IMG/VR virus record: IMGVR_UViG_2698536443_000023
Location: 1-25,114 of that record
Reading direction: 5' to 3' (one strand)
Length of the DNA stretch: 25,114 nucleotides
Source of the DNA: a virus
Taxonomy: Duplodnaviria; Heunggongvirae; Uroviricota; Caudoviricetes
A program made the translations under genes and the position numbers. This document shows positions 1-25,114 of the stretch, piece after piece (positions within the stretch are counted from its first letter, which is position 1; the number at the start of each line of letters is the position of its first letter). The notes beneath the pieces were generated by a model. That model was not told the origin of the DNA. It saw only the letters and a program-made list of their open reading frames with translations, and did not search any database.

Positions 1-318
1 ATGAAAAAGATAGCTGCTATATCATTAATTAGTATTTTTATTATGTCTGGTTGTGCTGTGCATAATGATGAGACAAGTATCGGTAAATTTGGTCTTGCAT
101 ATAAAAGTAATATTCAGCGTAAACTCGATAACCAATACTACACCGAAGCCGAAGCTTCTTTAGCCAGGGGCAGAATATCTGGTGCAGAAAATATAGTAAA
201 AAATGATGCAGCCCATTTCTGTGTTACTCAGGGCAAAAAAATGCAGATAGTTGACCTGAAGACAGAAGGTGCAGGATTACATGGCGTCGCTCGTCTGACA
301 TTCAAATGTGGAGAGTGA
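1..318 (+). CDS. Small predicted lipoprotein in the host flank outside the prophage att core
   Basis: 105-aa ORF with N-terminal hydrophobic signal and lipobox-like MSGC motif (MKKIAAISLISIFIMSGCAV). Lies outside the att core at 477-503. AT-rich. Identity not recognised with certainty. Confidence 0.55.
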   Translation: MKKIAAISLISIFIMSGCAVHNDETSIGKFGLAYKSNIQRKLDNQYYTEAEASLARGRISGAENIVKNDAAHFCVTQGKKMQIVDLKTEGAGLHGVARLTFKCGE

Positions 319-476
319 GAATATTTTTTGGTAAGCGTCAAACATGCGCGTTCTGGTTGTGCTTAGCCGGAACCTGTGCGAGCACGATGCCGTTACGTGA
401 AAGGCATCGTGCTATGAAGGGAGATTCTATCGATGTGGTCAATGGAAGACGGTGACCAGGGATAGGGCTTATGCAT

Positions 477-503
477 AAAAAATAAGCCCGTGTAAGGGAG
501 ATT
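477..503. other. P2-type attachment site core (prophage-host junction) next to int
   Basis: Sequence AAAAAATAAGCCCGTGTAAGGGAGATT matches the 27-bp P2 att core as I recall it. Position immediately downstream of the int 3' end fits P2 prophage organisation. Confidence 0.8.
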
Positions 504-582
504 TAGGGTGTCACCAGTAGGGGCTTTCAACGGTACAATGCGGGTTTGAGCGGCATAAATTACCACTGAAAGCCCTTAAACG

Positions 583-1596
583 TTACTCTACTGTGGACAC
601 TATGTGGACACTCTCGGCCTCAGTACCACCTCTTAGCGGATTAAGAGAAATGGCGTCCTGAAGGTACTCTGGCGCAAAATGAGCGTAAACCATAGTTTGC
701 TCAATCCGCGTGTGACCTAGTATCCGTTGTAGCGTGATAATACTTCCTCCATTAATCATGAAATGAGTGGCAAAGCTGTGCCTTAGTGCATGTGTGGCTT
801 GCCCCATTGGCAAATCCGGTTTTATTGCTTTCATTGTTCGTCTGAAGCGAGGGTAATCAGCATCAGGGAATAAAAAACCTCGTTTGTTATCCGCGATCAT
901 TTTGGCAACAGCCTCTGAGATCGGGACGGTGCGTGGTTTGTTTGTTTTCGTTTTAACAAACGTGACGCGGTTATGGATGATATTTTCTGCTTTCAAACGA
1001 GCTGCTTCTCCCCAACGTGCTCCAGTACTCAGGCAAAGAATCGCAATCTTTTTGTTGTCGCCGTCAAGAGCAGCAAGCAGTAAGGCAATTTCTTCCTGCG
1101 TGAGATAGCCTGTGTCTGGTTTTTCCTCCTTAAGCCTTTTTGTCCCTCTGATAGGGTGCTCACCAAAGAATAACTCCGCTTCAATCAGGGCTGTAAACAT
1201 GCCGCTAATACATGTTAAATCACGATTGATACTCGAAGGTTTAATACCCTGACTTCTTCGGGTGGCGCAGTACTGGCTGATAAGCGATTTCGTAATTTGA
1301 AATGCGCATGGGTCATTCGTTATTTTTGTGAAGATTTCAATTTTTCCAAGATTAGATTTCCCATGCTCTTCGTGTTTACCCTTTAAATCCCACCAGATCT
1401 GTGTCAGCTCCGACAGACGTCGCTTGTCTGTTGGTTTTGATAGCCATTCTTTATTGTGGTGGTTGTACAACGTGTATTTCTCGAAAGCGACAGCTTCGCT
1501 TTTCTTATCAAACTTCCTACGGATGCGTTTTCCATTACGTCCAGTAGGGCGGATGTCCACTTCATATCGACCATCATCGAGTTTTTTGATTGCCAT
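583..1596 (-). CDS. int: Tyrosine recombinase, P2-type integrase
   Basis: 337-aa ORF matching P2 Int in length. C-terminal catalytic region with HxLRHxxAT (ATHALRHSFATHF) and LGH...Y (ILGHTRIEQTMVYAHF) motifs. Adjacent to att core. Confidence 0.95.
   Translation of the reverse strand: MAIKKLDDGRYEVDIRPTGRNGKRIRRKFDKKSEAVAFEKYTLYNHHNKEWLSKPTDKRRLSELTQIWWDLKGKHEEHGKSNLGKIEIFTKITNDPCAFQITKSLISQYCATRRSQGIKPSSINRDLTCISGMFTALIEAELFFGEHPIRGTKRLKEEKPDTGYLTQEEIALLLAALDGDNKKIAILCLSTGARWGEAARLKAENIIHNRVTFVKTKTNKPRTVPISEAVAKMIADNKRGFLFPDADYPRFRRTMKAIKPDLPMGQATHALRHSFATHFMINGGSIITLQRILGHTRIEQTMVYAHFAPEYLQDAISLNPLRGGTEAESVHIVSTVE
592..612. repeat. Direct repeat TGTGGACAC x2 (592-600 and 604-612), candidate Int arm-type binding sites
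   Basis: Two identical 9-mers 12 bp apart, overlapping the 3' end of int near the att core. P2 Int arm sites are reported as TGTGGACA-like direct repeats. Confidence 0.5.
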
Positions 1597-1711
1597 CAGA
1601 AAACCCTCCGAGTGGTGTGTTTTTTTGCGACTACTAATCGCTTTTTTCTTGGTGGCTGAAATTTAGCCACCAATAGTAGGCACTTGTGATGAATATATTC
1701 ACGATGAATTG

Positions 1712-2011
1712 TTAACCAGTCTTTTGACCGGAGTGGGGCGACGTTGTTTCGTTTTGCCCAAAGTGTGCGAGAGCGGGCGCAATTTGCCCGGACTCAGGAG
1801 CGATCTGATTGGTCATGAACCATAAAGTGTATTTGGTGAATTGTGGGGTCTGCAGGATGTTCATCATGACATCTGTTGGAGGTGTTGAACGACCACTTTC
1901 ATAGTAACTCAGCGTGCCATACGGAACCCCTGTTAAATCAGCAAGTTGTTGTCTGCTCAAATACTCTGATTTTCGCATTAAGACTATCTTCTCGCTTATC
2001 GTGTTTGACAT
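1712..2011 (-). CDS. C: Immunity repressor C
   Basis: 99-aa ORF with HTH region (LSRQQLADLTGVPYGTLSYYESG), divergent from cox, matching P2 C in size and position. Confidence 0.9.
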   Translation of the reverse strand: MSNTISEKIVLMRKSEYLSRQQLADLTGVPYGTLSYYESGRSTPPTDVMMNILQTPQFTKYTLWFMTNQIAPESGQIAPALAHFGQNETTSPHSGQKTG

Positions 2012-2060
2012 GGTGTTTAGATCTCAATAGTATTTAGTTTAGATGTAGATTGTTTAGTGC
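2012..2060. promoter_or_regulatory. Early switch region: direct-repeat operators (GTTTAGAT at 2015-2022 and 2037-2044) between C and cox
   Basis: Two identical 8-mers 22 bp centre-to-centre, plus a third GTTTAG at about 2052, in the divergent C/cox intergenic region. P2 C repressor is known to bind direct repeats flanking the early promoter. Confidence 0.55.
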
Positions 2061-2125
2061 TTGGATGTGGGCACTAAAAGGCATTATAAGACATTAAACG
2101 CAATTCATGAGGGCTAGAGGACGAC

Positions 2126-2401
2126 ATGAGCAAGCAAGTAACACTCATGACTGATGCGATTCCTTATCAGGAGTTCGCAAAACTAATAGGAAAATCGACA
2201 GGAGCGGTTCGTCGGATGATTGATAAAGGAAAGCTGCCTGTAATTGATATGACCGATCCACAATCAGCTTCAGGTCGTGCAGGTGAATATTGGGTATACC
2301 TTCCGGCATGGAATAACGGACTAAAACTGGCTTATGAAAGCCGCCCTAAAGAGATTCGTGACGGCTGGTTGATGTGGTTAGGTCTCGGTGAACCACGTTA
2401 A
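2126..2401 (+). CDS. cox: Cox excisionase and transcriptional repressor of the lysogenic promoter
   Basis: 91-aa ORF, first gene of the early operon divergent from C. Matches P2 Cox in size and position. Confidence 0.9.
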   Translation: MSKQVTLMTDAIPYQEFAKLIGKSTGAVRRMIDKGKLPVIDMTDPQSASGRAGEYWVYLPAWNNGLKLAYESRPKEIRDGWLMWLGLGEPR

Positions 2402-2411
2402 GGAGAACCGT

Positions 2412-2582
2412 ATGAATGAGCCTCGTTGTATTGCTCAGTTACTGCGTAACGAAAGCCCCAGGGCGATTGACTTCACCATCACCCACGGTAAGGGGCGTAA
2501 GGGAATCATTATCCGCACCAAAAAACAGAGTCCGTTAAAAAAGGCTCTGACCTTTCTGAAAAGCCGGAGGGTATGGAAATGA
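2412..2582 (+). CDS. Small hypothetical early protein (P2 orf78-like position)
   Basis: ATG at 2412 preceded by AGGAGAA Shine-Dalgarno. Basic 56-aa product. Located between cox and B. Confidence 0.5.
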   Translation: MNEPRCIAQLLRNESPRAIDFTITHGKGRKGIIIRTKKQSPLKKALTFLKSRRVWK

Positions 2583-3079
2583 CAGTGATGACGCTCAATC
2601 TCGTTGAAAAACAGCCAGCAGCTATGCGCCGGATAATTGGTAAGCATCTTGCCGTTCCTCGCTGGCAGGATACATGTGATTATTATAATCAGATGATGGA
2701 GCGCGAACGGTTAACGGTTTGCTTCCATGCTCAGTTAAAACAGCGTCACGCAACGATGTGTTTTGAAGAAATGAACGACGTCGAACGTGAACGACTGGTA
2801 TGTGCAATTGATGAATTGCGTGGTGCATTCTCAAAACGCCGTCAGGTTGGCGCAAGTGAGTATGCATATATTAGTTTTTTAACAGTCAGTCAGCGTCGTA
2901 CTTTATTTATGCATGCCGGATTGACTGAAAAAGAATTCAACCAGCCATACTGGCGAATTAATGAAGAGTCATGTTACTGGCGTGATGCTTTATTCCGTGC
3001 ATTACGTGAATTATTCAGTCTGTTTGAGTATGCACCGACAATTCTGACGTCGGTAAAACCAGAGCAATATCTGCATTAA
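2579..3079 (+). CDS. B: Replication protein B (helicase-loader-like)
   Basis: 166-aa product from ATG at 2579 (GGAGGG upstream); alternative start at 2573. Size and position match P2 B. Confidence 0.85.
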   Translation: MTVMTLNLVEKQPAAMRRIIGKHLAVPRWQDTCDYYNQMMERERLTVCFHAQLKQRHATMCFEEMNDVERERLVCAIDELRGAFSKRRQVGASEYAYISFLTVSQRRTLFMHAGLTEKEFNQPYWRINEESCYWRDALFRALRELFSLFEYAPTILTSVKPEQYLH

Positions 3080-3142
3080 GTAATTAACCAGAGTTTTTAA
3101 CGCACTTAATTGTGCGGGGCTTCTTTTTACCTGGAGAAAGTC

Positions 3143-3367
3143 ATGCATACAGTTTCTGAAAATCAGTGCGGTAAATACGCATTACTGCTGCAACAGGCCA
3201 GAACCGAAGCACAGGCCGACGCAGCGACGCGCTTTTCTTCTCATCTTGACGCCATGATTCGCCATATCACAAAGGCGGAGTTATCCCGCGTGGAGATAGT
3301 CGAGCTGCTCAGTCAGGAGTCGGAAAAATTTCACAATATCGGATTGTCTCGCGGGGAGGTGCTTTGA
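3143..3367 (+). CDS. Hypothetical early protein (P2 orf80-like)
   Basis: ORF in early operon; ATG at 3143 preceded by GGAGAAAG. Alternative upstream start at 3110. Confidence 0.5.
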
Positions 3368-3669
3368 TGTCCTGTTCTCGTTCAGTTGTATTACTGAATA
3401 ACGCCTTAAAAATCGCCGTTATGAAAAATGGCGATTTATCTCTTATTCAACTTGGTCTTGATAAAGAAAAACGCGAAATAACTGAGTCTGTTATCGCGAT
3501 TTATCAGAACGAATTAAATCTCCTGTCTGATGTGGTCAATTTACTTGTTAAACGCGCTGTATTTCACAAGCAAATCTCCTCCGTGGACGAACTGACGAAA
3601 TTAACGACAGAAATTGCCAGCTATTGCGCTGATGAATTTAAAAAACTTAACGACAAAAGGAGCTGGTAA
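3367..3669 (+). CDS. Hypothetical early protein (P2 orf81-like)
   Basis: ATG at 3367 overlapping the upstream stop (TGATG), GGGGAGG upstream. 100-aa product. Confidence 0.55.
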   Translation: MSCSRSVVLLNNALKIAVMKNGDLSLIQLGLDKEKREITESVIAIYQNELNLLSDVVNLLVKRAVFHKQISSVDELTKLTTEIASYCADEFKKLNDKRSW

Positions 3670-3893
3670 TGCCGGACAACGTAGATTTTATTCAGGAACA
3701 ACAGGCTGAATTACTGGAGCGCCAGATTAACGCGGCAAGGGTAAAGCATTGCGGTGTTTCTGCGCTGGTTTGCGAAGAGTGTGACGCGCCAATACCTGCT
3801 GCCCGTCGTGCGGCTTATCCGTCAGCCACGCGTTGTGTTTCCTGCCAGTCAGTCTTTGAAGCAAAAAACAAACATTACCGGAGAACGGCATGA
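3669..3893 (+). CDS. DksA/TraR-family C4 zinc-finger protein (P2 orf82-like)
   Basis: 74-aa product with CxxC...CxxC (CEECDAPIPAARRAAYPSATRCVSCQ) typical of TraR/DksA C4 fingers. AAAGGAG Shine-Dalgarno upstream. Confidence 0.7.
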   Translation: MPDNVDFIQEQQAELLERQINAARVKHCGVSALVCEECDAPIPAARRAAYPSATRCVSCQSVFEAKNKHYRRTA

Positions 3894-4165
3894 GTATTCG
3901 TATTGAAATTGGCGAACGTTATGTCGTTACCAGTGACAGCTTTCAGTTTATTCTCCACGAGAAAAAGAGAGCGGAAAGCGGTAAAAACGCCGGTCAGGAA
4001 TGGCTGGCGGTGGTTGGTTATTACCCGAAATTAAGCCAGCTCGTTTCCGGCCTGATGCATCACGATATTCTGACCGGAAGCGCAAAGTCTTTTGCTGATT
4101 TAAACGCGCAGGTTGAGCAACTCAGCAAGCGTTGTTCAGAGGCTTTTGGCTCATATGGCCGTTAA
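3890..4165 (+). CDS. Hypothetical early protein (P2 orf83-like)
   Basis: 91-aa ORF with ATGA overlap to the upstream gene; conserved position before A. Confidence 0.55.
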   Translation: MSIRIEIGERYVVTSDSFQFILHEKKRAESGKNAGQEWLAVVGYYPKLSQLVSGLMHHDILTGSAKSFADLNAQVEQLSKRCSEAFGSYGR

Positions 4166-6410
4166 AGCCTCCGGGCGTTTTGTCCCTCCGTCAGCATTTG
4201 CCGCAGGCACCGGTAAGACGTTTACCGGTGCTTATGCATGGAACGCGCCACGCGAGGCTGTCGGGCGCGAAAGACCCCTTACACGTGACGAGATGCGTCA
4301 GGTGCAAGGTGTTTTATCCACGATTAATCGCCTGCCTTACTTTTTGCGCTCGCTGTTTACTTCACGCTATGACTACATCCGGCGCAATAAAAGCCCGGTG
4401 CACGGGTTTTATTTCCTCACATCTACTTTTCAGCGTCGTTTATGGCCGCGCATTGAGCGTGTGAATCAGCGCCATGAAATGAACACCGACGCGTCGTTGC
4501 TGTTTCTGGCAGAGCGTGACCACTATGCGCGCCTGCCGGGAATGAATGACAAGGAGCTGAAAAAGTTTGCCGCCCGTATCTCATCGCAGCTTTTCATGAT
4601 GTATGAGGAACTCAGCGATGCCTGGGTGGATGCGCATGGCGAAAAAGAATCGCTGTTTACGGATGAGGCGCAGGCGCATCTGTATGGTCATGTTGCTGGC
4701 GCTGCACGTGCTTTCAATATTTCCCCGCTTTACTGGAAAAAATACCGTAAAGGACAGATGACCACGAGGCAGGCATATTCTGCCATTGCCCGTCTGTTTA
4801 ACGATGAGTGGTGGACTCATCAGCTTAAAGGTCAGCGTATGCGCTGGCATGAGGCGTTACTGATTGCTGTCGGGGAGGTCAATAAAGACCGTTCTCCTTA
4901 TGCCAGTAAACATGCCATTCGTGATGTGCGTGCGCGCCGCCAGGCAAATCTGGAATTTCTTAAATCGTGTGACCTCGAAAACAGGGAAACCGGCGAGCGC
5001 ATCGACCTTATCAGTAAGGTGATGGGCAGTATTTCTAATCCTGAAATTCGCCGGATGGAGCTGATGAACACCATTGCCGGTATTGAGCGTTACGCCGCCG
5101 CAGAGGGTGATGTGGGGATGTTTATCACGCTGACCGCGCCGTCAAAGTATCACCCGACACGTCAGGTCGGAAAAGGCGAAAGTAAAACCGTTCAGCTTAA
5201 TCACGGCTGGAACGATGAGGCATTTAATCCAAAGGATGCGCAGCGTTATCTCTGCCGTATCTGGAGCCTGATGCGCACGGCATTCAAGGATAATGATTTA
5301 CAGGTCTACGGTTTGCGAGTCGTCGAGCCACACCACGACGGAACGCCGCACTGGCATATGATGCTTTTTTGTCATCCACGCCAGCGTAACCAGATTATCG
5401 AAATCATGCGTCGCTATGCGCTCAAAGAGGATGGCGACGAAAGAGGAGCCGCGCGAAACCGTTTTCAGGCAAAACACCTTAACCGGGGCGGTGCTGCGGG
5501 ATATATCGCGAAATACATCTCAAAAAACATCGACGGCTATGCACTGGATGGTCAGCTCGATAATGATACCGGTAGGCCGCTGAAAGACACAGCTGCGGCT
5601 GTTACCGCATGGGCGTCAACGTGGCGCATTCCGCAATTTAAAACGGTTGGTCTGCCGACAATGGGGGCTTACCGTGAACTACGCAAATTGCCTCGTGGCG
5701 TCAGCATTGCTGATGAGTTTGACGAGCGCGTCGAGGCTGCACGCGCCGCTGCAGACAGTGGTGATTTTGCGTTGTATATCAGCGCGCAGGGCGGGGCAAA
5801 TGTCCCGCGCGATTGTCAGACTGTCAGGGTCGCCCGTAGCCCGTCGGATGACGTTAACGAGTACGAGGAAGAAGTCGAGAGAGTGGTCGGCATTTACGCG
5901 CCGCATCTCGGCGCGCGTCATATTCATATCACCAGAACGACGAACTGGCGCATTGTTCCGAAAGTGCCGGTCGTTGAGCCTTTGACTTTAAAAAGCGGCT
6001 TCGCCGCGCCTCGGAGTCCTGTCAATAACTGTGGAAAGCTCACCGGTGGTGATACTTCGTTACCGGCTCCCACACCTTCTGAGCACGCCGCAGCTGTGCT
6101 TAATCTGGTTGATGACGGTGTTATCGAATGGAGTGACCCGGAGGTTGTGAGGGTGCTCAGGGGCGCATTAAAACACGACCTGAGAACACCAAACCGTCAG
6201 CAAAGAAACGGAAGCCCGTTAAAACCACATGAAATAGCGCCATCAGCCAGGCTGACCCGGTCGGAACGATTTCAAATTACCCGTATCCGCGTTGACCTTG
6301 CTCAGAACGGTATCAGGCCGCAGCGATGGGAGCTTGAGGCACTGACGCGTGGGGCAACCGTAAATTATGACGGGAAAAAATTCAAATATCCGGTGATTGA
6401 TGAGTGGTAA
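4155..6410 (+). CDS. A: Replication initiation protein A (rolling-circle nicking endonuclease)
   Basis: Large ORF; product from MAVKASGRFVPP matches the P2 A N-terminus as recalled. Contains HUH-like motif (PHWHMMLF) and catalytic tyrosine region (YIAKYISK). Alternative in-frame start at 4113. Confidence 0.9.
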   Translation: MAVKASGRFVPPSAFAAGTGKTFTGAYAWNAPREAVGRERPLTRDEMRQVQGVLSTINRLPYFLRSLFTSRYDYIRRNKSPVHGFYFLTSTFQRRLWPRIERVNQRHEMNTDASLLFLAERDHYARLPGMNDKELKKFAARISSQLFMMYEELSDAWVDAHGEKESLFTDEAQAHLYGHVAGAARAFNISPLYWKKYRKGQMTTRQAYSAIARLFNDEWWTHQLKGQRMRWHEALLIAVGEVNKDRSPYASKHAIRDVRARRQANLEFLKSCDLENRETGERIDLISKVMGSISNPEIRRMELMNTIAGIERYAAAEGDVGMFITLTAPSKYHPTRQVGKGESKTVQLNHGWNDEAFNPKDAQRYLCRIWSLMRTAFKDNDLQVYGLRVVEPHHDGTPHWHMMLFCHPRQRNQIIEIMRRYALKEDGDERGAARNRFQAKHLNRGGAAGYIAKYISKNIDGYALDGQLDNDTGRPLKDTAAAVTAWASTWRIPQFKTVGLPTMGAYRELRKLPRGVSIADEFDERVEAARAAADSGDFALYISAQGGANVPRDCQTVRVARSPSDDVNEYEEEVERVVGIYAPHLGARHIHITRTTNWRIVPKVPVVEPLTLKSGFAAPRSPVNNCGKLTGGDTSLPAPTPSEHAAAVLNLVDDGVIEWSDPEVVRVLRGALKHDLRTPNRQQRNGSPLKPHEIAPSARLTRSERFQITRIRVDLAQNGIRPQRWELEALTRGATVNYDGKKFKYPVIDEW

Positions 6411-6539
6411 GGCTATTAGATTATGAATAAATACAGGTCTGATTGATGGATTGGAAAATAGCAAATTTAAAAAACAATAATTGTAATGTTTTAAGTAATG
6501 GTTAAATATTGCTTAATGTCATTGTTTTCTTAAATTTTA

Positions 6540-6570
6540 AAGTGCCTCCCATTATTAGGGGGCACTTTGA
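6540..6570. terminator. Candidate bidirectional stem-loop terminator between A and the convergent cargo operon
   Basis: Inverted repeat GTGCCTCCC / GGGGGCAC with 7-nt loop, flanked by T/A-rich tracts on both strands, within an AT-rich spacer. Confidence 0.4.
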
Positions 6571-6584
6571 TTGATGGGGGTGAT

Positions 6585-7868
6585 TTATTGTGGCCAGTCC
6601 CAGTTATCATATTGTCGAATTTTTTCTGATAACACTTGAGGCGCGCTACCGTGAGTTACATTTTCAGCATAACCAATCGTGCCGACATAGTTAATATCAT
6701 CAATATCAAGTGTATTGGCGTCCCATGGCCGTATCTTGCGAGTTGGTTCACAGATAGAAACGTCACGATTGATGGTTTTTAACCACGAGATATTTATTAC
6801 TTTTGCGCCTGCAGCTTTTAGATACATCCTGGCTGTTTCATGAGCATTTCCTTCAGTGCAAAAATCATCAATAACTAATATTTTCTTACCTTTCAAGTTC
6901 GGCGGGTTGGTATATCTTTTGCCGGTGTTGATATTTTTAATAGGGGCAGGGTTTAAATGAACGGTATTTATTTGAGATGTGATGTTTACTTCTTGTTTAG
7001 CTATTCGGGCTTGCTGTGACTTAATGGCTGTTGTATGTCGTAAGAATAGATCTTTTAAATACTTTCCTTTGAATGAGACCGCCAAACCTTTTAGGTCATG
7101 CTCCATAATATCTGCTAGTTTATAAGGGTTTTCAGCGTTATGTCCAACGTAGGTGGTTATAAAACTTGCTCCCTCACTTAAGCCAGAGAAATAAATGCTG
7201 GCACCAAGATATCTTATCCAAAAATCGGGGCTTCCAACCGATAGCTTGGCGAGGTCTCTTGCATTGGCTGAATACATTGTAAATTCAGTGACATATGTGC
7301 TAAATGGTGCCAAGGCGTAGTAGTGAACATCTTCATTAAAATGCCCTTGCCATCCCCACAACTGTTCTCTTAAGCAAAAAACATCAATAAATCTAGCGAT
7401 CTCTTTGGGTTCTGAAAATTGAAAACCGTACTCAGTAACCGGTTCATACCAGGTTGCATTAATAAATAGGGTGTTACCGTTGGTAGCTGCTTGTAAGTCT
7501 TCCCGAGAACGCCCAACATAGATCATTTCGTTTCGTTTCAACTCTAATGCAGCCATGATGAAATCTATGGCCTTCCCTGTTTGTTTTGCTGGTATGTTGT
7601 TGTCGAGTTCATGGCAAAAGTGAATTGATTCTGGGAATTTCCTTTTTAGGTATTCGTCTAGTGTTACGACCCCGTCATGTGTTTCCACGTTTCTATTTTT
7701 ATTTGTCAAGAAGATAACTTTAATCCCTTTTGATGACAAAAACGCAAACAACTTACGCAATTCCGAGTCGATTCTAGATTTTAGTTCCTGAGGTTGAGTG
7801 TTAGATGTTAATGGTAATACAACATCTGCGATTGAAAATATAACTGCCTTTAAATACATACTATTCAT
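6585..7868 (-). CDS. Phosphoribosyltransferase (PRTase)-like protein, cargo in the tin/old hotspot
   Basis: 427-aa ORF. Type I PRTase PRPP-binding-like motif KKILVIDDFCTEGNAHE at residues about 328-345 (nt about 6849-6884). Start overlaps upstream gene stop (alternative ATG at 7859). AT-rich relative to the phage backbone. Confidence 0.75.
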   Translation of the reverse strand: MNSMYLKAVIFSIADVVLPLTSNTQPQELKSRIDSELRKLFAFLSSKGIKVIFLTNKNRNVETHDGVVTLDEYLKRKFPESIHFCHELDNNIPAKQTGKAIDFIMAALELKRNEMIYVGRSREDLQAATNGNTLFINATWYEPVTEYGFQFSEPKEIARFIDVFCLREQLWGWQGHFNEDVHYYALAPFSTYVTEFTMYSANARDLAKLSVGSPDFWIRYLGASIYFSGLSEGASFITTYVGHNAENPYKLADIMEHDLKGLAVSFKGKYLKDLFLRHTTAIKSQQARIAKQEVNITSQINTVHLNPAPIKNINTGKRYTNPPNLKGKKILVIDDFCTEGNAHETARMYLKAAGAKVINISWLKTINRDVSICEPTRKIRPWDANTLDIDDINYVGTIGYAENVTHGSAPQVLSEKIRQYDNWDWPQ

Positions 7869-8910
7869 CTCCCAGAAGAGAAAGTTGCTGTGTTTTTACA
7901 CCGGATGCTGATTTAATTAAGTTTTGAACGTCTTTAAAATCGGATAGTGGAATGTTCATTATCGTAGCTGAGTACTCCGACAAGGCATGTTTAATTTCTT
8001 CTTGAGGTGTGGTTCCCCTAAGTAAAGGACAAAGTATCGCTCTTTTTAATTGAGCTGCATATCTCACAGTATGAGATGTCCCACTTTTTAGGCCCCATTC
8101 AACTGGGATTAATACATCACTTAAAGCTGCTTGAATTCTATTTCTACGAACAAAGTTTTCCTGTGATGGCTTTTGGTTTGGTAAATACTCAGTAAGAATC
8201 AGTCCGCCATTATTAACAATATGGCCTCTCATCTCGCCACTATTTTTGGGGTAATTTGAGTTTACACCTGTACCTAGCACAGCAATTGTCGGTATTTTAA
8301 ATAATAGGGATGCTTCATGTGCAGATTGATCTATACCATATGCTAAACCGCTTACAGTTGAATAATCTGAATCTATAAATTGTGAGATTACTGCTTGAGT
8401 TAAATAAATTCCAAGCGCGGTTGGGTTTCTAGTGCCGACAACTCCAACACACTTTTTATCTAGCAAAGATACATCGCCTTGAGCAAACAACCAGAAAGGC
8501 GGTTCAGACAGGTCATTCAACTTGTCTGGATAGTTTGGAGAACCATGGTGGATAATTTTGTAACCACTATTATGATAATGTGTGAGTAAGATTTTAGCCG
8601 TAGAAATCATGCGGTCCCGAAAAACAGACCAATTGCTTTCATTCAAATAATAAGGTTGGCGATGAAGTTTTACTCCGAGTAGATACTCAAAGTTGGCTAA
8701 TGTTTGGCTGGTAACAATGTCTCTAAATCTGATTCCCTTTTGAGCAACTTTATATAGAGTCCAATAACTCACGCCATGTATTTCTGATAGTGCCAACAAA
8801 GCGGCACTTTCTGTGTTCCATCGAGCTGTTTCAATATCCGTCATAATGTTCGCCAAAATGGAAGATTTTTTATCGCTTTTATCATAGGTTTGTATAAAAG
8901 TGTAGCACAT
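7861..8910 (-). CDS. DprA/Smf-like (SLOG superfamily Rossmann-fold) protein, cargo in the tin/old hotspot
   Basis: 349-aa ORF. Central region VGVVGTRNPTALG...VSGLAYGIDQSAHEASL...IAVLGTGVNSNYPKNS...RRNRIQAALSDVLIPVEWGLKSGTSHT matches the conserved DprA Rossmann core (VGsR, SGlAxGID, AVLGxG..YP, RNRI, SGSL/T). Overlaps the downstream PRTase gene by 8 nt. Confidence 0.8.
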   Translation of the reverse strand: MCYTFIQTYDKSDKKSSILANIMTDIETARWNTESAALLALSEIHGVSYWTLYKVAQKGIRFRDIVTSQTLANFEYLLGVKLHRQPYYLNESNWSVFRDRMISTAKILLTHYHNSGYKIIHHGSPNYPDKLNDLSEPPFWLFAQGDVSLLDKKCVGVVGTRNPTALGIYLTQAVISQFIDSDYSTVSGLAYGIDQSAHEASLLFKIPTIAVLGTGVNSNYPKNSGEMRGHIVNNGGLILTEYLPNQKPSQENFVRRNRIQAALSDVLIPVEWGLKSGTSHTVRYAAQLKRAILCPLLRGTTPQEEIKHALSEYSATIMNIPLSDFKDVQNLIKSASGVKTQQLSLLGDE

Positions 8911-9049
8911 TAAACTAAGACTTTAGAGGGCATGTTCTTGCATCAAAATGCATGTAAAAAAACAAAAAATTAATGAACCTTAGGTCTTATCCAGTCAATC
9001 TCTAGTGTTCACATGCATCTGCATTAAAACCGACTCATGAAGCGGGCGG

Positions 9050-9068
9050 GCGAGGCGGGGAAAGCACT
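9050..9068. other. cos site (19-nt cohesive-end sequence of P2-type phages)
   Basis: GGCGAGGCGGGGAAAGCAC matches the P2 cohesive end as I recall it, in the expected position between the hotspot and Q. Confidence 0.75.
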
Positions 9069-9208
9069 GCGCGCTGGCGGTGGTGCTGATTTTATTTTTT
9101 CAGCGTCTGAGCGCGTCGTGAAGGCGTTTACTTGGCCTGCTGGGCGTTGGTGTGTCTGCGGGGTGTTTTGTGCGGTGGTGAGCGTGTGAGGGCGTGATGA
9201 CGGGGTGT

Positions 9209-9230
9209 AAAAAAGCCGCCCGCAGGCGGC
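9209..9230 (-). terminator. Rho-independent terminator downstream of Q
   Basis: On the minus strand: GCCGCC-TGCG-GGCGGC hairpin followed by TTTTTT, immediately after the Q stop codon. Confidence 0.6.
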
Positions 9231-9235
9231 GATGT

Positions 9236-10270
9236 TCAGCCGTTGTCAGTGTCCAGTGAGTAGTTTTTAAAGCGGATGACCTCCTGACCGAGCCAGCCGT
9301 TTATCTCGCGGATCCTGTCCTGTAGCGGGATAAGCTCATTGCGGACAAAGACCTTTGCCACTTTCTCAATATCACCCAGCGACCCGACGTTCTCCGGCTT
9401 GCCGCCCATCAACTGAAAGGGGATGCGGTGCGCGTCCAGCAGGTCAGCGGCGCTGGCTTTTTTGATATTAAAAAAATCGTCCTTCGTTGCCACTTCACTG
9501 AGCGGGATAATTTTGATGCCGTCGGCTTTCCCCTGTGGGGCATAGAGAAACAGATTTTTAAAGTTGTTGCGGCCTTTCGACTTCACCATGTTTTCGCGGA
9601 GCATTTCGATATCGTTGCGATCCTGTACGGCATCAGTGACGTACATGATGTATCCGGCATGAGCGCCGTTTTCGTAATACTTGCGGCGGAACAGTGTGGC
9701 TGATTCATTCAGCCAGGCAGAATTAAGGGCGCTGAGATATTCCGGCAGGCCGTACAGCTCCTGATTGATATCCGGCTCCAGCAGGTGAAACACGGAGCCG
9801 GGCGTGAAGGCTGTCGGCTCGTTGAAGGACGGCACCCACCAGTAAACATCCTCCTCCACGCCACGGCGGGTATATTTTGCCGGTGAGGTTTCCAGTCTGA
9901 TGACCTTACCGGTGGTGCTGTAACGCTTTTCCAGAAACGCATTACCGAACACCAGAAAATCCAGCACAAAGCGGCTGAAATCCTGTTGCGAAAGCCACGG
10001 ATGCGGGATAAATGTCGAGGCCAGAATATTGCGTTTAACGTAAATCGGTGAGCTGTGATGCACGGCAGCACGCAGACTTTTTGCCAGACCGGTAAAGCTG
10101 ACCGGTGGCTCATACCATCTGCCGTTACTGATGCACTCGACGTAATCCAGAATGTCACGGCGGTCGAGTACCGGCACCGGCTCACCAAAGGTGAATGCCT
10201 CCATTTTCGGGGCGCTGGCGGTCATTTTTTTTGCCGCAGGTTGCGGTGTTTTCCCTTTTTTCTTGCTCAT
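9236..10270 (-). CDS. Q: Portal (capsid) protein Q
   Basis: 344-aa ORF matching P2 Q in size and in position, leftward from the divergent late promoter region and next to cos. Confidence 0.95.
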   Translation of the reverse strand: MSKKKGKTPQPAAKKMTASAPKMEAFTFGEPVPVLDRRDILDYVECISNGRWYEPPVSFTGLAKSLRAAVHHSSPIYVKRNILASTFIPHPWLSQQDFSRFVLDFLVFGNAFLEKRYSTTGKVIRLETSPAKYTRRGVEEDVYWWVPSFNEPTAFTPGSVFHLLEPDINQELYGLPEYLSALNSAWLNESATLFRRKYYENGAHAGYIMYVTDAVQDRNDIEMLRENMVKSKGRNNFKNLFLYAPQGKADGIKIIPLSEVATKDDFFNIKKASAADLLDAHRIPFQLMGGKPENVGSLGDIEKVAKVFVRNELIPLQDRIREINGWLGQEVIRFKNYSLDTDNG

Positions 10271-12042
10271 CAGTAAAACTCCAGAATGGTGGATGTCAGC
10301 GGGGTGCTGATACCGGCGGTGAGTGGCTCATTTAACAGGGCGTGCATGGTCGCCCAGGCGAGGTCGGCGTGGCTGGCTTCCTCGCTGCGGCTGGCCTCAT
10401 AGGTGGCGCTGCGTCCGCTGCTGGTCATGGTCTTGCGGATAGCCATAAACGAGCTGGTGATGTCGGTGGCGCTGACGTCATATTCCAGACAGCCACGGCG
10501 GATAACGTCTTTTGCCTTGAGCACCATTGCGGTTTTCATTTCCGGTGTGTAGCGGATATCGCGCGCGGCAGGATAGAACGAGCGCACGAGCTGGAACACG
10601 CCGATACCGAGGCCGGTGGCATCAATACCGATGTATTCGACGTTATATTTTTCGGTGAGTTTGCGGATGGATTCAGCCTGGGTGGCAAAGTCCATGCCTT
10701 TCCACTGGTGACGCTCAAGTATTCTGAATTTGCCACCGGCCACCACCGGCGGTGCCAGTACCACGCATCCGGCACTGTCGCCACGGTGTGACGGGTCGTA
10801 ACCAATCCATACCGGGCGGGAGCCGAACGGATTGGCGGCAAAGGGTGCATAGTCTTCCCATTCTTCCAGCGTGTCGACCATGCAGCGTTGCAGCTCCTCG
10901 AACGGGAACACCGATGCCTTGTCGTCAACAAATTCACACATGAACAGGTTTTTAAAATCGTCGGCGCTGTTTTCGCGTTTGAGCTGCTCAATGTCGAACA
11001 GCGTGCAGCCGCCTTTCAGGGCGTCCTCAATGGTGACAATCTGCCGCCACTGGCCGTCCGCACAGAGAAGACCTCCGGCAAGGGCGTTATGACTGACGTC
11101 GATTTCCACGCGTTCGGCGGCGCTGGCGCGTCCCCGGTTGAACAGTTCACCCGACCAGAACGGGTAGGCGTCGTGCGCCAGCGTGGACGGGGTGGAGAAA
11201 TAGGTCGAGCGCAGGTGGCTCTGTGAGGCCATACCTGATGCCACCTTACGCAGTACCTGAAAATTCGGGATCCAGAAAATCTCATCGACGTACAGGTCGC
11301 CGTTATGGCTCTGTGCGGTGTTGGAGTTGGTGCCGAGAAAAATCAGTTTTGCGCCGTTATTGCCCAGGACAATCGGGTCACCGGTCAGGTCAACGTCAAC
11401 CAGACGGGCAAAGGCGATGATGTATTCACGGAACACATACGCCTGCGTTTTACTGGCCGACAGAAAAATCTGGTTATGGCCGGTTTTCAGGGCGCGCAGC
11501 AGCGCCTCGCGGGAAAAATAAAACGTCGCGCCAATCTGGCGGGATTTCAGGATATCGCGGATGCGGTGCTCAAGCCCGGCGCGATACCAGTGCAACTGAT
11601 AGTCGAAAGACTGCTCAAAGAAAATCTGCTCCAGCTTTTCGATGGCCTCGTCACTGAAAAAATTCTTTTTCGGTTTGCGCCGCCCGCCTTTGTTGCGGTT
11701 AGCGACGTTCGGATTAAGGTCTGCCTCGTTGCCGGTCTGACTGTAACGGTTTACCCGTGCCAGTCGTTCAATCTGACGTCCCAGCAGGTCAATTTCCTTG
11801 AAGTCACCGCCGGTTTTCTGCGGTTTGATGATGAGCTGGGTCAGCCGCGCTTCCAGACTCATTTCGACACGGCTGATGGGGGCAACACTGTCCCAGCCGT
11901 CGCGCTGTTTCCAGCTCTGCACCGTCGGGCGTTTCATCTGCAACATGGCGGCAATCTGCGGCACGGAAAACCCCTGCCAGTACAGCAGCGCCGCCTGACG
12001 ACGCGGGTCGTGTAAAAGAGTGGTGTCTGTGGTGATGGTCAT
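10270..12042 (-). CDS. P: Terminase large (ATPase) subunit P
   Basis: 590-aa product from MTITTDTT, matching P2 P in length. Six-frame ORF extends to 12072, but the internal ATG at 12042 gives the P2-sized protein. Overlaps the Q start. Confidence 0.93.
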   Translation of the reverse strand: MTITTDTTLLHDPRRQAALLYWQGFSVPQIAAMLQMKRPTVQSWKQRDGWDSVAPISRVEMSLEARLTQLIIKPQKTGGDFKEIDLLGRQIERLARVNRYSQTGNEADLNPNVANRNKGGRRKPKKNFFSDEAIEKLEQIFFEQSFDYQLHWYRAGLEHRIRDILKSRQIGATFYFSREALLRALKTGHNQIFLSASKTQAYVFREYIIAFARLVDVDLTGDPIVLGNNGAKLIFLGTNSNTAQSHNGDLYVDEIFWIPNFQVLRKVASGMASQSHLRSTYFSTPSTLAHDAYPFWSGELFNRGRASAAERVEIDVSHNALAGGLLCADGQWRQIVTIEDALKGGCTLFDIEQLKRENSADDFKNLFMCEFVDDKASVFPFEELQRCMVDTLEEWEDYAPFAANPFGSRPVWIGYDPSHRGDSAGCVVLAPPVVAGGKFRILERHQWKGMDFATQAESIRKLTEKYNVEYIGIDATGLGIGVFQLVRSFYPAARDIRYTPEMKTAMVLKAKDVIRRGCLEYDVSATDITSSFMAIRKTMTSSGRSATYEASRSEEASHADLAWATMHALLNEPLTAGISTPLTSTILEFY

Positions 12043-12215
12043 GAATACCTCGCCGTGATGAATACACGGCAAGGCTACTGAGTCGCGCCCCGCGATTCGC
12101 TAAGGTGCTGTTGTGTCAGTGATAAGCCATCCGGGACTGATGGCGGAGGATGCGCATCGTCGGGAAACTGATGCCGACATGTGACTCCTCTAATCACTAT
12201 TCAGGACTCCTGACA
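12043..12215. promoter_or_regulatory. Divergent late promoter region between P and O (expected Ogr-dependent promoters)
   Basis: Intergenic region between divergently transcribed late operons, as in P2. No operator motif confidently identified by eye. Confidence 0.4.
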
Positions 12216-13070
12216 ATGGCAAAAAAAGTCTCAAAATTCTTTCGTATCGGCGTTGAGGGTGACACCTGTGACGGGCGTGTCATCAGTGCGCAGGATATTC
12301 AGGAAATGGCCGAAACCTTTGACCCGCGAGTCTATGGTTGCCGCATTAACCTGGAACATCTGCGCGGCATCCTGCCTGACGGTATTTTTAAGCGTTATGG
12401 CGATGTGGCCGAACTGAAGGCCGAAAAGATTGACGATGATTCGGCGCTGAAAGGCAAATGGGCGCTGTTTGCGAAAATCACCCCGACCGATGACCTTATC
12501 GCGATGAACAAGGCCGCGCAGAAGGTCTACACCTCAATGGAAATTCAGCCGAACTTTGCCAACACCGGCAAATGTTATCTGGTGGGTCTGGCCGTCACCG
12601 ATGACCCGGCAAGCCTCGGCACGGAATACCTGGAATTCTGCCGCACGGCAAAACACAACCCCCTGAACCGCTTCAAATTAAGCCCTGAAAACCTGATTTC
12701 AGTGGCAACGCCTGTTGAGCTGGAATTTGAAGACCTGCCTGAAACCGTGTTCACCGCCCTGACCGAAAAGGTGAAATCCATTTTTGGCCGCAAACAGGCC
12801 AGCGATGATGCCCGTCTGAATGATGTGCATGAAGCGGTGACCGCTGTTGCTGAACATGTGCAGGAAAAACTGAGTGCCACTGAGCAGCGACTCGCTGAGA
12901 TGGAAACCGCCTTTTCCGCACTTAAGCAGGATGTGACTGACAGGGCGGATGAAACCAGCCAGGCATTCACCCGCCTGAAAAACAGTCTCGACAGCACCGA
13001 AAGTCTGACCCAGCAGCGCCGCAGTAAAGCCACCGGCGGTGGCGGTGATGCCCTGCTGACGAACTGCTGA
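12216..13070 (+). CDS. O: Capsid scaffolding protein O
   Basis: 284-aa product from MAKKVSKFFRIGVEG, matching P2 O. The six-frame ORF start at 12150 is likely too long. Confidence 0.9.
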   Translation: MAKKVSKFFRIGVEGDTCDGRVISAQDIQEMAETFDPRVYGCRINLEHLRGILPDGIFKRYGDVAELKAEKIDDDSALKGKWALFAKITPTDDLIAMNKAAQKVYTSMEIQPNFANTGKCYLVGLAVTDDPASLGTEYLEFCRTAKHNPLNRFKLSPENLISVATPVELEFEDLPETVFTALTEKVKSIFGRKQASDDARLNDVHEAVTAVAEHVQEKLSATEQRLAEMETAFSALKQDVTDRADETSQAFTRLKNSLDSTESLTQQRRSKATGGGGDALLTNC

Positions 13071-13128
13071 CCGGCGTCAGTCAGTCCGGGAAAACCTTCA
13101 CGATTAACCCTTAATTTCAGGAAAAACT

Positions 13129-14202
13129 ATGCGCCAGGAAACCCGCTTTAAATTTAATGCCTACCTGTCCCGTGTTGCCGAACTGAACGGCATCGACGCC
13201 GGTGATGTGTCGAAAAAATTCACCGTTGAACCGTCGGTCACCCAGACCCTGATGAACACCATGCAGGAGTCCTCTGACTTTCTGACCCGCATCAACATTG
13301 TGCCGGTCAGCGAAATGAAAGGGGAAAAAATTGGCATCGGTGTCACCGGCTCCATCGCCAGCACCACCGACACCGCCGGTGGCACCGAGCGTCAGCCGAA
13401 GGACTTCTCGAAGCTGGCGTCAAACAAGTACGAATGCGACCAGATTAACTTCGATTTTTATATCCGCTACAAAACGCTGGACCTGTGGGCGCGTTATCAG
13501 GATTTCCAGCTCCGTATCCGTAACGCCATTATCAAACGCCAGTCCCTTGATTTCATCATGGCCGGTTTTAACGGCGTGAAGCGTGCCGAAACCTCTGACC
13601 GCAACAGCAATCCGATGCTGCAGGATGTGGCGGTCGGCTGGCTGCAGAAATACCGTAATGAAGCCCCGGCGCGCGTGATGAGCAAGGTCACTGACGAGGA
13701 AGGGCACACCACCTCTGAGGTCATCCGCGTGGGTAAGGGCGGTGATTATGCCAGCCTTGATGCACTGGTGATGGATGCGACCAACAACCTGATTGAGCCG
13801 TGGTATCAGGAAGACCCTGACCTTGTGGTGATTGTGGGACGTCAGCTACTGGCGGACAAGTATTTTCCCATCGTCAACAAGGAGCAGGACAACAGCGAAA
13901 TGCTGGCCGCTGACGTCATCATCAGCCAGAAACGCATCGGCAACCTGCCAGCGGTACGCGTCCCGTACTTCCCGGCGGATGCGATGCTCATCACGAAGCT
14001 GGAAAACCTGTCCATCTACTACATGGATGACAGCCATCGCCGCGTGATTGAGGAAAACCCGAAACTCGACCGCGTGGAGAACTACGAGTCAATGAACATT
14101 GATTACGTGGTGGAAGACTACGCCGCCGGTTGTCTGGTGGAAAAAATCAAGGTCGGTGACTTCTCCACACCGGCTAAAGCGACCGCAGAGCCGGGAGCGT
14201 AA
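13129..14202 (+). CDS. N: Major capsid protein N
   Basis: 357-aa ORF with size and order identical to P2 N. Confidence 0.95.
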   Translation: MRQETRFKFNAYLSRVAELNGIDAGDVSKKFTVEPSVTQTLMNTMQESSDFLTRINIVPVSEMKGEKIGIGVTGSIASTTDTAGGTERQPKDFSKLASNKYECDQINFDFYIRYKTLDLWARYQDFQLRIRNAIIKRQSLDFIMAGFNGVKRAETSDRNSNPMLQDVAVGWLQKYRNEAPARVMSKVTDEEGHTTSEVIRVGKGGDYASLDALVMDATNNLIEPWYQEDPDLVVIVGRQLLADKYFPIVNKEQDNSEMLAADVIISQKRIGNLPAVRVPYFPADAMLITKLENLSIYYMDDSHRRVIEENPKLDRVENYESMNIDYVVEDYAAGCLVEKIKVGDFSTPAKATAEPGA

Positions 14203-14205
14203 CCG

Positions 14206-14949
14206 ATGACGAGTCCCGCACAGCGCCACATGATGCGGGTCTCGGCAGCGATGACCGCGCAGCGGGAAGCCGCCCCGCTGCGACATGCAACTGTCTATGA
14301 GCAGATGCTGGTCAAGCTGGCCGCAGACCAGCGCACACTGAAAGCGATTTATTCAAAAGAGCTGAAGGCCGCGAAAAAACGCGAACTGCTGCCGTTCTGG
14401 TTGCCGTGGGTGAACGGCGTGCTGGAGCAGGGCAAAGGTGCACAGGATGACATTCTGATGACGGTCATGCTGTGGCGTCTGGATACCGGCGATATTGCCG
14501 GTGCGCTGGAGATTGCCCGTTATGCCCTGAAGTACGGTCTGACCATGCCGGGTAAACACCGCCGCACCCCGCCGTACATGTTCACCGAGGAGGTGGCGCT
14601 CGCGGCCATGCGTGCTCACGCTGCCGGTGAGTCTGTGGATACCCGCCTGCTGACGGACACCCTTGAACTGACTGCCACGGCAGACATGCCTGATGAAGTG
14701 CGCGCAAAGCTGCACAAAATCACCGGTCTGTTTCTGCGTGACGCTGGTGATGCCGCAGGTGCGCTGGCGCACCTGCAACGTGCGACACAGCTCGACTGTC
14801 AGGCAGGCGTCAAAAAAGAGATTGAACGACTGGAGCGGGAGCTGAAACCGAAGCCGGAGCCGCAGCCAAAAGCGGCCACCCGCGCCCCGCGTAAGACCCG
14901 GAGCGTGACACCGGCAAAACGTGGACGCCCGAAAAAGAAAGCCAGTTAA
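14206..14949 (+). CDS. M: Terminase small (endonuclease) subunit M
   Basis: 247-aa ORF with basic C-terminal tail; size and order match P2 M. Confidence 0.9.
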   Translation: MTSPAQRHMMRVSAAMTAQREAAPLRHATVYEQMLVKLAADQRTLKAIYSKELKAAKKRELLPFWLPWVNGVLEQGKGAQDDILMTVMLWRLDTGDIAGALEIARYALKYGLTMPGKHRRTPPYMFTEEVALAAMRAHAAGESVDTRLLTDTLELTATADMPDEVRAKLHKITGLFLRDAGDAAGALAHLQRATQLDCQAGVKKEIERLERELKPKPEPQPKAATRAPRKTRSVTPAKRGRPKKKAS

Positions 14950-15048
14950 CAACCGAATGCGCCCCGCGCCAGGGCGGCACGCCGGTCAGTGAGGGTGAAT
15001 CACCTGACACTGCACCGGCGTCCACCGCCCGACTTTTCAGAGGTAGTC

Positions 15049-15558
15049 ATGATGACGCTGATTATTCCGCGAAAGGAGGCTCCTGTATCCGGTGAGGGTA
15101 CGGTGGTCATCCCGCAACCGGCAGGCGACGAGCCGGTGATTAAAAACACGTTCTTTTTTCCCGATATCGACCCGAAGCGCGTCCGGGAACGTATGCGCCT
15201 TGAGCAGACCGTCGCCCCCGCCCGTCTGCGTGAGGCCATCAAGTCAGGCATGGCGGAGACGAATGCGGAGCTGTACGAGTACCGCGAACAGAAAATTGCC
15301 GCCGGTTTTACGCGTCTGGCGGACGTCCCGGCGGACGACATCGACGGTGAAAGCATCAAAGTTTTTTACTACGAGCGCGCCGTGTGTGCGATGGCGACCG
15401 CGTCACTTTATGAACGTTATCGCGGTGTGGATGCCAGTGCGAAAGGCGACAAGAAGGCCGACAGCATTGACAGCACCATTGATGAGCTGTGGCGGGATAT
15501 GCGCTGGGCAGTGGCGCGCATCCAGGACAAGCCGCGCTGCATCGTGAGTCAAATCTGA
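15049..15558 (+). CDS. L: Head completion/stabilisation protein L
   Basis: 169-aa product from MMTLIIPRK, matching P2 L in length. Six-frame ORF extends upstream to 14989. Confidence 0.85.
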   Translation: MMTLIIPRKEAPVSGEGTVVIPQPAGDEPVIKNTFFFPDIDPKRVRERMRLEQTVAPARLREAIKSGMAETNAELYEYREQKIAAGFTRLADVPADDIDGESIKVFYYERAVCAMATASLYERYRGVDASAKGDKKADSIDSTIDELWRDMRWAVARIQDKPRCIVSQI

Positions 15559-15761
15559 TGAAGACCTTTGCGCTACAGGGCGACACGCTCGACGCCATCT
15601 GTGTCCGGTATTACGGGCGCACTGAGGGTGTGGTTGAGACCGTGCTCGCCACAAATCCGGGACTGGCTGAACTGGGTGCGGTGCTGCCACACGGCACCGC
15701 CGTCGAACTGCCCGACGTTCAGACCGCGCCCGTGGCTGAAACTGTCAATCTGTGGGAGTAA
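15558..15761 (+). CDS. X: Tail protein X (LysM-like)
   Basis: 67-aa product MKTFALQGDTLDAICVRYYG. ATG overlaps the L stop (TGATG). Matches P2 X. Confidence 0.85.
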   Translation: MKTFALQGDTLDAICVRYYGRTEGVVETVLATNPGLAELGAVLPHGTAVELPDVQTAPVAETVNLWE

Positions 15762-15764
15762 CGC

Positions 15765-16046
15765 ATGACAGCAGAAGAAAAAAGCGTCCTGTCGCTTTTC
15801 ATGATTGGGGTGCTGATTGTTGTCGGCAAGGTGCTTGCCGGTGGTGAACCCATCACCCCGCGTCTGTTTATCGGGCGCATGTTGCTCGGTGGTTTTGTCT
15901 CGATGGTTGCCGGTGTTGTTCTGGTGCAGTTTCCTGACCTGTCACTGCCTGCGGTGTGCGGCATCGGCTCCATGCTGGGTATCGCCGGTTATCAGGTGAT
16001 TGAGATTGCCATTCAGCGCCGTTTTAAGGGCAGGGGGAAACAGTAA
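15765..16046 (+). CDS. Y: Holin Y
   Basis: 93-aa product with hydrophobic transmembrane segments and charged C-terminus; matches P2 Y in size and position. Confidence 0.9.
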   Translation: MTAEEKSVLSLFMIGVLIVVGKVLAGGEPITPRLFIGRMLLGGFVSMVAGVVLVQFPDLSLPAVCGIGSMLGIAGYQVIEIAIQRRFKGRGKQ

Positions 16047-16543
16047 TGCCGGTAATTAACACGCATCAGAATATCGCGGCCTTTCTCGACATGCTGGCAG
16101 TGTCCGAAGGGACGGCGAATCACCCGCTGACGAAAAACCGGGGCTATGACGTGATAGTCACCGGACTGGACGGGAAGCCGGAAATTTTCACCGACTACAG
16201 TGACCACCCGTTCGCACATGGCCGACCGGCGAAGGTGTTTAACCGTCGCGGTGAAAAATCCACGGCCTCCGGTCGCTATCAGCAGCTTTACCTGTTCTGG
16301 CCGCACTACCGCAAACAGCTTGCCCTGCCTGATTTCAGTCCGTTGTCACAGGACAGGCTCGCCATTCAGTTGATCCGCGAACGCGGTGCGCTGGATGACA
16401 TCCGGGCGGGACGCATTGAGCGCGCCATTTCACGCTGTCGCAATATCTGGGCGTCCCTGCCGGGTGCCGGTTACGGTCAGCGTGAGCATTCACTGGAAAA
16501 ACTGGTCACCGTCTGGCGTACCGCTGGCGGCGTACCGGCTTAA
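16046..16543 (+). CDS. K: Endolysin K (lambda R-like lysozyme/transglycosylase fold)
   Basis: 165-aa product. Motifs FLDMLAVSEGT, GYDVIV, FTDYSDHP, NIWASLPGAGYGQ resemble lambda R endolysin. Position after the holin. Confidence 0.9.
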   Translation: MPVINTHQNIAAFLDMLAVSEGTANHPLTKNRGYDVIVTGLDGKPEIFTDYSDHPFAHGRPAKVFNRRGEKSTASGRYQQLYLFWPHYRKQLALPDFSPLSQDRLAIQLIRERGALDDIRAGRIERAISRCRNIWASLPGAGYGQREHSLEKLVTVWRTAGGVPA

Positions 16544-16557
16544 ACGGAGTAAACACC

Positions 16558-16983
16558 ATGAAGAAATTATCCCTTTCACTGATGCTGAACGTGTCGCTGG
16601 CGCTGATGCTGGCACTGTCCCTGATTTACCCGCAGAGCGTGGCCGTCAGTTTTGTCGCCGCCTGGGCGATTCTGGCGACGGTTATCTGTATGGTTGCCGG
16701 TGGTGTCGGCGTGTATGCCACTGAGTATGTGCTGGAACGCTACGGGCGGGAGCTGCCACCGGAATCGCTGGCCGTGAAGATTGTCACGTCGCTGTTTTTA
16801 CAGCCGGTGCCGTGGCGCAGACGGGCGGCGGCTCTGGTGGTGATGGTGGCGACGTTTGTCTCGCTGATTGCTGCCGGGTGGATTTTTACCGCGCTGATTT
16901 ATCTCATGACGTCGCTGTTTTTCCGGCTGATACGCACGGCCTGCCGTCAGCGTATTGAGGGGCGGGAACCATGTCAAGGCTGA
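16558..16983 (+). CDS. lysA: Lysis-timing membrane protein LysA
   Basis: 141-aa multi-transmembrane product in the P2 lysA position. Confidence 0.8.
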   Translation: MKKLSLSLMLNVSLALMLALSLIYPQSVAVSFVAAWAILATVICMVAGGVGVYATEYVLERYGRELPPESLAVKIVTSLFLQPVPWRRRAAALVVMVATFVSLIAAGWIFTALIYLMTSLFFRLIRTACRQRIEGREPCQG

Positions 16984-17396
16984 TGACTGTGCTGGTTGTG
17001 TTGTTATCGCTGGCGGTGGCCGGTCTGTTTCTGGTGAAACACAAAAATGACAGCCTGCGCGCCTCGCTGGACAGGGCGAATAACGTCGCCAGCGGGCAGC
17101 AGACGACCATCACCATGCTGAAAAATCAGCTTCATGTTGCGCTCACCAGGGCAGACAAAAACGAGCTGGCGCAGGTGGCACTGCGTCAGGAACTGGAAAA
17201 TGCCGCGAAGCGTGAAGCACAGCGCGAGAAAGCCATCACGAGGTTACTGAATGAAAACGAAGATTTCCGCCGCTGGTATGGCGCTGACCTGCCTGATGCT
17301 GTGCGCCGGTTGCACCAGCGCCCCGCCTGCACCGACGCCAGTGATTGTCCACAACGCCTGCCCGAAAGTGAGTCTTTGCCCGATGCCGGGCAGTGA
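16971..17396 (+). CDS. lysB: LysB, Rz-like inner-membrane spanin
   Basis: 141-aa product with N-terminal transmembrane segment followed by a charged helical region; matches P2 LysB. Confidence 0.85.
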   Translation: MSRLMTVLVVLLSLAVAGLFLVKHKNDSLRASLDRANNVASGQQTTITMLKNQLHVALTRADKNELAQVALRQELENAAKREAQREKAITRLLNENEDFRRWYGADLPDAVRRLHQRPACTDASDCPQRLPESESLPDAGQ

Positions 17397-17541
17397 CCCG
17401 CAGACGAACGGCGATTTAAGTGCCGATATCCGGCAGCTTGAGAACGCGCTGGCACGCTGTGCCAGCCAGGTAAAAATGATTAAACACTGTCAGGACGAAA
17501 ACGATGCTCAAACCCGACAGCCTGCGCAGGGCGCTGACTGA
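17251..17541 (+). CDS. lysC: LysC, Rz1-like outer-membrane lipoprotein spanin, embedded in lysB in another frame
   Basis: 96-aa product with lipoprotein signal (LCAGC lipobox) and proline-rich region. Begins inside lysB in a different frame and extends into the start of R, as in P2. Confidence 0.8.
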   Translation: MKTKISAAGMALTCLMLCAGCTSAPPAPTPVIVHNACPKVSLCPMPGSDPQTNGDLSADIRQLENALARCASQVKMIKHCQDENDAQTRQPAQGAD

Positions 17542-17971
17542 TGCCGTCACGGTGCTGAAAACTAACCCCGATATGCTTCGGATATTCGTGGATAACGGGA
17601 GTATTGCCTCCACACTGGCGACGTCGCTGTCATTCGAAAAGCGTTACACGCTCAATGTCATTGTGACCGATTTTACCGGTGATTTTGACCTGCTCATCGT
17701 GCCGGTGCTGGCGTGGCTGCGGGAAAATCAGCCCGACATCATGACCACCGACGAAGGCCAGAAAAAGGGCTTCACGTTTTATGCAGACATCAACAATGAC
17801 AGCAGTTTTGATATCAGCATCAGCCTGATGCTGACCGAGCGCACGCTGGTCAGTGAGGTGGACGGCGCGCTGCATGTGAAGAATATCCCGGAACCTCTGC
17901 CGCCGGAGCCGGTCACCCGCCCGATGGAGCTGTATATCAATGGCGAACTGGTGAGTAAGTGGGATGAATGA
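17504..17971 (+). CDS. R: Tail completion protein R
   Basis: 155-aa ORF with P2 synteny and size. Confidence 0.9.
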   Translation: MLKPDSLRRALTDAVTVLKTNPDMLRIFVDNGSIASTLATSLSFEKRYTLNVIVTDFTGDFDLLIVPVLAWLRENQPDIMTTDEGQKKGFTFYADINNDSSFDISISLMLTERTLVSEVDGALHVKNIPEPLPPEPVTRPMELYINGELVSKWDE

Positions 17972-18416
17972 GTTTAAGCGTTTTGAAGACCGGCTGACCG
18001 GACTGATTGAATCGTTGTCACCGTCAGGGCGTCGGAGACTGAGCGCCGAACTGGCGAAGCGCCTGCGGCAGAGTCAGCAGCGTCGGGTGATGGCACAGAA
18101 AGCCCCGGACGGCACACCCTACGTGCCACGCCAGCAGCAGAGCGCCAGAAAAAAGACTGGTCGTGTTAAGCGAAAAATGTTTGCGAAACTTATCACCAGT
18201 CGTTTTTTGCATATCCGCGCCAGCCCGGAGCAGGCATCAATGGAGTTTTACGGCGGGAAGTCACCGAAAATCGCCAGTGTGCATCAGTTCGGTCTGTCGG
18301 AAGAAAACCGGAAAGACGGTAAGAAAATTGATTATCCGGCGCGTCCTCTGCTCGGCTTTACCGGTGAGGATGTGCAGATGATTGAAGAGATTATCCTGGC
18401 TCACCTCGACCGTTAG
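17964..18416 (+). CDS. S: Tail completion protein S
   Basis: 150-aa ORF with P2 synteny and size. Confidence 0.9.
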   Translation: MNEFKRFEDRLTGLIESLSPSGRRRLSAELAKRLRQSQQRRVMAQKAPDGTPYVPRQQQSARKKTGRVKRKMFAKLITSRFLHIRASPEQASMEFYGGKSPKIASVHQFGLSEENRKDGKKIDYPARPLLGFTGEDVQMIEEIILAHLDR

Positions 18417-18482
18417 TTGTGCCATTCCCGACACCTCATCGTCACATTGCCGCCGGTATGACCCGGCGGCATCCTTCCCGTT

Positions 18483-19118
18483 ATGAACACTCTCGCAAAT
18501 ATTCAGGAACTCGCGCGCGCACTGCGCAATATGATCCGCACCGGTCTTGTCGTCGAAACCGACCTTAACGCCGGTCGCTGCCGTGTGCAGACTGGCGGCA
18601 TGTGCACCGACTGGCTTCAGTGGCTGACCCATCGCGCCGGTCGTTCGCGCACGTGGTGGGCACCTTCCGAGGGGGAACAGGTGCTGATTCTGTCCGTGGG
18701 CGGCGAACTCGACACCGCGTTCGTTCTGCCGGGGATTTATTCCGGCGATAACCCCGCGCCGTCTGCGTCGGCGGATGCCCTGCATATCCGTTTCCCTGAC
18801 GGGGCGGTGATTGAGTACGAACCCGAAACCAGTGCACTCACGGTAAGCGGAATTAAAACGGCCAGCGTGACGGCTTCTGATTCTGTTACTGCCACGGTGC
18901 CGGTGGTCACGGTGAAAGCATCAACCCGCGTTACCCTGGACACACCGGAGGTGGTCTGCACCAACAGGCTGATTACCGGCACGCTGGAAGTGCAGAAGGG
19001 CGGGACGATGCGCGGCAACATTGAACACACCGGCGGTGAACTCTCATCAAACGGTAAGGTACTGCATACCCATAAACACCCCGGCGACAGCGGCGGCACA
19101 ACCGGGGGACCTCTATGA
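18483..19118 (+). CDS. V: Baseplate central spike protein V
   Basis: 211-aa ORF with P2 synteny and size. Confidence 0.9.
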   Translation: MNTLANIQELARALRNMIRTGLVVETDLNAGRCRVQTGGMCTDWLQWLTHRAGRSRTWWAPSEGEQVLILSVGGELDTAFVLPGIYSGDNPAPSASADALHIRFPDGAVIEYEPETSALTVSGIKTASVTASDSVTATVPVVTVKASTRVTLDTPEVVCTNRLITGTLEVQKGGTMRGNIEHTGGELSSNGKVLHTHKHPGDSGGTTGGPL

Positions 19119-19462
19119 CTGCGCGTTATCTCGGAATGAATCGCAGTGATGGCCTGACTGTCACTGACCTTGAGCATATCAGCCAGAGTATCGGCGATAT
19201 CCTGCGCACACCGGTCGGCTCACGGGTGATGCGTCGTGATTACGGCTCGTTGCTGGCGTCAATGATTGACCAGCCGCAGACCCCGGCGCTTGAGTTGCAG
19301 ATTAAGGTCGCCTGTTACATGGCGGTGCTGAAATGGGAACCCCGCGTCACCCTGTCATCCGTCACCACGGCGCGCAGTTTTGACGGGCGAATGACGGTCA
19401 CGTTAACCGGCCAGCACAACGACACCGGCCAGCCACTTTCATTAACCATCCCTGTGAGTTGA
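19115..19462 (+). CDS. W: Baseplate wedge protein W (gp25-like)
   Basis: 115-aa ORF with P2 synteny and size; start overlaps the V stop. Confidence 0.9.
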   Translation: MTARYLGMNRSDGLTVTDLEHISQSIGDILRTPVGSRVMRRDYGSLLASMIDQPQTPALELQIKVACYMAVLKWEPRVTLSSVTTARSFDGRMTVTLTGQHNDTGQPLSLTIPVS

Positions 19463-19466
19463 AACC

Positions 19467-20375
19467 ATGCCGATTATCGACCTGAACCAGCTACCCGCAC
19501 CAGATGTGGTCGAGGAGCTGGACTTTGAAAGCATTCTCGCTGAACGCAAGGCGACACTGATTTCCCTTTACCCGGAAGACCAGCAGGAGGCGGTCGCCCG
19601 TACCCTGACGCTGGAATCTGAGCCTCTCGTCAAACTGCTGGAGGAAAATGCTTATCGTGAGCTTATCTGGCGTCAGCGTGTGAATGAGGCCGCACGGGCG
19701 GTGATGCTGGCCTGTGCCGCCGGTAATGACCTTGATGTGATTGGTGCCAATTACAACACCACGCGCCTGACTATCACCCCGGCAGATGATTCGACCATTC
19801 CGCCGACACCGGCAGTGATGGAATCTGACACCGATTATCGTCTGCGTATTCAGCAGGCTTTTGAGGGCTTAAGCGTCGCCGGGTCAGTGGGAGCCTATCA
19901 GTATCATGGTCGCAGTGCTGACGGGCGTGTCGCGGATATTTCTGTCACCAGTCCGTCTCCTGCCTGTGTCACCATCTCTGTGCTGTCACGTGAAAATAAC
20001 GGCGTCGCATCCGAAGACCTGCTGGCTGTGGTGCGTAACGCCCTTAATGGCGAGGACGTCAGGCCGGTGGCCGACCGCGTGACCGTGCAGTCTGCCGCCA
20101 TCGTTGAATACCAGATAAACGCCACGCTTTACCTTTACCCTGGTCCCGAAAGCGAACCCATCCGCGCTGCCGCTGTGAAAAAGCTGGAAGCGTATATCAC
20201 GGCACAGCACCGGCTGGGGCGCGACATCCGTCTGTCTGCCATTTATGCCGCTTTGCATGTGGAAGGTGTGCAGCGTGTCGAACTGGCTGCACCACTGGCC
20301 GACATCGTGCTCAACAGTACGCAGGCGTCTTTCTGTACCGAATACCGCGTCGTGACCGGAGGCTCGGATGAGTGA
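19467..20375 (+). CDS. J: Baseplate protein J
   Basis: 302-aa ORF with P2 synteny and size. Confidence 0.9.
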   Translation: MPIIDLNQLPAPDVVEELDFESILAERKATLISLYPEDQQEAVARTLTLESEPLVKLLEENAYRELIWRQRVNEAARAVMLACAAGNDLDVIGANYNTTRLTITPADDSTIPPTPAVMESDTDYRLRIQQAFEGLSVAGSVGAYQYHGRSADGRVADISVTSPSPACVTISVLSRENNGVASEDLLAVVRNALNGEDVRPVADRVTVQSAAIVEYQINATLYLYPGPESEPIRAAAVKKLEAYITAQHRLGRDIRLSAIYAALHVEGVQRVELAAPLADIVLNSTQASFCTEYRVVTGGSDE

Positions 20376-20898
20376 TTCGCGACTGCTGCCGACCGGCTCA
20401 TCACCGCTTGAGGTCGCCGCCGCAAAAGCCTGTGCGGAAATTGAAAAAACGCCGGTCAGTATTCGTGAGCTGTGGAACCCGGACACCTGTCCGGCAAATC
20501 TGCTGCCGTGGCTGGCGTGGGCGTTTTCGGTCGACAGGTGGGATGAAAAGTGGCCGGAAGCGACAAAACGCGCCGTTATCCGCGATGCGTATTTCATCCA
20601 CTGTCATAAAGGCACAATAGGTGCAATCCGGCGTGTGGTGGAGCCGCTCGGCTATCTCATCAACGTGACGGAGTGGTGGGAAACCAGTGACCCGCCAGGC
20701 ACCTTCCGGCTTGATATTGGTGTACTGGAAAGCGGCATCACAGAGGCAATGTATCAGGAAATGGAACGGCTTATTGCTGATGCCAAACCTGCAAGCCGTC
20801 ATCTTATTGGCCTGAACATTACCCGGGACATTCCCGGCTACCTGTTCGCCGGTGGTGTGGCTTACGACGGCGATGTAATTACGGTTTACCCCGGATAA
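20368..20898 (+). CDS. I: Baseplate protein I
   Basis: 176-aa ORF with P2 synteny and size; overlaps the J stop. Confidence 0.9.
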   Translation: MSDSRLLPTGSSPLEVAAAKACAEIEKTPVSIRELWNPDTCPANLLPWLAWAFSVDRWDEKWPEATKRAVIRDAYFIHCHKGTIGAIRRVVEPLGYLINVTEWWETSDPPGTFRLDIGVLESGITEAMYQEMERLIADAKPASRHLIGLNITRDIPGYLFAGGVAYDGDVITVYPG

Positions 20899-20908
20899 GT
20901 GAGGAATA

Positions 20909-23158
20909 ATGAGCACAAAATTCAGAACCGTTATCACCACTGCCGGTGCAGCAAAGCTGGCAGCGGCAACCGCACCGGGAGGGCGGAAGGTCAACATTAC
21001 CACGATGGCCGTCGGGGATGGCGGTGGTAAATTGCCTGTCCCGGATGCCGGACAGACCGGGCTTATCCACGAAGTCTGGCGACATGCGCTGAACAAAATC
21101 AGCCAGGACAAACGAAACAGTAATTATATTATCGCAGAGCTGGTTATTCCGCCGGAGGTGGGCGGTTTCTGGATGCGTGAACTTGGCCTGTACGATGATG
21201 CGGGAACGCTAATTGCCGTGGCGAACATGGCCGAAAGTTATAAGCCAGCCCTTGCCGAAGGCTCAGGGCGTTCGCAGACCTGCCGCATGGTCATCATCGT
21301 CAGCAGTGTGGCCTCAGTGGAGCTGACCATTGACACCACAACGGTGATGGCGACGCAGGATTACGTTGATGACAAAATTGCAGAGCACGAACAGTCACGA
21401 CGTCACCCGGACGCTTCTCTGACCGCAAAAGGTTTTACTCAGTTAAGCAGCGCGACCAACAGCACGTCTGAAACACTGGCCGCAACGCCGAAAGCAGTAA
21501 AGACCGCCTATGACCTTGCTAACGGGAAATATACTGCGCAGGATGCCACCACAGCGCGAAAAGGTCTTGTCCAACTCAGTAGTGCCACCAACAGCACGTC
21601 TGAAACGCTCGCCGCAACACCAAAAGCGGTTAAGGCAGCATATGACCTTGCTAATGGCAAATACACCGCGCAGGACGCCACCACCGCGCGAAAAGGCCTT
21701 GTTCAGCTCAGTAGTGCCACCAACAGCGATTCTGAAACGCTTGCGGCAACGCCAAAGGCGGTTAAGGCCGCGTATGACCTTGCTAACGGGAAATACACTG
21801 CACAGGATGCCACCACGGCGCGGAAAGGCCTTGTCCAGCTCAGTAGCGCCACCAACAGTGATTCTGAAACGCAGGCCGCAACACCAAAAGCGGTGAAGTC
21901 TGCCTATGACAATGCTGAAAAACGTCTTCAGAAAGATCAGAACGGTGCGGATATTCCTGATAAAGGACGCTTCCTGAGTAACATTAATGTTTACAGCAAA
22001 GGTGAAGTGGATAAGAAAAAGGGAATGCGAAAGTATTCGTTTGCAGCCCCTGCAAATGTCGTTGCCGGGAAGTGGTATCCCGTTATCTTTCGCCGTGCTG
22101 CCAGCCTTTCAGGAGAAATGGCATCCCGCGTCGTTATTTCCACTGGTTGTTATAACAGCGATTATGTAATGAATAACTGCGAGTTTAATGGCATGGTTAT
22201 GCCCGGAGGCTGGACTGATCGTGGTTCATATGCGGCAGGTTATTTCTGGACGTATCAGACTAATGAGCGTTCAATCCATTCCATTGTTACAAGCCTGAAA
22301 GATGATGATGTATGTAGTGTTTTTTATGTTGAAGCCAGAGCTTTCCCTGTGCAAATTCTTGCAGAGGAAGGGCTAACGGTTATTGTTCCGACAGAGGATT
22401 ATGTCGTCGGTCAAACGACATATAAGTGGGGGGCAACTAATCCTGCTACAGAAAGCACGAACGCACAGGCTATTCTGGATTTTAAAAATGGGCGCGGTTA
22501 TTACTGCTCACATCCATTTATTTCCAGCCTTTCGGGAAATGCTGCAACAGCAACGAAGTTAGCGAACGCAAGAAATATTAATGGTGTCAGATTTGATGGC
22601 TCTGCTGATATAAATATTAATACACTGGTATCCAGAAACCGTGTTACTGCATTAGGTGGGAGCGTAAAGGGGACACCAGGTATTCAGATGTATGAGGCAT
22701 ACAACAATGGCTACCCAACAGCCTATGGTAATGTGCTTCATCTCACTGGCGTAACCGCAGTAGGAGAGGGTGAGTTACTTATTGGCTGGAGTGGAACCAG
22801 CGGTGCTCATGCTCCGGCATATATTCGCTCCCGACGAGATACCACAGATGCTAACTGGTCTGGATGGGCGCAACTATATACAACTGCTCATAAACCCTCA
22901 GCGGGAGATGTTGGTGCATACACCAAAGCTGAATCAGATTCACGTTATGTGAGAGACATGCGGCTGGGCGGTGCATCTACATATAAACCAGCAAATAATG
23001 GTACTACATGGACGCATCAGGCTCCGTCAGGTTGCGTATATACCGGCATTATTGTTCAGGATACCGGCTCAAACTCTGCCGATAACATTGGTGGCGTATA
23101 TTACAGACCGGTGCAGAAATACATTAACGGGACATGGTATAACGTGGCGCAGGTATAA
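20909..23158 (+). CDS. H: Tail fibre protein H, with expanded internal tail-fibre repeats and divergent distal domain
   Basis: 749-aa ORF in the P2 H position. Contains the tail-fibre repeat motif (QLSSATNS.SETLAATPKAVK). The distal half is AT-rich and looks mosaic. Confidence 0.9.
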   Translation: MSTKFRTVITTAGAAKLAAATAPGGRKVNITTMAVGDGGGKLPVPDAGQTGLIHEVWRHALNKISQDKRNSNYIIAELVIPPEVGGFWMRELGLYDDAGTLIAVANMAESYKPALAEGSGRSQTCRMVIIVSSVASVELTIDTTTVMATQDYVDDKIAEHEQSRRHPDASLTAKGFTQLSSATNSTSETLAATPKAVKTAYDLANGKYTAQDATTARKGLVQLSSATNSTSETLAATPKAVKAAYDLANGKYTAQDATTARKGLVQLSSATNSDSETLAATPKAVKAAYDLANGKYTAQDATTARKGLVQLSSATNSDSETQAATPKAVKSAYDNAEKRLQKDQNGADIPDKGRFLSNINVYSKGEVDKKKGMRKYSFAAPANVVAGKWYPVIFRRAASLSGEMASRVVISTGCYNSDYVMNNCEFNGMVMPGGWTDRGSYAAGYFWTYQTNERSIHSIVTSLKDDDVCSVFYVEARAFPVQILAEEGLTVIVPTEDYVVGQTTYKWGATNPATESTNAQAILDFKNGRGYYCSHPFISSLSGNAATATKLANARNINGVRFDGSADININTLVSRNRVTALGGSVKGTPGIQMYEAYNNGYPTAYGNVLHLTGVTAVGEGELLIGWSGTSGAHAPAYIRSRRDTTDANWSGWAQLYTTAHKPSAGDVGAYTKAESDSRYVRDMRLGGASTYKPANNGTTWTHQAPSGCVYTGIIVQDTGSNSADNIGGVYYRPVQKYINGTWYNVAQV
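21428..21907 (+). repeat. In-frame tandem repeats, 132-bp unit (44 aa), about 3.6 copies, inside H
   Basis: Copies start at 21428, 21560, 21692 and 21824. Unit KGLVQLSSATNS(T/D)SETLAATPKAVKAAYDLANGKYTAQDATTAR is near-identical between copies; the last copy diverges after PKAVKSAYD. Confidence 0.85.
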
Positions 23159-23161
23159 TTT

Positions 23162-23689
23162 ATGCAGCATTTGATAAATATAACGGCGGGTAATCCAAAA
23201 ACGGTTGAACAATATCAATTGACAAAGAATTTTGATGTTGTCTGGTTTTTTTCAGAAGATGGTAAGAACTGGTACGAAGAACAAAAGTATTTTGCTGATG
23301 ACACGATAAAAATAGCGTACGACAAAGATAATATCATCCACTATGTGGAAAAGGATGTGACAGCTATCAGACCGGATGGATTAAGTGTTGTTGAAGTGGC
23401 GGATATTACTGCTAACCGACGGGCGGACATTTCAGGGAACTGGATGTTTAAGGACGGCAAAGTGATTAAACGCATTTATACGGCAGAGGAATTACAGCAG
23501 CAGGCAGAAATTCGGAAAGCCAGACTTCTTGCAGATGCTGAATCCGTGATTTTGCCGCTGGAGCGCGCGGTCAGACTGAACATGGCAACAGATGAGGAGC
23601 GTAGCCGACTGGAATCATGGGAACGCTACAGCGTTCTGGTCAGTCGTGTGGATCCTGCAAATCCTGAATGGCCGGAAATGCCACAATAA
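23162..23689 (+). CDS. G: Tail fibre assembly chaperone G
   Basis: 175-aa ORF directly downstream of H, matching P2 G in size and position (tail fibre assembly protein family). Confidence 0.9.
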
Positions 23690-23879
23690 GCTGTATAAGC
23701 TCTGGTGTGAGCTCACATATCTATAACACAGAGTAACCCCTAATCTGACAGTCCGCTCTGTGCCAGGAGCGGACATTGATAACATCAAGGCTCTCTGGTC
23801 AGAGGGACTCAGGTCATTTACAGCATACAAAGAAAAAATTGAAATATTTTTCAAATAAACACATTGCAGGGCTTAGGCC

Positions 23880-24650
23880 TTACTCTTTAGCTCGTTTGGT
23901 CATCTCATTTGCTAACTGTGTAGACCAATAATGTTGACTCTTTGCTTCTAATATGAAAAGTAGCGCTCTCACACATTGTAGCTGAGCATGCACATAAGTA
24001 TGAATATTACCAACCGAAGTAGGAACTAAGTGGGTTTCAGGTGTGTAGTAGTGGTAGATGCTCGTTTGTGAAGGATGAACATATTCGCTAAGTATGTCAT
24101 AAGTCAGTTCAAAATCACTTTCCATCTGATTAGTCTGCTTCATCTCATCTTTATAGAGTTCGCGTAAAGCAGTCATCACATGCATACTGACAGCAAGTAG
24201 GTTTTCAAAACGATATTTAGCCTCCTCAGTAAACATGTAGTCGTTCGGGTCAAATACTTCTTTCTGAATCTTTTCTTGCTCTGACTTTTTAAATCGAGAA
24301 CTATTCGTAAAGTTCAATATAACTTCGATAGCGTTATCTACACTTGCGTGTCCATTTTGGGTAGTCAAAATTTTCTCTACTTTCTTGTTTAAGAGTCGTG
24401 AGAAGGCATGAGTTTCAATCATTCCTCGGCTAACAATACAAGCGCTTTGGTATCGTTCGTTTTCGAGGAGGAGAAGCGCATCATCGAAGATGTCTATCTG
24501 CCTGTTCATAAGTAAATTGGCATAATTAACGAGATACAGTCCGCGGTCAGGGTTATATGTTTTTTCGACAATTACACCATTAATCTTGCTCAGCGCAGCT
24601 CTGGCGGCTTTTGCCTCATTCAGTCTCTGTTCTATAAGTTCTTTATACAT
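23880..24650 (-). CDS. Hypothetical protein of unknown function, cargo at the P2 Z/fun hotspot
   Basis: 256-aa ORF on the opposite strand to the flanking late genes. AAGGAAA Shine-Dalgarno before the ATG at 24650. Markedly AT-rich. No domain recognised. Occupies the variable locus between G and FI. Confidence 0.7.
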   Translation of the reverse strand: MYKELIEQRLNEAKAARAALSKINGVIVEKTYNPDRGLYLVNYANLLMNRQIDIFDDALLLLENERYQSACIVSRGMIETHAFSRLLNKKVEKILTTQNGHASVDNAIEVILNFTNSSRFKKSEQEKIQKEVFDPNDYMFTEEAKYRFENLLAVSMHVMTALRELYKDEMKQTNQMESDFELTYDILSEYVHPSQTSIYHYYTPETHLVPTSVGNIHTYVHAQLQCVRALLFILEAKSQHYWSTQLANEMTKRAKE

Positions 24651-24976
24651 GCTTTGTTTCCTTACAGGAGGATGTGTATCAACGAATAATCATTCCGCCT
24701 TTTGTCAGCTTGACTGTAAGGTATCATGCTGAAGTTAGCCATACAAAGCTCTGCCCATTATCAGTTTACCCAAAGCAGACTGTCAGATTTGATAGCGTTT
24801 GGGCTATGTAAATTGTCAGTCGGAAAATGAGTGAGTACAAATCAGGACAGGCGGGCAAATTGCCCGCCTTTTCTTTACCGGTGGTTGTGCTGTCGATTAG
24901 CCAACCGGGACAAATAGCCTGACATCTCCGGCACAACTGAAAATACCACTCACCCATTAACCACGGAGTTAAACGG

Positions 24977-25027
24977 ATGAGTGACTATCATCACGGCGTG
25001 CAGGTGCTGGAGATTAACGACGGCACC
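24977..25027 (+). pseudogene. FI: Tail sheath gene FI, interrupted after codon 17 by IS2
   Basis: ATG at 24977 with GGAG upstream encodes MSDYHHGVQVLEINDGT, matching the P2 FI N-terminus as recalled. The reading frame then runs into the IS2 terminal sequence. Confidence 0.7.
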
Positions 25028-25114
25028 TGGATTTGCCCCTATATTTCCAGACATCTGTTATCACTTAACCCATTACAAGCCCGCTGCCGCAGATATTCCC
25101 GTGGCGAGCGATAA
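25028..25114 (-). mobile_element. IS2 (IS3 family) right end, partial; the element continues beyond the window
   Basis: Reverse complement of 25028-25114 matches the IS2 right terminus as I recall it (...CGCTCGCCACGGGAATATCTGCGGCAGCGGGCTTGTAATGGGTTAAGTGATAACAGATGTCTGGAAATATAGGGGCAAATCCA). Recalled from memory, not searched. Confidence 0.75.
25039..25113 (-). CDS. insD: IS2 transposase (orfB/InsD) C-terminal fragment, partial at window edge
   Basis: Minus-strand translation gives ...YRSPREYLRQRACNGLSDNRCLEI followed by a stop, consistent with the IS3-family transposase C-terminus. Confidence 0.65.
   Translation of the reverse strand, partial: YRSPREYLRQRACNGLSDNRCLEI

Follow-up and report, generated by a model that had tools for sequence, protein, structure and literature searches.

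What occupies the slot between replication gene A and the cohesive-end site of this prophage, and is it a new defence system? The window, meaning the whole stretch of 25,114 nt analysed here, carries at this place a low-GC cassette with two intact minus-strand open reading frames (6585–7868, 427 aa; 7861–8910, 349 aa), exactly where an earlier note, made from the sequence alone, had placed them. That note proposed a two-gene DprA-like and PRTase-like operon, a candidate anti-phage system in the P2 tin/old hotspot. The element that hosts the cassette is a P2-like prophage integrated beside E. coli yegR. The landmarks of the slot are the following.

4113–6410, plus strand: P2 replication gene A, left flank (Pfam Phage_GPA, E 6e-124)
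6411–9011, no strand: low-GC cassette, exchangeable cargo of the P2 gpA-cos hotspot (limits from the similarity breakpoints against the E47 prophage)
6546–6562, no strand: terminator-like hairpin between convergent gene A and shosT (scan match; putative function)
8845–9011, minus strand: upstream region of the cassette, presumed native promoter (the constructs in PMC11961720 relied on the native promoter)
9049–9067, plus strand: 19-mer GGCGAGGCGGGGAAAGCAC, presumed P2 cos cohesive end and right edge of the hotspot (exact match)
9236–10270, minus strand: portal gene Q, right flank (Pfam Phage_portal; RefSeq annotation of the APEC O18 and E47 prophages)

Relative to gene A the cassette runs convergently, and it is placed upstream of portal gene Q and terminase gene P. 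Its GC content is 38.5% (6585–8910), against 52% elsewhere in the window and 53% in the flanking genes A and Q. Both the AT-rich character and the convergent position between A and cos are therefore as described earlier. Gene A is annotated as 'replication endonuclease' in the RefSeq records of the APEC O18 and E47 prophages, and its RefSeq homologues begin about 42 nt later than position 4113. The sequence GGCGAGGCGGGGAAAGCAC, which we take to be the P2 cos 19-mer, has one exact match in the window where none is expected by chance.

Comparison with the prophage of E. coli E47 defines the cassette as exchangeable. Over 88% of the window the E47 backbone is 98.4% identical; the similarity breaks off at about 6408 and picks up again at about 9012, and the E47 slot is filled by a reverse transcriptase gene. 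The pair thus lies between gpA and cos/gpQ, and a backbone of the same kind can carry other cargo in its place, as is characteristic of hotspot cargo. The APEC O18 prophage has the same arrangement as the window (gpA-shosT-shosA-Q) and keeps the hairpin at 6546–6562. A sigma-70 consensus scan of the minus strand of 8845–9011 gave no convincing promoter, overall matches not rising above the shuffled expectation. A scan of the whole window at Rfam gathering thresholds gave zero matches, and the second hotspot gene (DUF5677, 23880–24650) matched nothing in PADLOC or PHROGs.

Profile and structure searches identify the pair. The upstream protein matches the PADLOC ShosA model PDLC02997 with 767.7 bits, residues 23–349 of the open reading frame covering profile positions 1–327 of 327, and a second model, PDLC03961, with 284.9 bits. 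The downstream protein matches the ShosT model PDLC03012 over its full length (971.3 bits, profile positions 1–427 of 427) and a second model, PDLC03962, with 182.4 bits. Apart from a weaker match of ShosA to PsyrA (83.9 bits), neither protein matched any other PADLOC model at E up to 1. In the PDB, ShosA finds 9VZO and 8ZVA (E 5e-218) and ShosT finds 8ZVB/C/D and 9W2P/Q (E 1e-285). These crystallised E. coli proteins are 98% (ShosA) and 96% (ShosT) identical to the pair in the window. Relative to the APEC O18 copy, 322 of 327 residues are identical in ShosA (RefSeq, 327 aa) and 408 of 424 in ShosT. A DprA and PRTase pair had already been cloned from the P2 hotspot and shown to protect against T7 and lambda (Rousset et al. 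2022, PMC9122126), so the statement that such a class was known from hotspot surveys is correct. The two genes are therefore already known. They are a near-exact copy of the tested and crystallised ShosTA, and the find is real but ordinary; the label 'candidate' no longer applies to a system with dedicated PADLOC models and crystal structures of 96–98% identical proteins. Taken together, it is almost certain that the pair is ShosTA, a type IV toxin-antitoxin system giving abortive-infection-type phage defence, carried as P2-like prophage cargo; the copy is predicted to be functional and to work as published.

The same searches bear on whether these could be ordinary paralogues with a competence or housekeeping role, a DprA/Smf recombination mediator and a ComF-like or salvage PRTase, present in the prophage by chance. 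The upstream product does have a DprA core, as the earlier note had seen, with a strong match to Pfam DNA_processg_A (E 1.5e-59) and a weak one to SLOG/cpYpsA (E 0.024), and RefSeq names this gene 'DNA-processing protein DprA'. However, it stays below the cut-offs of both NCBIfam DprA equivalogs (TIGR00732, 171.3 against 191.15 bits; NF008007, 129.5 against 495 bits). Weak matches of ShosT to PRTase families also speak for this reading, but the ComF profile TIGR00201 reaches 11.8 bits where 233.55 are required, so that the analogy with ComF drawn earlier is not upheld, and the PyrE, XPRT, HGPRT and APRT equivalogs all fall far below their cut-offs. ShosT scores 25.4 bits with Pfam Pribosyltran, slightly below the 26.3-bit cut-off; the PRTase-like motif is nonetheless real, since the crystal structure of the 96% identical protein shows a PRTase fold in complex with PRPP (PMC11961720). 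Against a chance paralogue also stand the placement of the pair inside a 2.6-kb low-GC cassette whose place is taken by different cargo in a prophage that is otherwise near-identical, and its occurrence in just 30 of 5426 complete E. coli genomes. In practice this explanation is refuted by proteins 96–98% identical to those of the window, which are toxic (ShosT) and defend against phage (PMC11961720, PMC9122126), and we give it practically no credence. In its essentials the earlier reading, a two-gene DprA-like and PRTase-like anti-phage system in the tin/old hotspot, was right.

The gene limits require a correction. M23 of the longer upstream frame is where the PADLOC model, the PDB chains and the RefSeq protein start, and this residue, at 8844, is the most likely start of ShosA. 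For ShosT the most likely start is M4 at 7859, since a GGGAG motif is spaced 9 nt upstream of M4, whereas no gap separates it from the ATG of M1, and the RefSeq protein has 424 aa. The genes are accordingly the following.

6585–7859, minus strand: shosT, toxin, 424 aa (PADLOC, PDB, identity to APEC O18; the longest open reading frame starts at 7868)
7861–8844, minus strand: shosA, DprA-like antitoxin, 327 aa (PADLOC, PDB, RefSeq; the longest open reading frame reaches 8910)

The 8-nt overlap described earlier holds for the two longest open reading frames. With the likely starts M4 and M23 it gives way to a 1-nt gap, and the operon ends at 8844 rather than at 8910. The shosA stop (7861–7863) adjoins the shosT start at 7859 (or 7868), the antitoxin gene lying upstream of the toxin gene on the same strand. 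APEC O18 and three distant plasmids keep this order.

Against the reference allele, that of APEC O18, ShosT differs by 16 substitutions and ShosA by 5, none at a residue with a published role. Synonymous codon changes prevail over non-synonymous ones in both genes (37 against 16 in shosT, 29 against 5 in shosA). The residues from both structure papers that can be placed are all conserved, save three that are also missing in the reference allele. These are ShosT H204 and S291 and ShosA F301, named in PMC12961424; the window and APEC O18 alike have A, V and S there. Since ShosT H240 is present and ShosA reads S301-D302-F303, we treat them as probable numbering or strain differences in that paper and not as peculiarities of the window. 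Five of the 16 ShosT substitutions fall within residues 301–321, just upstream of the PRPP loop (permutation p 0.046, post hoc, two alleles). This clustering is marginal and too weak to claim diversifying selection; that the five changes alter acceptor or phage specificity is a lesser possibility.

The 16 amino-acid differences from the studied ShosT could also be read as the mark of a decayed, non-functional copy. Such decay is very improbable, however: both frames are full length, every placeable functional residue is kept, synonymous changes prevail, and a 99.5% identical cassette is present in two other E. coli genomes. From the intact frames, the antitoxin-toxin order with adjacent stop and start, the conserved placeable residues and the synonymous excess, we infer that the ShosTA copy of the window is functional, with the same mode of action.

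The toxin has two domains, the first of which the earlier note, describing the downstream product by its PRTase alone, had missed.

7368–7859, minus strand: ShosT N-terminal HAD-like (pyrophosphatase-like) domain, residues 1–164 (weak Pfam Hydrolase/HAD_2 match; limits from PMC11961720)
6588–7367, minus strand: ShosT PRTase domain, residues 165–424 (Pfam Pribosyltran, PRPP contact residues)

The PRPP contacts H240, K280, R285, D331, D332 and E336 are all found at their published positions (424-aa numbering). The DD motif that had been noted at about residues 334–335 is present in the 427-aa frame and corresponds to the published D331/D332. In related work ShosT is the toxin, and its non-canonical C-terminal PRTase domain binds PRPP; the D331A/D332A or R285E mutations abolish toxicity (PMC11961720, PMC12961424). 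Expression of ShosT perturbs purine metabolism and leads to filamentation, DNA duplications and death (PMC11961720, PMC12961424). ShosT bound none of the purines tested, and the published mechanism is incomplete as to PRTase turnover and acceptor (PMC11961720).

The N-terminal domain is less canonical. Its phosphate contacts N53, K54, R56 and K92 are present, and the HAD motif I, DxDx(T/V), is missing: the N-terminus reads MYLKAVIFSIADVV (AVIFSIADVV), with no DxD. A PDB search with this domain alone gave a sole, marginal match other than ShosT itself (2HI0, E 0.45). At the motif IV position ShosT has GRSRED, compared with the canonical GDxxxD and with GDSEID in 2HI0; the alignment with 2HI0 is weak, so that this statement on the HAD motifs is indicative only. 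The domain hydrolyses PPi in vitro with a contribution to toxicity that is only marginal, and R56A has just a marginal effect (PMC11961720). As the DxD nucleophile is missing, the in vitro assay is the sole basis for a pyrophosphatase role. The HAD-like domain may instead be a ligand-binding or regulatory module and not a true pyrophosphatase, in which case ShosT might make a toxic ribonucleotide; we consider this conceivable but rather doubtful.

The antitoxin is organised as follows.

8563–8844, minus strand: ShosA N-terminal SAM-like domain, residues 1–94 (limits mapped from the crystal structures, PMC11961720, PMC12961424)
7906–8562, minus strand: ShosA DprA/Rossmann domain, residues 95–313 (Pfam DNA_processg_A)
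7864–7905, minus strand: ShosA C-terminal disordered tail, residues 314–327 (PMC11961720)

As a DprA-like dimer, ShosA binds both ssDNA and RecA (PMC12961424). The residues to which these roles were assigned (PMC12961424) are all present in the window: R139, R234 and R261 for ssDNA binding, L181 and F182 at the dimer contact, K200 and R206 at the RecA contact. The tail, reported to make ShosA unstable (PMC11961720), is identical to that of the reference allele over residues 314–327. ShosA neutralises ShosT without binding it, and for this it needs dimerisation, ssDNA binding and RecA binding, all three (PMC11961720, PMC12961424).

These observations weigh on a signalling type of defence, in which a SLOG-type DprA would sense a nucleotide messenger, as ThsA does, or the PRTase would make or destroy the signal. 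Such a scheme would accommodate the weak cpYpsA match of the upstream protein, and published work names no PRTase acceptor for ShosT. But the conserved DprA arginines give ShosA its ssDNA binding, and it binds RecA as well, both being needed for antitoxin activity (PMC12961424); ShosT alone is toxic and needs no signal or partner (PMC11961720, PMC12961424); and the cassette holds no cyclase or other signal-producing gene. Signalling of this kind is accordingly most improbable. The earlier suggestion that the pair acts on incoming phage DNA or on a nucleotide signal does not fit a toxin that hits host metabolism and a partner that is its antitoxin, and two mechanism papers (PMC11961720, PMC12961424) supersede the remark that no mechanism was established.

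By analogy with the published system, the ShosT of the window would be a toxin directed at the metabolism of its own host through its PRPP-binding PRTase domain, and ShosA would be an unstable type IV antitoxin that keeps it neutralised without contact. Phage host shut-off, as by T7 Gp0.7, would then lead to ShosA decay, ShosT toxicity and abortive infection. In the published experiments T7 Gp0.7 host shut-off, chloramphenicol or rifampicin made ShosA fall and released the toxic effect of ShosT made earlier (PMC11961720).

The triggers favoured in PMC11961720 and PMC12961424 differ. ShosA could be the sensor of the same system, with phage ssDNA or replication intermediates titrating it off RecA as the main trigger in place of shut-off and decay. 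Surplus ssDNA inhibits the ShosA-RecA binding, and phages that escape (T7, SECphi4 and SECphi18) carry their mutations in SSB and primase-helicase genes (PMC12961424). On the other hand, T7 SSB co-expressed with ShosTA is non-toxic and Gp0.7 is toxic, ShosA protein drops after infection, and chloramphenicol or rifampicin alone activates toxicity (PMC11961720). We regard ssDNA as the main trigger as a genuine possibility, somewhat short of even. The two triggers are not mutually exclusive.

ShosTA could also serve mainly as an addiction module, keeping the prophage or the cassette stable, with phage defence as a side effect. The toxin-antitoxin nature of the pair is genuine and its antitoxin is unstable (PMC11961720), and its plasmid homologues lie beside other toxin-antitoxin modules. 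Yet ShosTA expressed from its native promoter cuts T7 plating about a million-fold (PMC11961720), and the hotspot is dominated by defence cargo (PMC9122126); a mainly addictive role is thus unlikely. Addiction and defence roles can coexist.

Naming the genes ShosT and ShosA corrects the annotation of the prophage, since the RefSeq labels still read 'hypothetical protein' and 'DNA-processing protein DprA'. The window also provides a clean natural case of cargo swap at the P2 gpA-cos slot, ShosTA here against the reverse transcriptase gene in E47. Beyond annotation its import is small; the points still under study, namely the PRTase acceptor, what the degenerate HAD-like domain really does and the trigger, concern the family.

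Among known systems, the closest is the ShosTA of E. coli APEC O1 / KTE181 (8ZVA–8ZVD, 9VZO, 9W2P, 9W2Q; 'Shosta' in PADLOC/DefenseFinder), with 96% identity in ShosT and 98% in ShosA. Gene order, the P2 gpA-cos hotspot and the placeable functional residues are common to both, and the 16 ShosT and 5 ShosA substitutions set them apart. The system of Rousset et al. 2022 (PMC9122126) shares the hotspot and the domain pair, and is likened to the window on those grounds and not on sequence. More distant homologues are found on plasmids of Piscirickettsia, Sinorhizobium and Bermanella, where a DprA gene lies directly upstream of a HAD and PRTase gene (one or two open reading frames) with 31–39% identity to ShosT. 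PsyrTA / RqlHI likewise has a DprA-like antitoxin, and the proposed toxin of RqlHI is a PRTase domain that causes filamentation (PMC11961720). It is nevertheless a different family: the PsyrA profile matches ShosA weakly and the toxin of the window has no PsyrT match in PADLOC. Canonical DprA/Smf proteins (S. pneumoniae 3UQZ, H. pylori 4LJR) share with ShosA the SAM and Rossmann folds, the ssDNA-binding arginines, dimerisation and RecA binding. ShosA differs in falling below the NCBIfam equivalog cut-offs and in having an additional helix at the C-terminus and a tail that is unstable, and it is an antitoxin whereas the canonical proteins serve transformation. Finally, the same genomic slot holds old and tin in reference P2, both of which exclude other phages.

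The two minus-strand ORFs described in the earlier note are matched exactly in the ORF listing of the window, and their placement between gene A and cos holds, with flanks located at either side:

1-318, plus strand: host gene yegR, at the window start, with the integrase, C and cox genes next
583-1596: integrase gene, downstream of yegR
4113-6410, plus strand: P2 replication gene A, left flank (Pfam Phage_GPA, E 6e-124)
6585-7868, minus strand: ORF of 427 aa
7861-8910, minus strand: ORF of 349 aa
9236-12072, minus strand: portal gene Q and terminase gene P, right flank (profile matches)

The pair has a GC content of 38.5%; the remainder of the window has 52%, and the genes on either flank 53%. 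The P2 cos 19-mer occurs once in the window, at 9049-9067. Together with cos, yegR, the integrase, C and cox genes and genes A, Q and P identify the element as a P2-like prophage of E. coli. Since yegR is followed by the integrase gene, the prophage is integrated beside yegR.

The pair is the already known ShosTA system, composed of the toxin ShosT and the DprA-like antitoxin ShosA. Both proteins gave full-length PADLOC matches (971.3 bits for ShosT, 767.7 bits for ShosA). A PDB sequence search retrieved 8ZVB/C/D, 9W2P and 9W2Q for ShosT (E 1e-285) and 9VZO and 8ZVA for ShosA (E 5e-218). Identity to the E. coli APEC O18 prophage copy reaches 408/424 residues in ShosT and 322/327 in ShosA. The DprA domain of ShosA is backed by Pfam (E 1.5e-59). 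In ShosT the Pfam PRTase match falls below threshold (25.4 versus 26.3 bits), and weak Pfam HAD matches lie in the N-terminal part. The proposal of anti-phage cargo in the P2 hotspot was therefore correct in kind, but its substance is out of date, because the pair is a named, structurally solved and phenotypically validated system. The domain account was also incomplete, as it missed the N-terminal HAD-like domain of ShosT.

M23 of the long ORF (8844) is where ShosA begins in the PADLOC model, in the PDB chains and in RefSeq alike, and RefSeq places the ShosT start at M4 (7859). GGGAG is found 9 nt before this M4, yet directly abuts M1. The probable gene extents are:

6585-7859, minus strand: shosT, start M4
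7861-8844, minus strand: shosA, start M23

With these starts, the shosA stop and shosT start are likely one base apart, replacing the 8-nt overlap claimed in the earlier note. The DD pair placed there at residues 334-335 thus becomes D331/D332, the numbering of both mechanism papers.

The gpA-gpQ hotspot of P2-like phages was defined by Rousset et al. 2022 (PMC9122126), who cloned from it a DprA+PRTase pair that protected against T7 and lambda, and tied this pair to the shosTA toxin-antitoxin. In the work of Pu et al. 2025 on the APEC O1 system, T7 plating fell by six orders of magnitude when the system was carried with its native promoter (PMC11961720). ShosT is toxic and is neutralised by ShosA, which does not bind it, hence a type IV toxin-antitoxin. 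The N-terminal HAD-type domain (residues 1-164) hydrolyses PPi in vitro and the PRTase domain (residues 165-424) binds PRPP; toxicity is lost with D331A/D332A, whereas R56A has a marginal effect only. When ShosT is expressed, purine metabolism is perturbed, cells filament and DNA duplications arise. ShosA binds ssDNA, its C-terminal tail makes it unstable, and toxicity is released by T7 Gp0.7, chloramphenicol or rifampicin (all PMC11961720). Working on the KTE181 system, Yang et al. 2026 confirmed the structures, showed that ShosA forms a dimer and binds RecA through K200 and R206, found that excess ssDNA disrupts this binding, and argued for phage ssDNA as a second trigger (PMC12961424).

In the window, the HAD-like domain corresponds to:

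7368-7859, minus strand: ShosT HAD-like domain, residues 1-164

The canonical DxD nucleophile motif was not found at the end of its first strand, which reads MYLKAVIFSIADVV, and GRSRED appears to occupy the position of the HAD phosphatase motif IV GDxxxD. Both features fit the reported Mg-independent activity and marginal R56A phenotype. The published pyrophosphatase assignment of this domain comes solely from an in-vitro assay.

The E. coli E47 prophage (L002) aligns to 88% of the window, with 98.4% identity. Similarity ends at ~6408 and restarts at ~9012, with sharp breakpoints directly after the gpA stop and ~37 bp ahead of cos, which therefore delimit an exchangeable cassette of ~2.6 kb. 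In place of window 6411-9011, E47 (L002 6926-8470) carries not ShosTA but a gene annotated 'RNA-directed DNA polymerase' (reverse transcriptase). Some part of 6411-9235 is matched in 2153 complete E. coli genomes; at least 80% of it is present in 30 of 5426. Among phage records, three carry it, and these represent two phages (Peduovirus P24C9 and Escherichia phage 10W). ShosT also has more distant homologues, at 31-39% identity, on Piscirickettsia, Sinorhizobium and Bermanella plasmids, all three with a DprA gene immediately upstream. ShosA scored below threshold against the DprA equivalogs, as did ShosT against the ComF model. That the proteins are housekeeping or competence paralogues is ruled out by the cassette exchange, the rarity, the phage carriers, the DprA pairing on plasmids and these sub-threshold scores.

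In the complete RefSeq E. coli chromosome records H1, H3, H8 and H10 the 6411-9235 region lies at position 2257. Their first base thus apparently coincides with the beginning of prophage gene A, which probably reflects rotation of the chromosome by assembly software to a 'replication protein' gene. On the Piscirickettsia salmonis plasmid (L003), the ShosTA homologue is flanked by an MqsRA toxin-antitoxin pair and phage terminase/portal genes, so that this 41-kb 'plasmid' looks like a phage-plasmid with defence cargo. Beside the homologue on the Sinorhizobium alkalisoli plasmid, on the opposite strand, a second DprA-like gene and a hypothetical gene (L004 4279-5812) are possibly another toxin-antitoxin with a DprA-type antitoxin.

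A further candidate lies elsewhere in the window:

23880-24650, minus strand: DUF5677 protein, 256 aa (Pfam E 1.3e-10)

Its location is a low-GC gap, bordered by the tail-fibre assembly gene (23162-23689) on one side and by the tail sheath gene (starting at 24977) on the other; in P2 this position belongs to the Z/fun exclusion gene. PADLOC and PHROGs profile searches gave no match for the protein. The gene is also present in the E47 prophage, and could be a second, putative exclusion gene. A 2025 preprint chose a DUF5677 gene as a defence candidate for testing (10.1101/2025.10.07.681051).

The window proteins keep every residue of published role that could be placed on them: in ShosT N53, K54, R56, K92, Y196, H240, K280, R285, Q296, D331, D332 and E336-N338, and in ShosA the hydrophobic contacts of the dimer as well as R139, R234, R261, L144, L181, F182, K200, R206 and N211. 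None of the substitutions relative to APEC O18 (16 in ShosT, 5 in ShosA) falls at these residues, and synonymous to non-synonymous codon differences number 37 : 16 in shosT and 29 : 5 in shosA. Because the placed residues are kept, the substitutions avoid them and the changes are mostly synonymous, we infer with high confidence from sequence that the window allele would be functional. Five of the 16 ShosT differences from the studied allele cluster at residues 301-321 (6897-6959, minus strand), just upstream of the PRPP loop (permutation p 0.046, in a post hoc test comparing two alleles). The APEC O18 prophage cassette shares with the window the gpA-shosT-shosA-Q layout.

Follow-up and report, generated by a model that had tools for sequence, protein, structure and literature searches.

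The open reading frame at 6585..7868 on the minus strand of the window (the whole stretch of DNA analysed, 25,114 nucleotides from the Caudoviricetes record IMGVR_UViG_2698536443_000023) is shosT; it encodes the toxin of ShosTA (Shosta), a two-gene toxin-antitoxin system that acts against phages. The overall reading, held with high confidence, is that of a toxic PRTase joined to a degenerate HAD-fold accessory module and carried as cargo of a P2 hotspot. The PADLOC ShosT profile PDLC03012 matches the product with an E-value of 1.3e-293 and covers residues 1-427 of 427, and the protein is 96% identical over its full length to the ShosT chains of PDB entries 8zvb, 8zvc and 8zvd and of 9w2p and 9w2q. 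Regarded purely as annotation this is unremarkable: the window carries a known defence toxin of solved structure, in a prophage hotspot that is also known. The two-domain architecture of ShosT and its similarity to the HAD-family pyrophosphatase BT2127 are already published, and the modest addition made here is the loss of catalytic residues across the HAD-PRTase family.

The closest characterized system is that of E. coli APEC O1, to which the ShosT structures (8ZVB, 8ZVC, 8ZVD; 9W2P, 9W2Q) belong. The shosA partner, the gene order and the orientation are all alike, as is the location in a P2-type prophage hotspot described by Rousset et al. 2022. The two toxins differ by about 16 substitutions, none of them at a residue named in the structural papers; R56, N53, K54, K92, H240, K280, R285, D331 and D332 are all present in the window protein with the numbering raised by 3. 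Neutralisation of the toxin by ShosA and protection against phage are documented in the literature for the APEC O1 system and for a P2-hotspot DprA and PRTase system, which protects against T7 and lambda (PMC9122126). The gene-level features of the window are as follows.

6585..7868, minus strand: shosT coding sequence, the longest open reading frame, 427 residues from the first ATG, stop codon at 6585-6587
7861..8844, minus strand: shosA, DprA-like antitoxin gene, 327 residues when translation starts at ATG 8844; its longest open reading frame reaches 8910
6411..9235, no strand assigned: low-GC cargo cassette in the P2 hotspot, between gene A and gene Q
4113..6410, plus strand: replication gene A of P2, cassette flank
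9236..10270, minus strand: portal gene Q of P2, cassette flank

The preliminary description had placed a 427-residue reading frame here, and both the frame and the motif strings quoted from it are real: FSIAD begins at residue 11 of the window protein, FLTNKN at 53, YVGRS at 117 and VIDDF at 332, the last containing D334 and D335. Translation probably begins at the second ATG, 7859 (MYLK...), which gives a protein of 424 residues, because the Shine-Dalgarno sequence GGGAG touches the first ATG and lies 9 nt from the second, because ShosT homologues start M[HLF]LKAVIFS, and because both ShosT papers number 424 residues (PMC11961720; NAR 2026). Literature numbering therefore equals window numbering minus 3; window numbering is used below unless paper numbering is indicated.

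The product of shosA matches the PADLOC ShosA profile PDLC02997 (E 2.5e-232, residues 23-349) and the Pfam family DNA_processg_A (E 1.5e-59), and the gene is the 984-nt DprA gene of the RefSeq annotation. RefSeq still labels the window shosT 'hypothetical protein'. The shosA stop codon, TAG at 7863-7861, leaves a gap of 1 nt to the shosT ATG at 7859 and would overlap by 8 nt if the first shosT ATG were used. A co-oriented DprA-family gene also lies directly upstream of the shosT-like gene in six distant homologues, and shosT is probably coupled in translation to shosA. The cassette that holds both genes is flanked by P2 genes A, Q and P, with a cos site near 9031-9057, and its GC content of 0.38-0.39 (windows 7001-9000) compares with 0.52-0.58 in the neighbouring phage genes (4001-6000 and 9001-12000). 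Of 5426 complete E. coli genomes, 30 carry the full cassette; it is also in Peduovirus P24C9 and phage 10W, both of which are linear records that terminate inside the cassette. The shosTA pair is low-GC cargo in a cos-proximal defence hotspot of a P2-like prophage. Scanning the cassette for promoters and terminators yielded no promoters above shuffled expectation.

The C-terminal part of the protein is the toxic module and contains the following features.

6588..7367, minus strand: enlarged non-canonical type I PRTase domain, window residues 168-427
6843..6881, minus strand: PRPP-binding loop, ILVIDDFCTEGNA, in which D334/D335 are paper D331/D332

A PRPP-binding-like motif had been placed near residue 330, and this is borne out: the loop motif hhhhDD..T.G is matched by ILVIDDFCTEGN at residues 330-341, and all 114 homologues keep D334, D335, T338 and G340. 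H243, K283 and R288, which contact PRPP, are kept in 113, 107 and 114 of the same homologues; they correspond to H240, K280 and R285 in paper numbering, which are among the PRPP ligands in the ShosT crystal complex. Published work shows that ShosT binds PRPP, in a crystal complex among other evidence, that it does not bind the purines tested, and that four common purines gave no PRTase activity. Toxicity is abolished in the D331A/D332A mutant according to PMC11961720, and in the R285E mutant according to published ShosT work. The PRTase domain (about 168-427) is monomeric and uses the D334/D335 loop, along with H243, K283 and R288, to bind PRPP; the HAD-like domain would not be the killing activity.

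Where the PRTase begins is a point on which the preliminary description needs correction. It had given the protein an N-terminal extension of about 300 residues, with HAD-like features at residues 45-135 and a short PRTase behind it. Because the Pfam PF00156 match is confined to residues 301-360 (E 9.9e-6; 25.4 bits against a cut-off of 26.3), the PRTase does look short by sequence alone; the family matches 57 of 60 homologues, and PDB PRTases match the window protein at an E-value of 1e-3. In the crystal structures paper residues 165-424 make up a single PRTase domain, which has extended PPi and flexible loops (PMC11961720; NAR 2026), and the three conserved PRPP ligands at 243, 283 and 288 fall inside 168-300. 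A non-PRTase extension of 300 residues is therefore refuted; the extra domain has about 164 residues, and 168-300 belong to the PRTase, a fold assignment that rests on the published structures, since a full-length single-sequence AlphaFold2 model reached a pLDDT of only 37.5. The scenario under which the N-terminal region would simply be the canonical PRTase hood is relevant to residues 168-300 alone. Residues 1-300 as a PRTase hood or some other fold were rejected, the HAD fold occupying 4-167 and the PRTase starting from about 168.

Residues 4-167 of ShosT are a capless Rossmannoid core of the HAD superfamily.

7368..7859, minus strand: N-terminal capless HAD-fold domain, window residues 4-167, paper residues 1-164

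Taken alone, the window protein gives only sub-threshold Pfam and NCBIfam matches to HAD and PRTase families (E 7.6e-4 and 7.4e-3 for the Pfam HAD families), and profiles built from homologues were needed to decide. Of 60 homologues, 48 are matched by the Pfam HAD families, in some cases above the gathering cut-off; the N-terminal domain, searched as a profile, matches HAD structures, with 2hi0 at an E-value of 2.2e-7 and motifs II-IV aligned; and an AlphaFold2 model of residues 1-170, computed from a 60-sequence alignment, has a pLDDT of 94.4. The resemblance, first noticed by eye, is thus far beyond chance. Motif I lies outside the Pfam matches and the significant PDB profile matches and is covered by one weak, non-significant alignment to 2om6. 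The crystal structures place the domain boundary at 164/165 in paper numbering (PMC11961720; NAR 2026). Identity to distant homologues is 36% in the HAD-like domain against 40% in the PRTase domain, D124, W140 and G148 are invariant in the former, and residues 128-165, its final strand plus the helix that connects to the PRTase domain, are strongly conserved. Conservation near the level of the PRTase, with three invariant residues, favours a selected function over simple decay. Short matches of 100-240 residues to the N-terminal domain profile were considered as stand-alone domains and set aside as most probably fragments from short contigs.

Four conserved motifs of the HAD superfamily can be located in the domain.

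7815..7847, minus strand: degenerate HAD motif I, AVIFSIADVVL, with Ser12 at the position of the Asp nucleophile, Ala14 at Asp+2 and Asp15 as the family-conserved +3 residue
7701..7718, minus strand: HAD motif II strand, VIFLTN (T55, N56), aligned to 'vvSNK' of 2hi0
7584..7586, minus strand: HAD motif III lysine K95 (paper K92), aligned to the RKP motif of 2hi0
7497..7526, minus strand: HAD motif IV, MIYVGRSRED, with the first Asp replaced by R120 and D124 kept, aligned to YIGDSEIDIQTA of 2hi0

The motif II-like strand and the motif IV-like hhhhGDxxxD segment singled out in the preliminary description are what they had been taken for, with T55 in motif II and G119 to D124 in motif IV, and its remark that motif I lacks the DxD also stands. 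Ser12 is assigned to the nucleophile column because distant ShosT-like homologues have FDLDGTL in these columns. An alternative register, in which Asp15 would be Asp+2 and residue 13 the nucleophile, was prompted by a small clade of cyanobacterial proteins with the sequence VIFGDRDVI; it was rejected because the FDLDGTL homologues align their first Asp with Ser12. Both registers leave the window protein without a nucleophile Asp. Among 114 close and medium homologues, position 12 is Ser in 95, Gly in 17 and Asp in none, while position 15 is Asp in 91. Position 55 is Thr in 67, Ser in 14, Ala in 23 and Gly in 9, N56 is present in 112, and position 95 is Lys in 107 and Arg in 7. Motif IV reads G119-R120-S-R-E-D124.

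Calling the domain degenerate is apt for the family as well as for the window protein, since the first motif IV Asp is lost too, and that Asp and the nucleophile Asp are both absent in 157 of 180 HAD-PRTase proteins. In these 157, position 120 is Ala, Ser, Asn or Arg and never Asp, while D124 is present in all 180. The nucleophile Asp is kept in the other 23, of which 7 have the full DxD and 20 have GDxxxD; three of the 23 are encoded directly downstream of DprA genes, and in a tree built from the PRTase domain alone one split separates all 23 from the rest. Representatives with canonical motifs (P0237, P0261, P0233, P0228 and P0232) have the same fusion in 380-400 residues and a PRPP loop of the form hhDDFxT, and, like shosT, their genes lie immediately downstream of a DprA-family gene. 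This clade keeps the nucleophile Asp, mostly GDxxxD and in some members the complete FDLDGTL, all of which ShosT lacks, and its identity to the window protein is only about 24-26%. The existence of a distinct ShosTA-linked clade with FDLDGTL and GDxxxD argues that the window domain is a degenerate descendant of a canonical HAD. Judged from the alignments, the loss of the HAD catalytic residues is derived and common to most of the family. The crystallised ShosT is itself among the proteins without the canonical HAD machinery, which the sister ShosTA clade keeps.

HAD enzymes work through a phospho-aspartyl intermediate; the nucleophile Asp and the first Asp of motif IV hold Mg2+, and Asp+2 serves as general acid/base. 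With the Asp nucleophile, Asp+2 and the first motif IV Asp lost, the HAD-like domain of ShosT should not be capable of phospho-aspartyl chemistry, and its sequence excludes the canonical HAD mechanism. The domain keeps its phosphate-binding elements, T55-N56 of motif II, K95 of motif III and D124 of motif IV. We infer that its role in vivo is that of an accessory phosphate- or pyrophosphate-binding module which modestly assists the PRTase, and its activity would be at most the weak Mg2+-independent PPi hydrolysis seen in vitro.

The published model goes further and takes the N-terminal domain to be a bona fide inorganic pyrophosphatase, whose removal of PPi pulls the PRTase reaction forward and raises toxicity. 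According to Pu et al. 2025 (PMC11961720), purified ShosT hydrolyses PPi weakly and independently of Mg2+, in an assay read after 30 min with enzyme at 1 uM and PPi at 100 uM, and orthophosphate occupies the HAD site, at motifs II and III, after co-crystallisation with PPi, where it is contacted by R56, by backbone atoms of N53 and K54 and, through water, by K92 (window R59, N56/K57 and K95). The same paper reports structural similarity to BT2127 and a marginal reduction of toxicity in R56A, the sole mutant tested in the HAD-like domain, and the NAR 2026 paper also adopts the model. The consumption of PPi and the orthophosphate in the site mean that the domain may be a genuine, mechanistically unusual pyrophosphatase. 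Against this, the Asp nucleophile, Asp+2 and first motif IV Asp are missing from the window protein as from 157 of the 180 proteins in the family, and independence of Mg2+ is atypical of HAD chemistry. R56 is not conserved, its position (window R59) being Trp in 72 and Arg in 16 of 114 homologues. Inorganic pyrophosphatase is already abundant in E. coli, which also counts against the model. The PPi assay was an end-point measurement, and neither an active-site mutant control nor kinetic constants are described for it in the accessible text of PMC11961720. On balance a true pyrophosphatase is less likely than not.

At the other extreme, the domain could be a pure pseudoenzyme, a regulatory or sensor module that binds a phosphorylated metabolite, an acceptor or a product, or that holds the PRTase in a particular state, and hydrolyses nothing. 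Across the family the catalytic residues were lost in concert while the phosphate-binding N56, K95 and D124 were retained, which is consistent with such a module, as are the strong conservation of residues 128-165 and the label 'unknown function' first given to the domain in the NAR paper. The reported PPi consumption and bound orthophosphate (PMC11961720) speak against it, as do the facts that phosphate is the only ligand seen and that its binding brings no conformational change (NAR 2026). We regard this explanation as rather unlikely. In a more specific form, to which we give equally tentative weight, the E. coli-type domain would be a non-pyrophosphatase sensor or allosteric module with a pocket formed by N56, K95, D124 and the clade-specific R59 and R120, while the FDLDGTL/GDxxxD clade would keep an ancestral phosphatase step. 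Were this more specific reading true, the 'PRTase-PPase coupling' model in the literature would have to be revised, and the two clades would offer a natural experiment for finding the substrate and product of ShosT. Neither a deletion of the N-terminal domain nor mutants of its conserved residues are reported in the accessible text of the published ShosT papers; mutants of the conserved sites, together with the canonical-motif homologues, could tell a catalytic domain from a regulatory or a vestigial one, and may help to find the acceptor.

BT2127 of Bacteroides thetaiotaomicron, a HAD 'type III' inorganic pyrophosphatase (PDB 3QU2, 3QUQ), has 221 residues and a cap domain, whereas the ShosT core is capless and has 164. 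The catalytic Asp is present in BT2127, for which Asp13Asn and Asp13Ala mutant PDB entries exist, while the motif I of ShosT has Ser and Ala; and the PPi activity of ShosT is reported as Mg2+-independent (PMC11961720). Membership of a BT2127-like group, taken as BT2127 being the nearest HAD enzyme together with a cap and the catalytic Asp, was not found for the window domain. The phosphoglycolate-phosphatase-like HAD subfamily IA (PDB 2HI0, 2YY6, 3KZX) has a C1 cap and an intact DxD, and ShosT lacks both.

On the side of the toxic module, PsyrT/RqlI and the PRTase effectors of retrons are PRTase-domain toxins like ShosT, and PsyrT/RqlI is likewise paired with a DprA-related antitoxin. The PADLOC PsyrT profile gave no match to the window protein at E <= 0.1, and the ShosA protein also matches the PADLOC PsyrA profile with an E-value of 3e-24.

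The ORF at 6585..7868 is shosT, the toxin gene of the ShosTA (Shosta) toxin-antitoxin defence system, and its product agrees with ShosT in every respect that could be checked. The PADLOC ShosT profile matches it over 427/427 positions (E 1.3e-293), and the crystallised ShosT chains 8ZVB, 8ZVC, 8ZVD, 9W2P and 9W2Q, from E. coli APEC O1, are 96% identical to it over the full length. The ORF upstream matches the PADLOC ShosA profile (E 2.5e-232) and the Pfam family DNA_processg_A (DprA; E 1.5e-59). RefSeq labels shosT 'hypothetical protein'. The HAD and PRTase architecture of ShosT is already known, having been published in 2025-2026 (Pu et al. 2025, PMC11961720, and a NAR 2026 paper; the ShosTA papers) with a hint in 2022; a HAD label is present in a figure legend of Rousset et al. 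2022 (PMC9122126).

6585..7868, minus strand: shosT ORF, 427 aa counted from the first ATG

The gene probably starts at the second ATG, 7859 (MYLKAV...), rather than at 7868. A GGGAG Shine-Dalgarno sequence at 7873-7869 abuts the first ATG and lies 9 nt from the second, the N-termini of homologues read M[HLF]LKAVIFS, and ShosT has 424 residues in the numbering of both structural papers. With this start and a published protein of 424 residues, the literature numbering equals the window numbering minus 3. The shosA stop codon, TAG at 7863-7861, is separated by 1 nt from the ATG at 7859, a spacing that suggests translational coupling. The longest shosA ORF, which begins at 8910 and has 349 aa, reaches too far upstream; the match to the PADLOC profile starts at its residue 23, and shosA in RefSeq has 327 aa with its ATG at 8844.

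The preliminary description had guessed that the PRTase is joined to a HAD-like module in degenerate form, and this was right: the HAD fold is recovered by profiles and by structure prediction, while the motif I DxD and the first motif IV Asp are lost. The segments it had quoted are present (FSIADVVL, residues 11-18; VIFLTNKN, 51-58; MIYVGRSREDLQAA, 115-128), as is the PRPP-type loop near residue 330, ILVIDDFCTEGN at 330-341 with D334/D335. For the window protein alone, the Pfam matches to residues 33-136 are both sub-threshold (PF00702, E 7.6e-4; PF13419, E 7.4e-3). HAD_2 and Hydrolase are matched by 48 of 60 diverse homologues, some over the gathering cut-off (38.7 bits for homologue P0095 against 23.8). 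A profile from a 60-sequence alignment of the N-terminal domain matched the solved HAD enzymes 2hi0 (E 2.2e-7), 2om6, 2go7 and 3kzx, with residue-by-residue alignment of motif II (SNK), motif III (KP) and motif IV (YIGDSEID). On the same alignment AlphaFold2 gave a confident model of residues 1-170 (pLDDT 94.4, pTM 0.90), for which Foldseek against the PDB returned the ShosT structures at TM 0.92, the remaining matches listed all being HAD-superfamily structures. Since every Pfam match begins past the part of the profiles that covers the cap, and the model lacks one as well, the N-terminal domain is a capless HAD core, consistent with Pu et al. 2025 (PMC11961720).

The window protein is thus a HAD superfamily member by fold, motifs II and III and half of motif IV, and it fails at the defining motif I, where the absence of DxD had been correctly recognised. 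Among 114 homologues of 35-96% identity, the motif positions are occupied as follows.

Position 12, motif I nucleophile: Ser 95, Gly 17, never Asp; Ser in the window protein
Position 14, motif I Asp+2: variable (Glu, Arg, Ala and others)
Position 15, motif I +3: Asp 91/114
Position 55, motif II: T, S, A or G
Position 56, motif II: Asn 112/114
Position 95, motif III: Lys 107/114
Position 119, motif IV: Gly 113/114
Position 120, motif IV first Asp: A, S, N or R
Position 124, motif IV second Asp: Asp 114/114

In a small clade (P0081, P0091, P0095 and P0104; L002 4001-5209, Cyanobacterium aponinum) motif I reads VIFGDRDVI, with DxD one residue off the canonical register and Gly in the nucleophile column.

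What did not stand is the 300-residue length given to the N-terminal extension. In both crystal-structure papers, residues 165-424 form one PRTase domain, monomeric and enlarged, in which the PPi loop is extended and a further loop is long and flexible. Its PRPP ligands H240, K280, R285, D331 and D332 correspond to H243 (conserved in 113/114), K283 (107/114), R288, D334 and D335 (each 114/114) of the window protein. These domain limits and conserved ligands place residues 168-300 in the catalytic PRTase domain, within which Pfam picks up the PRPP loop alone (residues 301-360).

According to the ShosTA papers, ShosT (the 96% identical protein) is toxic and is neutralised by ShosA without binding, as in a type IV toxin-antitoxin system; its C-terminal domain binds PRPP, and toxicity is abolished by D331A/D332A and by R285E. 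Cells expressing it filament and acquire DNA duplications, and their purine metabolism is perturbed. ShosA binds ssDNA and RecA, and T7 Gp0.7 or phage ssDNA is the proposed trigger. According to PMC11961720, ShosT consumes PPi independently of Mg2+ (1 uM enzyme, 100 uM PPi, 30-min end point), orthophosphate is contacted in the N-terminal domain by R56, the N53/K54 backbone and K92, and R56A, the 'PPase mutant' of the literature, loses toxicity only marginally. The residue equivalent to R56, window residue 59 (7692..7694, minus strand), is Trp in 72/114 homologues and Arg in only 16/114, and varies (K, N, A) even above 50% identity.

Judged by the residues that ligate the metal in HAD enzymes, the N-terminal domain would not bind Mg2+ in the usual way. 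It retains the phosphate pocket of HAD enzymes, with aspartyl-phosphate chemistry impossible. The published ShosT data combined with the motif analysis point to an accessory phosphate/PPi-binding module, at most weakly hydrolytic, that may give modest help to the PRTase toxin. The domain is under selection and not decaying, as its conservation indicates: D124, W140 and G148 are invariant, and identity to distant homologues is 36% for the HAD domain versus 40% for the PRTase domain. BT2127, the HAD-superfamily inorganic pyrophosphatase of Bacteroides thetaiotaomicron, is no more like the ShosT HAD domain than phosphoglycolate phosphatases are, and ShosT, unlike BT2127, lacks the cap and the catalytic Asp residues; the window protein should not be classed as a BT2127-type pyrophosphatase.

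The N-terminal profile, searched against 1.84 billion representative proteins, matched chiefly HAD-PRTase proteins of 380-430 aa and, further out, ordinary capped HAD phosphatases. Among 180 aligned full-length HAD-PRTase proteins, the nucleophile Asp is absent in 157, none of which has the first motif IV Asp, and is kept in 23, with GDxxxD in 20/23 and full DxD in 7/23 (for example FDLDGTL in P0237, P0261 and P0232). These Asp-bearing homologues fix the register, with Ser12 in the nucleophile column. In a neighbour-joining tree of the PRTase domain only, a single split separates all 23, together with one other protein, from the rest. The alignment and the tree indicate that the large clade with the window protein underwent a coordinated loss of its canonical HAD catalytic residues, a loss not found described in either ShosTA paper. 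Three of the 23 canonical-type proteins are encoded directly downstream of DprA-family genes.

L007 2624-3784: ShosT-like protein P0237, downstream of DprA
L009 4001-5164: ShosT-like protein P0261, downstream of DprA
L010 1922-3115: ShosT-like protein P0233, downstream of DprA

The same position, directly downstream of DprA-family genes, is occupied by three distant homologues of the Ser/Gly type (from a cyanobacterium, Methylobacterium and Billgrantia). DprA partners in both groups indicate that the HAD-PRTase fusion and its partnership with DprA are old and conserved. Three points add modestly to what is published, namely the clade-wide catalytic loss, the canonical-motif ShosTA clade and the finding that R56 is not conserved; through them the published PPase-coupling model becomes testable. 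The surroundings of the distant loci resemble defence islands: ShosTA lies beside a PLD-SNF2 helicase fusion and an Abi_2 protein in Cyanobacterium (L002 1-2691 and 5972-6841), near GmrSD in Billgrantia (L006 6320-8422), and among integrase, resolvase and phage tail genes in Methylobacterium (L004). The ShosT-like gene of L009 adjoins a type I/IIG restriction-modification-like gene.

As a whole, the window is a prophage of P2-like (Peduovirus) type.

Before A: integrase, C-type repressor, cox and B
4113..6410, plus strand: replication endonuclease A, preceding the cassette
Between A and Q, strand opposite to A: shosA-shosT cassette
9236..10270, minus strand: portal Q, after the cassette
Beyond Q: terminase, scaffold, P2-type capsid, tail and fibre genes

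The GC content of the cassette is 38-39%, against 52-58% in neighbouring phage genes. Of 5426 complete E. coli genomes, 30 carry the entire cassette, as do Peduovirus P24C9 and phage 10W, whose linear records terminate inside the query, placing cos at about 9031-9057. This arrangement matches the one that Rousset et al. 2022 (PMC9122126) described, a cos-adjacent hotspot in P2-like phages that can hold a DprA and PRTase system giving protection against T7 and lambda. The Q stop is directly followed by a strong hairpin, rich in GC, that leads into a run of T (GCCGCCTGCGGGCGGC TTTTTT; 9215..9232, minus strand), plausibly an intrinsic terminator between Q and the cos region/shosTA cassette. In a 99.5% identical relative (L001, E. 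coli ESBLEC_HM50) the integration site adjoins pflA and ycaD; the window begins just within the pflA/ycaD-side junction, upstream of the integrase gene (583..1596).

A second variable site of P2-type phages, occupied by Z/fun in P2, lies past H and G.

20909..23158: tail fibre gene H
23162..23689: assembly gene G
23880..24650, minus strand: DUF5677 protein, 256 aa (Pfam E 1.3e-10)
24766..24957, minus strand: 63-aa ORF without a match

A PADLOC search with the DUF5677 protein gave zero matches. The GC content of this locus is low (about 41-44%), and its genes may be cargo for defence or superinfection exclusion of an uncharacterised kind.

Follow-up and report, generated by a model that had tools for sequence, protein, structure and literature searches.

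A tandem array of 44-residue repeat units in the tail fibre gene H of a P2-like prophage

Gene H and the layout of its repeat array

The window analysed here is a stretch of prophage DNA of 25,114 nucleotides (IMG/VR record IMGVR_UViG_2698536443_000023), which is 100% identical to the corresponding DNA of E. coli E47 (assembly GCF_029625135.1). In the sequence search concerned, 383 complete E. coli genomes had a query coverage of 80% or more. PF04865 (J), PF09684 (I), H and PF02413 (G) are read in this order in the window, and the gene order V-W-J-I-H-G is common to the window, reference P2 (NC_001895) and the RefSeq annotation of E47 (NZ_CP121151.1). In the latter, H is a single CDS named "tail fiber protein" and 23162..23689 is named "tail fiber assembly protein". 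The 5' part of H displays ~95-97% nucleotide identity to P2-group H genes by megablast, and the N-terminal attachment domain PF12571 is matched over profile positions 1-150 of 150 with an E-value of 1.5e-58. Judged by these sequence features, H is the P2-type tail fibre protein gpH of a P2-like (Peduovirus) prophage. A weak Pfam match to TPR_20, with 21 bits against a cut-off of 25, was discounted as resulting from the alanine richness of the repeat. The features referred to below are as follows.

20909..23158, plus strand: gene H, tail fibre protein of 749 aa (from the ORF list, Pfam, RefSeq annotation and P2 gene order)
20909..21361, plus strand: N-terminal tail-collar/baseplate-attachment domain, aa 1-151 (PF12571)
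21428..21559, plus strand: repeat unit 1, aa 174-217, KGFTQLSSATNSTSETLAATPKAVKTAYDLANGKYTAQDATTAR
21560..21691, plus strand: repeat unit 2, aa 218-261, KGLVQLSSATNSTSETLAATPKAVKAAYDLANGKYTAQDATTAR
21692..21823, plus strand: repeat unit 3, aa 262-305, KGLVQLSSATNSDSETLAATPKAVKAAYDLANGKYTAQDATTAR
21824..21910, plus strand: truncated repeat unit 4, aa 306-334, KGLVQLSSATNSDSETQAATPKAVKSAYDNAEKRLQKDQNGADI (array end by Tandem Repeats Finder)
21510..21896, plus strand: 128-aa open reading frame, offset +1 from the frame of H; not a gene, a by-product of the repeat
21770..21994, plus strand: segment aa 288-362, homologous to Mu S residues 99-173 (phmmer against 5yvq_A and 8ju3_A)
21956..23158, plus strand: distal fibre part, presumed receptor-binding half (from the resemblance of the tip to the Mu S/S' C-terminus)
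23162..23689, plus strand: gene G-like tail fibre assembly chaperone (PF02413, E 9.7e-34)

Tandem Repeats Finder reported one strong array, at 21455..21910, with a period of 132, 3.5 copies, 85% matches, no indels and a score of 646, and the remaining arrays within the window scored at most 42 each. The unit starts at 21428, 21560, 21692 and 21824 (residues 174, 218, 262 and 306) all lie in the frame of H, and PF03406 (Phage_fiber_2) is matched by the protein in four stretches with 266.4 bits against a gathering cut-off of 22 (E 5.3e-81). The layout fits membership of this family, i.e. tandem units of ~40 residues (132 nucleotides or 44 residues, no indels) inside a tail fibre protein. The first-pass annotation had described in-frame copies of a conserved tail-fibre repeat, and this description is borne out. 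Its count of four copies is right for the number of in-frame units but not for complete ones, as three full 44-residue units are followed by a fourth that retains only the first 28-29 residues of the repeat. Unit 4 keeps to the repeat as far as AATPKAVKSAY and is then followed by the Mu S-like junction segment. Because of this truncation the array end placed earlier at 21907 was a sensible one. The fourth copy has SETQAAT in place of SETLAAT.

The 128-aa reading frame had been regarded as spurious from the outset, and variation among relatives confirms this. It begins with an ATG and stays open over 387 nucleotides, and the ATG is retained in 42 of 42 distinct orthologous arrays, as might be expected of a real overlapping gene for a basic, proline/arginine-rich protein, but it coincides with conserved Tyr-Asp codons of H. 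Against such a gene, the frame is interrupted by internal stops in 38 of the 42 distinct orthologous four-unit arrays, and the 138 polymorphic columns are distributed 17/22/99 over positions 1/2/3 of the H-frame codons. Relatives differ from the window at 25.4 of 129 residues in the alternative frame and at 4.4 of 176 in that of H. Only 26-30 of 44 residues are identical between its three internal periods when the alternative frame is translated, and the RefSeq annotation of E47 has no CDS at 21510..21896. An overlapping gene is thus exceedingly unlikely, and annotation pipelines should not call this reading frame.

Age and inheritance of the units

Units 1-3 are 81-86% identical to each other in DNA and identical at 40-43 of 44 residues in protein, with 16-18 synonymous and 1-4 non-synonymous codon differences between them. 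The corresponding dS values are 0.81-1.21, at a dN/dS of 0.03-0.09. Consequently, the original reading of the copies as nearly identical in protein, diverged at synonymous sites and not derived from recent slippage is upheld; the units are old duplications in which the protein has been held nearly constant by purifying selection.

Comparison with other phages revealed that each unit shares 93-98% DNA identity with the unit at the same position in P22H4, P2DC1, fiAA91-ss and ECE228, but only 75-86% with the other positions of its own array. Unit 1 is 94% identical in nucleotides to unit 1 of P2 and 93-94% identical to unit 1 of P2DC1 and fiAA91-ss, while unit 2 has 93-94% identity to unit 2 of P22H4, P2DC1 and ECE228, as against 81-86% to units 1 and 3 of its own array. 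Likewise, unit 3 reaches 93-96% with the same-position units of relatives, and unit 4 reaches 94-98% with the last unit of P22H4, P2DC1, fiAA91-ss and ECE228. The units are inherited by position from phage to phage. In combination, the positional identity and the high dS indicate that the array is old and stably inherited, and that it is neither a product of slippage nor a likely artefact of assembly.

Duplications of single units do occur in relatives: units 3 and 4 of ECE228 are identical at 131 of 132 nucleotides, as are units 2 and 3 of L034. A recent expansion of the array within the present prophage, whether through slippage or through unequal crossing-over, would be of the same kind, but the units of the window are at most 86% identical in pairwise DNA comparison (dS 0.8-1.2), and for every one of them the nearest counterpart lies in another phage, not in its own array. 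Next to no credence can be given to such an expansion. A collapse or expansion of the repeat during assembly of the E47 genome also has to be considered, since the top database homologues are mostly labelled "partial", which suggests that breaks within or close to H are frequent in draft assemblies. Conversely, the units differ by 14-19% in DNA, so that short reads suffice to distinguish them, and the order 1-2-3-4, with its positional identity, recurs in 52 independent IMG/VR contigs as well as in isolated phages. An H with four units and a length of exactly 749 aa is found in eight IMG/VR contigs, and the source record is that of a complete genome. An assembly artefact is accordingly very improbable.

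Copy number, gain and loss of units, and the distal module

Unit counts in homologues were obtained with an HMM-based procedure. Among the 78 closest IMG/VR relatives, two units were found in 13, three in 3, four in 52 and five in 10, which supplies the comparison across related prophages that the first-pass annotation had proposed and shows that copy number varies. Fibres in species-representative genomes have 1-4 units, database homologues reach 6, and reference P2 has 2, while the isolated phages P22H4, 9W and vB_YpM_46 carry the same four units as the window. The description of the array as expanded is therefore valid relative to reference P2 only; four is the mode, and four units are the usual state of this lineage. 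Copy-number variation in gpH is not described in the PMC papers found to mention PF03406.

Changes in copy number are seen also between fibres that are otherwise alike. The distal type of the window (≥90% identity) is found in nine four-unit fibres, the window included, and in one five-unit fibre, that of ECE228, in which the extra copy of unit 3 differs at 1 of 132 nucleotides. Four distal types are found with two copy numbers each, unit 2 is absent from fiAA91-ss, leaving three units in total, and mosaic units are present in related fibres. The change of a whole unit within one fibre type, as exemplified by ECE228, supports in-register recombination. Gain or loss of whole units in register is an occasional event in arrays of this kind and leaves the remainder of the fibre unchanged; it might proceed via unequal homologous recombination or via replicative slippage from one unit to another. 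For RecA to recombine DNA efficiently, identical runs of ~21-23 nt are roughly the lower limit. In the window the identical in-register runs between units are no longer than 21-23 bases, and recombination inside this array should therefore be rare. Thus, the proposal that the array is a recombination substrate holds for arrays of this type, which do recombine in register, but the window's own array is a poor one.

In related fibres the last unit is always cut just past AATPKAVK, and the sequences that follow vary between a P2 type, a Mu S-like type and an ANDNANGRVP type. This pattern indicates an exchangeable distal, presumably receptor-binding half that is joined at the AATPKAVK of the shortened last unit. 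In the window, the Mu S-like segment at 21770..21994 covers the last unit together with the conserved junction DNAEKRLQKDQNGADIPDK, and the tip (aa 638-747, 22820..23149) resembles the C-terminus of Mu S/S' (8ju3_A residues 385-486, domain E 1.3e-16). For every distal type a single copy number predominates: P2-type tips always have 2 units, fibres with the Mu S-like junction mostly 4, and one type mostly 5. Copy number might accordingly be a selected, stepwise length setting that is matched to the distal module, with the near-saturated synonymous divergence between units itself maintained because the short identical runs (~21-23 nt) would guard against collapse of the array, and near-identical duplicates such as those of ECE228 would then be transient variants. 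We consider this unlikely, as shared ancestry explains one copy number per distal type more simply and fits as well as a functional length optimum.

Related fibres and the probable proximal shaft

The closest known systems are the gpH proteins of P2 and other Peduovirus phages (P22H4, 9W, vB_YpM_46, OU784750, fiAA91-ss and Wphi), which share the gene position, the PF12571 domain and the PF03406 units with H. Over the first 1643 nt of H, all four units included, P22H4 and 9W are 96.7% identical to it, and OU784750 (a P2 isolate) and vB_YpM_46 give a contiguous match to nt 1-1059. Reference P2, Wphi and P2_AC1 have 2 units and a distal half that differs from that of the window. Beyond this group, residues 117-160 of Mu S constitute one PF03406-type unit (E 1.5e-20 with the unit profile), the Mu S junction DNANARLAKDRNGADIPNK corresponds to that of H, and the C-terminal tips are related too. 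Still, Mu S/S' (gp49; chains in 5yvq, 8ju3 and 9ki1) has a single unit and an N-terminal attachment region unlike that of H. Homology among the fibres of P2, Mu, P1 and lambda was reportedly noted by Haggard-Ljungquist et al. in 1992 in work on the P2 tail fibre genes. E. coli lambdoid genes annotated as "prophage tail fiber N-terminal domain-containing" match the unit at ~84-86% in DNA, but the lambdoid proteins with this repeat have an N-terminal PF08400 domain in place of PF12571, and often collagen or coiled-coil stalks. PF03406 ("Pf2") was originally recognised in Stf, the side tail fibre of lambda, and collagen-like fibre proteins of EHEC prophages contain it as well; in 2012 little was known of its structure or function (PMC3368898). 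StfR of the K-12 Rac prophage was dropped as a many-unit comparison, as it has no PF03406 unit.

A more distant likeness is seen to the phage T4 fibres. When listed side by side, gp34 repeats and the units of H appear to share an ATxxRxG-strand-(A/S)(T/S)...(T/S)PKx(L/V) pattern. The motif order would be alike in gp34, gp12 and H, with a conserved Gly at the start of a beta-strand, then a variable loop, and (S/T)-P-K at the start of the central helix, and in both systems the repeats are arranged in tandem towards the proximal end of a fibre that is trimeric. The period is ~33-47 residues in T4, with variable loops, as opposed to a fixed 44 in H. An hhalign comparison of the unit with T4 gp34 profiles gave an end-to-end alignment with a P-value of 2.8e-4 and a probability of only 41%, which is too low to establish homology, and no significant match was obtained when T4 gp34 was searched with the unit HMM profiles. 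Sequence searches of the PDB with full-length H, the repeat region and a 20-unit profile matched the repeat to Mu S/S' only, and no T4 protein was among the matches. For full-length H there was a further match, at the C-terminus, to 9cuy, a chain named "short tail fiber". An AlphaFold2 monomer model of aa 151-400, from a 21-sequence alignment, reached a mean pLDDT of 41.3 and a pTM of 0.22, and its all-helical secondary structure is not trustworthy at this pLDDT.

With PF03406 units that follow the N-terminal domain and a last unit cut at the exchangeable distal half, the array very probably forms the proximal shaft of trimeric gpH. In the crystal structure of gp34 each repeat is a separate trimeric mixed alpha-beta fibrous domain (PMC5537660), and by analogy to gp34 and gp12 each unit of H would fold into a trimeric module of its own, and these modules would be stacked along the axis of the fibre. 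With one such module per unit, copy number would alter the reach of the fibre in fixed steps, leaving receptor specificity untouched.

Alternatively, the repeat could itself be a binding surface instead of a passive spacer. Its conserved partner might be the tail sheath (with the fibres docked in the retracted state), the assembly chaperone or some invariant component of the host surface, with copy number tuning avidity rather than length. The low dN/dS (0.03-0.09), the very strong protein conservation between unit positions and between phages whose distal halves are unrelated, and the occurrence of units in the fibres of Mu as well as of P2-like and lambdoid prophages are in line with this reading. 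Furthermore, an insertion in a T4 gp34 repeat has been proposed to contact the sheath (PMC5537660), and Mu fibres dock along the sheath in an in situ cryo-EM study in which the fibre was modelled at its N-terminus only (PMC11915804). However, a tightly intertwined trimeric fold predicts equally strong conservation, and functional fibres with 1 to 6 units exist, which implies that no particular unit number is required. A role as binding surface is consequently improbable, and a proximal shaft remains the preferred reading.

The array is real but ordinary, an arrangement already known. A curated Pfam family, an annotated fibre gene and the same four units in sequenced P2-group phages leave it little importance as a discovery. 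It nevertheless marks, just past AATPKAVK in the last unit, a natural re-tipping boundary of P2-type fibres, which is useful in the engineering of chimeric P2 or tailocin fibres. Likewise, the natural series of 1-6 units in otherwise identical fibres provides a ready-made test of the effect of fibre length on adsorption.

Gene H, its neighbours and its repeat array

The window is a P2-like (Peduovirus) prophage, and a 1082-nt query from it (20909..21990) matches the chromosome of the bovine E. coli strain E47 (complete genome, NZ_CP121151.1) at 100% identity.

Features of the window
6585..7868, minus strand, ShosT (PADLOC PDLC03012, E 1.3e-293)
7861..8910, minus strand, ShosA (PADLOC PDLC02997, E 2.5e-232; Pfam DprA-like PF02481)
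20909..23158, plus strand, H, 749 aa
21510..21896, plus strand, ORF in another frame within the H array, 128 aa
23162..23689, plus strand, lambda gpK / P2 G-type tail fibre assembly protein following H (PF02413)
23880..24650, minus strand, DUF5677 protein, 256 aa (PF18928, E 1.3e-10)

The ORF at 20909..23158 is assigned as gene H on the basis of its Pfam domains, the P2 gene order and its RefSeq label. Residues 1-151 form the N-terminal tail-collar fibre domain PF12571 (E 1.5e-58), and PF03406 (Phage_fiber_2) matches four stretches (E 5.3e-81; 266 bits, cut-off 22). Upstream lie genes homologous to P2 J (PF04865) and P2 I (PF09684), the order J-I-H-assembly gene being that of P2, and RefSeq annotates H as one CDS, 'tail fiber protein'. 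In the E47 RefSeq record, the locus tag of H (L111 3201..5450), P6H31_RS26995, breaks the numbering series between RS10480 and RS10495, which suggests that an earlier annotation split or flagged the gene before it was re-called as one CDS. The top database homologues of H are mostly labelled 'partial'; draft assemblies are therefore often broken in or just after H.

Elsewhere in the window, the overlapping ShosT and ShosA genes (6585..8910, minus strand) are assigned by PADLOC to the Shosta anti-phage system. Flanking them are replication gene A (4113..6410) and, on the other side, the next large ORF of the minus strand (9236..10270), presumably portal gene Q by P2 gene order; we take this site to be the P2 old/tin position, a known defence-cargo hotspot of P2-like phages. 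A second cargo site, directly downstream of the assembly gene and corresponding in position to fun(Z) of P2, holds the DUF5677 gene (RefSeq 'DUF5677 domain-containing protein'), for which PADLOC returned no match.

Tandem Repeats Finder, run on the whole window, reported one strong array at 21455..21910 (period 132, 3.5 copies, 85% matches, no indels, score 646), all others scoring ≤42. Units cut at 21428, 21560, 21692 and 21824 are all in the H frame (aa 174, 218, 262 and 306). Pairwise, units 1-3 are 81-86% identical in DNA and 40-43/44 in protein, with 16-18 synonymous and 1-4 non-synonymous codon differences. Unit 4 matches the repeat only up to ...AATPKAVKSAY and then reads DNAEKRLQKDQNGADI..., and the array thus consists of three complete units followed by a truncated one. 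The first-pass annotation, which had described four consecutive in-frame 132-bp copies, nearly identical in protein and diverged at synonymous sites, is accurate as a description, with the fourth copy truncated at its end coordinate of 21907, and its interpretation holds for the most part; its proposal that copy number sets shaft length is a hypothesis.

The 128-aa frame is open only because one unit happens to be stop-free there and is then repeated. Among 42 distinct orthologous four-unit arrays, 38 carry stops within it, and polymorphic columns fall on H-frame codon positions 1/2/3 as 17/22/99. Relatives differ from the window at 4.4/176 residues in the H frame against 25.4/129 in the alternative frame. 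With stops so frequent and variation following the H frame, this ORF is rejected as a gene, as the annotation had proposed in calling it spurious.

Age and copy number of the units

Nei-Gojobori estimates among units 1-3 gave dS 0.81-1.21, dN 0.03-0.08 and dN/dS 0.03-0.09. For comparison, units were taken from reference P2, P22H4, OU784750 (a second P2 isolate), fiAA91-ss, P2_AC1, Wphi and E. coli ECE228. Window units are 93-98% identical in DNA to same-position units of four- and five-unit relatives, against 75-86% to units at other positions; the four are therefore positional orthologues, inherited together. The duplications are much older than the divergence of the compared phages, and the unit protein sequence is under strong purifying selection. 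The old duplications and the positional orthology rule out recent slippage as the origin of the array, in agreement with the first-pass annotation. An assembly artefact is likewise very unlikely, since the units differ enough for short reads to resolve them and the unit order 1-2-3-4 is found again in other, independent assemblies as well as in isolated phages.

Reference P2 (NC_001895), Wphi and P2_AC1 have two units each (one full, one truncated), and fiAA91-ss has three (units 1, 3 and 4, without unit 2). By megablast, P22H4 and 9W are 96.7% identical to the window over nt 1-1643 of H, and several P2-group phages of Yersinia and E. coli match nt 1-1059 without a break, a stretch that takes in all four units. 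In a repeat-independent census, the N-terminal domain alone was used as query and the best 80 IMG/VR loci, all ≥98% identical there, were retained; H was readable in 78, with two units in 13 loci, three in 3, four in 52 and five in 10. Counts are 1-4 in species-representative genomes from other Enterobacterales and 3-6 among the best 120 database homologues. On this census four units is the mode for the lineage of the window (52/78 loci), and the array can be called 'expanded', as it had been, only relative to reference P2, not to its closest relatives.

Arrays of relatives differ by whole units, and the sequence comparisons support in-register gain and loss of such units. The complete genome ECE228 has five units, of which units 3 and 4 differ at 1/132 nt, and the related IMG/VR locus L034 has a unit pair identical at 131/132; many arrays are mosaic, with half-units closest to the neighbouring position. 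The longest in-register identical run between window units is 21-23 nt, which is about the shortest stretch that supports efficient RecA-dependent exchange in E. coli, and the window array should therefore be comparatively stable. Consequently, the proposal that the array is a recombination substrate applies to related arrays more than to the window array itself.

Distal halves and the module seam

In every fibre examined, the last unit ends just after AATPKAVK and is followed by one of several unrelated distal sequences. Mu protein S has one PF03406-type unit and then a junction identical in kind to that of the window. Because of this constant cut and the shared Mu S junction, AATPKAVK marks the seam for distal-module exchange between phage groups, in line with the proposal that L-413C GpH arose as a mosaic (PMC7460101). 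Unit DNA is ~84-86% identical to lambdoid prophage fibre genes in many E. coli genomes.

The H tip (aa 638-747; 22820..23149, plus strand) resembles the chimeric Mu S/S' tip (PDB 8ju3 residues 385-486, domain E 1.3e-16), and H is thus read as a mosaic of P2 N-terminus, PF03406 units, Mu S-like junction, middle part (without Pfam match) and Mu-like tip. The C-terminus bears a conserved ...INGTWYNVA motif. Reference P2 gpH (L024 1735..3744) and Rac StfR of K-12 (L113 5050..8412) match PF21446, the T4 gp34 C-terminal trimerisation domain, which Pfam does not find in the window H protein; K-12 StfR has no PF03406 unit.

Distal parts of the fibre proteins were clustered at ≥90% identity (related loci L031-L110, phage loci L024-L030 and the window).

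Unit numbers by distal type
Window type: 9 fibres with four units (window counted), 1 with five (ECE228)
Second type: 18 with four, 1 with five
Third type: 7 with five, 1 with three
Fourth type: 7 with four, 1 with three
P2-type halves (three largest two-unit clusters): two units in all 15

One distal type can thus occur with differing unit numbers. Across this set, copy number goes with the kind of distal module: it ranges from 3 to 5 among Mu S-like junction types, and each type has a predominant number, from which rare variants differ by one or two units. This may reflect ancestry or selection.

Proposed role of the array

The window unit (ATTARKG-LVQL-SS-ATNSDSETLAA-TPKAV) follows a motif logic like that of the T4 gp34/gp12 tandem repeats (ATxxRxG, strand, A-T, loop, (T/S)-P-K-x-L). 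In the crystal structure of gp34, every repeat of this kind forms its own 'mixed alpha-beta fibrous domain' (PMC5537660). The T4 and window repeat profiles aligned over their full length (P 2.8e-4, probability only 41%), and an HMM search for a link between gp34 and the window units gave no match; the analogy is suggestive rather than established. An AF2 monomer model of the repeat region was too poor to use (pLDDT 41). One PF03406-type unit is present in the sequences of the Mu protein S chains of the PDB, and the Mu in situ study modelled the fibre at its N-terminus only (PMC11915804).

The PF03406 family, P2 gpH, mosaic fibres and the four-unit allele are already present in public databases or sequenced phages. 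No paper was found that tabulates copy-number variation of PF03406 units in gpH; such differences are evident from sequences already available and are what a tandem structural repeat would be expected to show. Between the baseplate-attachment domain and a distal half that can be exchanged, the array forms a conserved tandem region of modular build. By analogy with T4, each unit would be a trimeric module of its own, stacked with the others along the fibre, and copy number would alter fibre reach stepwise.

Follow-up and report, generated by a model that had tools for sequence, protein, structure and literature searches.

The 25,114-nucleotide stretch of DNA analysed here (the window) is a P2-like prophage of Escherichia coli in which the fun(Z) slot is filled by a single conserved gene of the DUF5677 family. 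We consider this gene an unvalidated candidate for a single-gene defence system, and, judged from its sequence, its family and the surroundings of its relatives, it probably acts against phages, whatever the mechanism. The defence reading is based on strong guilt by association and on a domain link to the Aditi system.

A single-gene cassette in the Z/fun slot

The preliminary description of this DNA had assigned the locus to the variable Z/fun slot of P2, and the comparison with P2 (NC_001895) bears this out: the flanks align to P2, where fun(Z) lies between G and FI on the minus strand, in the same slot as the 256-residue ORF found here. The cargo itself, as had also been proposed, consists of one gene on the opposite strand that brings its own translation signals. 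The minus-strand ORF at 23880–24650 starts with ATG, is the sole ORF of at least 80 residues between the stop codon of G (23689) and the start of FI (24977), and is preceded by an AAGGA Shine-Dalgarno sequence that is kept in the enterobacterial homologues. Because P2-type sequence stops at 23782 and restarts at 24771 in blastn comparisons with P2 and with two P2-like prophages holding other cargo, the cargo can be delimited as a 988-bp cassette. On its right side, 24771–25027 aligns ungapped with the pF promoter region and the FI start of P2 at 96% identity. The features of the locus are as follows.

23162–23689, plus strand: homologue of P2 gene G (tail fibre assembly), the left border gene of the hotspot, with P2-like homology continuing to 23782
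23783–24770: whole cargo cassette, 988 bp, GC content 0.393, with P2-like sequence at both borders
23783–23879, minus strand: cassette-specific 3′ region beyond the stop codon, AT-rich
23880–24650, minus strand: gene for the DUF5677 protein, 256 residues, the Pfam domain covering residues 43–202
24651–24770, minus strand: cassette-specific 5′ leader and upstream region, about 100 nt of it conserved with homologues
24659–24663, minus strand: Shine-Dalgarno sequence AAGGA, 8 nt 5′ of the ATG, conserved in enterobacterial homologues
24757–24786, minus strand: sigma-70-like promoter match, a match to the consensus only
24771–24976, plus strand: P2-conserved pF promoter region, the right border of the hotspot, 96% identical to P2 17446–17651
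24977–25027, plus strand: first 17 codons of the tail sheath gene FI, then interrupted (from the ORF and the alignment)

The GC content of the gene (0.389) is close to that of its cassette and lies below that of the late genes at 12150–21000 (0.573) and of the whole window (0.509). The preliminary description had called it much lower than that of the flanking tail genes. Because the immediate neighbours are themselves below average, with 0.441 for G and 0.462 for the C-terminal (distal) part of H, the contrast is real but smaller than had been suggested.

Upstream of the gene, the conserved part of the 5′ leader is shared with homologues in unrelated contexts, and in the window allele 16 nt that eight homologues from other genera and contexts possess (consensus ...CCTTGCTATCAAAATAACAGATCAAGAAGCTG...) are missing at 24711/24712. 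The best sigma-70-like match for the gene (24786–24757, minus strand, CTGACA-18-GATAAT) agrees with the consensus at 10 of 12 positions, in a region where the number of such matches equals the expectation from shuffling. An inverted repeat (24655–24667/24714–24726) could mask the Shine-Dalgarno sequence, but the minimum-free-energy fold does not favour this pairing. The leader showed no conserved RNA fold (consensus −2.6 kcal/mol with an unfavourable covariation term; single-sequence z-score −1.16), no tandem repeats and no match to an Rfam family. An AbiV2-like RNA antitoxin is therefore unsupported, and a type III toxin–antitoxin RNA was rejected on the same grounds.

Downstream of the stop codon, only about 16 bp align with the homologues found at lambdoid prophage ends (loci L004–L007). 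Within 23783–23879, a TTGAAA/TTTCAA palindrome followed by a T-run can be read by eye, and a terminator scan called no terminator there. On the opposite side of the cassette, ungapped transfer from P2 places the Ogr-activator site at about 24880–24908 and the transcription start of the F operon at about 24951–24953. The P2-conserved flank also contains, just 5′ of the pF promoter, a strong GC hairpin followed by a T-run (24849–24869, plus strand), which might shield the F operon from transcripts running out of the cargo slot or stop antisense transcription.

The host prophage

The other P2 hotspot, at the old/tin position (6585–8910, minus strand), holds a complete Shosta system. It consists of ShosT (6585–7868, minus strand, 427 residues, PADLOC E = 1.3e-293) and ShosA (7861–8910, minus strand, 349 residues, PADLOC E = 2.5e-232). 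The hotspot lies upstream of a minus-strand ORF of 344 residues (9236–10270) that we take to be the portal gene Q. The tail fibre gene H (20909–23158) contains, at about 21400–21900, three to four near-identical tandem units of about 45 residues (…TAQDATTARKGLVQLSSATNS[TD]SETLAATPKAVKAAYDLANGKY…).

At the right end of the window, IS2 has inserted after codon 17 of FI, and 87 bp of its terminus make up 25028–25114. This IS2 end is 97.9–98.9% identical in the six records listed and occurs at 15,233 places in E. coli genomes overall. In strain E47 the same cassette stands beside an intact FI, and the identity to the window ends at 25027. Since IS2 interrupts the sheath gene, the prophage is probably defective; it has nonetheless preserved both of its cargo cassettes, Shosta and the DUF5677 candidate, intact.

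The cargo gene encodes a DUF5677 protein

No domain had been recognised in the protein by the preliminary description. This does not hold, as Pfam DUF5677 (PF18928) matches residues 43–202 on model positions 3–159 of 166 with 42 bits against a gathering score of 27.1 (E = 1.3e-10). RefSeq annotates the same domain, naming the protein 'DUF5677 domain-containing protein' (accession WP_112924079), and 29 of 38 diverse relatives are matched by the Pfam model too. A search for remote homology, which had been put forward as a check, returned a family, DUF5677, with AbiV below threshold, but nothing significant in the PDB, either by sequence profile or by Foldseek. Repeating the protein search with the distant alignment brought back the same family only, with no bridge to AbiV or DitA.

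Other collections gave negative results. PADLOC 2.0, searched at E values up to 10, returned no family for the protein, and NCBIfam yielded nothing above threshold. The preliminary description had set its proposal against homology to a structural or morphogenetic phage protein, and this alternative was rejected, as there was no PHROG above noise, no match in BFVD and no tblastn match in the 50,697 phage records of INPHARED, among which no isolated phage carries the gene.

Conserved residues and predicted fold

The protein is soluble and hydrophilic (GRAVY −0.44, pI 6.0), without a transmembrane or hydrophobic segment, and its predicted structure is almost all-helical; on both counts the preliminary description had been right. 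AlphaFold2, run on the family alignment, returned a confident model (pLDDT 90, pTM 0.84) with predicted long helices at residues 38–63, 67–97, 100–115, 158–173, 179–189 and 218–255 and a predicted beta-hairpin at 208–217. Within the 256-residue subfamily, 27 columns are invariant among 47 sequences with identities down to 38%. When the window protein is compared with 37 distant DUF5677 relatives (15–26% identity), invariance holds only for R75, Y184, E189 and H192, with E79 and L187 coming close to it. As those residues alone stay conserved, the family signature can be written as R-x3-E in one long helix together with Y-D-x-L-S-E-x-x-H-P-[NS]. Residues ~116–157 form a subfamily-specific insert with invariant N116-S-S-R119 and Q125, which is missing from most of the distant relatives and is modelled with lower confidence.

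In the HEPN superfamily the motif closes core helix 3 and helix 2 contributes a conserved acidic residue; AbiV and the AF0298-type HEPN-T family stand out as members whose motif is non-canonical and whose conserved His is an alternative one (Anantharaman et al., PMC3710099). In AbiV, inserted flexible helices and a beta-hairpin precede the last core helices (10.1101/2024.05.05.592566). The AbiV model TIGR04498 scores the window protein at 14.1 bits, below its cut-off of 27 (E = 0.046, residues 44–79 only), and finds 4 of 37 relatives, also below threshold (best E = 0.0053); PF18728 was matched once (E = 0.0093). Such recurrent sub-threshold AbiV matches are consistent with a divergent HEPN domain of the AbiV/AF0298 branch. 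So is the placement, in the predicted model, of the nearly invariant E79 in helix 67–97 and of E189/H192 at the end of helix 179–189. The recovery of the same top structural neighbour is likewise consistent with this branch, yet Foldseek found nothing significant in the PDB, and we regard the evidence from the fold as suggestive, short of decisive.

On the other hand, the canonical Rx4-6H motif is absent from the end of core helix 3, where the protein has E189-x-x-H192. R75GMIETH81 was considered as a canonical Rx5H motif and rejected, since most homologues have Tyr in place of H81 and the stretch falls midway along the long helix 2. R119-x5-Q125 sits in the subfamily-specific insert. Because the position of the defining Rx4-6H motif carries ExxH, we keep the protein out of the HEPN superfamily. 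That it works like a HEPN RNase is our leading mechanistic hypothesis, advanced tentatively, and a metal site is its main rival.

A metal centre would place the same residues in a different chemistry. In a defence or exclusion protein of this kind, E189-x-x-H192 and E79 would bind a metal and R75 and Y184 would be catalytic or substrate-binding, making the protein a metal-dependent hydrolase (a nuclease, phosphoesterase, peptidase or nucleotide-modifying enzyme) on a four-helix bundle. Metalloproteins built on helical bundles classically bind their metal through an ExxH motif on one helix and a Glu on the neighbouring one. The superfamily-wide invariance of R75, Y184, E189 and H192, with E79 nearly invariant, fits such a site, and HEPN domains do not typically have an invariant Glu three positions ahead of the His. 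The missing canonical motif and the fact that every HEPN sequence match falls below threshold point the same way. Overall, we judge a metal centre unlikely.

Homologues lie in cargo sites and near defence systems

DUF5677 homologues are solitary at every locus examined, and a recurrent partner gene, sought in more than 25 homologous loci, was found in none, so that a conserved partner was rejected. Their positions document cargo shuffling, with one gene in at least three distinct cargo sites of P2-family elements as well as at lambdoid prophage ends and in IS-flanked islands and remnants. Homologues occupy the G|FI slot of P2 at L001 and in four IMG/VR contigs (L025–L028), stand beside gpD at the end of P2-like elements (L030, L031 and L033), and directly follow int in a 186-like prophage of Klebsiella (L011). 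Those at lambdoid prophage ends neighbour umuDC-like genes (L004–L007), others lie between IS elements or beside an integrase and an IS91 transposase (L002, L008 and L035), and one is found on a Klebsiella plasmid directly after a Phd/VapC pair (L036).

Three of these loci show further details of cargo exchange and arrangement. In E. coli ws5-3 (L002, NZ_CP110511.1, 4001–5141), a copy of the whole cassette, 86–87.5% identical, lies between two IS3 copies in an island that also has H-NS-like, DUF6387 and HTH genes, and three other complete genomes share this copy. As it retains 89 bp of post-G and 28 bp of pF-side P2 flank, the island copy is a relic of a P2 slot. The G|FI slot of an IMG/VR contig (L028, UViG_2778261348_000005, 9200–9925) holds an 83% identical homologue and an extra ORF of 241 residues that is PADLOC-negative, which indicates that the slot can take two cassettes. 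In Pseudomonas sivasensis P7 (L033, 1–10565), a P2-type tail module (tape measure, gpU, gpX, gpD and lysis-like genes) is closely followed by a 52% identical homologue and then by a DUF4276/OLD-Toprim pair; the module may represent the end of a prophage or else a tailocin cluster that has a defence islet.

We scanned 84 ORFs lying within four genes of a homologue at 14 loci and then assigned the PADLOC or Pfam matches to their loci. Of the 13 loci that are not in the G|FI slot, at least 8 have a defence match within four genes of the homologue.

L015 (Rouxiella): PDC-S35/TIR candidate
L016 (Pantoea septica): Avs4
L017 (Huaxiibacter): HEC-08 candidate
L020 (betaproteobacterial MAG): LmuA and LmuB (Lamassu)
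L021 (Kangiella): AbiEi
L022 (Pseudomonas): HEC-01B candidate/OLD-type Toprim
L024 (Rhizobiales): GajA and GajB (Gabija) and an SNF2 helicase
L029 (viral contig): retron RT type V (RT-V)

The DUF5677 gene shows the co-localisation expected of a defence gene, be it with defence systems or in the cargo hotspots of mobile elements. The neighbourhoods of its homologues, together with Shosta in the other hotspot of the prophage, make a standalone defence role considerably more likely. Published surveys contain further pointers. DefensePredictor (PMC13092281, supplement) predicts a defence role for the gene of one E. coli DUF5677 protein, WP_235778200.1, at a log-odds score of 5.74 against a cut-off of 4; the domains named for the 42 systems validated there do not include DUF5677. 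In Bacillota, DUF5677 is one of the domains with statistical enrichment beside the serine recombinases that flag defence loci (10.1101/2025.10.07.681051).

The gene could instead be an accessory gene of another kind, carried in mobile-element cargo sites and not directed against phages: an addiction or toxin-like stabilisation module, an anti-defence factor, or a regulator or lysogenic-conversion factor of use to the prophage or its host. Cargo sites hold non-defence morons too, such as the umuDC-like genes mentioned above; the plasmid-borne homologue directly follows a Phd/VapC pair; the window protein has no PADLOC match; and a Bacillota DUF5677 ORF assayed in E. faecalis with six phages fell outside the five protective ORFs (10.1101/2025.10.07.681051). 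Against such a role, the gene repeatedly has genuine defence systems as neighbours in chromosomal islands of Alpha-, Beta- and Gammaproteobacteria, its domain is found in the validated Aditi protein DitA as well as in the predicted E. coli defence protein, and it is accompanied by neither a conserved partner gene nor an antitoxin-like RNA. The lack of the gene in the isolated phages of INPHARED argues against an anti-defence or lytic-cycle role in particular. We therefore consider an accessory function outside defence improbable.

Spread and selection

A search of 5.8 billion clustered proteins found 108 homologues of about 256 residues, nearly all of them 254–263 residues long with full-length coverage. 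An exhaustive profile search of 1.84 billion representatives returned only 68 proteins at E < 1e-3. The hosts are mainly Enterobacterales, Pseudomonas, Vibrio and Xanthomonadales, with a few Alpha- and Betaproteobacteria. In a census of 5426 complete E. coli genomes, the flanks of the slot were matched in 1701 and the gene in 8; four of these carriers hold it in the G|FI slot at an identity of at least 99%, and four hold the 87.5% copy in the IS3-flanked island. Members of the 90% cluster, which comprises 36 sequence variants, occur on several hundred contigs of E. coli.

The ORF at 23880–24650 is a real gene under purifying selection, as shown by its pairwise dN/dS of 0.12–0.31 against eight homologues. 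A decaying or neutral hitch-hiker without current function, which would suit the rarity of the gene, the IS2-interrupted sheath gene of its prophage and the deletion in its leader, is very improbable given an ORF that is intact in every copy examined, these low dN/dS values, the 27 invariant columns and the spread of the gene over many genera.

Proposed mode of action

In the reading we prefer, the cassette would be a moron of the Z/fun hotspot, expressed in the lysogen, whose product is a soluble standalone DUF5677 protein acting as a one-protein abortive-infection or exclusion system against other phages. Its core would be a divergent HEPN-like four-helix bundle of the AbiV/AF0298 branch, in which the canonical Rx4-6H motif would give way, where the third core helix ends, to ExxH (E189, H192), the second core helix would supply the Arg/Glu pair (R75, E79) and Y184 would lie nearby. 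The protein, probably a dimer, may stay latent in the lysogen until it senses a component of an infecting phage; it would then cleave RNA (rRNA, tRNA or mRNA), so that translation stops before progeny are made. Taken as a whole, a lysogen-expressed moron encoding a one-protein anti-phage system strikes us as evenly balanced between right and wrong, and the HEPN-like RNase mechanism proposed for it as less likely than not. A bolder version, in which DUF5677 is a rewired offshoot of HEPN, with its Arg moved to the helix of R75/E79 and an ExxH motif, and serves as sensor and effector in one protein that aborts infection by RNA cleavage, seems to us rather doubtful.

As DUF5677 is common to this protein and to the validated Aditi system, work on R75, E79, Y184, E189 and H192 would inform both systems. 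If the rewired-HEPN chemistry were true, it would offer the first mechanistic handle on Aditi, whose DitA ends in DUF5677.

Comparison with known systems

AbiV, a HEPN RNase of Lactococcus, cleaves rRNA and is restrained by the upstream RNA abiV2 (10.1101/2024.05.05.592566). The DUF5677 protein differs from it in several respects beyond its score of 14 bits against a family cut-off of 27. The R91-x5-H97 of AbiV has at best a counterpart in R119-x5-Q125, within an insert that most DUF5677 proteins lack; the leader of the DUF5677 gene has no conserved abiV2-like small ORF or structured RNA; and the RNA-binding face of AbiV is strongly basic, whereas the window protein is slightly acidic. A link to PD-Lambda-5, a system that a survey lists as HEPN-containing, was rejected, as the PADLOC match of one distant relative to PD-Lambda-5_A (E = 0.02–0.04) is too weak. 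To the AF0298/HEPN-T protein of Archaeoglobus (PDB 2hsb) no sequence relationship could be detected. AF0298 is a minimal domain of 126 residues, usually paired with a nucleotidyltransferase in toxin–antitoxin-like operons, whereas the window gene has no such partner.

Aditi originates from Bacillota, and its DitA shares PF18928 with the window protein, both being genes of defence islands or mobile elements. The system was reportedly described by Millman et al. in 2022. DitA is the longer protein, having about 275 N-terminal residues that the window protein lacks, and acts with a second gene, ditB, whereas the slot of the window is a single ORF with no adjacent ditB partner. The PADLOC models of DitA matched neither the window protein nor its 37 relatives. 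The domain link itself comes from the DefensePredictor supplement (PMC13092281), in which PF18928 is assigned to DitA residues 276–427 with an HHpred probability of 99 (E = 2.7e-14); a 2024 survey lists Aditi as one of seven systems without an assignable domain family.

The closest likeness in position is to Fun(Z) of P2, according to whose annotation the cloned gene blocks T5. The two share the slot between G and FI, the opposite-strand orientation, the single-gene state and the logic of lysogenic conversion. They differ in length (528 against 256 residues) and have no sequence similarity, and homology was rejected (best BLASTP E = 10).

The same logic of interchangeable low-GC cassettes with their own promoter is seen in other single-gene cargo of the P2 and P4 hotspots (Rousset et al. 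2022, PMC9122126; NAR 2026, PMC13586616). The accessible part of the supplements of Rousset et al. (PMC9122126) contains neither the window protein, its accession nor DUF5677, and the P2 candidate pFR103, labelled 'Putative HEPN' there, is a different and unrelated protein. Many of these cassettes have been validated as defences, as were six of eight unknown genes at P4-satellite hotspots (PMC9122126; PMC13586616). The P2 and P4 hotspots are a repeated source of new immune systems, and the cassette described here adds to them a compact candidate of 988 bp and one gene that current detectors (PADLOC) miss.

Follow-up and report, generated by a model that had tools for sequence, protein, structure and literature searches.

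A P2-like Escherichia coli prophage with IS2 inserted after codon 17 of the tail sheath gene FI is probably tail-defective

Phage P2 cannot form tails without its tail sheath gene FI, which heads the late operon FI-FII-E-E'-T-U-D. Polar insertions of IS2 are classical in operons, for example in the gal operon, and prophages of the P2 type are classically not SOS inducible. In contractile sheaths, the N-terminal strand of one subunit pairs with the C terminus of its neighbor in a "handshake" beta-sheet, and this beta-sheet joins the sheath in the extended and contracted states alike (PMC10457771). IS2 itself is bounded by inverted repeats 41 and 42 bp long, of which the right repeat is the 41-bp one (PMC3299598), and, to go by the reference list of PMC12095673, the relief of polar IS2 insertions by rho mutations is likewise classical. 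Moreover, a gpA-gpQ hotspot and a DprA-containing system have been described in P2-like prophages (Rousset et al. 2022, PMC9122126). Finally, E. coli K-12 MG1655 carries an annotated cryptic prophage, PR-X, at 2167183-2167811 between cyaR/trhP and yegR, in which ogrK and a gpD fragment, yegZ, are found. Here, we describe a P2-like prophage in which FI runs into IS2, and we conclude that the locus as a whole is, in all likelihood, best explained by a simple insertion of IS2 into FI that has left a probably tail-defective prophage.

The window, by which we mean the whole 25,114-nt stretch of DNA that was analyzed, matches Peduovirus phage genomes at 96-97% identity. The host gene yegR occupies positions 1-318 as its first gene, and the prophage occupies the yegR / cyaR-yegQ(trhP) site. 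The edges of the window are gene calls (the ATG of yegR and the stop codon of the last called gene), not biological boundaries. As gpH is very variable, the exact gpH of the window was used as a query for near-identical prophages, which we call siblings. The features to which the text refers are as follows.

319 to 25027, no strand assigned: left ~24.7 kb of a P2-like (Peduovirus) prophage beside host yegR, by ORF list, Pfam and phage matches; gene order int, C, cox, B, A, ShosTA, Q, P, O, N, M, L, X, lysis genes, R, S, V, W, J, I, H, G, DUF5677 gene, first 17 FI codons.
6585 to 8910, minus strand: ShosT (6585-7868) and ShosA (7861-8910) in the gpA-gpQ hotspot, by PADLOC and Pfam.
23880 to 24650, minus strand: DUF5677 gene between gpG and FI, by Pfam (PF18928).
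24651 to 24976, plus strand: intergenic region 5' of FI, with no mismatches to the siblings.
24977 to 25027, plus strand: 5' fragment of FI, codons 1-17, by identity to E. coli E47 and six siblings.
25023 to 25027, no strand assigned: GCACC, the IS2 target site (left copy of the duplication), by the empty site in the siblings.
25028 to 25068, expected position: imperfect right terminal inverted repeat of IS2, which would lie here given the 41-bp length in PMC3299598.
25028 to 25114, minus strand: IS2 right end, outermost 87 nt, by 100% identity to annotated IS2 copies.
25039 to 25113, minus strand: last 24 codons plus stop of the IS2 transposase (OrfB part), by translation.
24977 to 25114, plus strand: FI-IS2 fusion ORF, 17 FI residues plus 28 IS2 residues plus TAA, by translation.

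Apart from FI, the prophage looks ordinary. The expected P2 genes are all of normal length, and IS2 is the sole visible lesion. The P2 gene order is present together with immunity of the P2 type (a 99-aa C repressor, Cox and an integrase), and because the immunity region is P2-type, induction with mitomycin C would be a weak test here. Positions 1-17868 of the window are 100% identical to the sibling in GCA_024453545.1, and across 10909-25027 three siblings differ from the window by 1-3 bases, the closest by 1 nt. Among the matches listed, six siblings with an identical gpH carry the same DUF5677 gene and an intact FI of 396 aa (Pfam sheath domains PF04984/PF17482, with the tube gene next), and 3' of FI the same six have FII, E, E', T, U, D, ogr and host yegQ. 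From what is known of P2, the late promoter of the FI operon, which depends on Ogr, presumably lies at 24651-24976. A strong terminator-like hairpin also stands between the DUF5677 gene and the start of FI, at 24849-24869 on the plus strand (AGGCGGGCAAATTGCCCGCCT, then a T-run), and a 63-aa minus-strand ORF near the hairpin (24766-24957) has no family match.

How FI is interrupted can be read at the end of the window. The ATG of FI lies at 24977, and codons 1-17 (MSDYHHGVQVLEINDGT), which span 24977-25027, exactly match the intact 396-aa sheath gene of E47 and the six siblings. Position 25027 is the exact last base with similarity to uninterrupted relatives. The next 87 nt, 25028-25114, are identical to DNA annotated as "IS3-like element IS2 family transposase" (87/87, E = 3e-37), and annotated IS2 matches to this stretch occur in 4,043 of the 5,426 complete E. 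coli genomes. Strain E2863 has a complete 1,331-bp IS2 between its own 5-bp duplication (GTTAC), with first bases TGGATTTGCC; the first base is the same in the window, and thus the IS2 part of the window starts at the very tip of the right end. Aligned with each other, the two termini of the reference IS2 copy form imperfect inverted repeats, as expected. Moreover, the minus strand of 25039-25113 translates to YRSPREYLRQRACNGLSDNRCLEI followed by a stop, which is identical to the annotated C terminus of the IS2 transposase (24 residues plus stop), and the presence of that C terminus on the minus strand identifies the right end of IS2, inverted relative to FI.

The original prediction, made from the sequence alone, was that FI starts normally and then reads into an inverted IS2 right terminus that includes the C-terminal codons of the transposase. 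Coordinates, orientation and identity were all correct, and database comparison assigned the terminal 87 nt to IS2. It had further proposed that FI is disrupted, and indeed, the FI frame does not continue intact: on translation it leaves FI past codon 17 and stops 28 IS2-derived codons on. The resulting fusion ORF encodes 45 aa, and its TAA (25112-25114) forms the final three bases of the window. The 45-aa fusion has been deposited as a "hypothetical protein" (CTY97920.1 / WP_162774718.1), and it forms a singleton cluster from one contig.

What lies on the other side of IS2 was sought outside the window. The source contig, CYFN01000023.1 of the draft E. coli assembly GCA_001283445.1, is 67,661 bp long and ends 5 nt past the window, and its final 92 nt are the IS2 end (92/92 identity). 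Short-read assembly breaks at a multicopy element such as IS2, which is why the contig goes no further, and the window cannot be extended from this assembly. We therefore turned to proteins, and the far junction was predicted before look-up as the last 92 nt of IS2, a duplicated GCACC and FI from codon 18 onward, so that its FI side reads GCACC-CGCGTCATTTCC. The empty target site in the siblings is GACGGCACC/CGCGTC. The FI allele used for the prediction was that of the six siblings, which share one common allele identical to that of E47; the four closest complete genomes carry four different alleles. All in-frame starts of the predicted junction were listed, and the seven candidate products were looked up by exact sequence in a collection of 15 billion proteins.

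Two of the seven predicted products, of 390 and 367 aa, matched proteins in the collection exactly, and in each case the match came from one contig of 85,717 bp; the other five candidate starts had no exact match in the same collection. The 390-aa chimera (WP_053902852.1) has a TTG start inside the IS2 left end and begins MSGDSGGQSS-TRVISTV..., while the 367-aa form (CTY83724.1) has an ATG start at Met30 of FI and is named "major tail sheath protein FI." The 390-aa chimera shows that the left end of IS2 is there, since the final 28 nt of that end are translated (as MSGDSGGQS). Five extra bases, G(C/T)ACN, precede codon 18, because the chimera keeps the frame and has the codons aGC-ACC; read from protein in this way, the right copy of the duplication is constrained to G(C/T)ACN and not at every base. 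Judged from the chimera, the other 379 codons of FI continue undamaged to the natural stop. Taken together, the left end, the 5-bp duplicate and the intact remainder of FI point to one simple transposition. Thus, the other IS2 end, the 5-bp duplication and the rest of FI, which the original prediction proposed to look for beyond the window, were recovered indirectly, through exact matches to two predicted products.

Read outward, the IS2 left end finishes with the 28 nt TTG TCT GGA GAT TCA GGG GGC CAG TCT A, which form an open frame. Because of this open TTG frame, insertions in one of three frames give N-terminally chimeric ORFs. Such ORFs are of a kind that gene callers accept.

Both halves of the junction are singletons. 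The RefSeq numbers of the chimera (…852), the lineage's gpD (…854) and the window's gpG (…879) fall within 27 of one another. The ENA accessions of the two halves share the CTY prefix yet are ~14,000 apart, and the latter counts against a common assembly. It is parsimonious to suppose that the 85.7-kb contig comes from the same assembly as the window. We assume that a single full-length IS2 of 1,331 bp lies between the two junctions, of which the left was read as DNA and the right via proteins.

An IS2-mediated rearrangement (a deletion, an inversion or recombination between copies), or a larger composite insertion bounded by IS2, is the alternative that survives best, and we consider it distinctly unlikely. 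Had a rearrangement occurred, the tail genes would be lost or far away. The contig ends inside IS2, so that the window is silent on what lies beyond, and E. coli genomes with IS2 have multiple copies that could serve as recombination substrates (a median of 2 matches to the 25028-25114 end, and up to 41). Moreover, an element between two IS2 copies in the same orientation would fit both junctions. A complementary junction exists, however, with the IS2 left end, the matching 5-bp duplicate and the whole remaining FI frame, whereas deletion or inversion would split or destroy the target duplication.

We favor simple transposition, in which IS2 would have entered FI between codons 17 and 18 and duplicated GCACC, with the transposase genes antisense to FI. 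FI translation would then end as the 45-aa peptide and give no functional sheath. The closest solved homologue of FI is the R-type pyocin sheath PA0622 (E = 8e-63), and FI residues 4-18 align with the PA0622 N terminus. Since the alignment starts at FI residue 4, the residues lost here are conserved. With the N-terminal strand gone, a restart product that lacks residues 1-17 or 1-29 is unlikely to assemble. We infer a tail defect from P2 genetics and the structure of the sheath.

How the insertion would affect the remainder of the operon is suggested by the layout of the transcript. The FI remainder (379 codons) is separated from the start codon and the late promoter by 1,336 bp, and the IS2 antisense stretch from the fusion stop to the FI remainder measures 1,244 nt, with C at 29% versus G at 24%. 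At the scanner's threshold there was no consensus promoter within IS2 reading toward the FI remainder, no intrinsic terminator inside IS2 and no hybrid promoter across the junction of the IS2 right end and FI toward the DUF5677 gene. A transcript from the late promoter would enter 1.24 kb of untranslated IS2 antisense RNA and probably be cut short by Rho, and termination by Rho would lower FII, E, E', T, U and D as well. As with the classical insertions, the tail genes 3' of FI could plausibly be subject to polarity of the Rho type. A search of the literature for an IS2 insertion mutant of P2, "sig5," returned nothing usable.

The prophage could stay maintained and express lysogenic cargo such as ShosTA, and perhaps it could still excise, replicate and lyse the cell, but it would release no infectious tailed particles. 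Thus, the lysogen likely keeps immunity and cargo while releasing no infectious particles. The FI defect could be complemented in trans by a co-resident P2-like prophage, and on the rare occasions when IS2 excises precisely, FI would be restored.

Alternatively, the insertion may be real and the phage viable nonetheless, which we think very unlikely. The 390-aa chimera, in which 10 IS2-encoded residues replace FI residues 1-17, would have to be translated from its TTG, on a transcript supplied by read-through or by outward transcription derived from IS2, and build a functional sheath, and the tail genes 3' of FI would still have to be expressed. The frame is indeed open from the IS2 left end into FI, RefSeq names the chimera a sheath protein, and the ends of IS3-family elements are often reported with outward promoters or parts of promoters (PMC12095673). 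No promoter-like site was found in IS2 toward FI, however, and no obvious ribosome-binding site lies 5' of the TTG, where the upstream sequence is TTATTTAAGTGATACTGG. The junction promoter with its -35 element in the IS2 right end (PMC12095673) would here face away from the FI remainder. Moreover, conservation of the replaced residues extends to the pyocin sheath, and it is these residues that make up the handshake strand. Finally, a P2 head would have to accommodate 1.3 kb of extra DNA, which makes plaque-forming particles that carry IS2 unlikely.

The simple insertion appears to be young. The near junction was absent when the 5,426 complete E. coli genomes were searched, and the contig collections (viral, GTDB-representative and metagenome) gave 0 matches. 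As siblings with 0-3 mismatches have an intact FI and the junction was found nowhere else, we conclude that the insertion is recent and private to the isolate. Least likely of all is an assembly artefact, or an insertion present in only a subpopulation of the culture: the contig does break in a repeat of a short-read draft assembly, but the join coincides with the terminal base of IS2 to the nucleotide, the reciprocal junction exists and carries the expected duplication, chimeric joins do not give both signatures, and a mostly intact FI would normally yield a contig running through FI.

The original prediction also supposed that the prophage still carries its defence cargo. This holds for ShosTA, for which the PADLOC matches are near full length (ShosT, E = 1.3e-293 over 427/427 positions; ShosA, E = 2.5e-232), but it does not extend to the DUF5677 gene, which has no defence-family match. 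Judged by the sequence of the adjacent ShosT and ShosA genes, ShosTA is real defence cargo. In Pfam, ShosTA has a DprA domain and a phosphoribosyltransferase domain that falls below the gathering score. The DUF5677 gene encodes 256 aa (PF18928, E = 1.3e-10) and has no PADLOC or PHROG match, and its allele was present at at least 98.9% identity in only 4 of the 5,426 complete genomes. At the gpA-gpQ (old/tin) hotspot, E47, the closest complete-genome relative, has a reverse transcriptase gene and not ShosTA, which indicates that cargo has been swapped between prophages that are otherwise ~98% identical.

Decay at this chromosomal site can go much further. In the draft genome GCA_038082355.1, a multiply deleted P2-like remnant occupies locus 5577-13527 at the same site. 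What survives in it is ogr, W, a terminase fragment, the portal gene, ShosA, an identical ShosT, a cox-like ORF, C and int, and it matches the window at 1-1841, 6047-10556 and 18843-20137. One could speculate that the IS2 insertion is not neutral decay and is instead a selected and excision-reversible "grounding," in which the loss of the first tail-operon gene halts the spread of the prophage while the host keeps ShosTA and the DUF5677 gene, and we give this idea very little credence. If it were true, the ShosTA-keeping remnant of GCA_038082355.1 would represent a more advanced stage of the same process.

The insertion is real but ordinary, a textbook IS insertion in a prophage gene with components that are all known. 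Inactivation of prophage genes by insertion sequences is commonplace, and no new element, mechanism or system is involved. For bookkeeping, the prophage should be scored as probably defective even though all of its visible genes but one are intact. Moreover, public annotation masks the disruption, as the chimera is listed as a "phage tail sheath protein" and the 45-aa fusion as a "hypothetical protein."

How the locus compares with known systems can be stated part by part. The visible part of IS2 (87 nt in the window, 92 nt in the contig and the transposase C terminus) is identical to known copies and shows no visible difference; the left-end codons and 5-bp duplication deduced from the chimera fit as well, and the interior of the present copy is unassembled. 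P2 gpFI and the FI-FII-E-E'-T-U-D operon are matched in the 17 N-terminal residues, in the place of FI after gpG and the cargo slot and in the gene order of the siblings, whereas FI here is split by IS2 after codon 17. As in the classical polar insertions, IS2 sits in the first gene of an operon, and by analogy a Rho-dependent loss of downstream expression would be expected. Unlike in those insertions, however, IS2 has here hit a phage late operon, which the lysogen keeps silent, and therefore the insertion costs the host nothing until the prophage tries to develop. The gpA-gpQ position of the ShosTA-type DprA system likewise agrees with the hotspot of Rousset et al. (PMC9122126), a paper about cargo whose text makes no mention of "defective" or "insertion sequence." Finally, PR-X and the remnant in GCA_038082355.1 share the yegR / cyaR-trhP(yegQ) site with the prophage studied here, and both are P2-like and non-functional. 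They represent late stages with large deletions, whereas no stage could be earlier than the one in the window, a single insertion in a prophage that otherwise equals its siblings. The prophage thus offers a clean and datable first step of decay at a site with known late-stage remnants, one of them PR-X and the other a remnant that has retained ShosTA.
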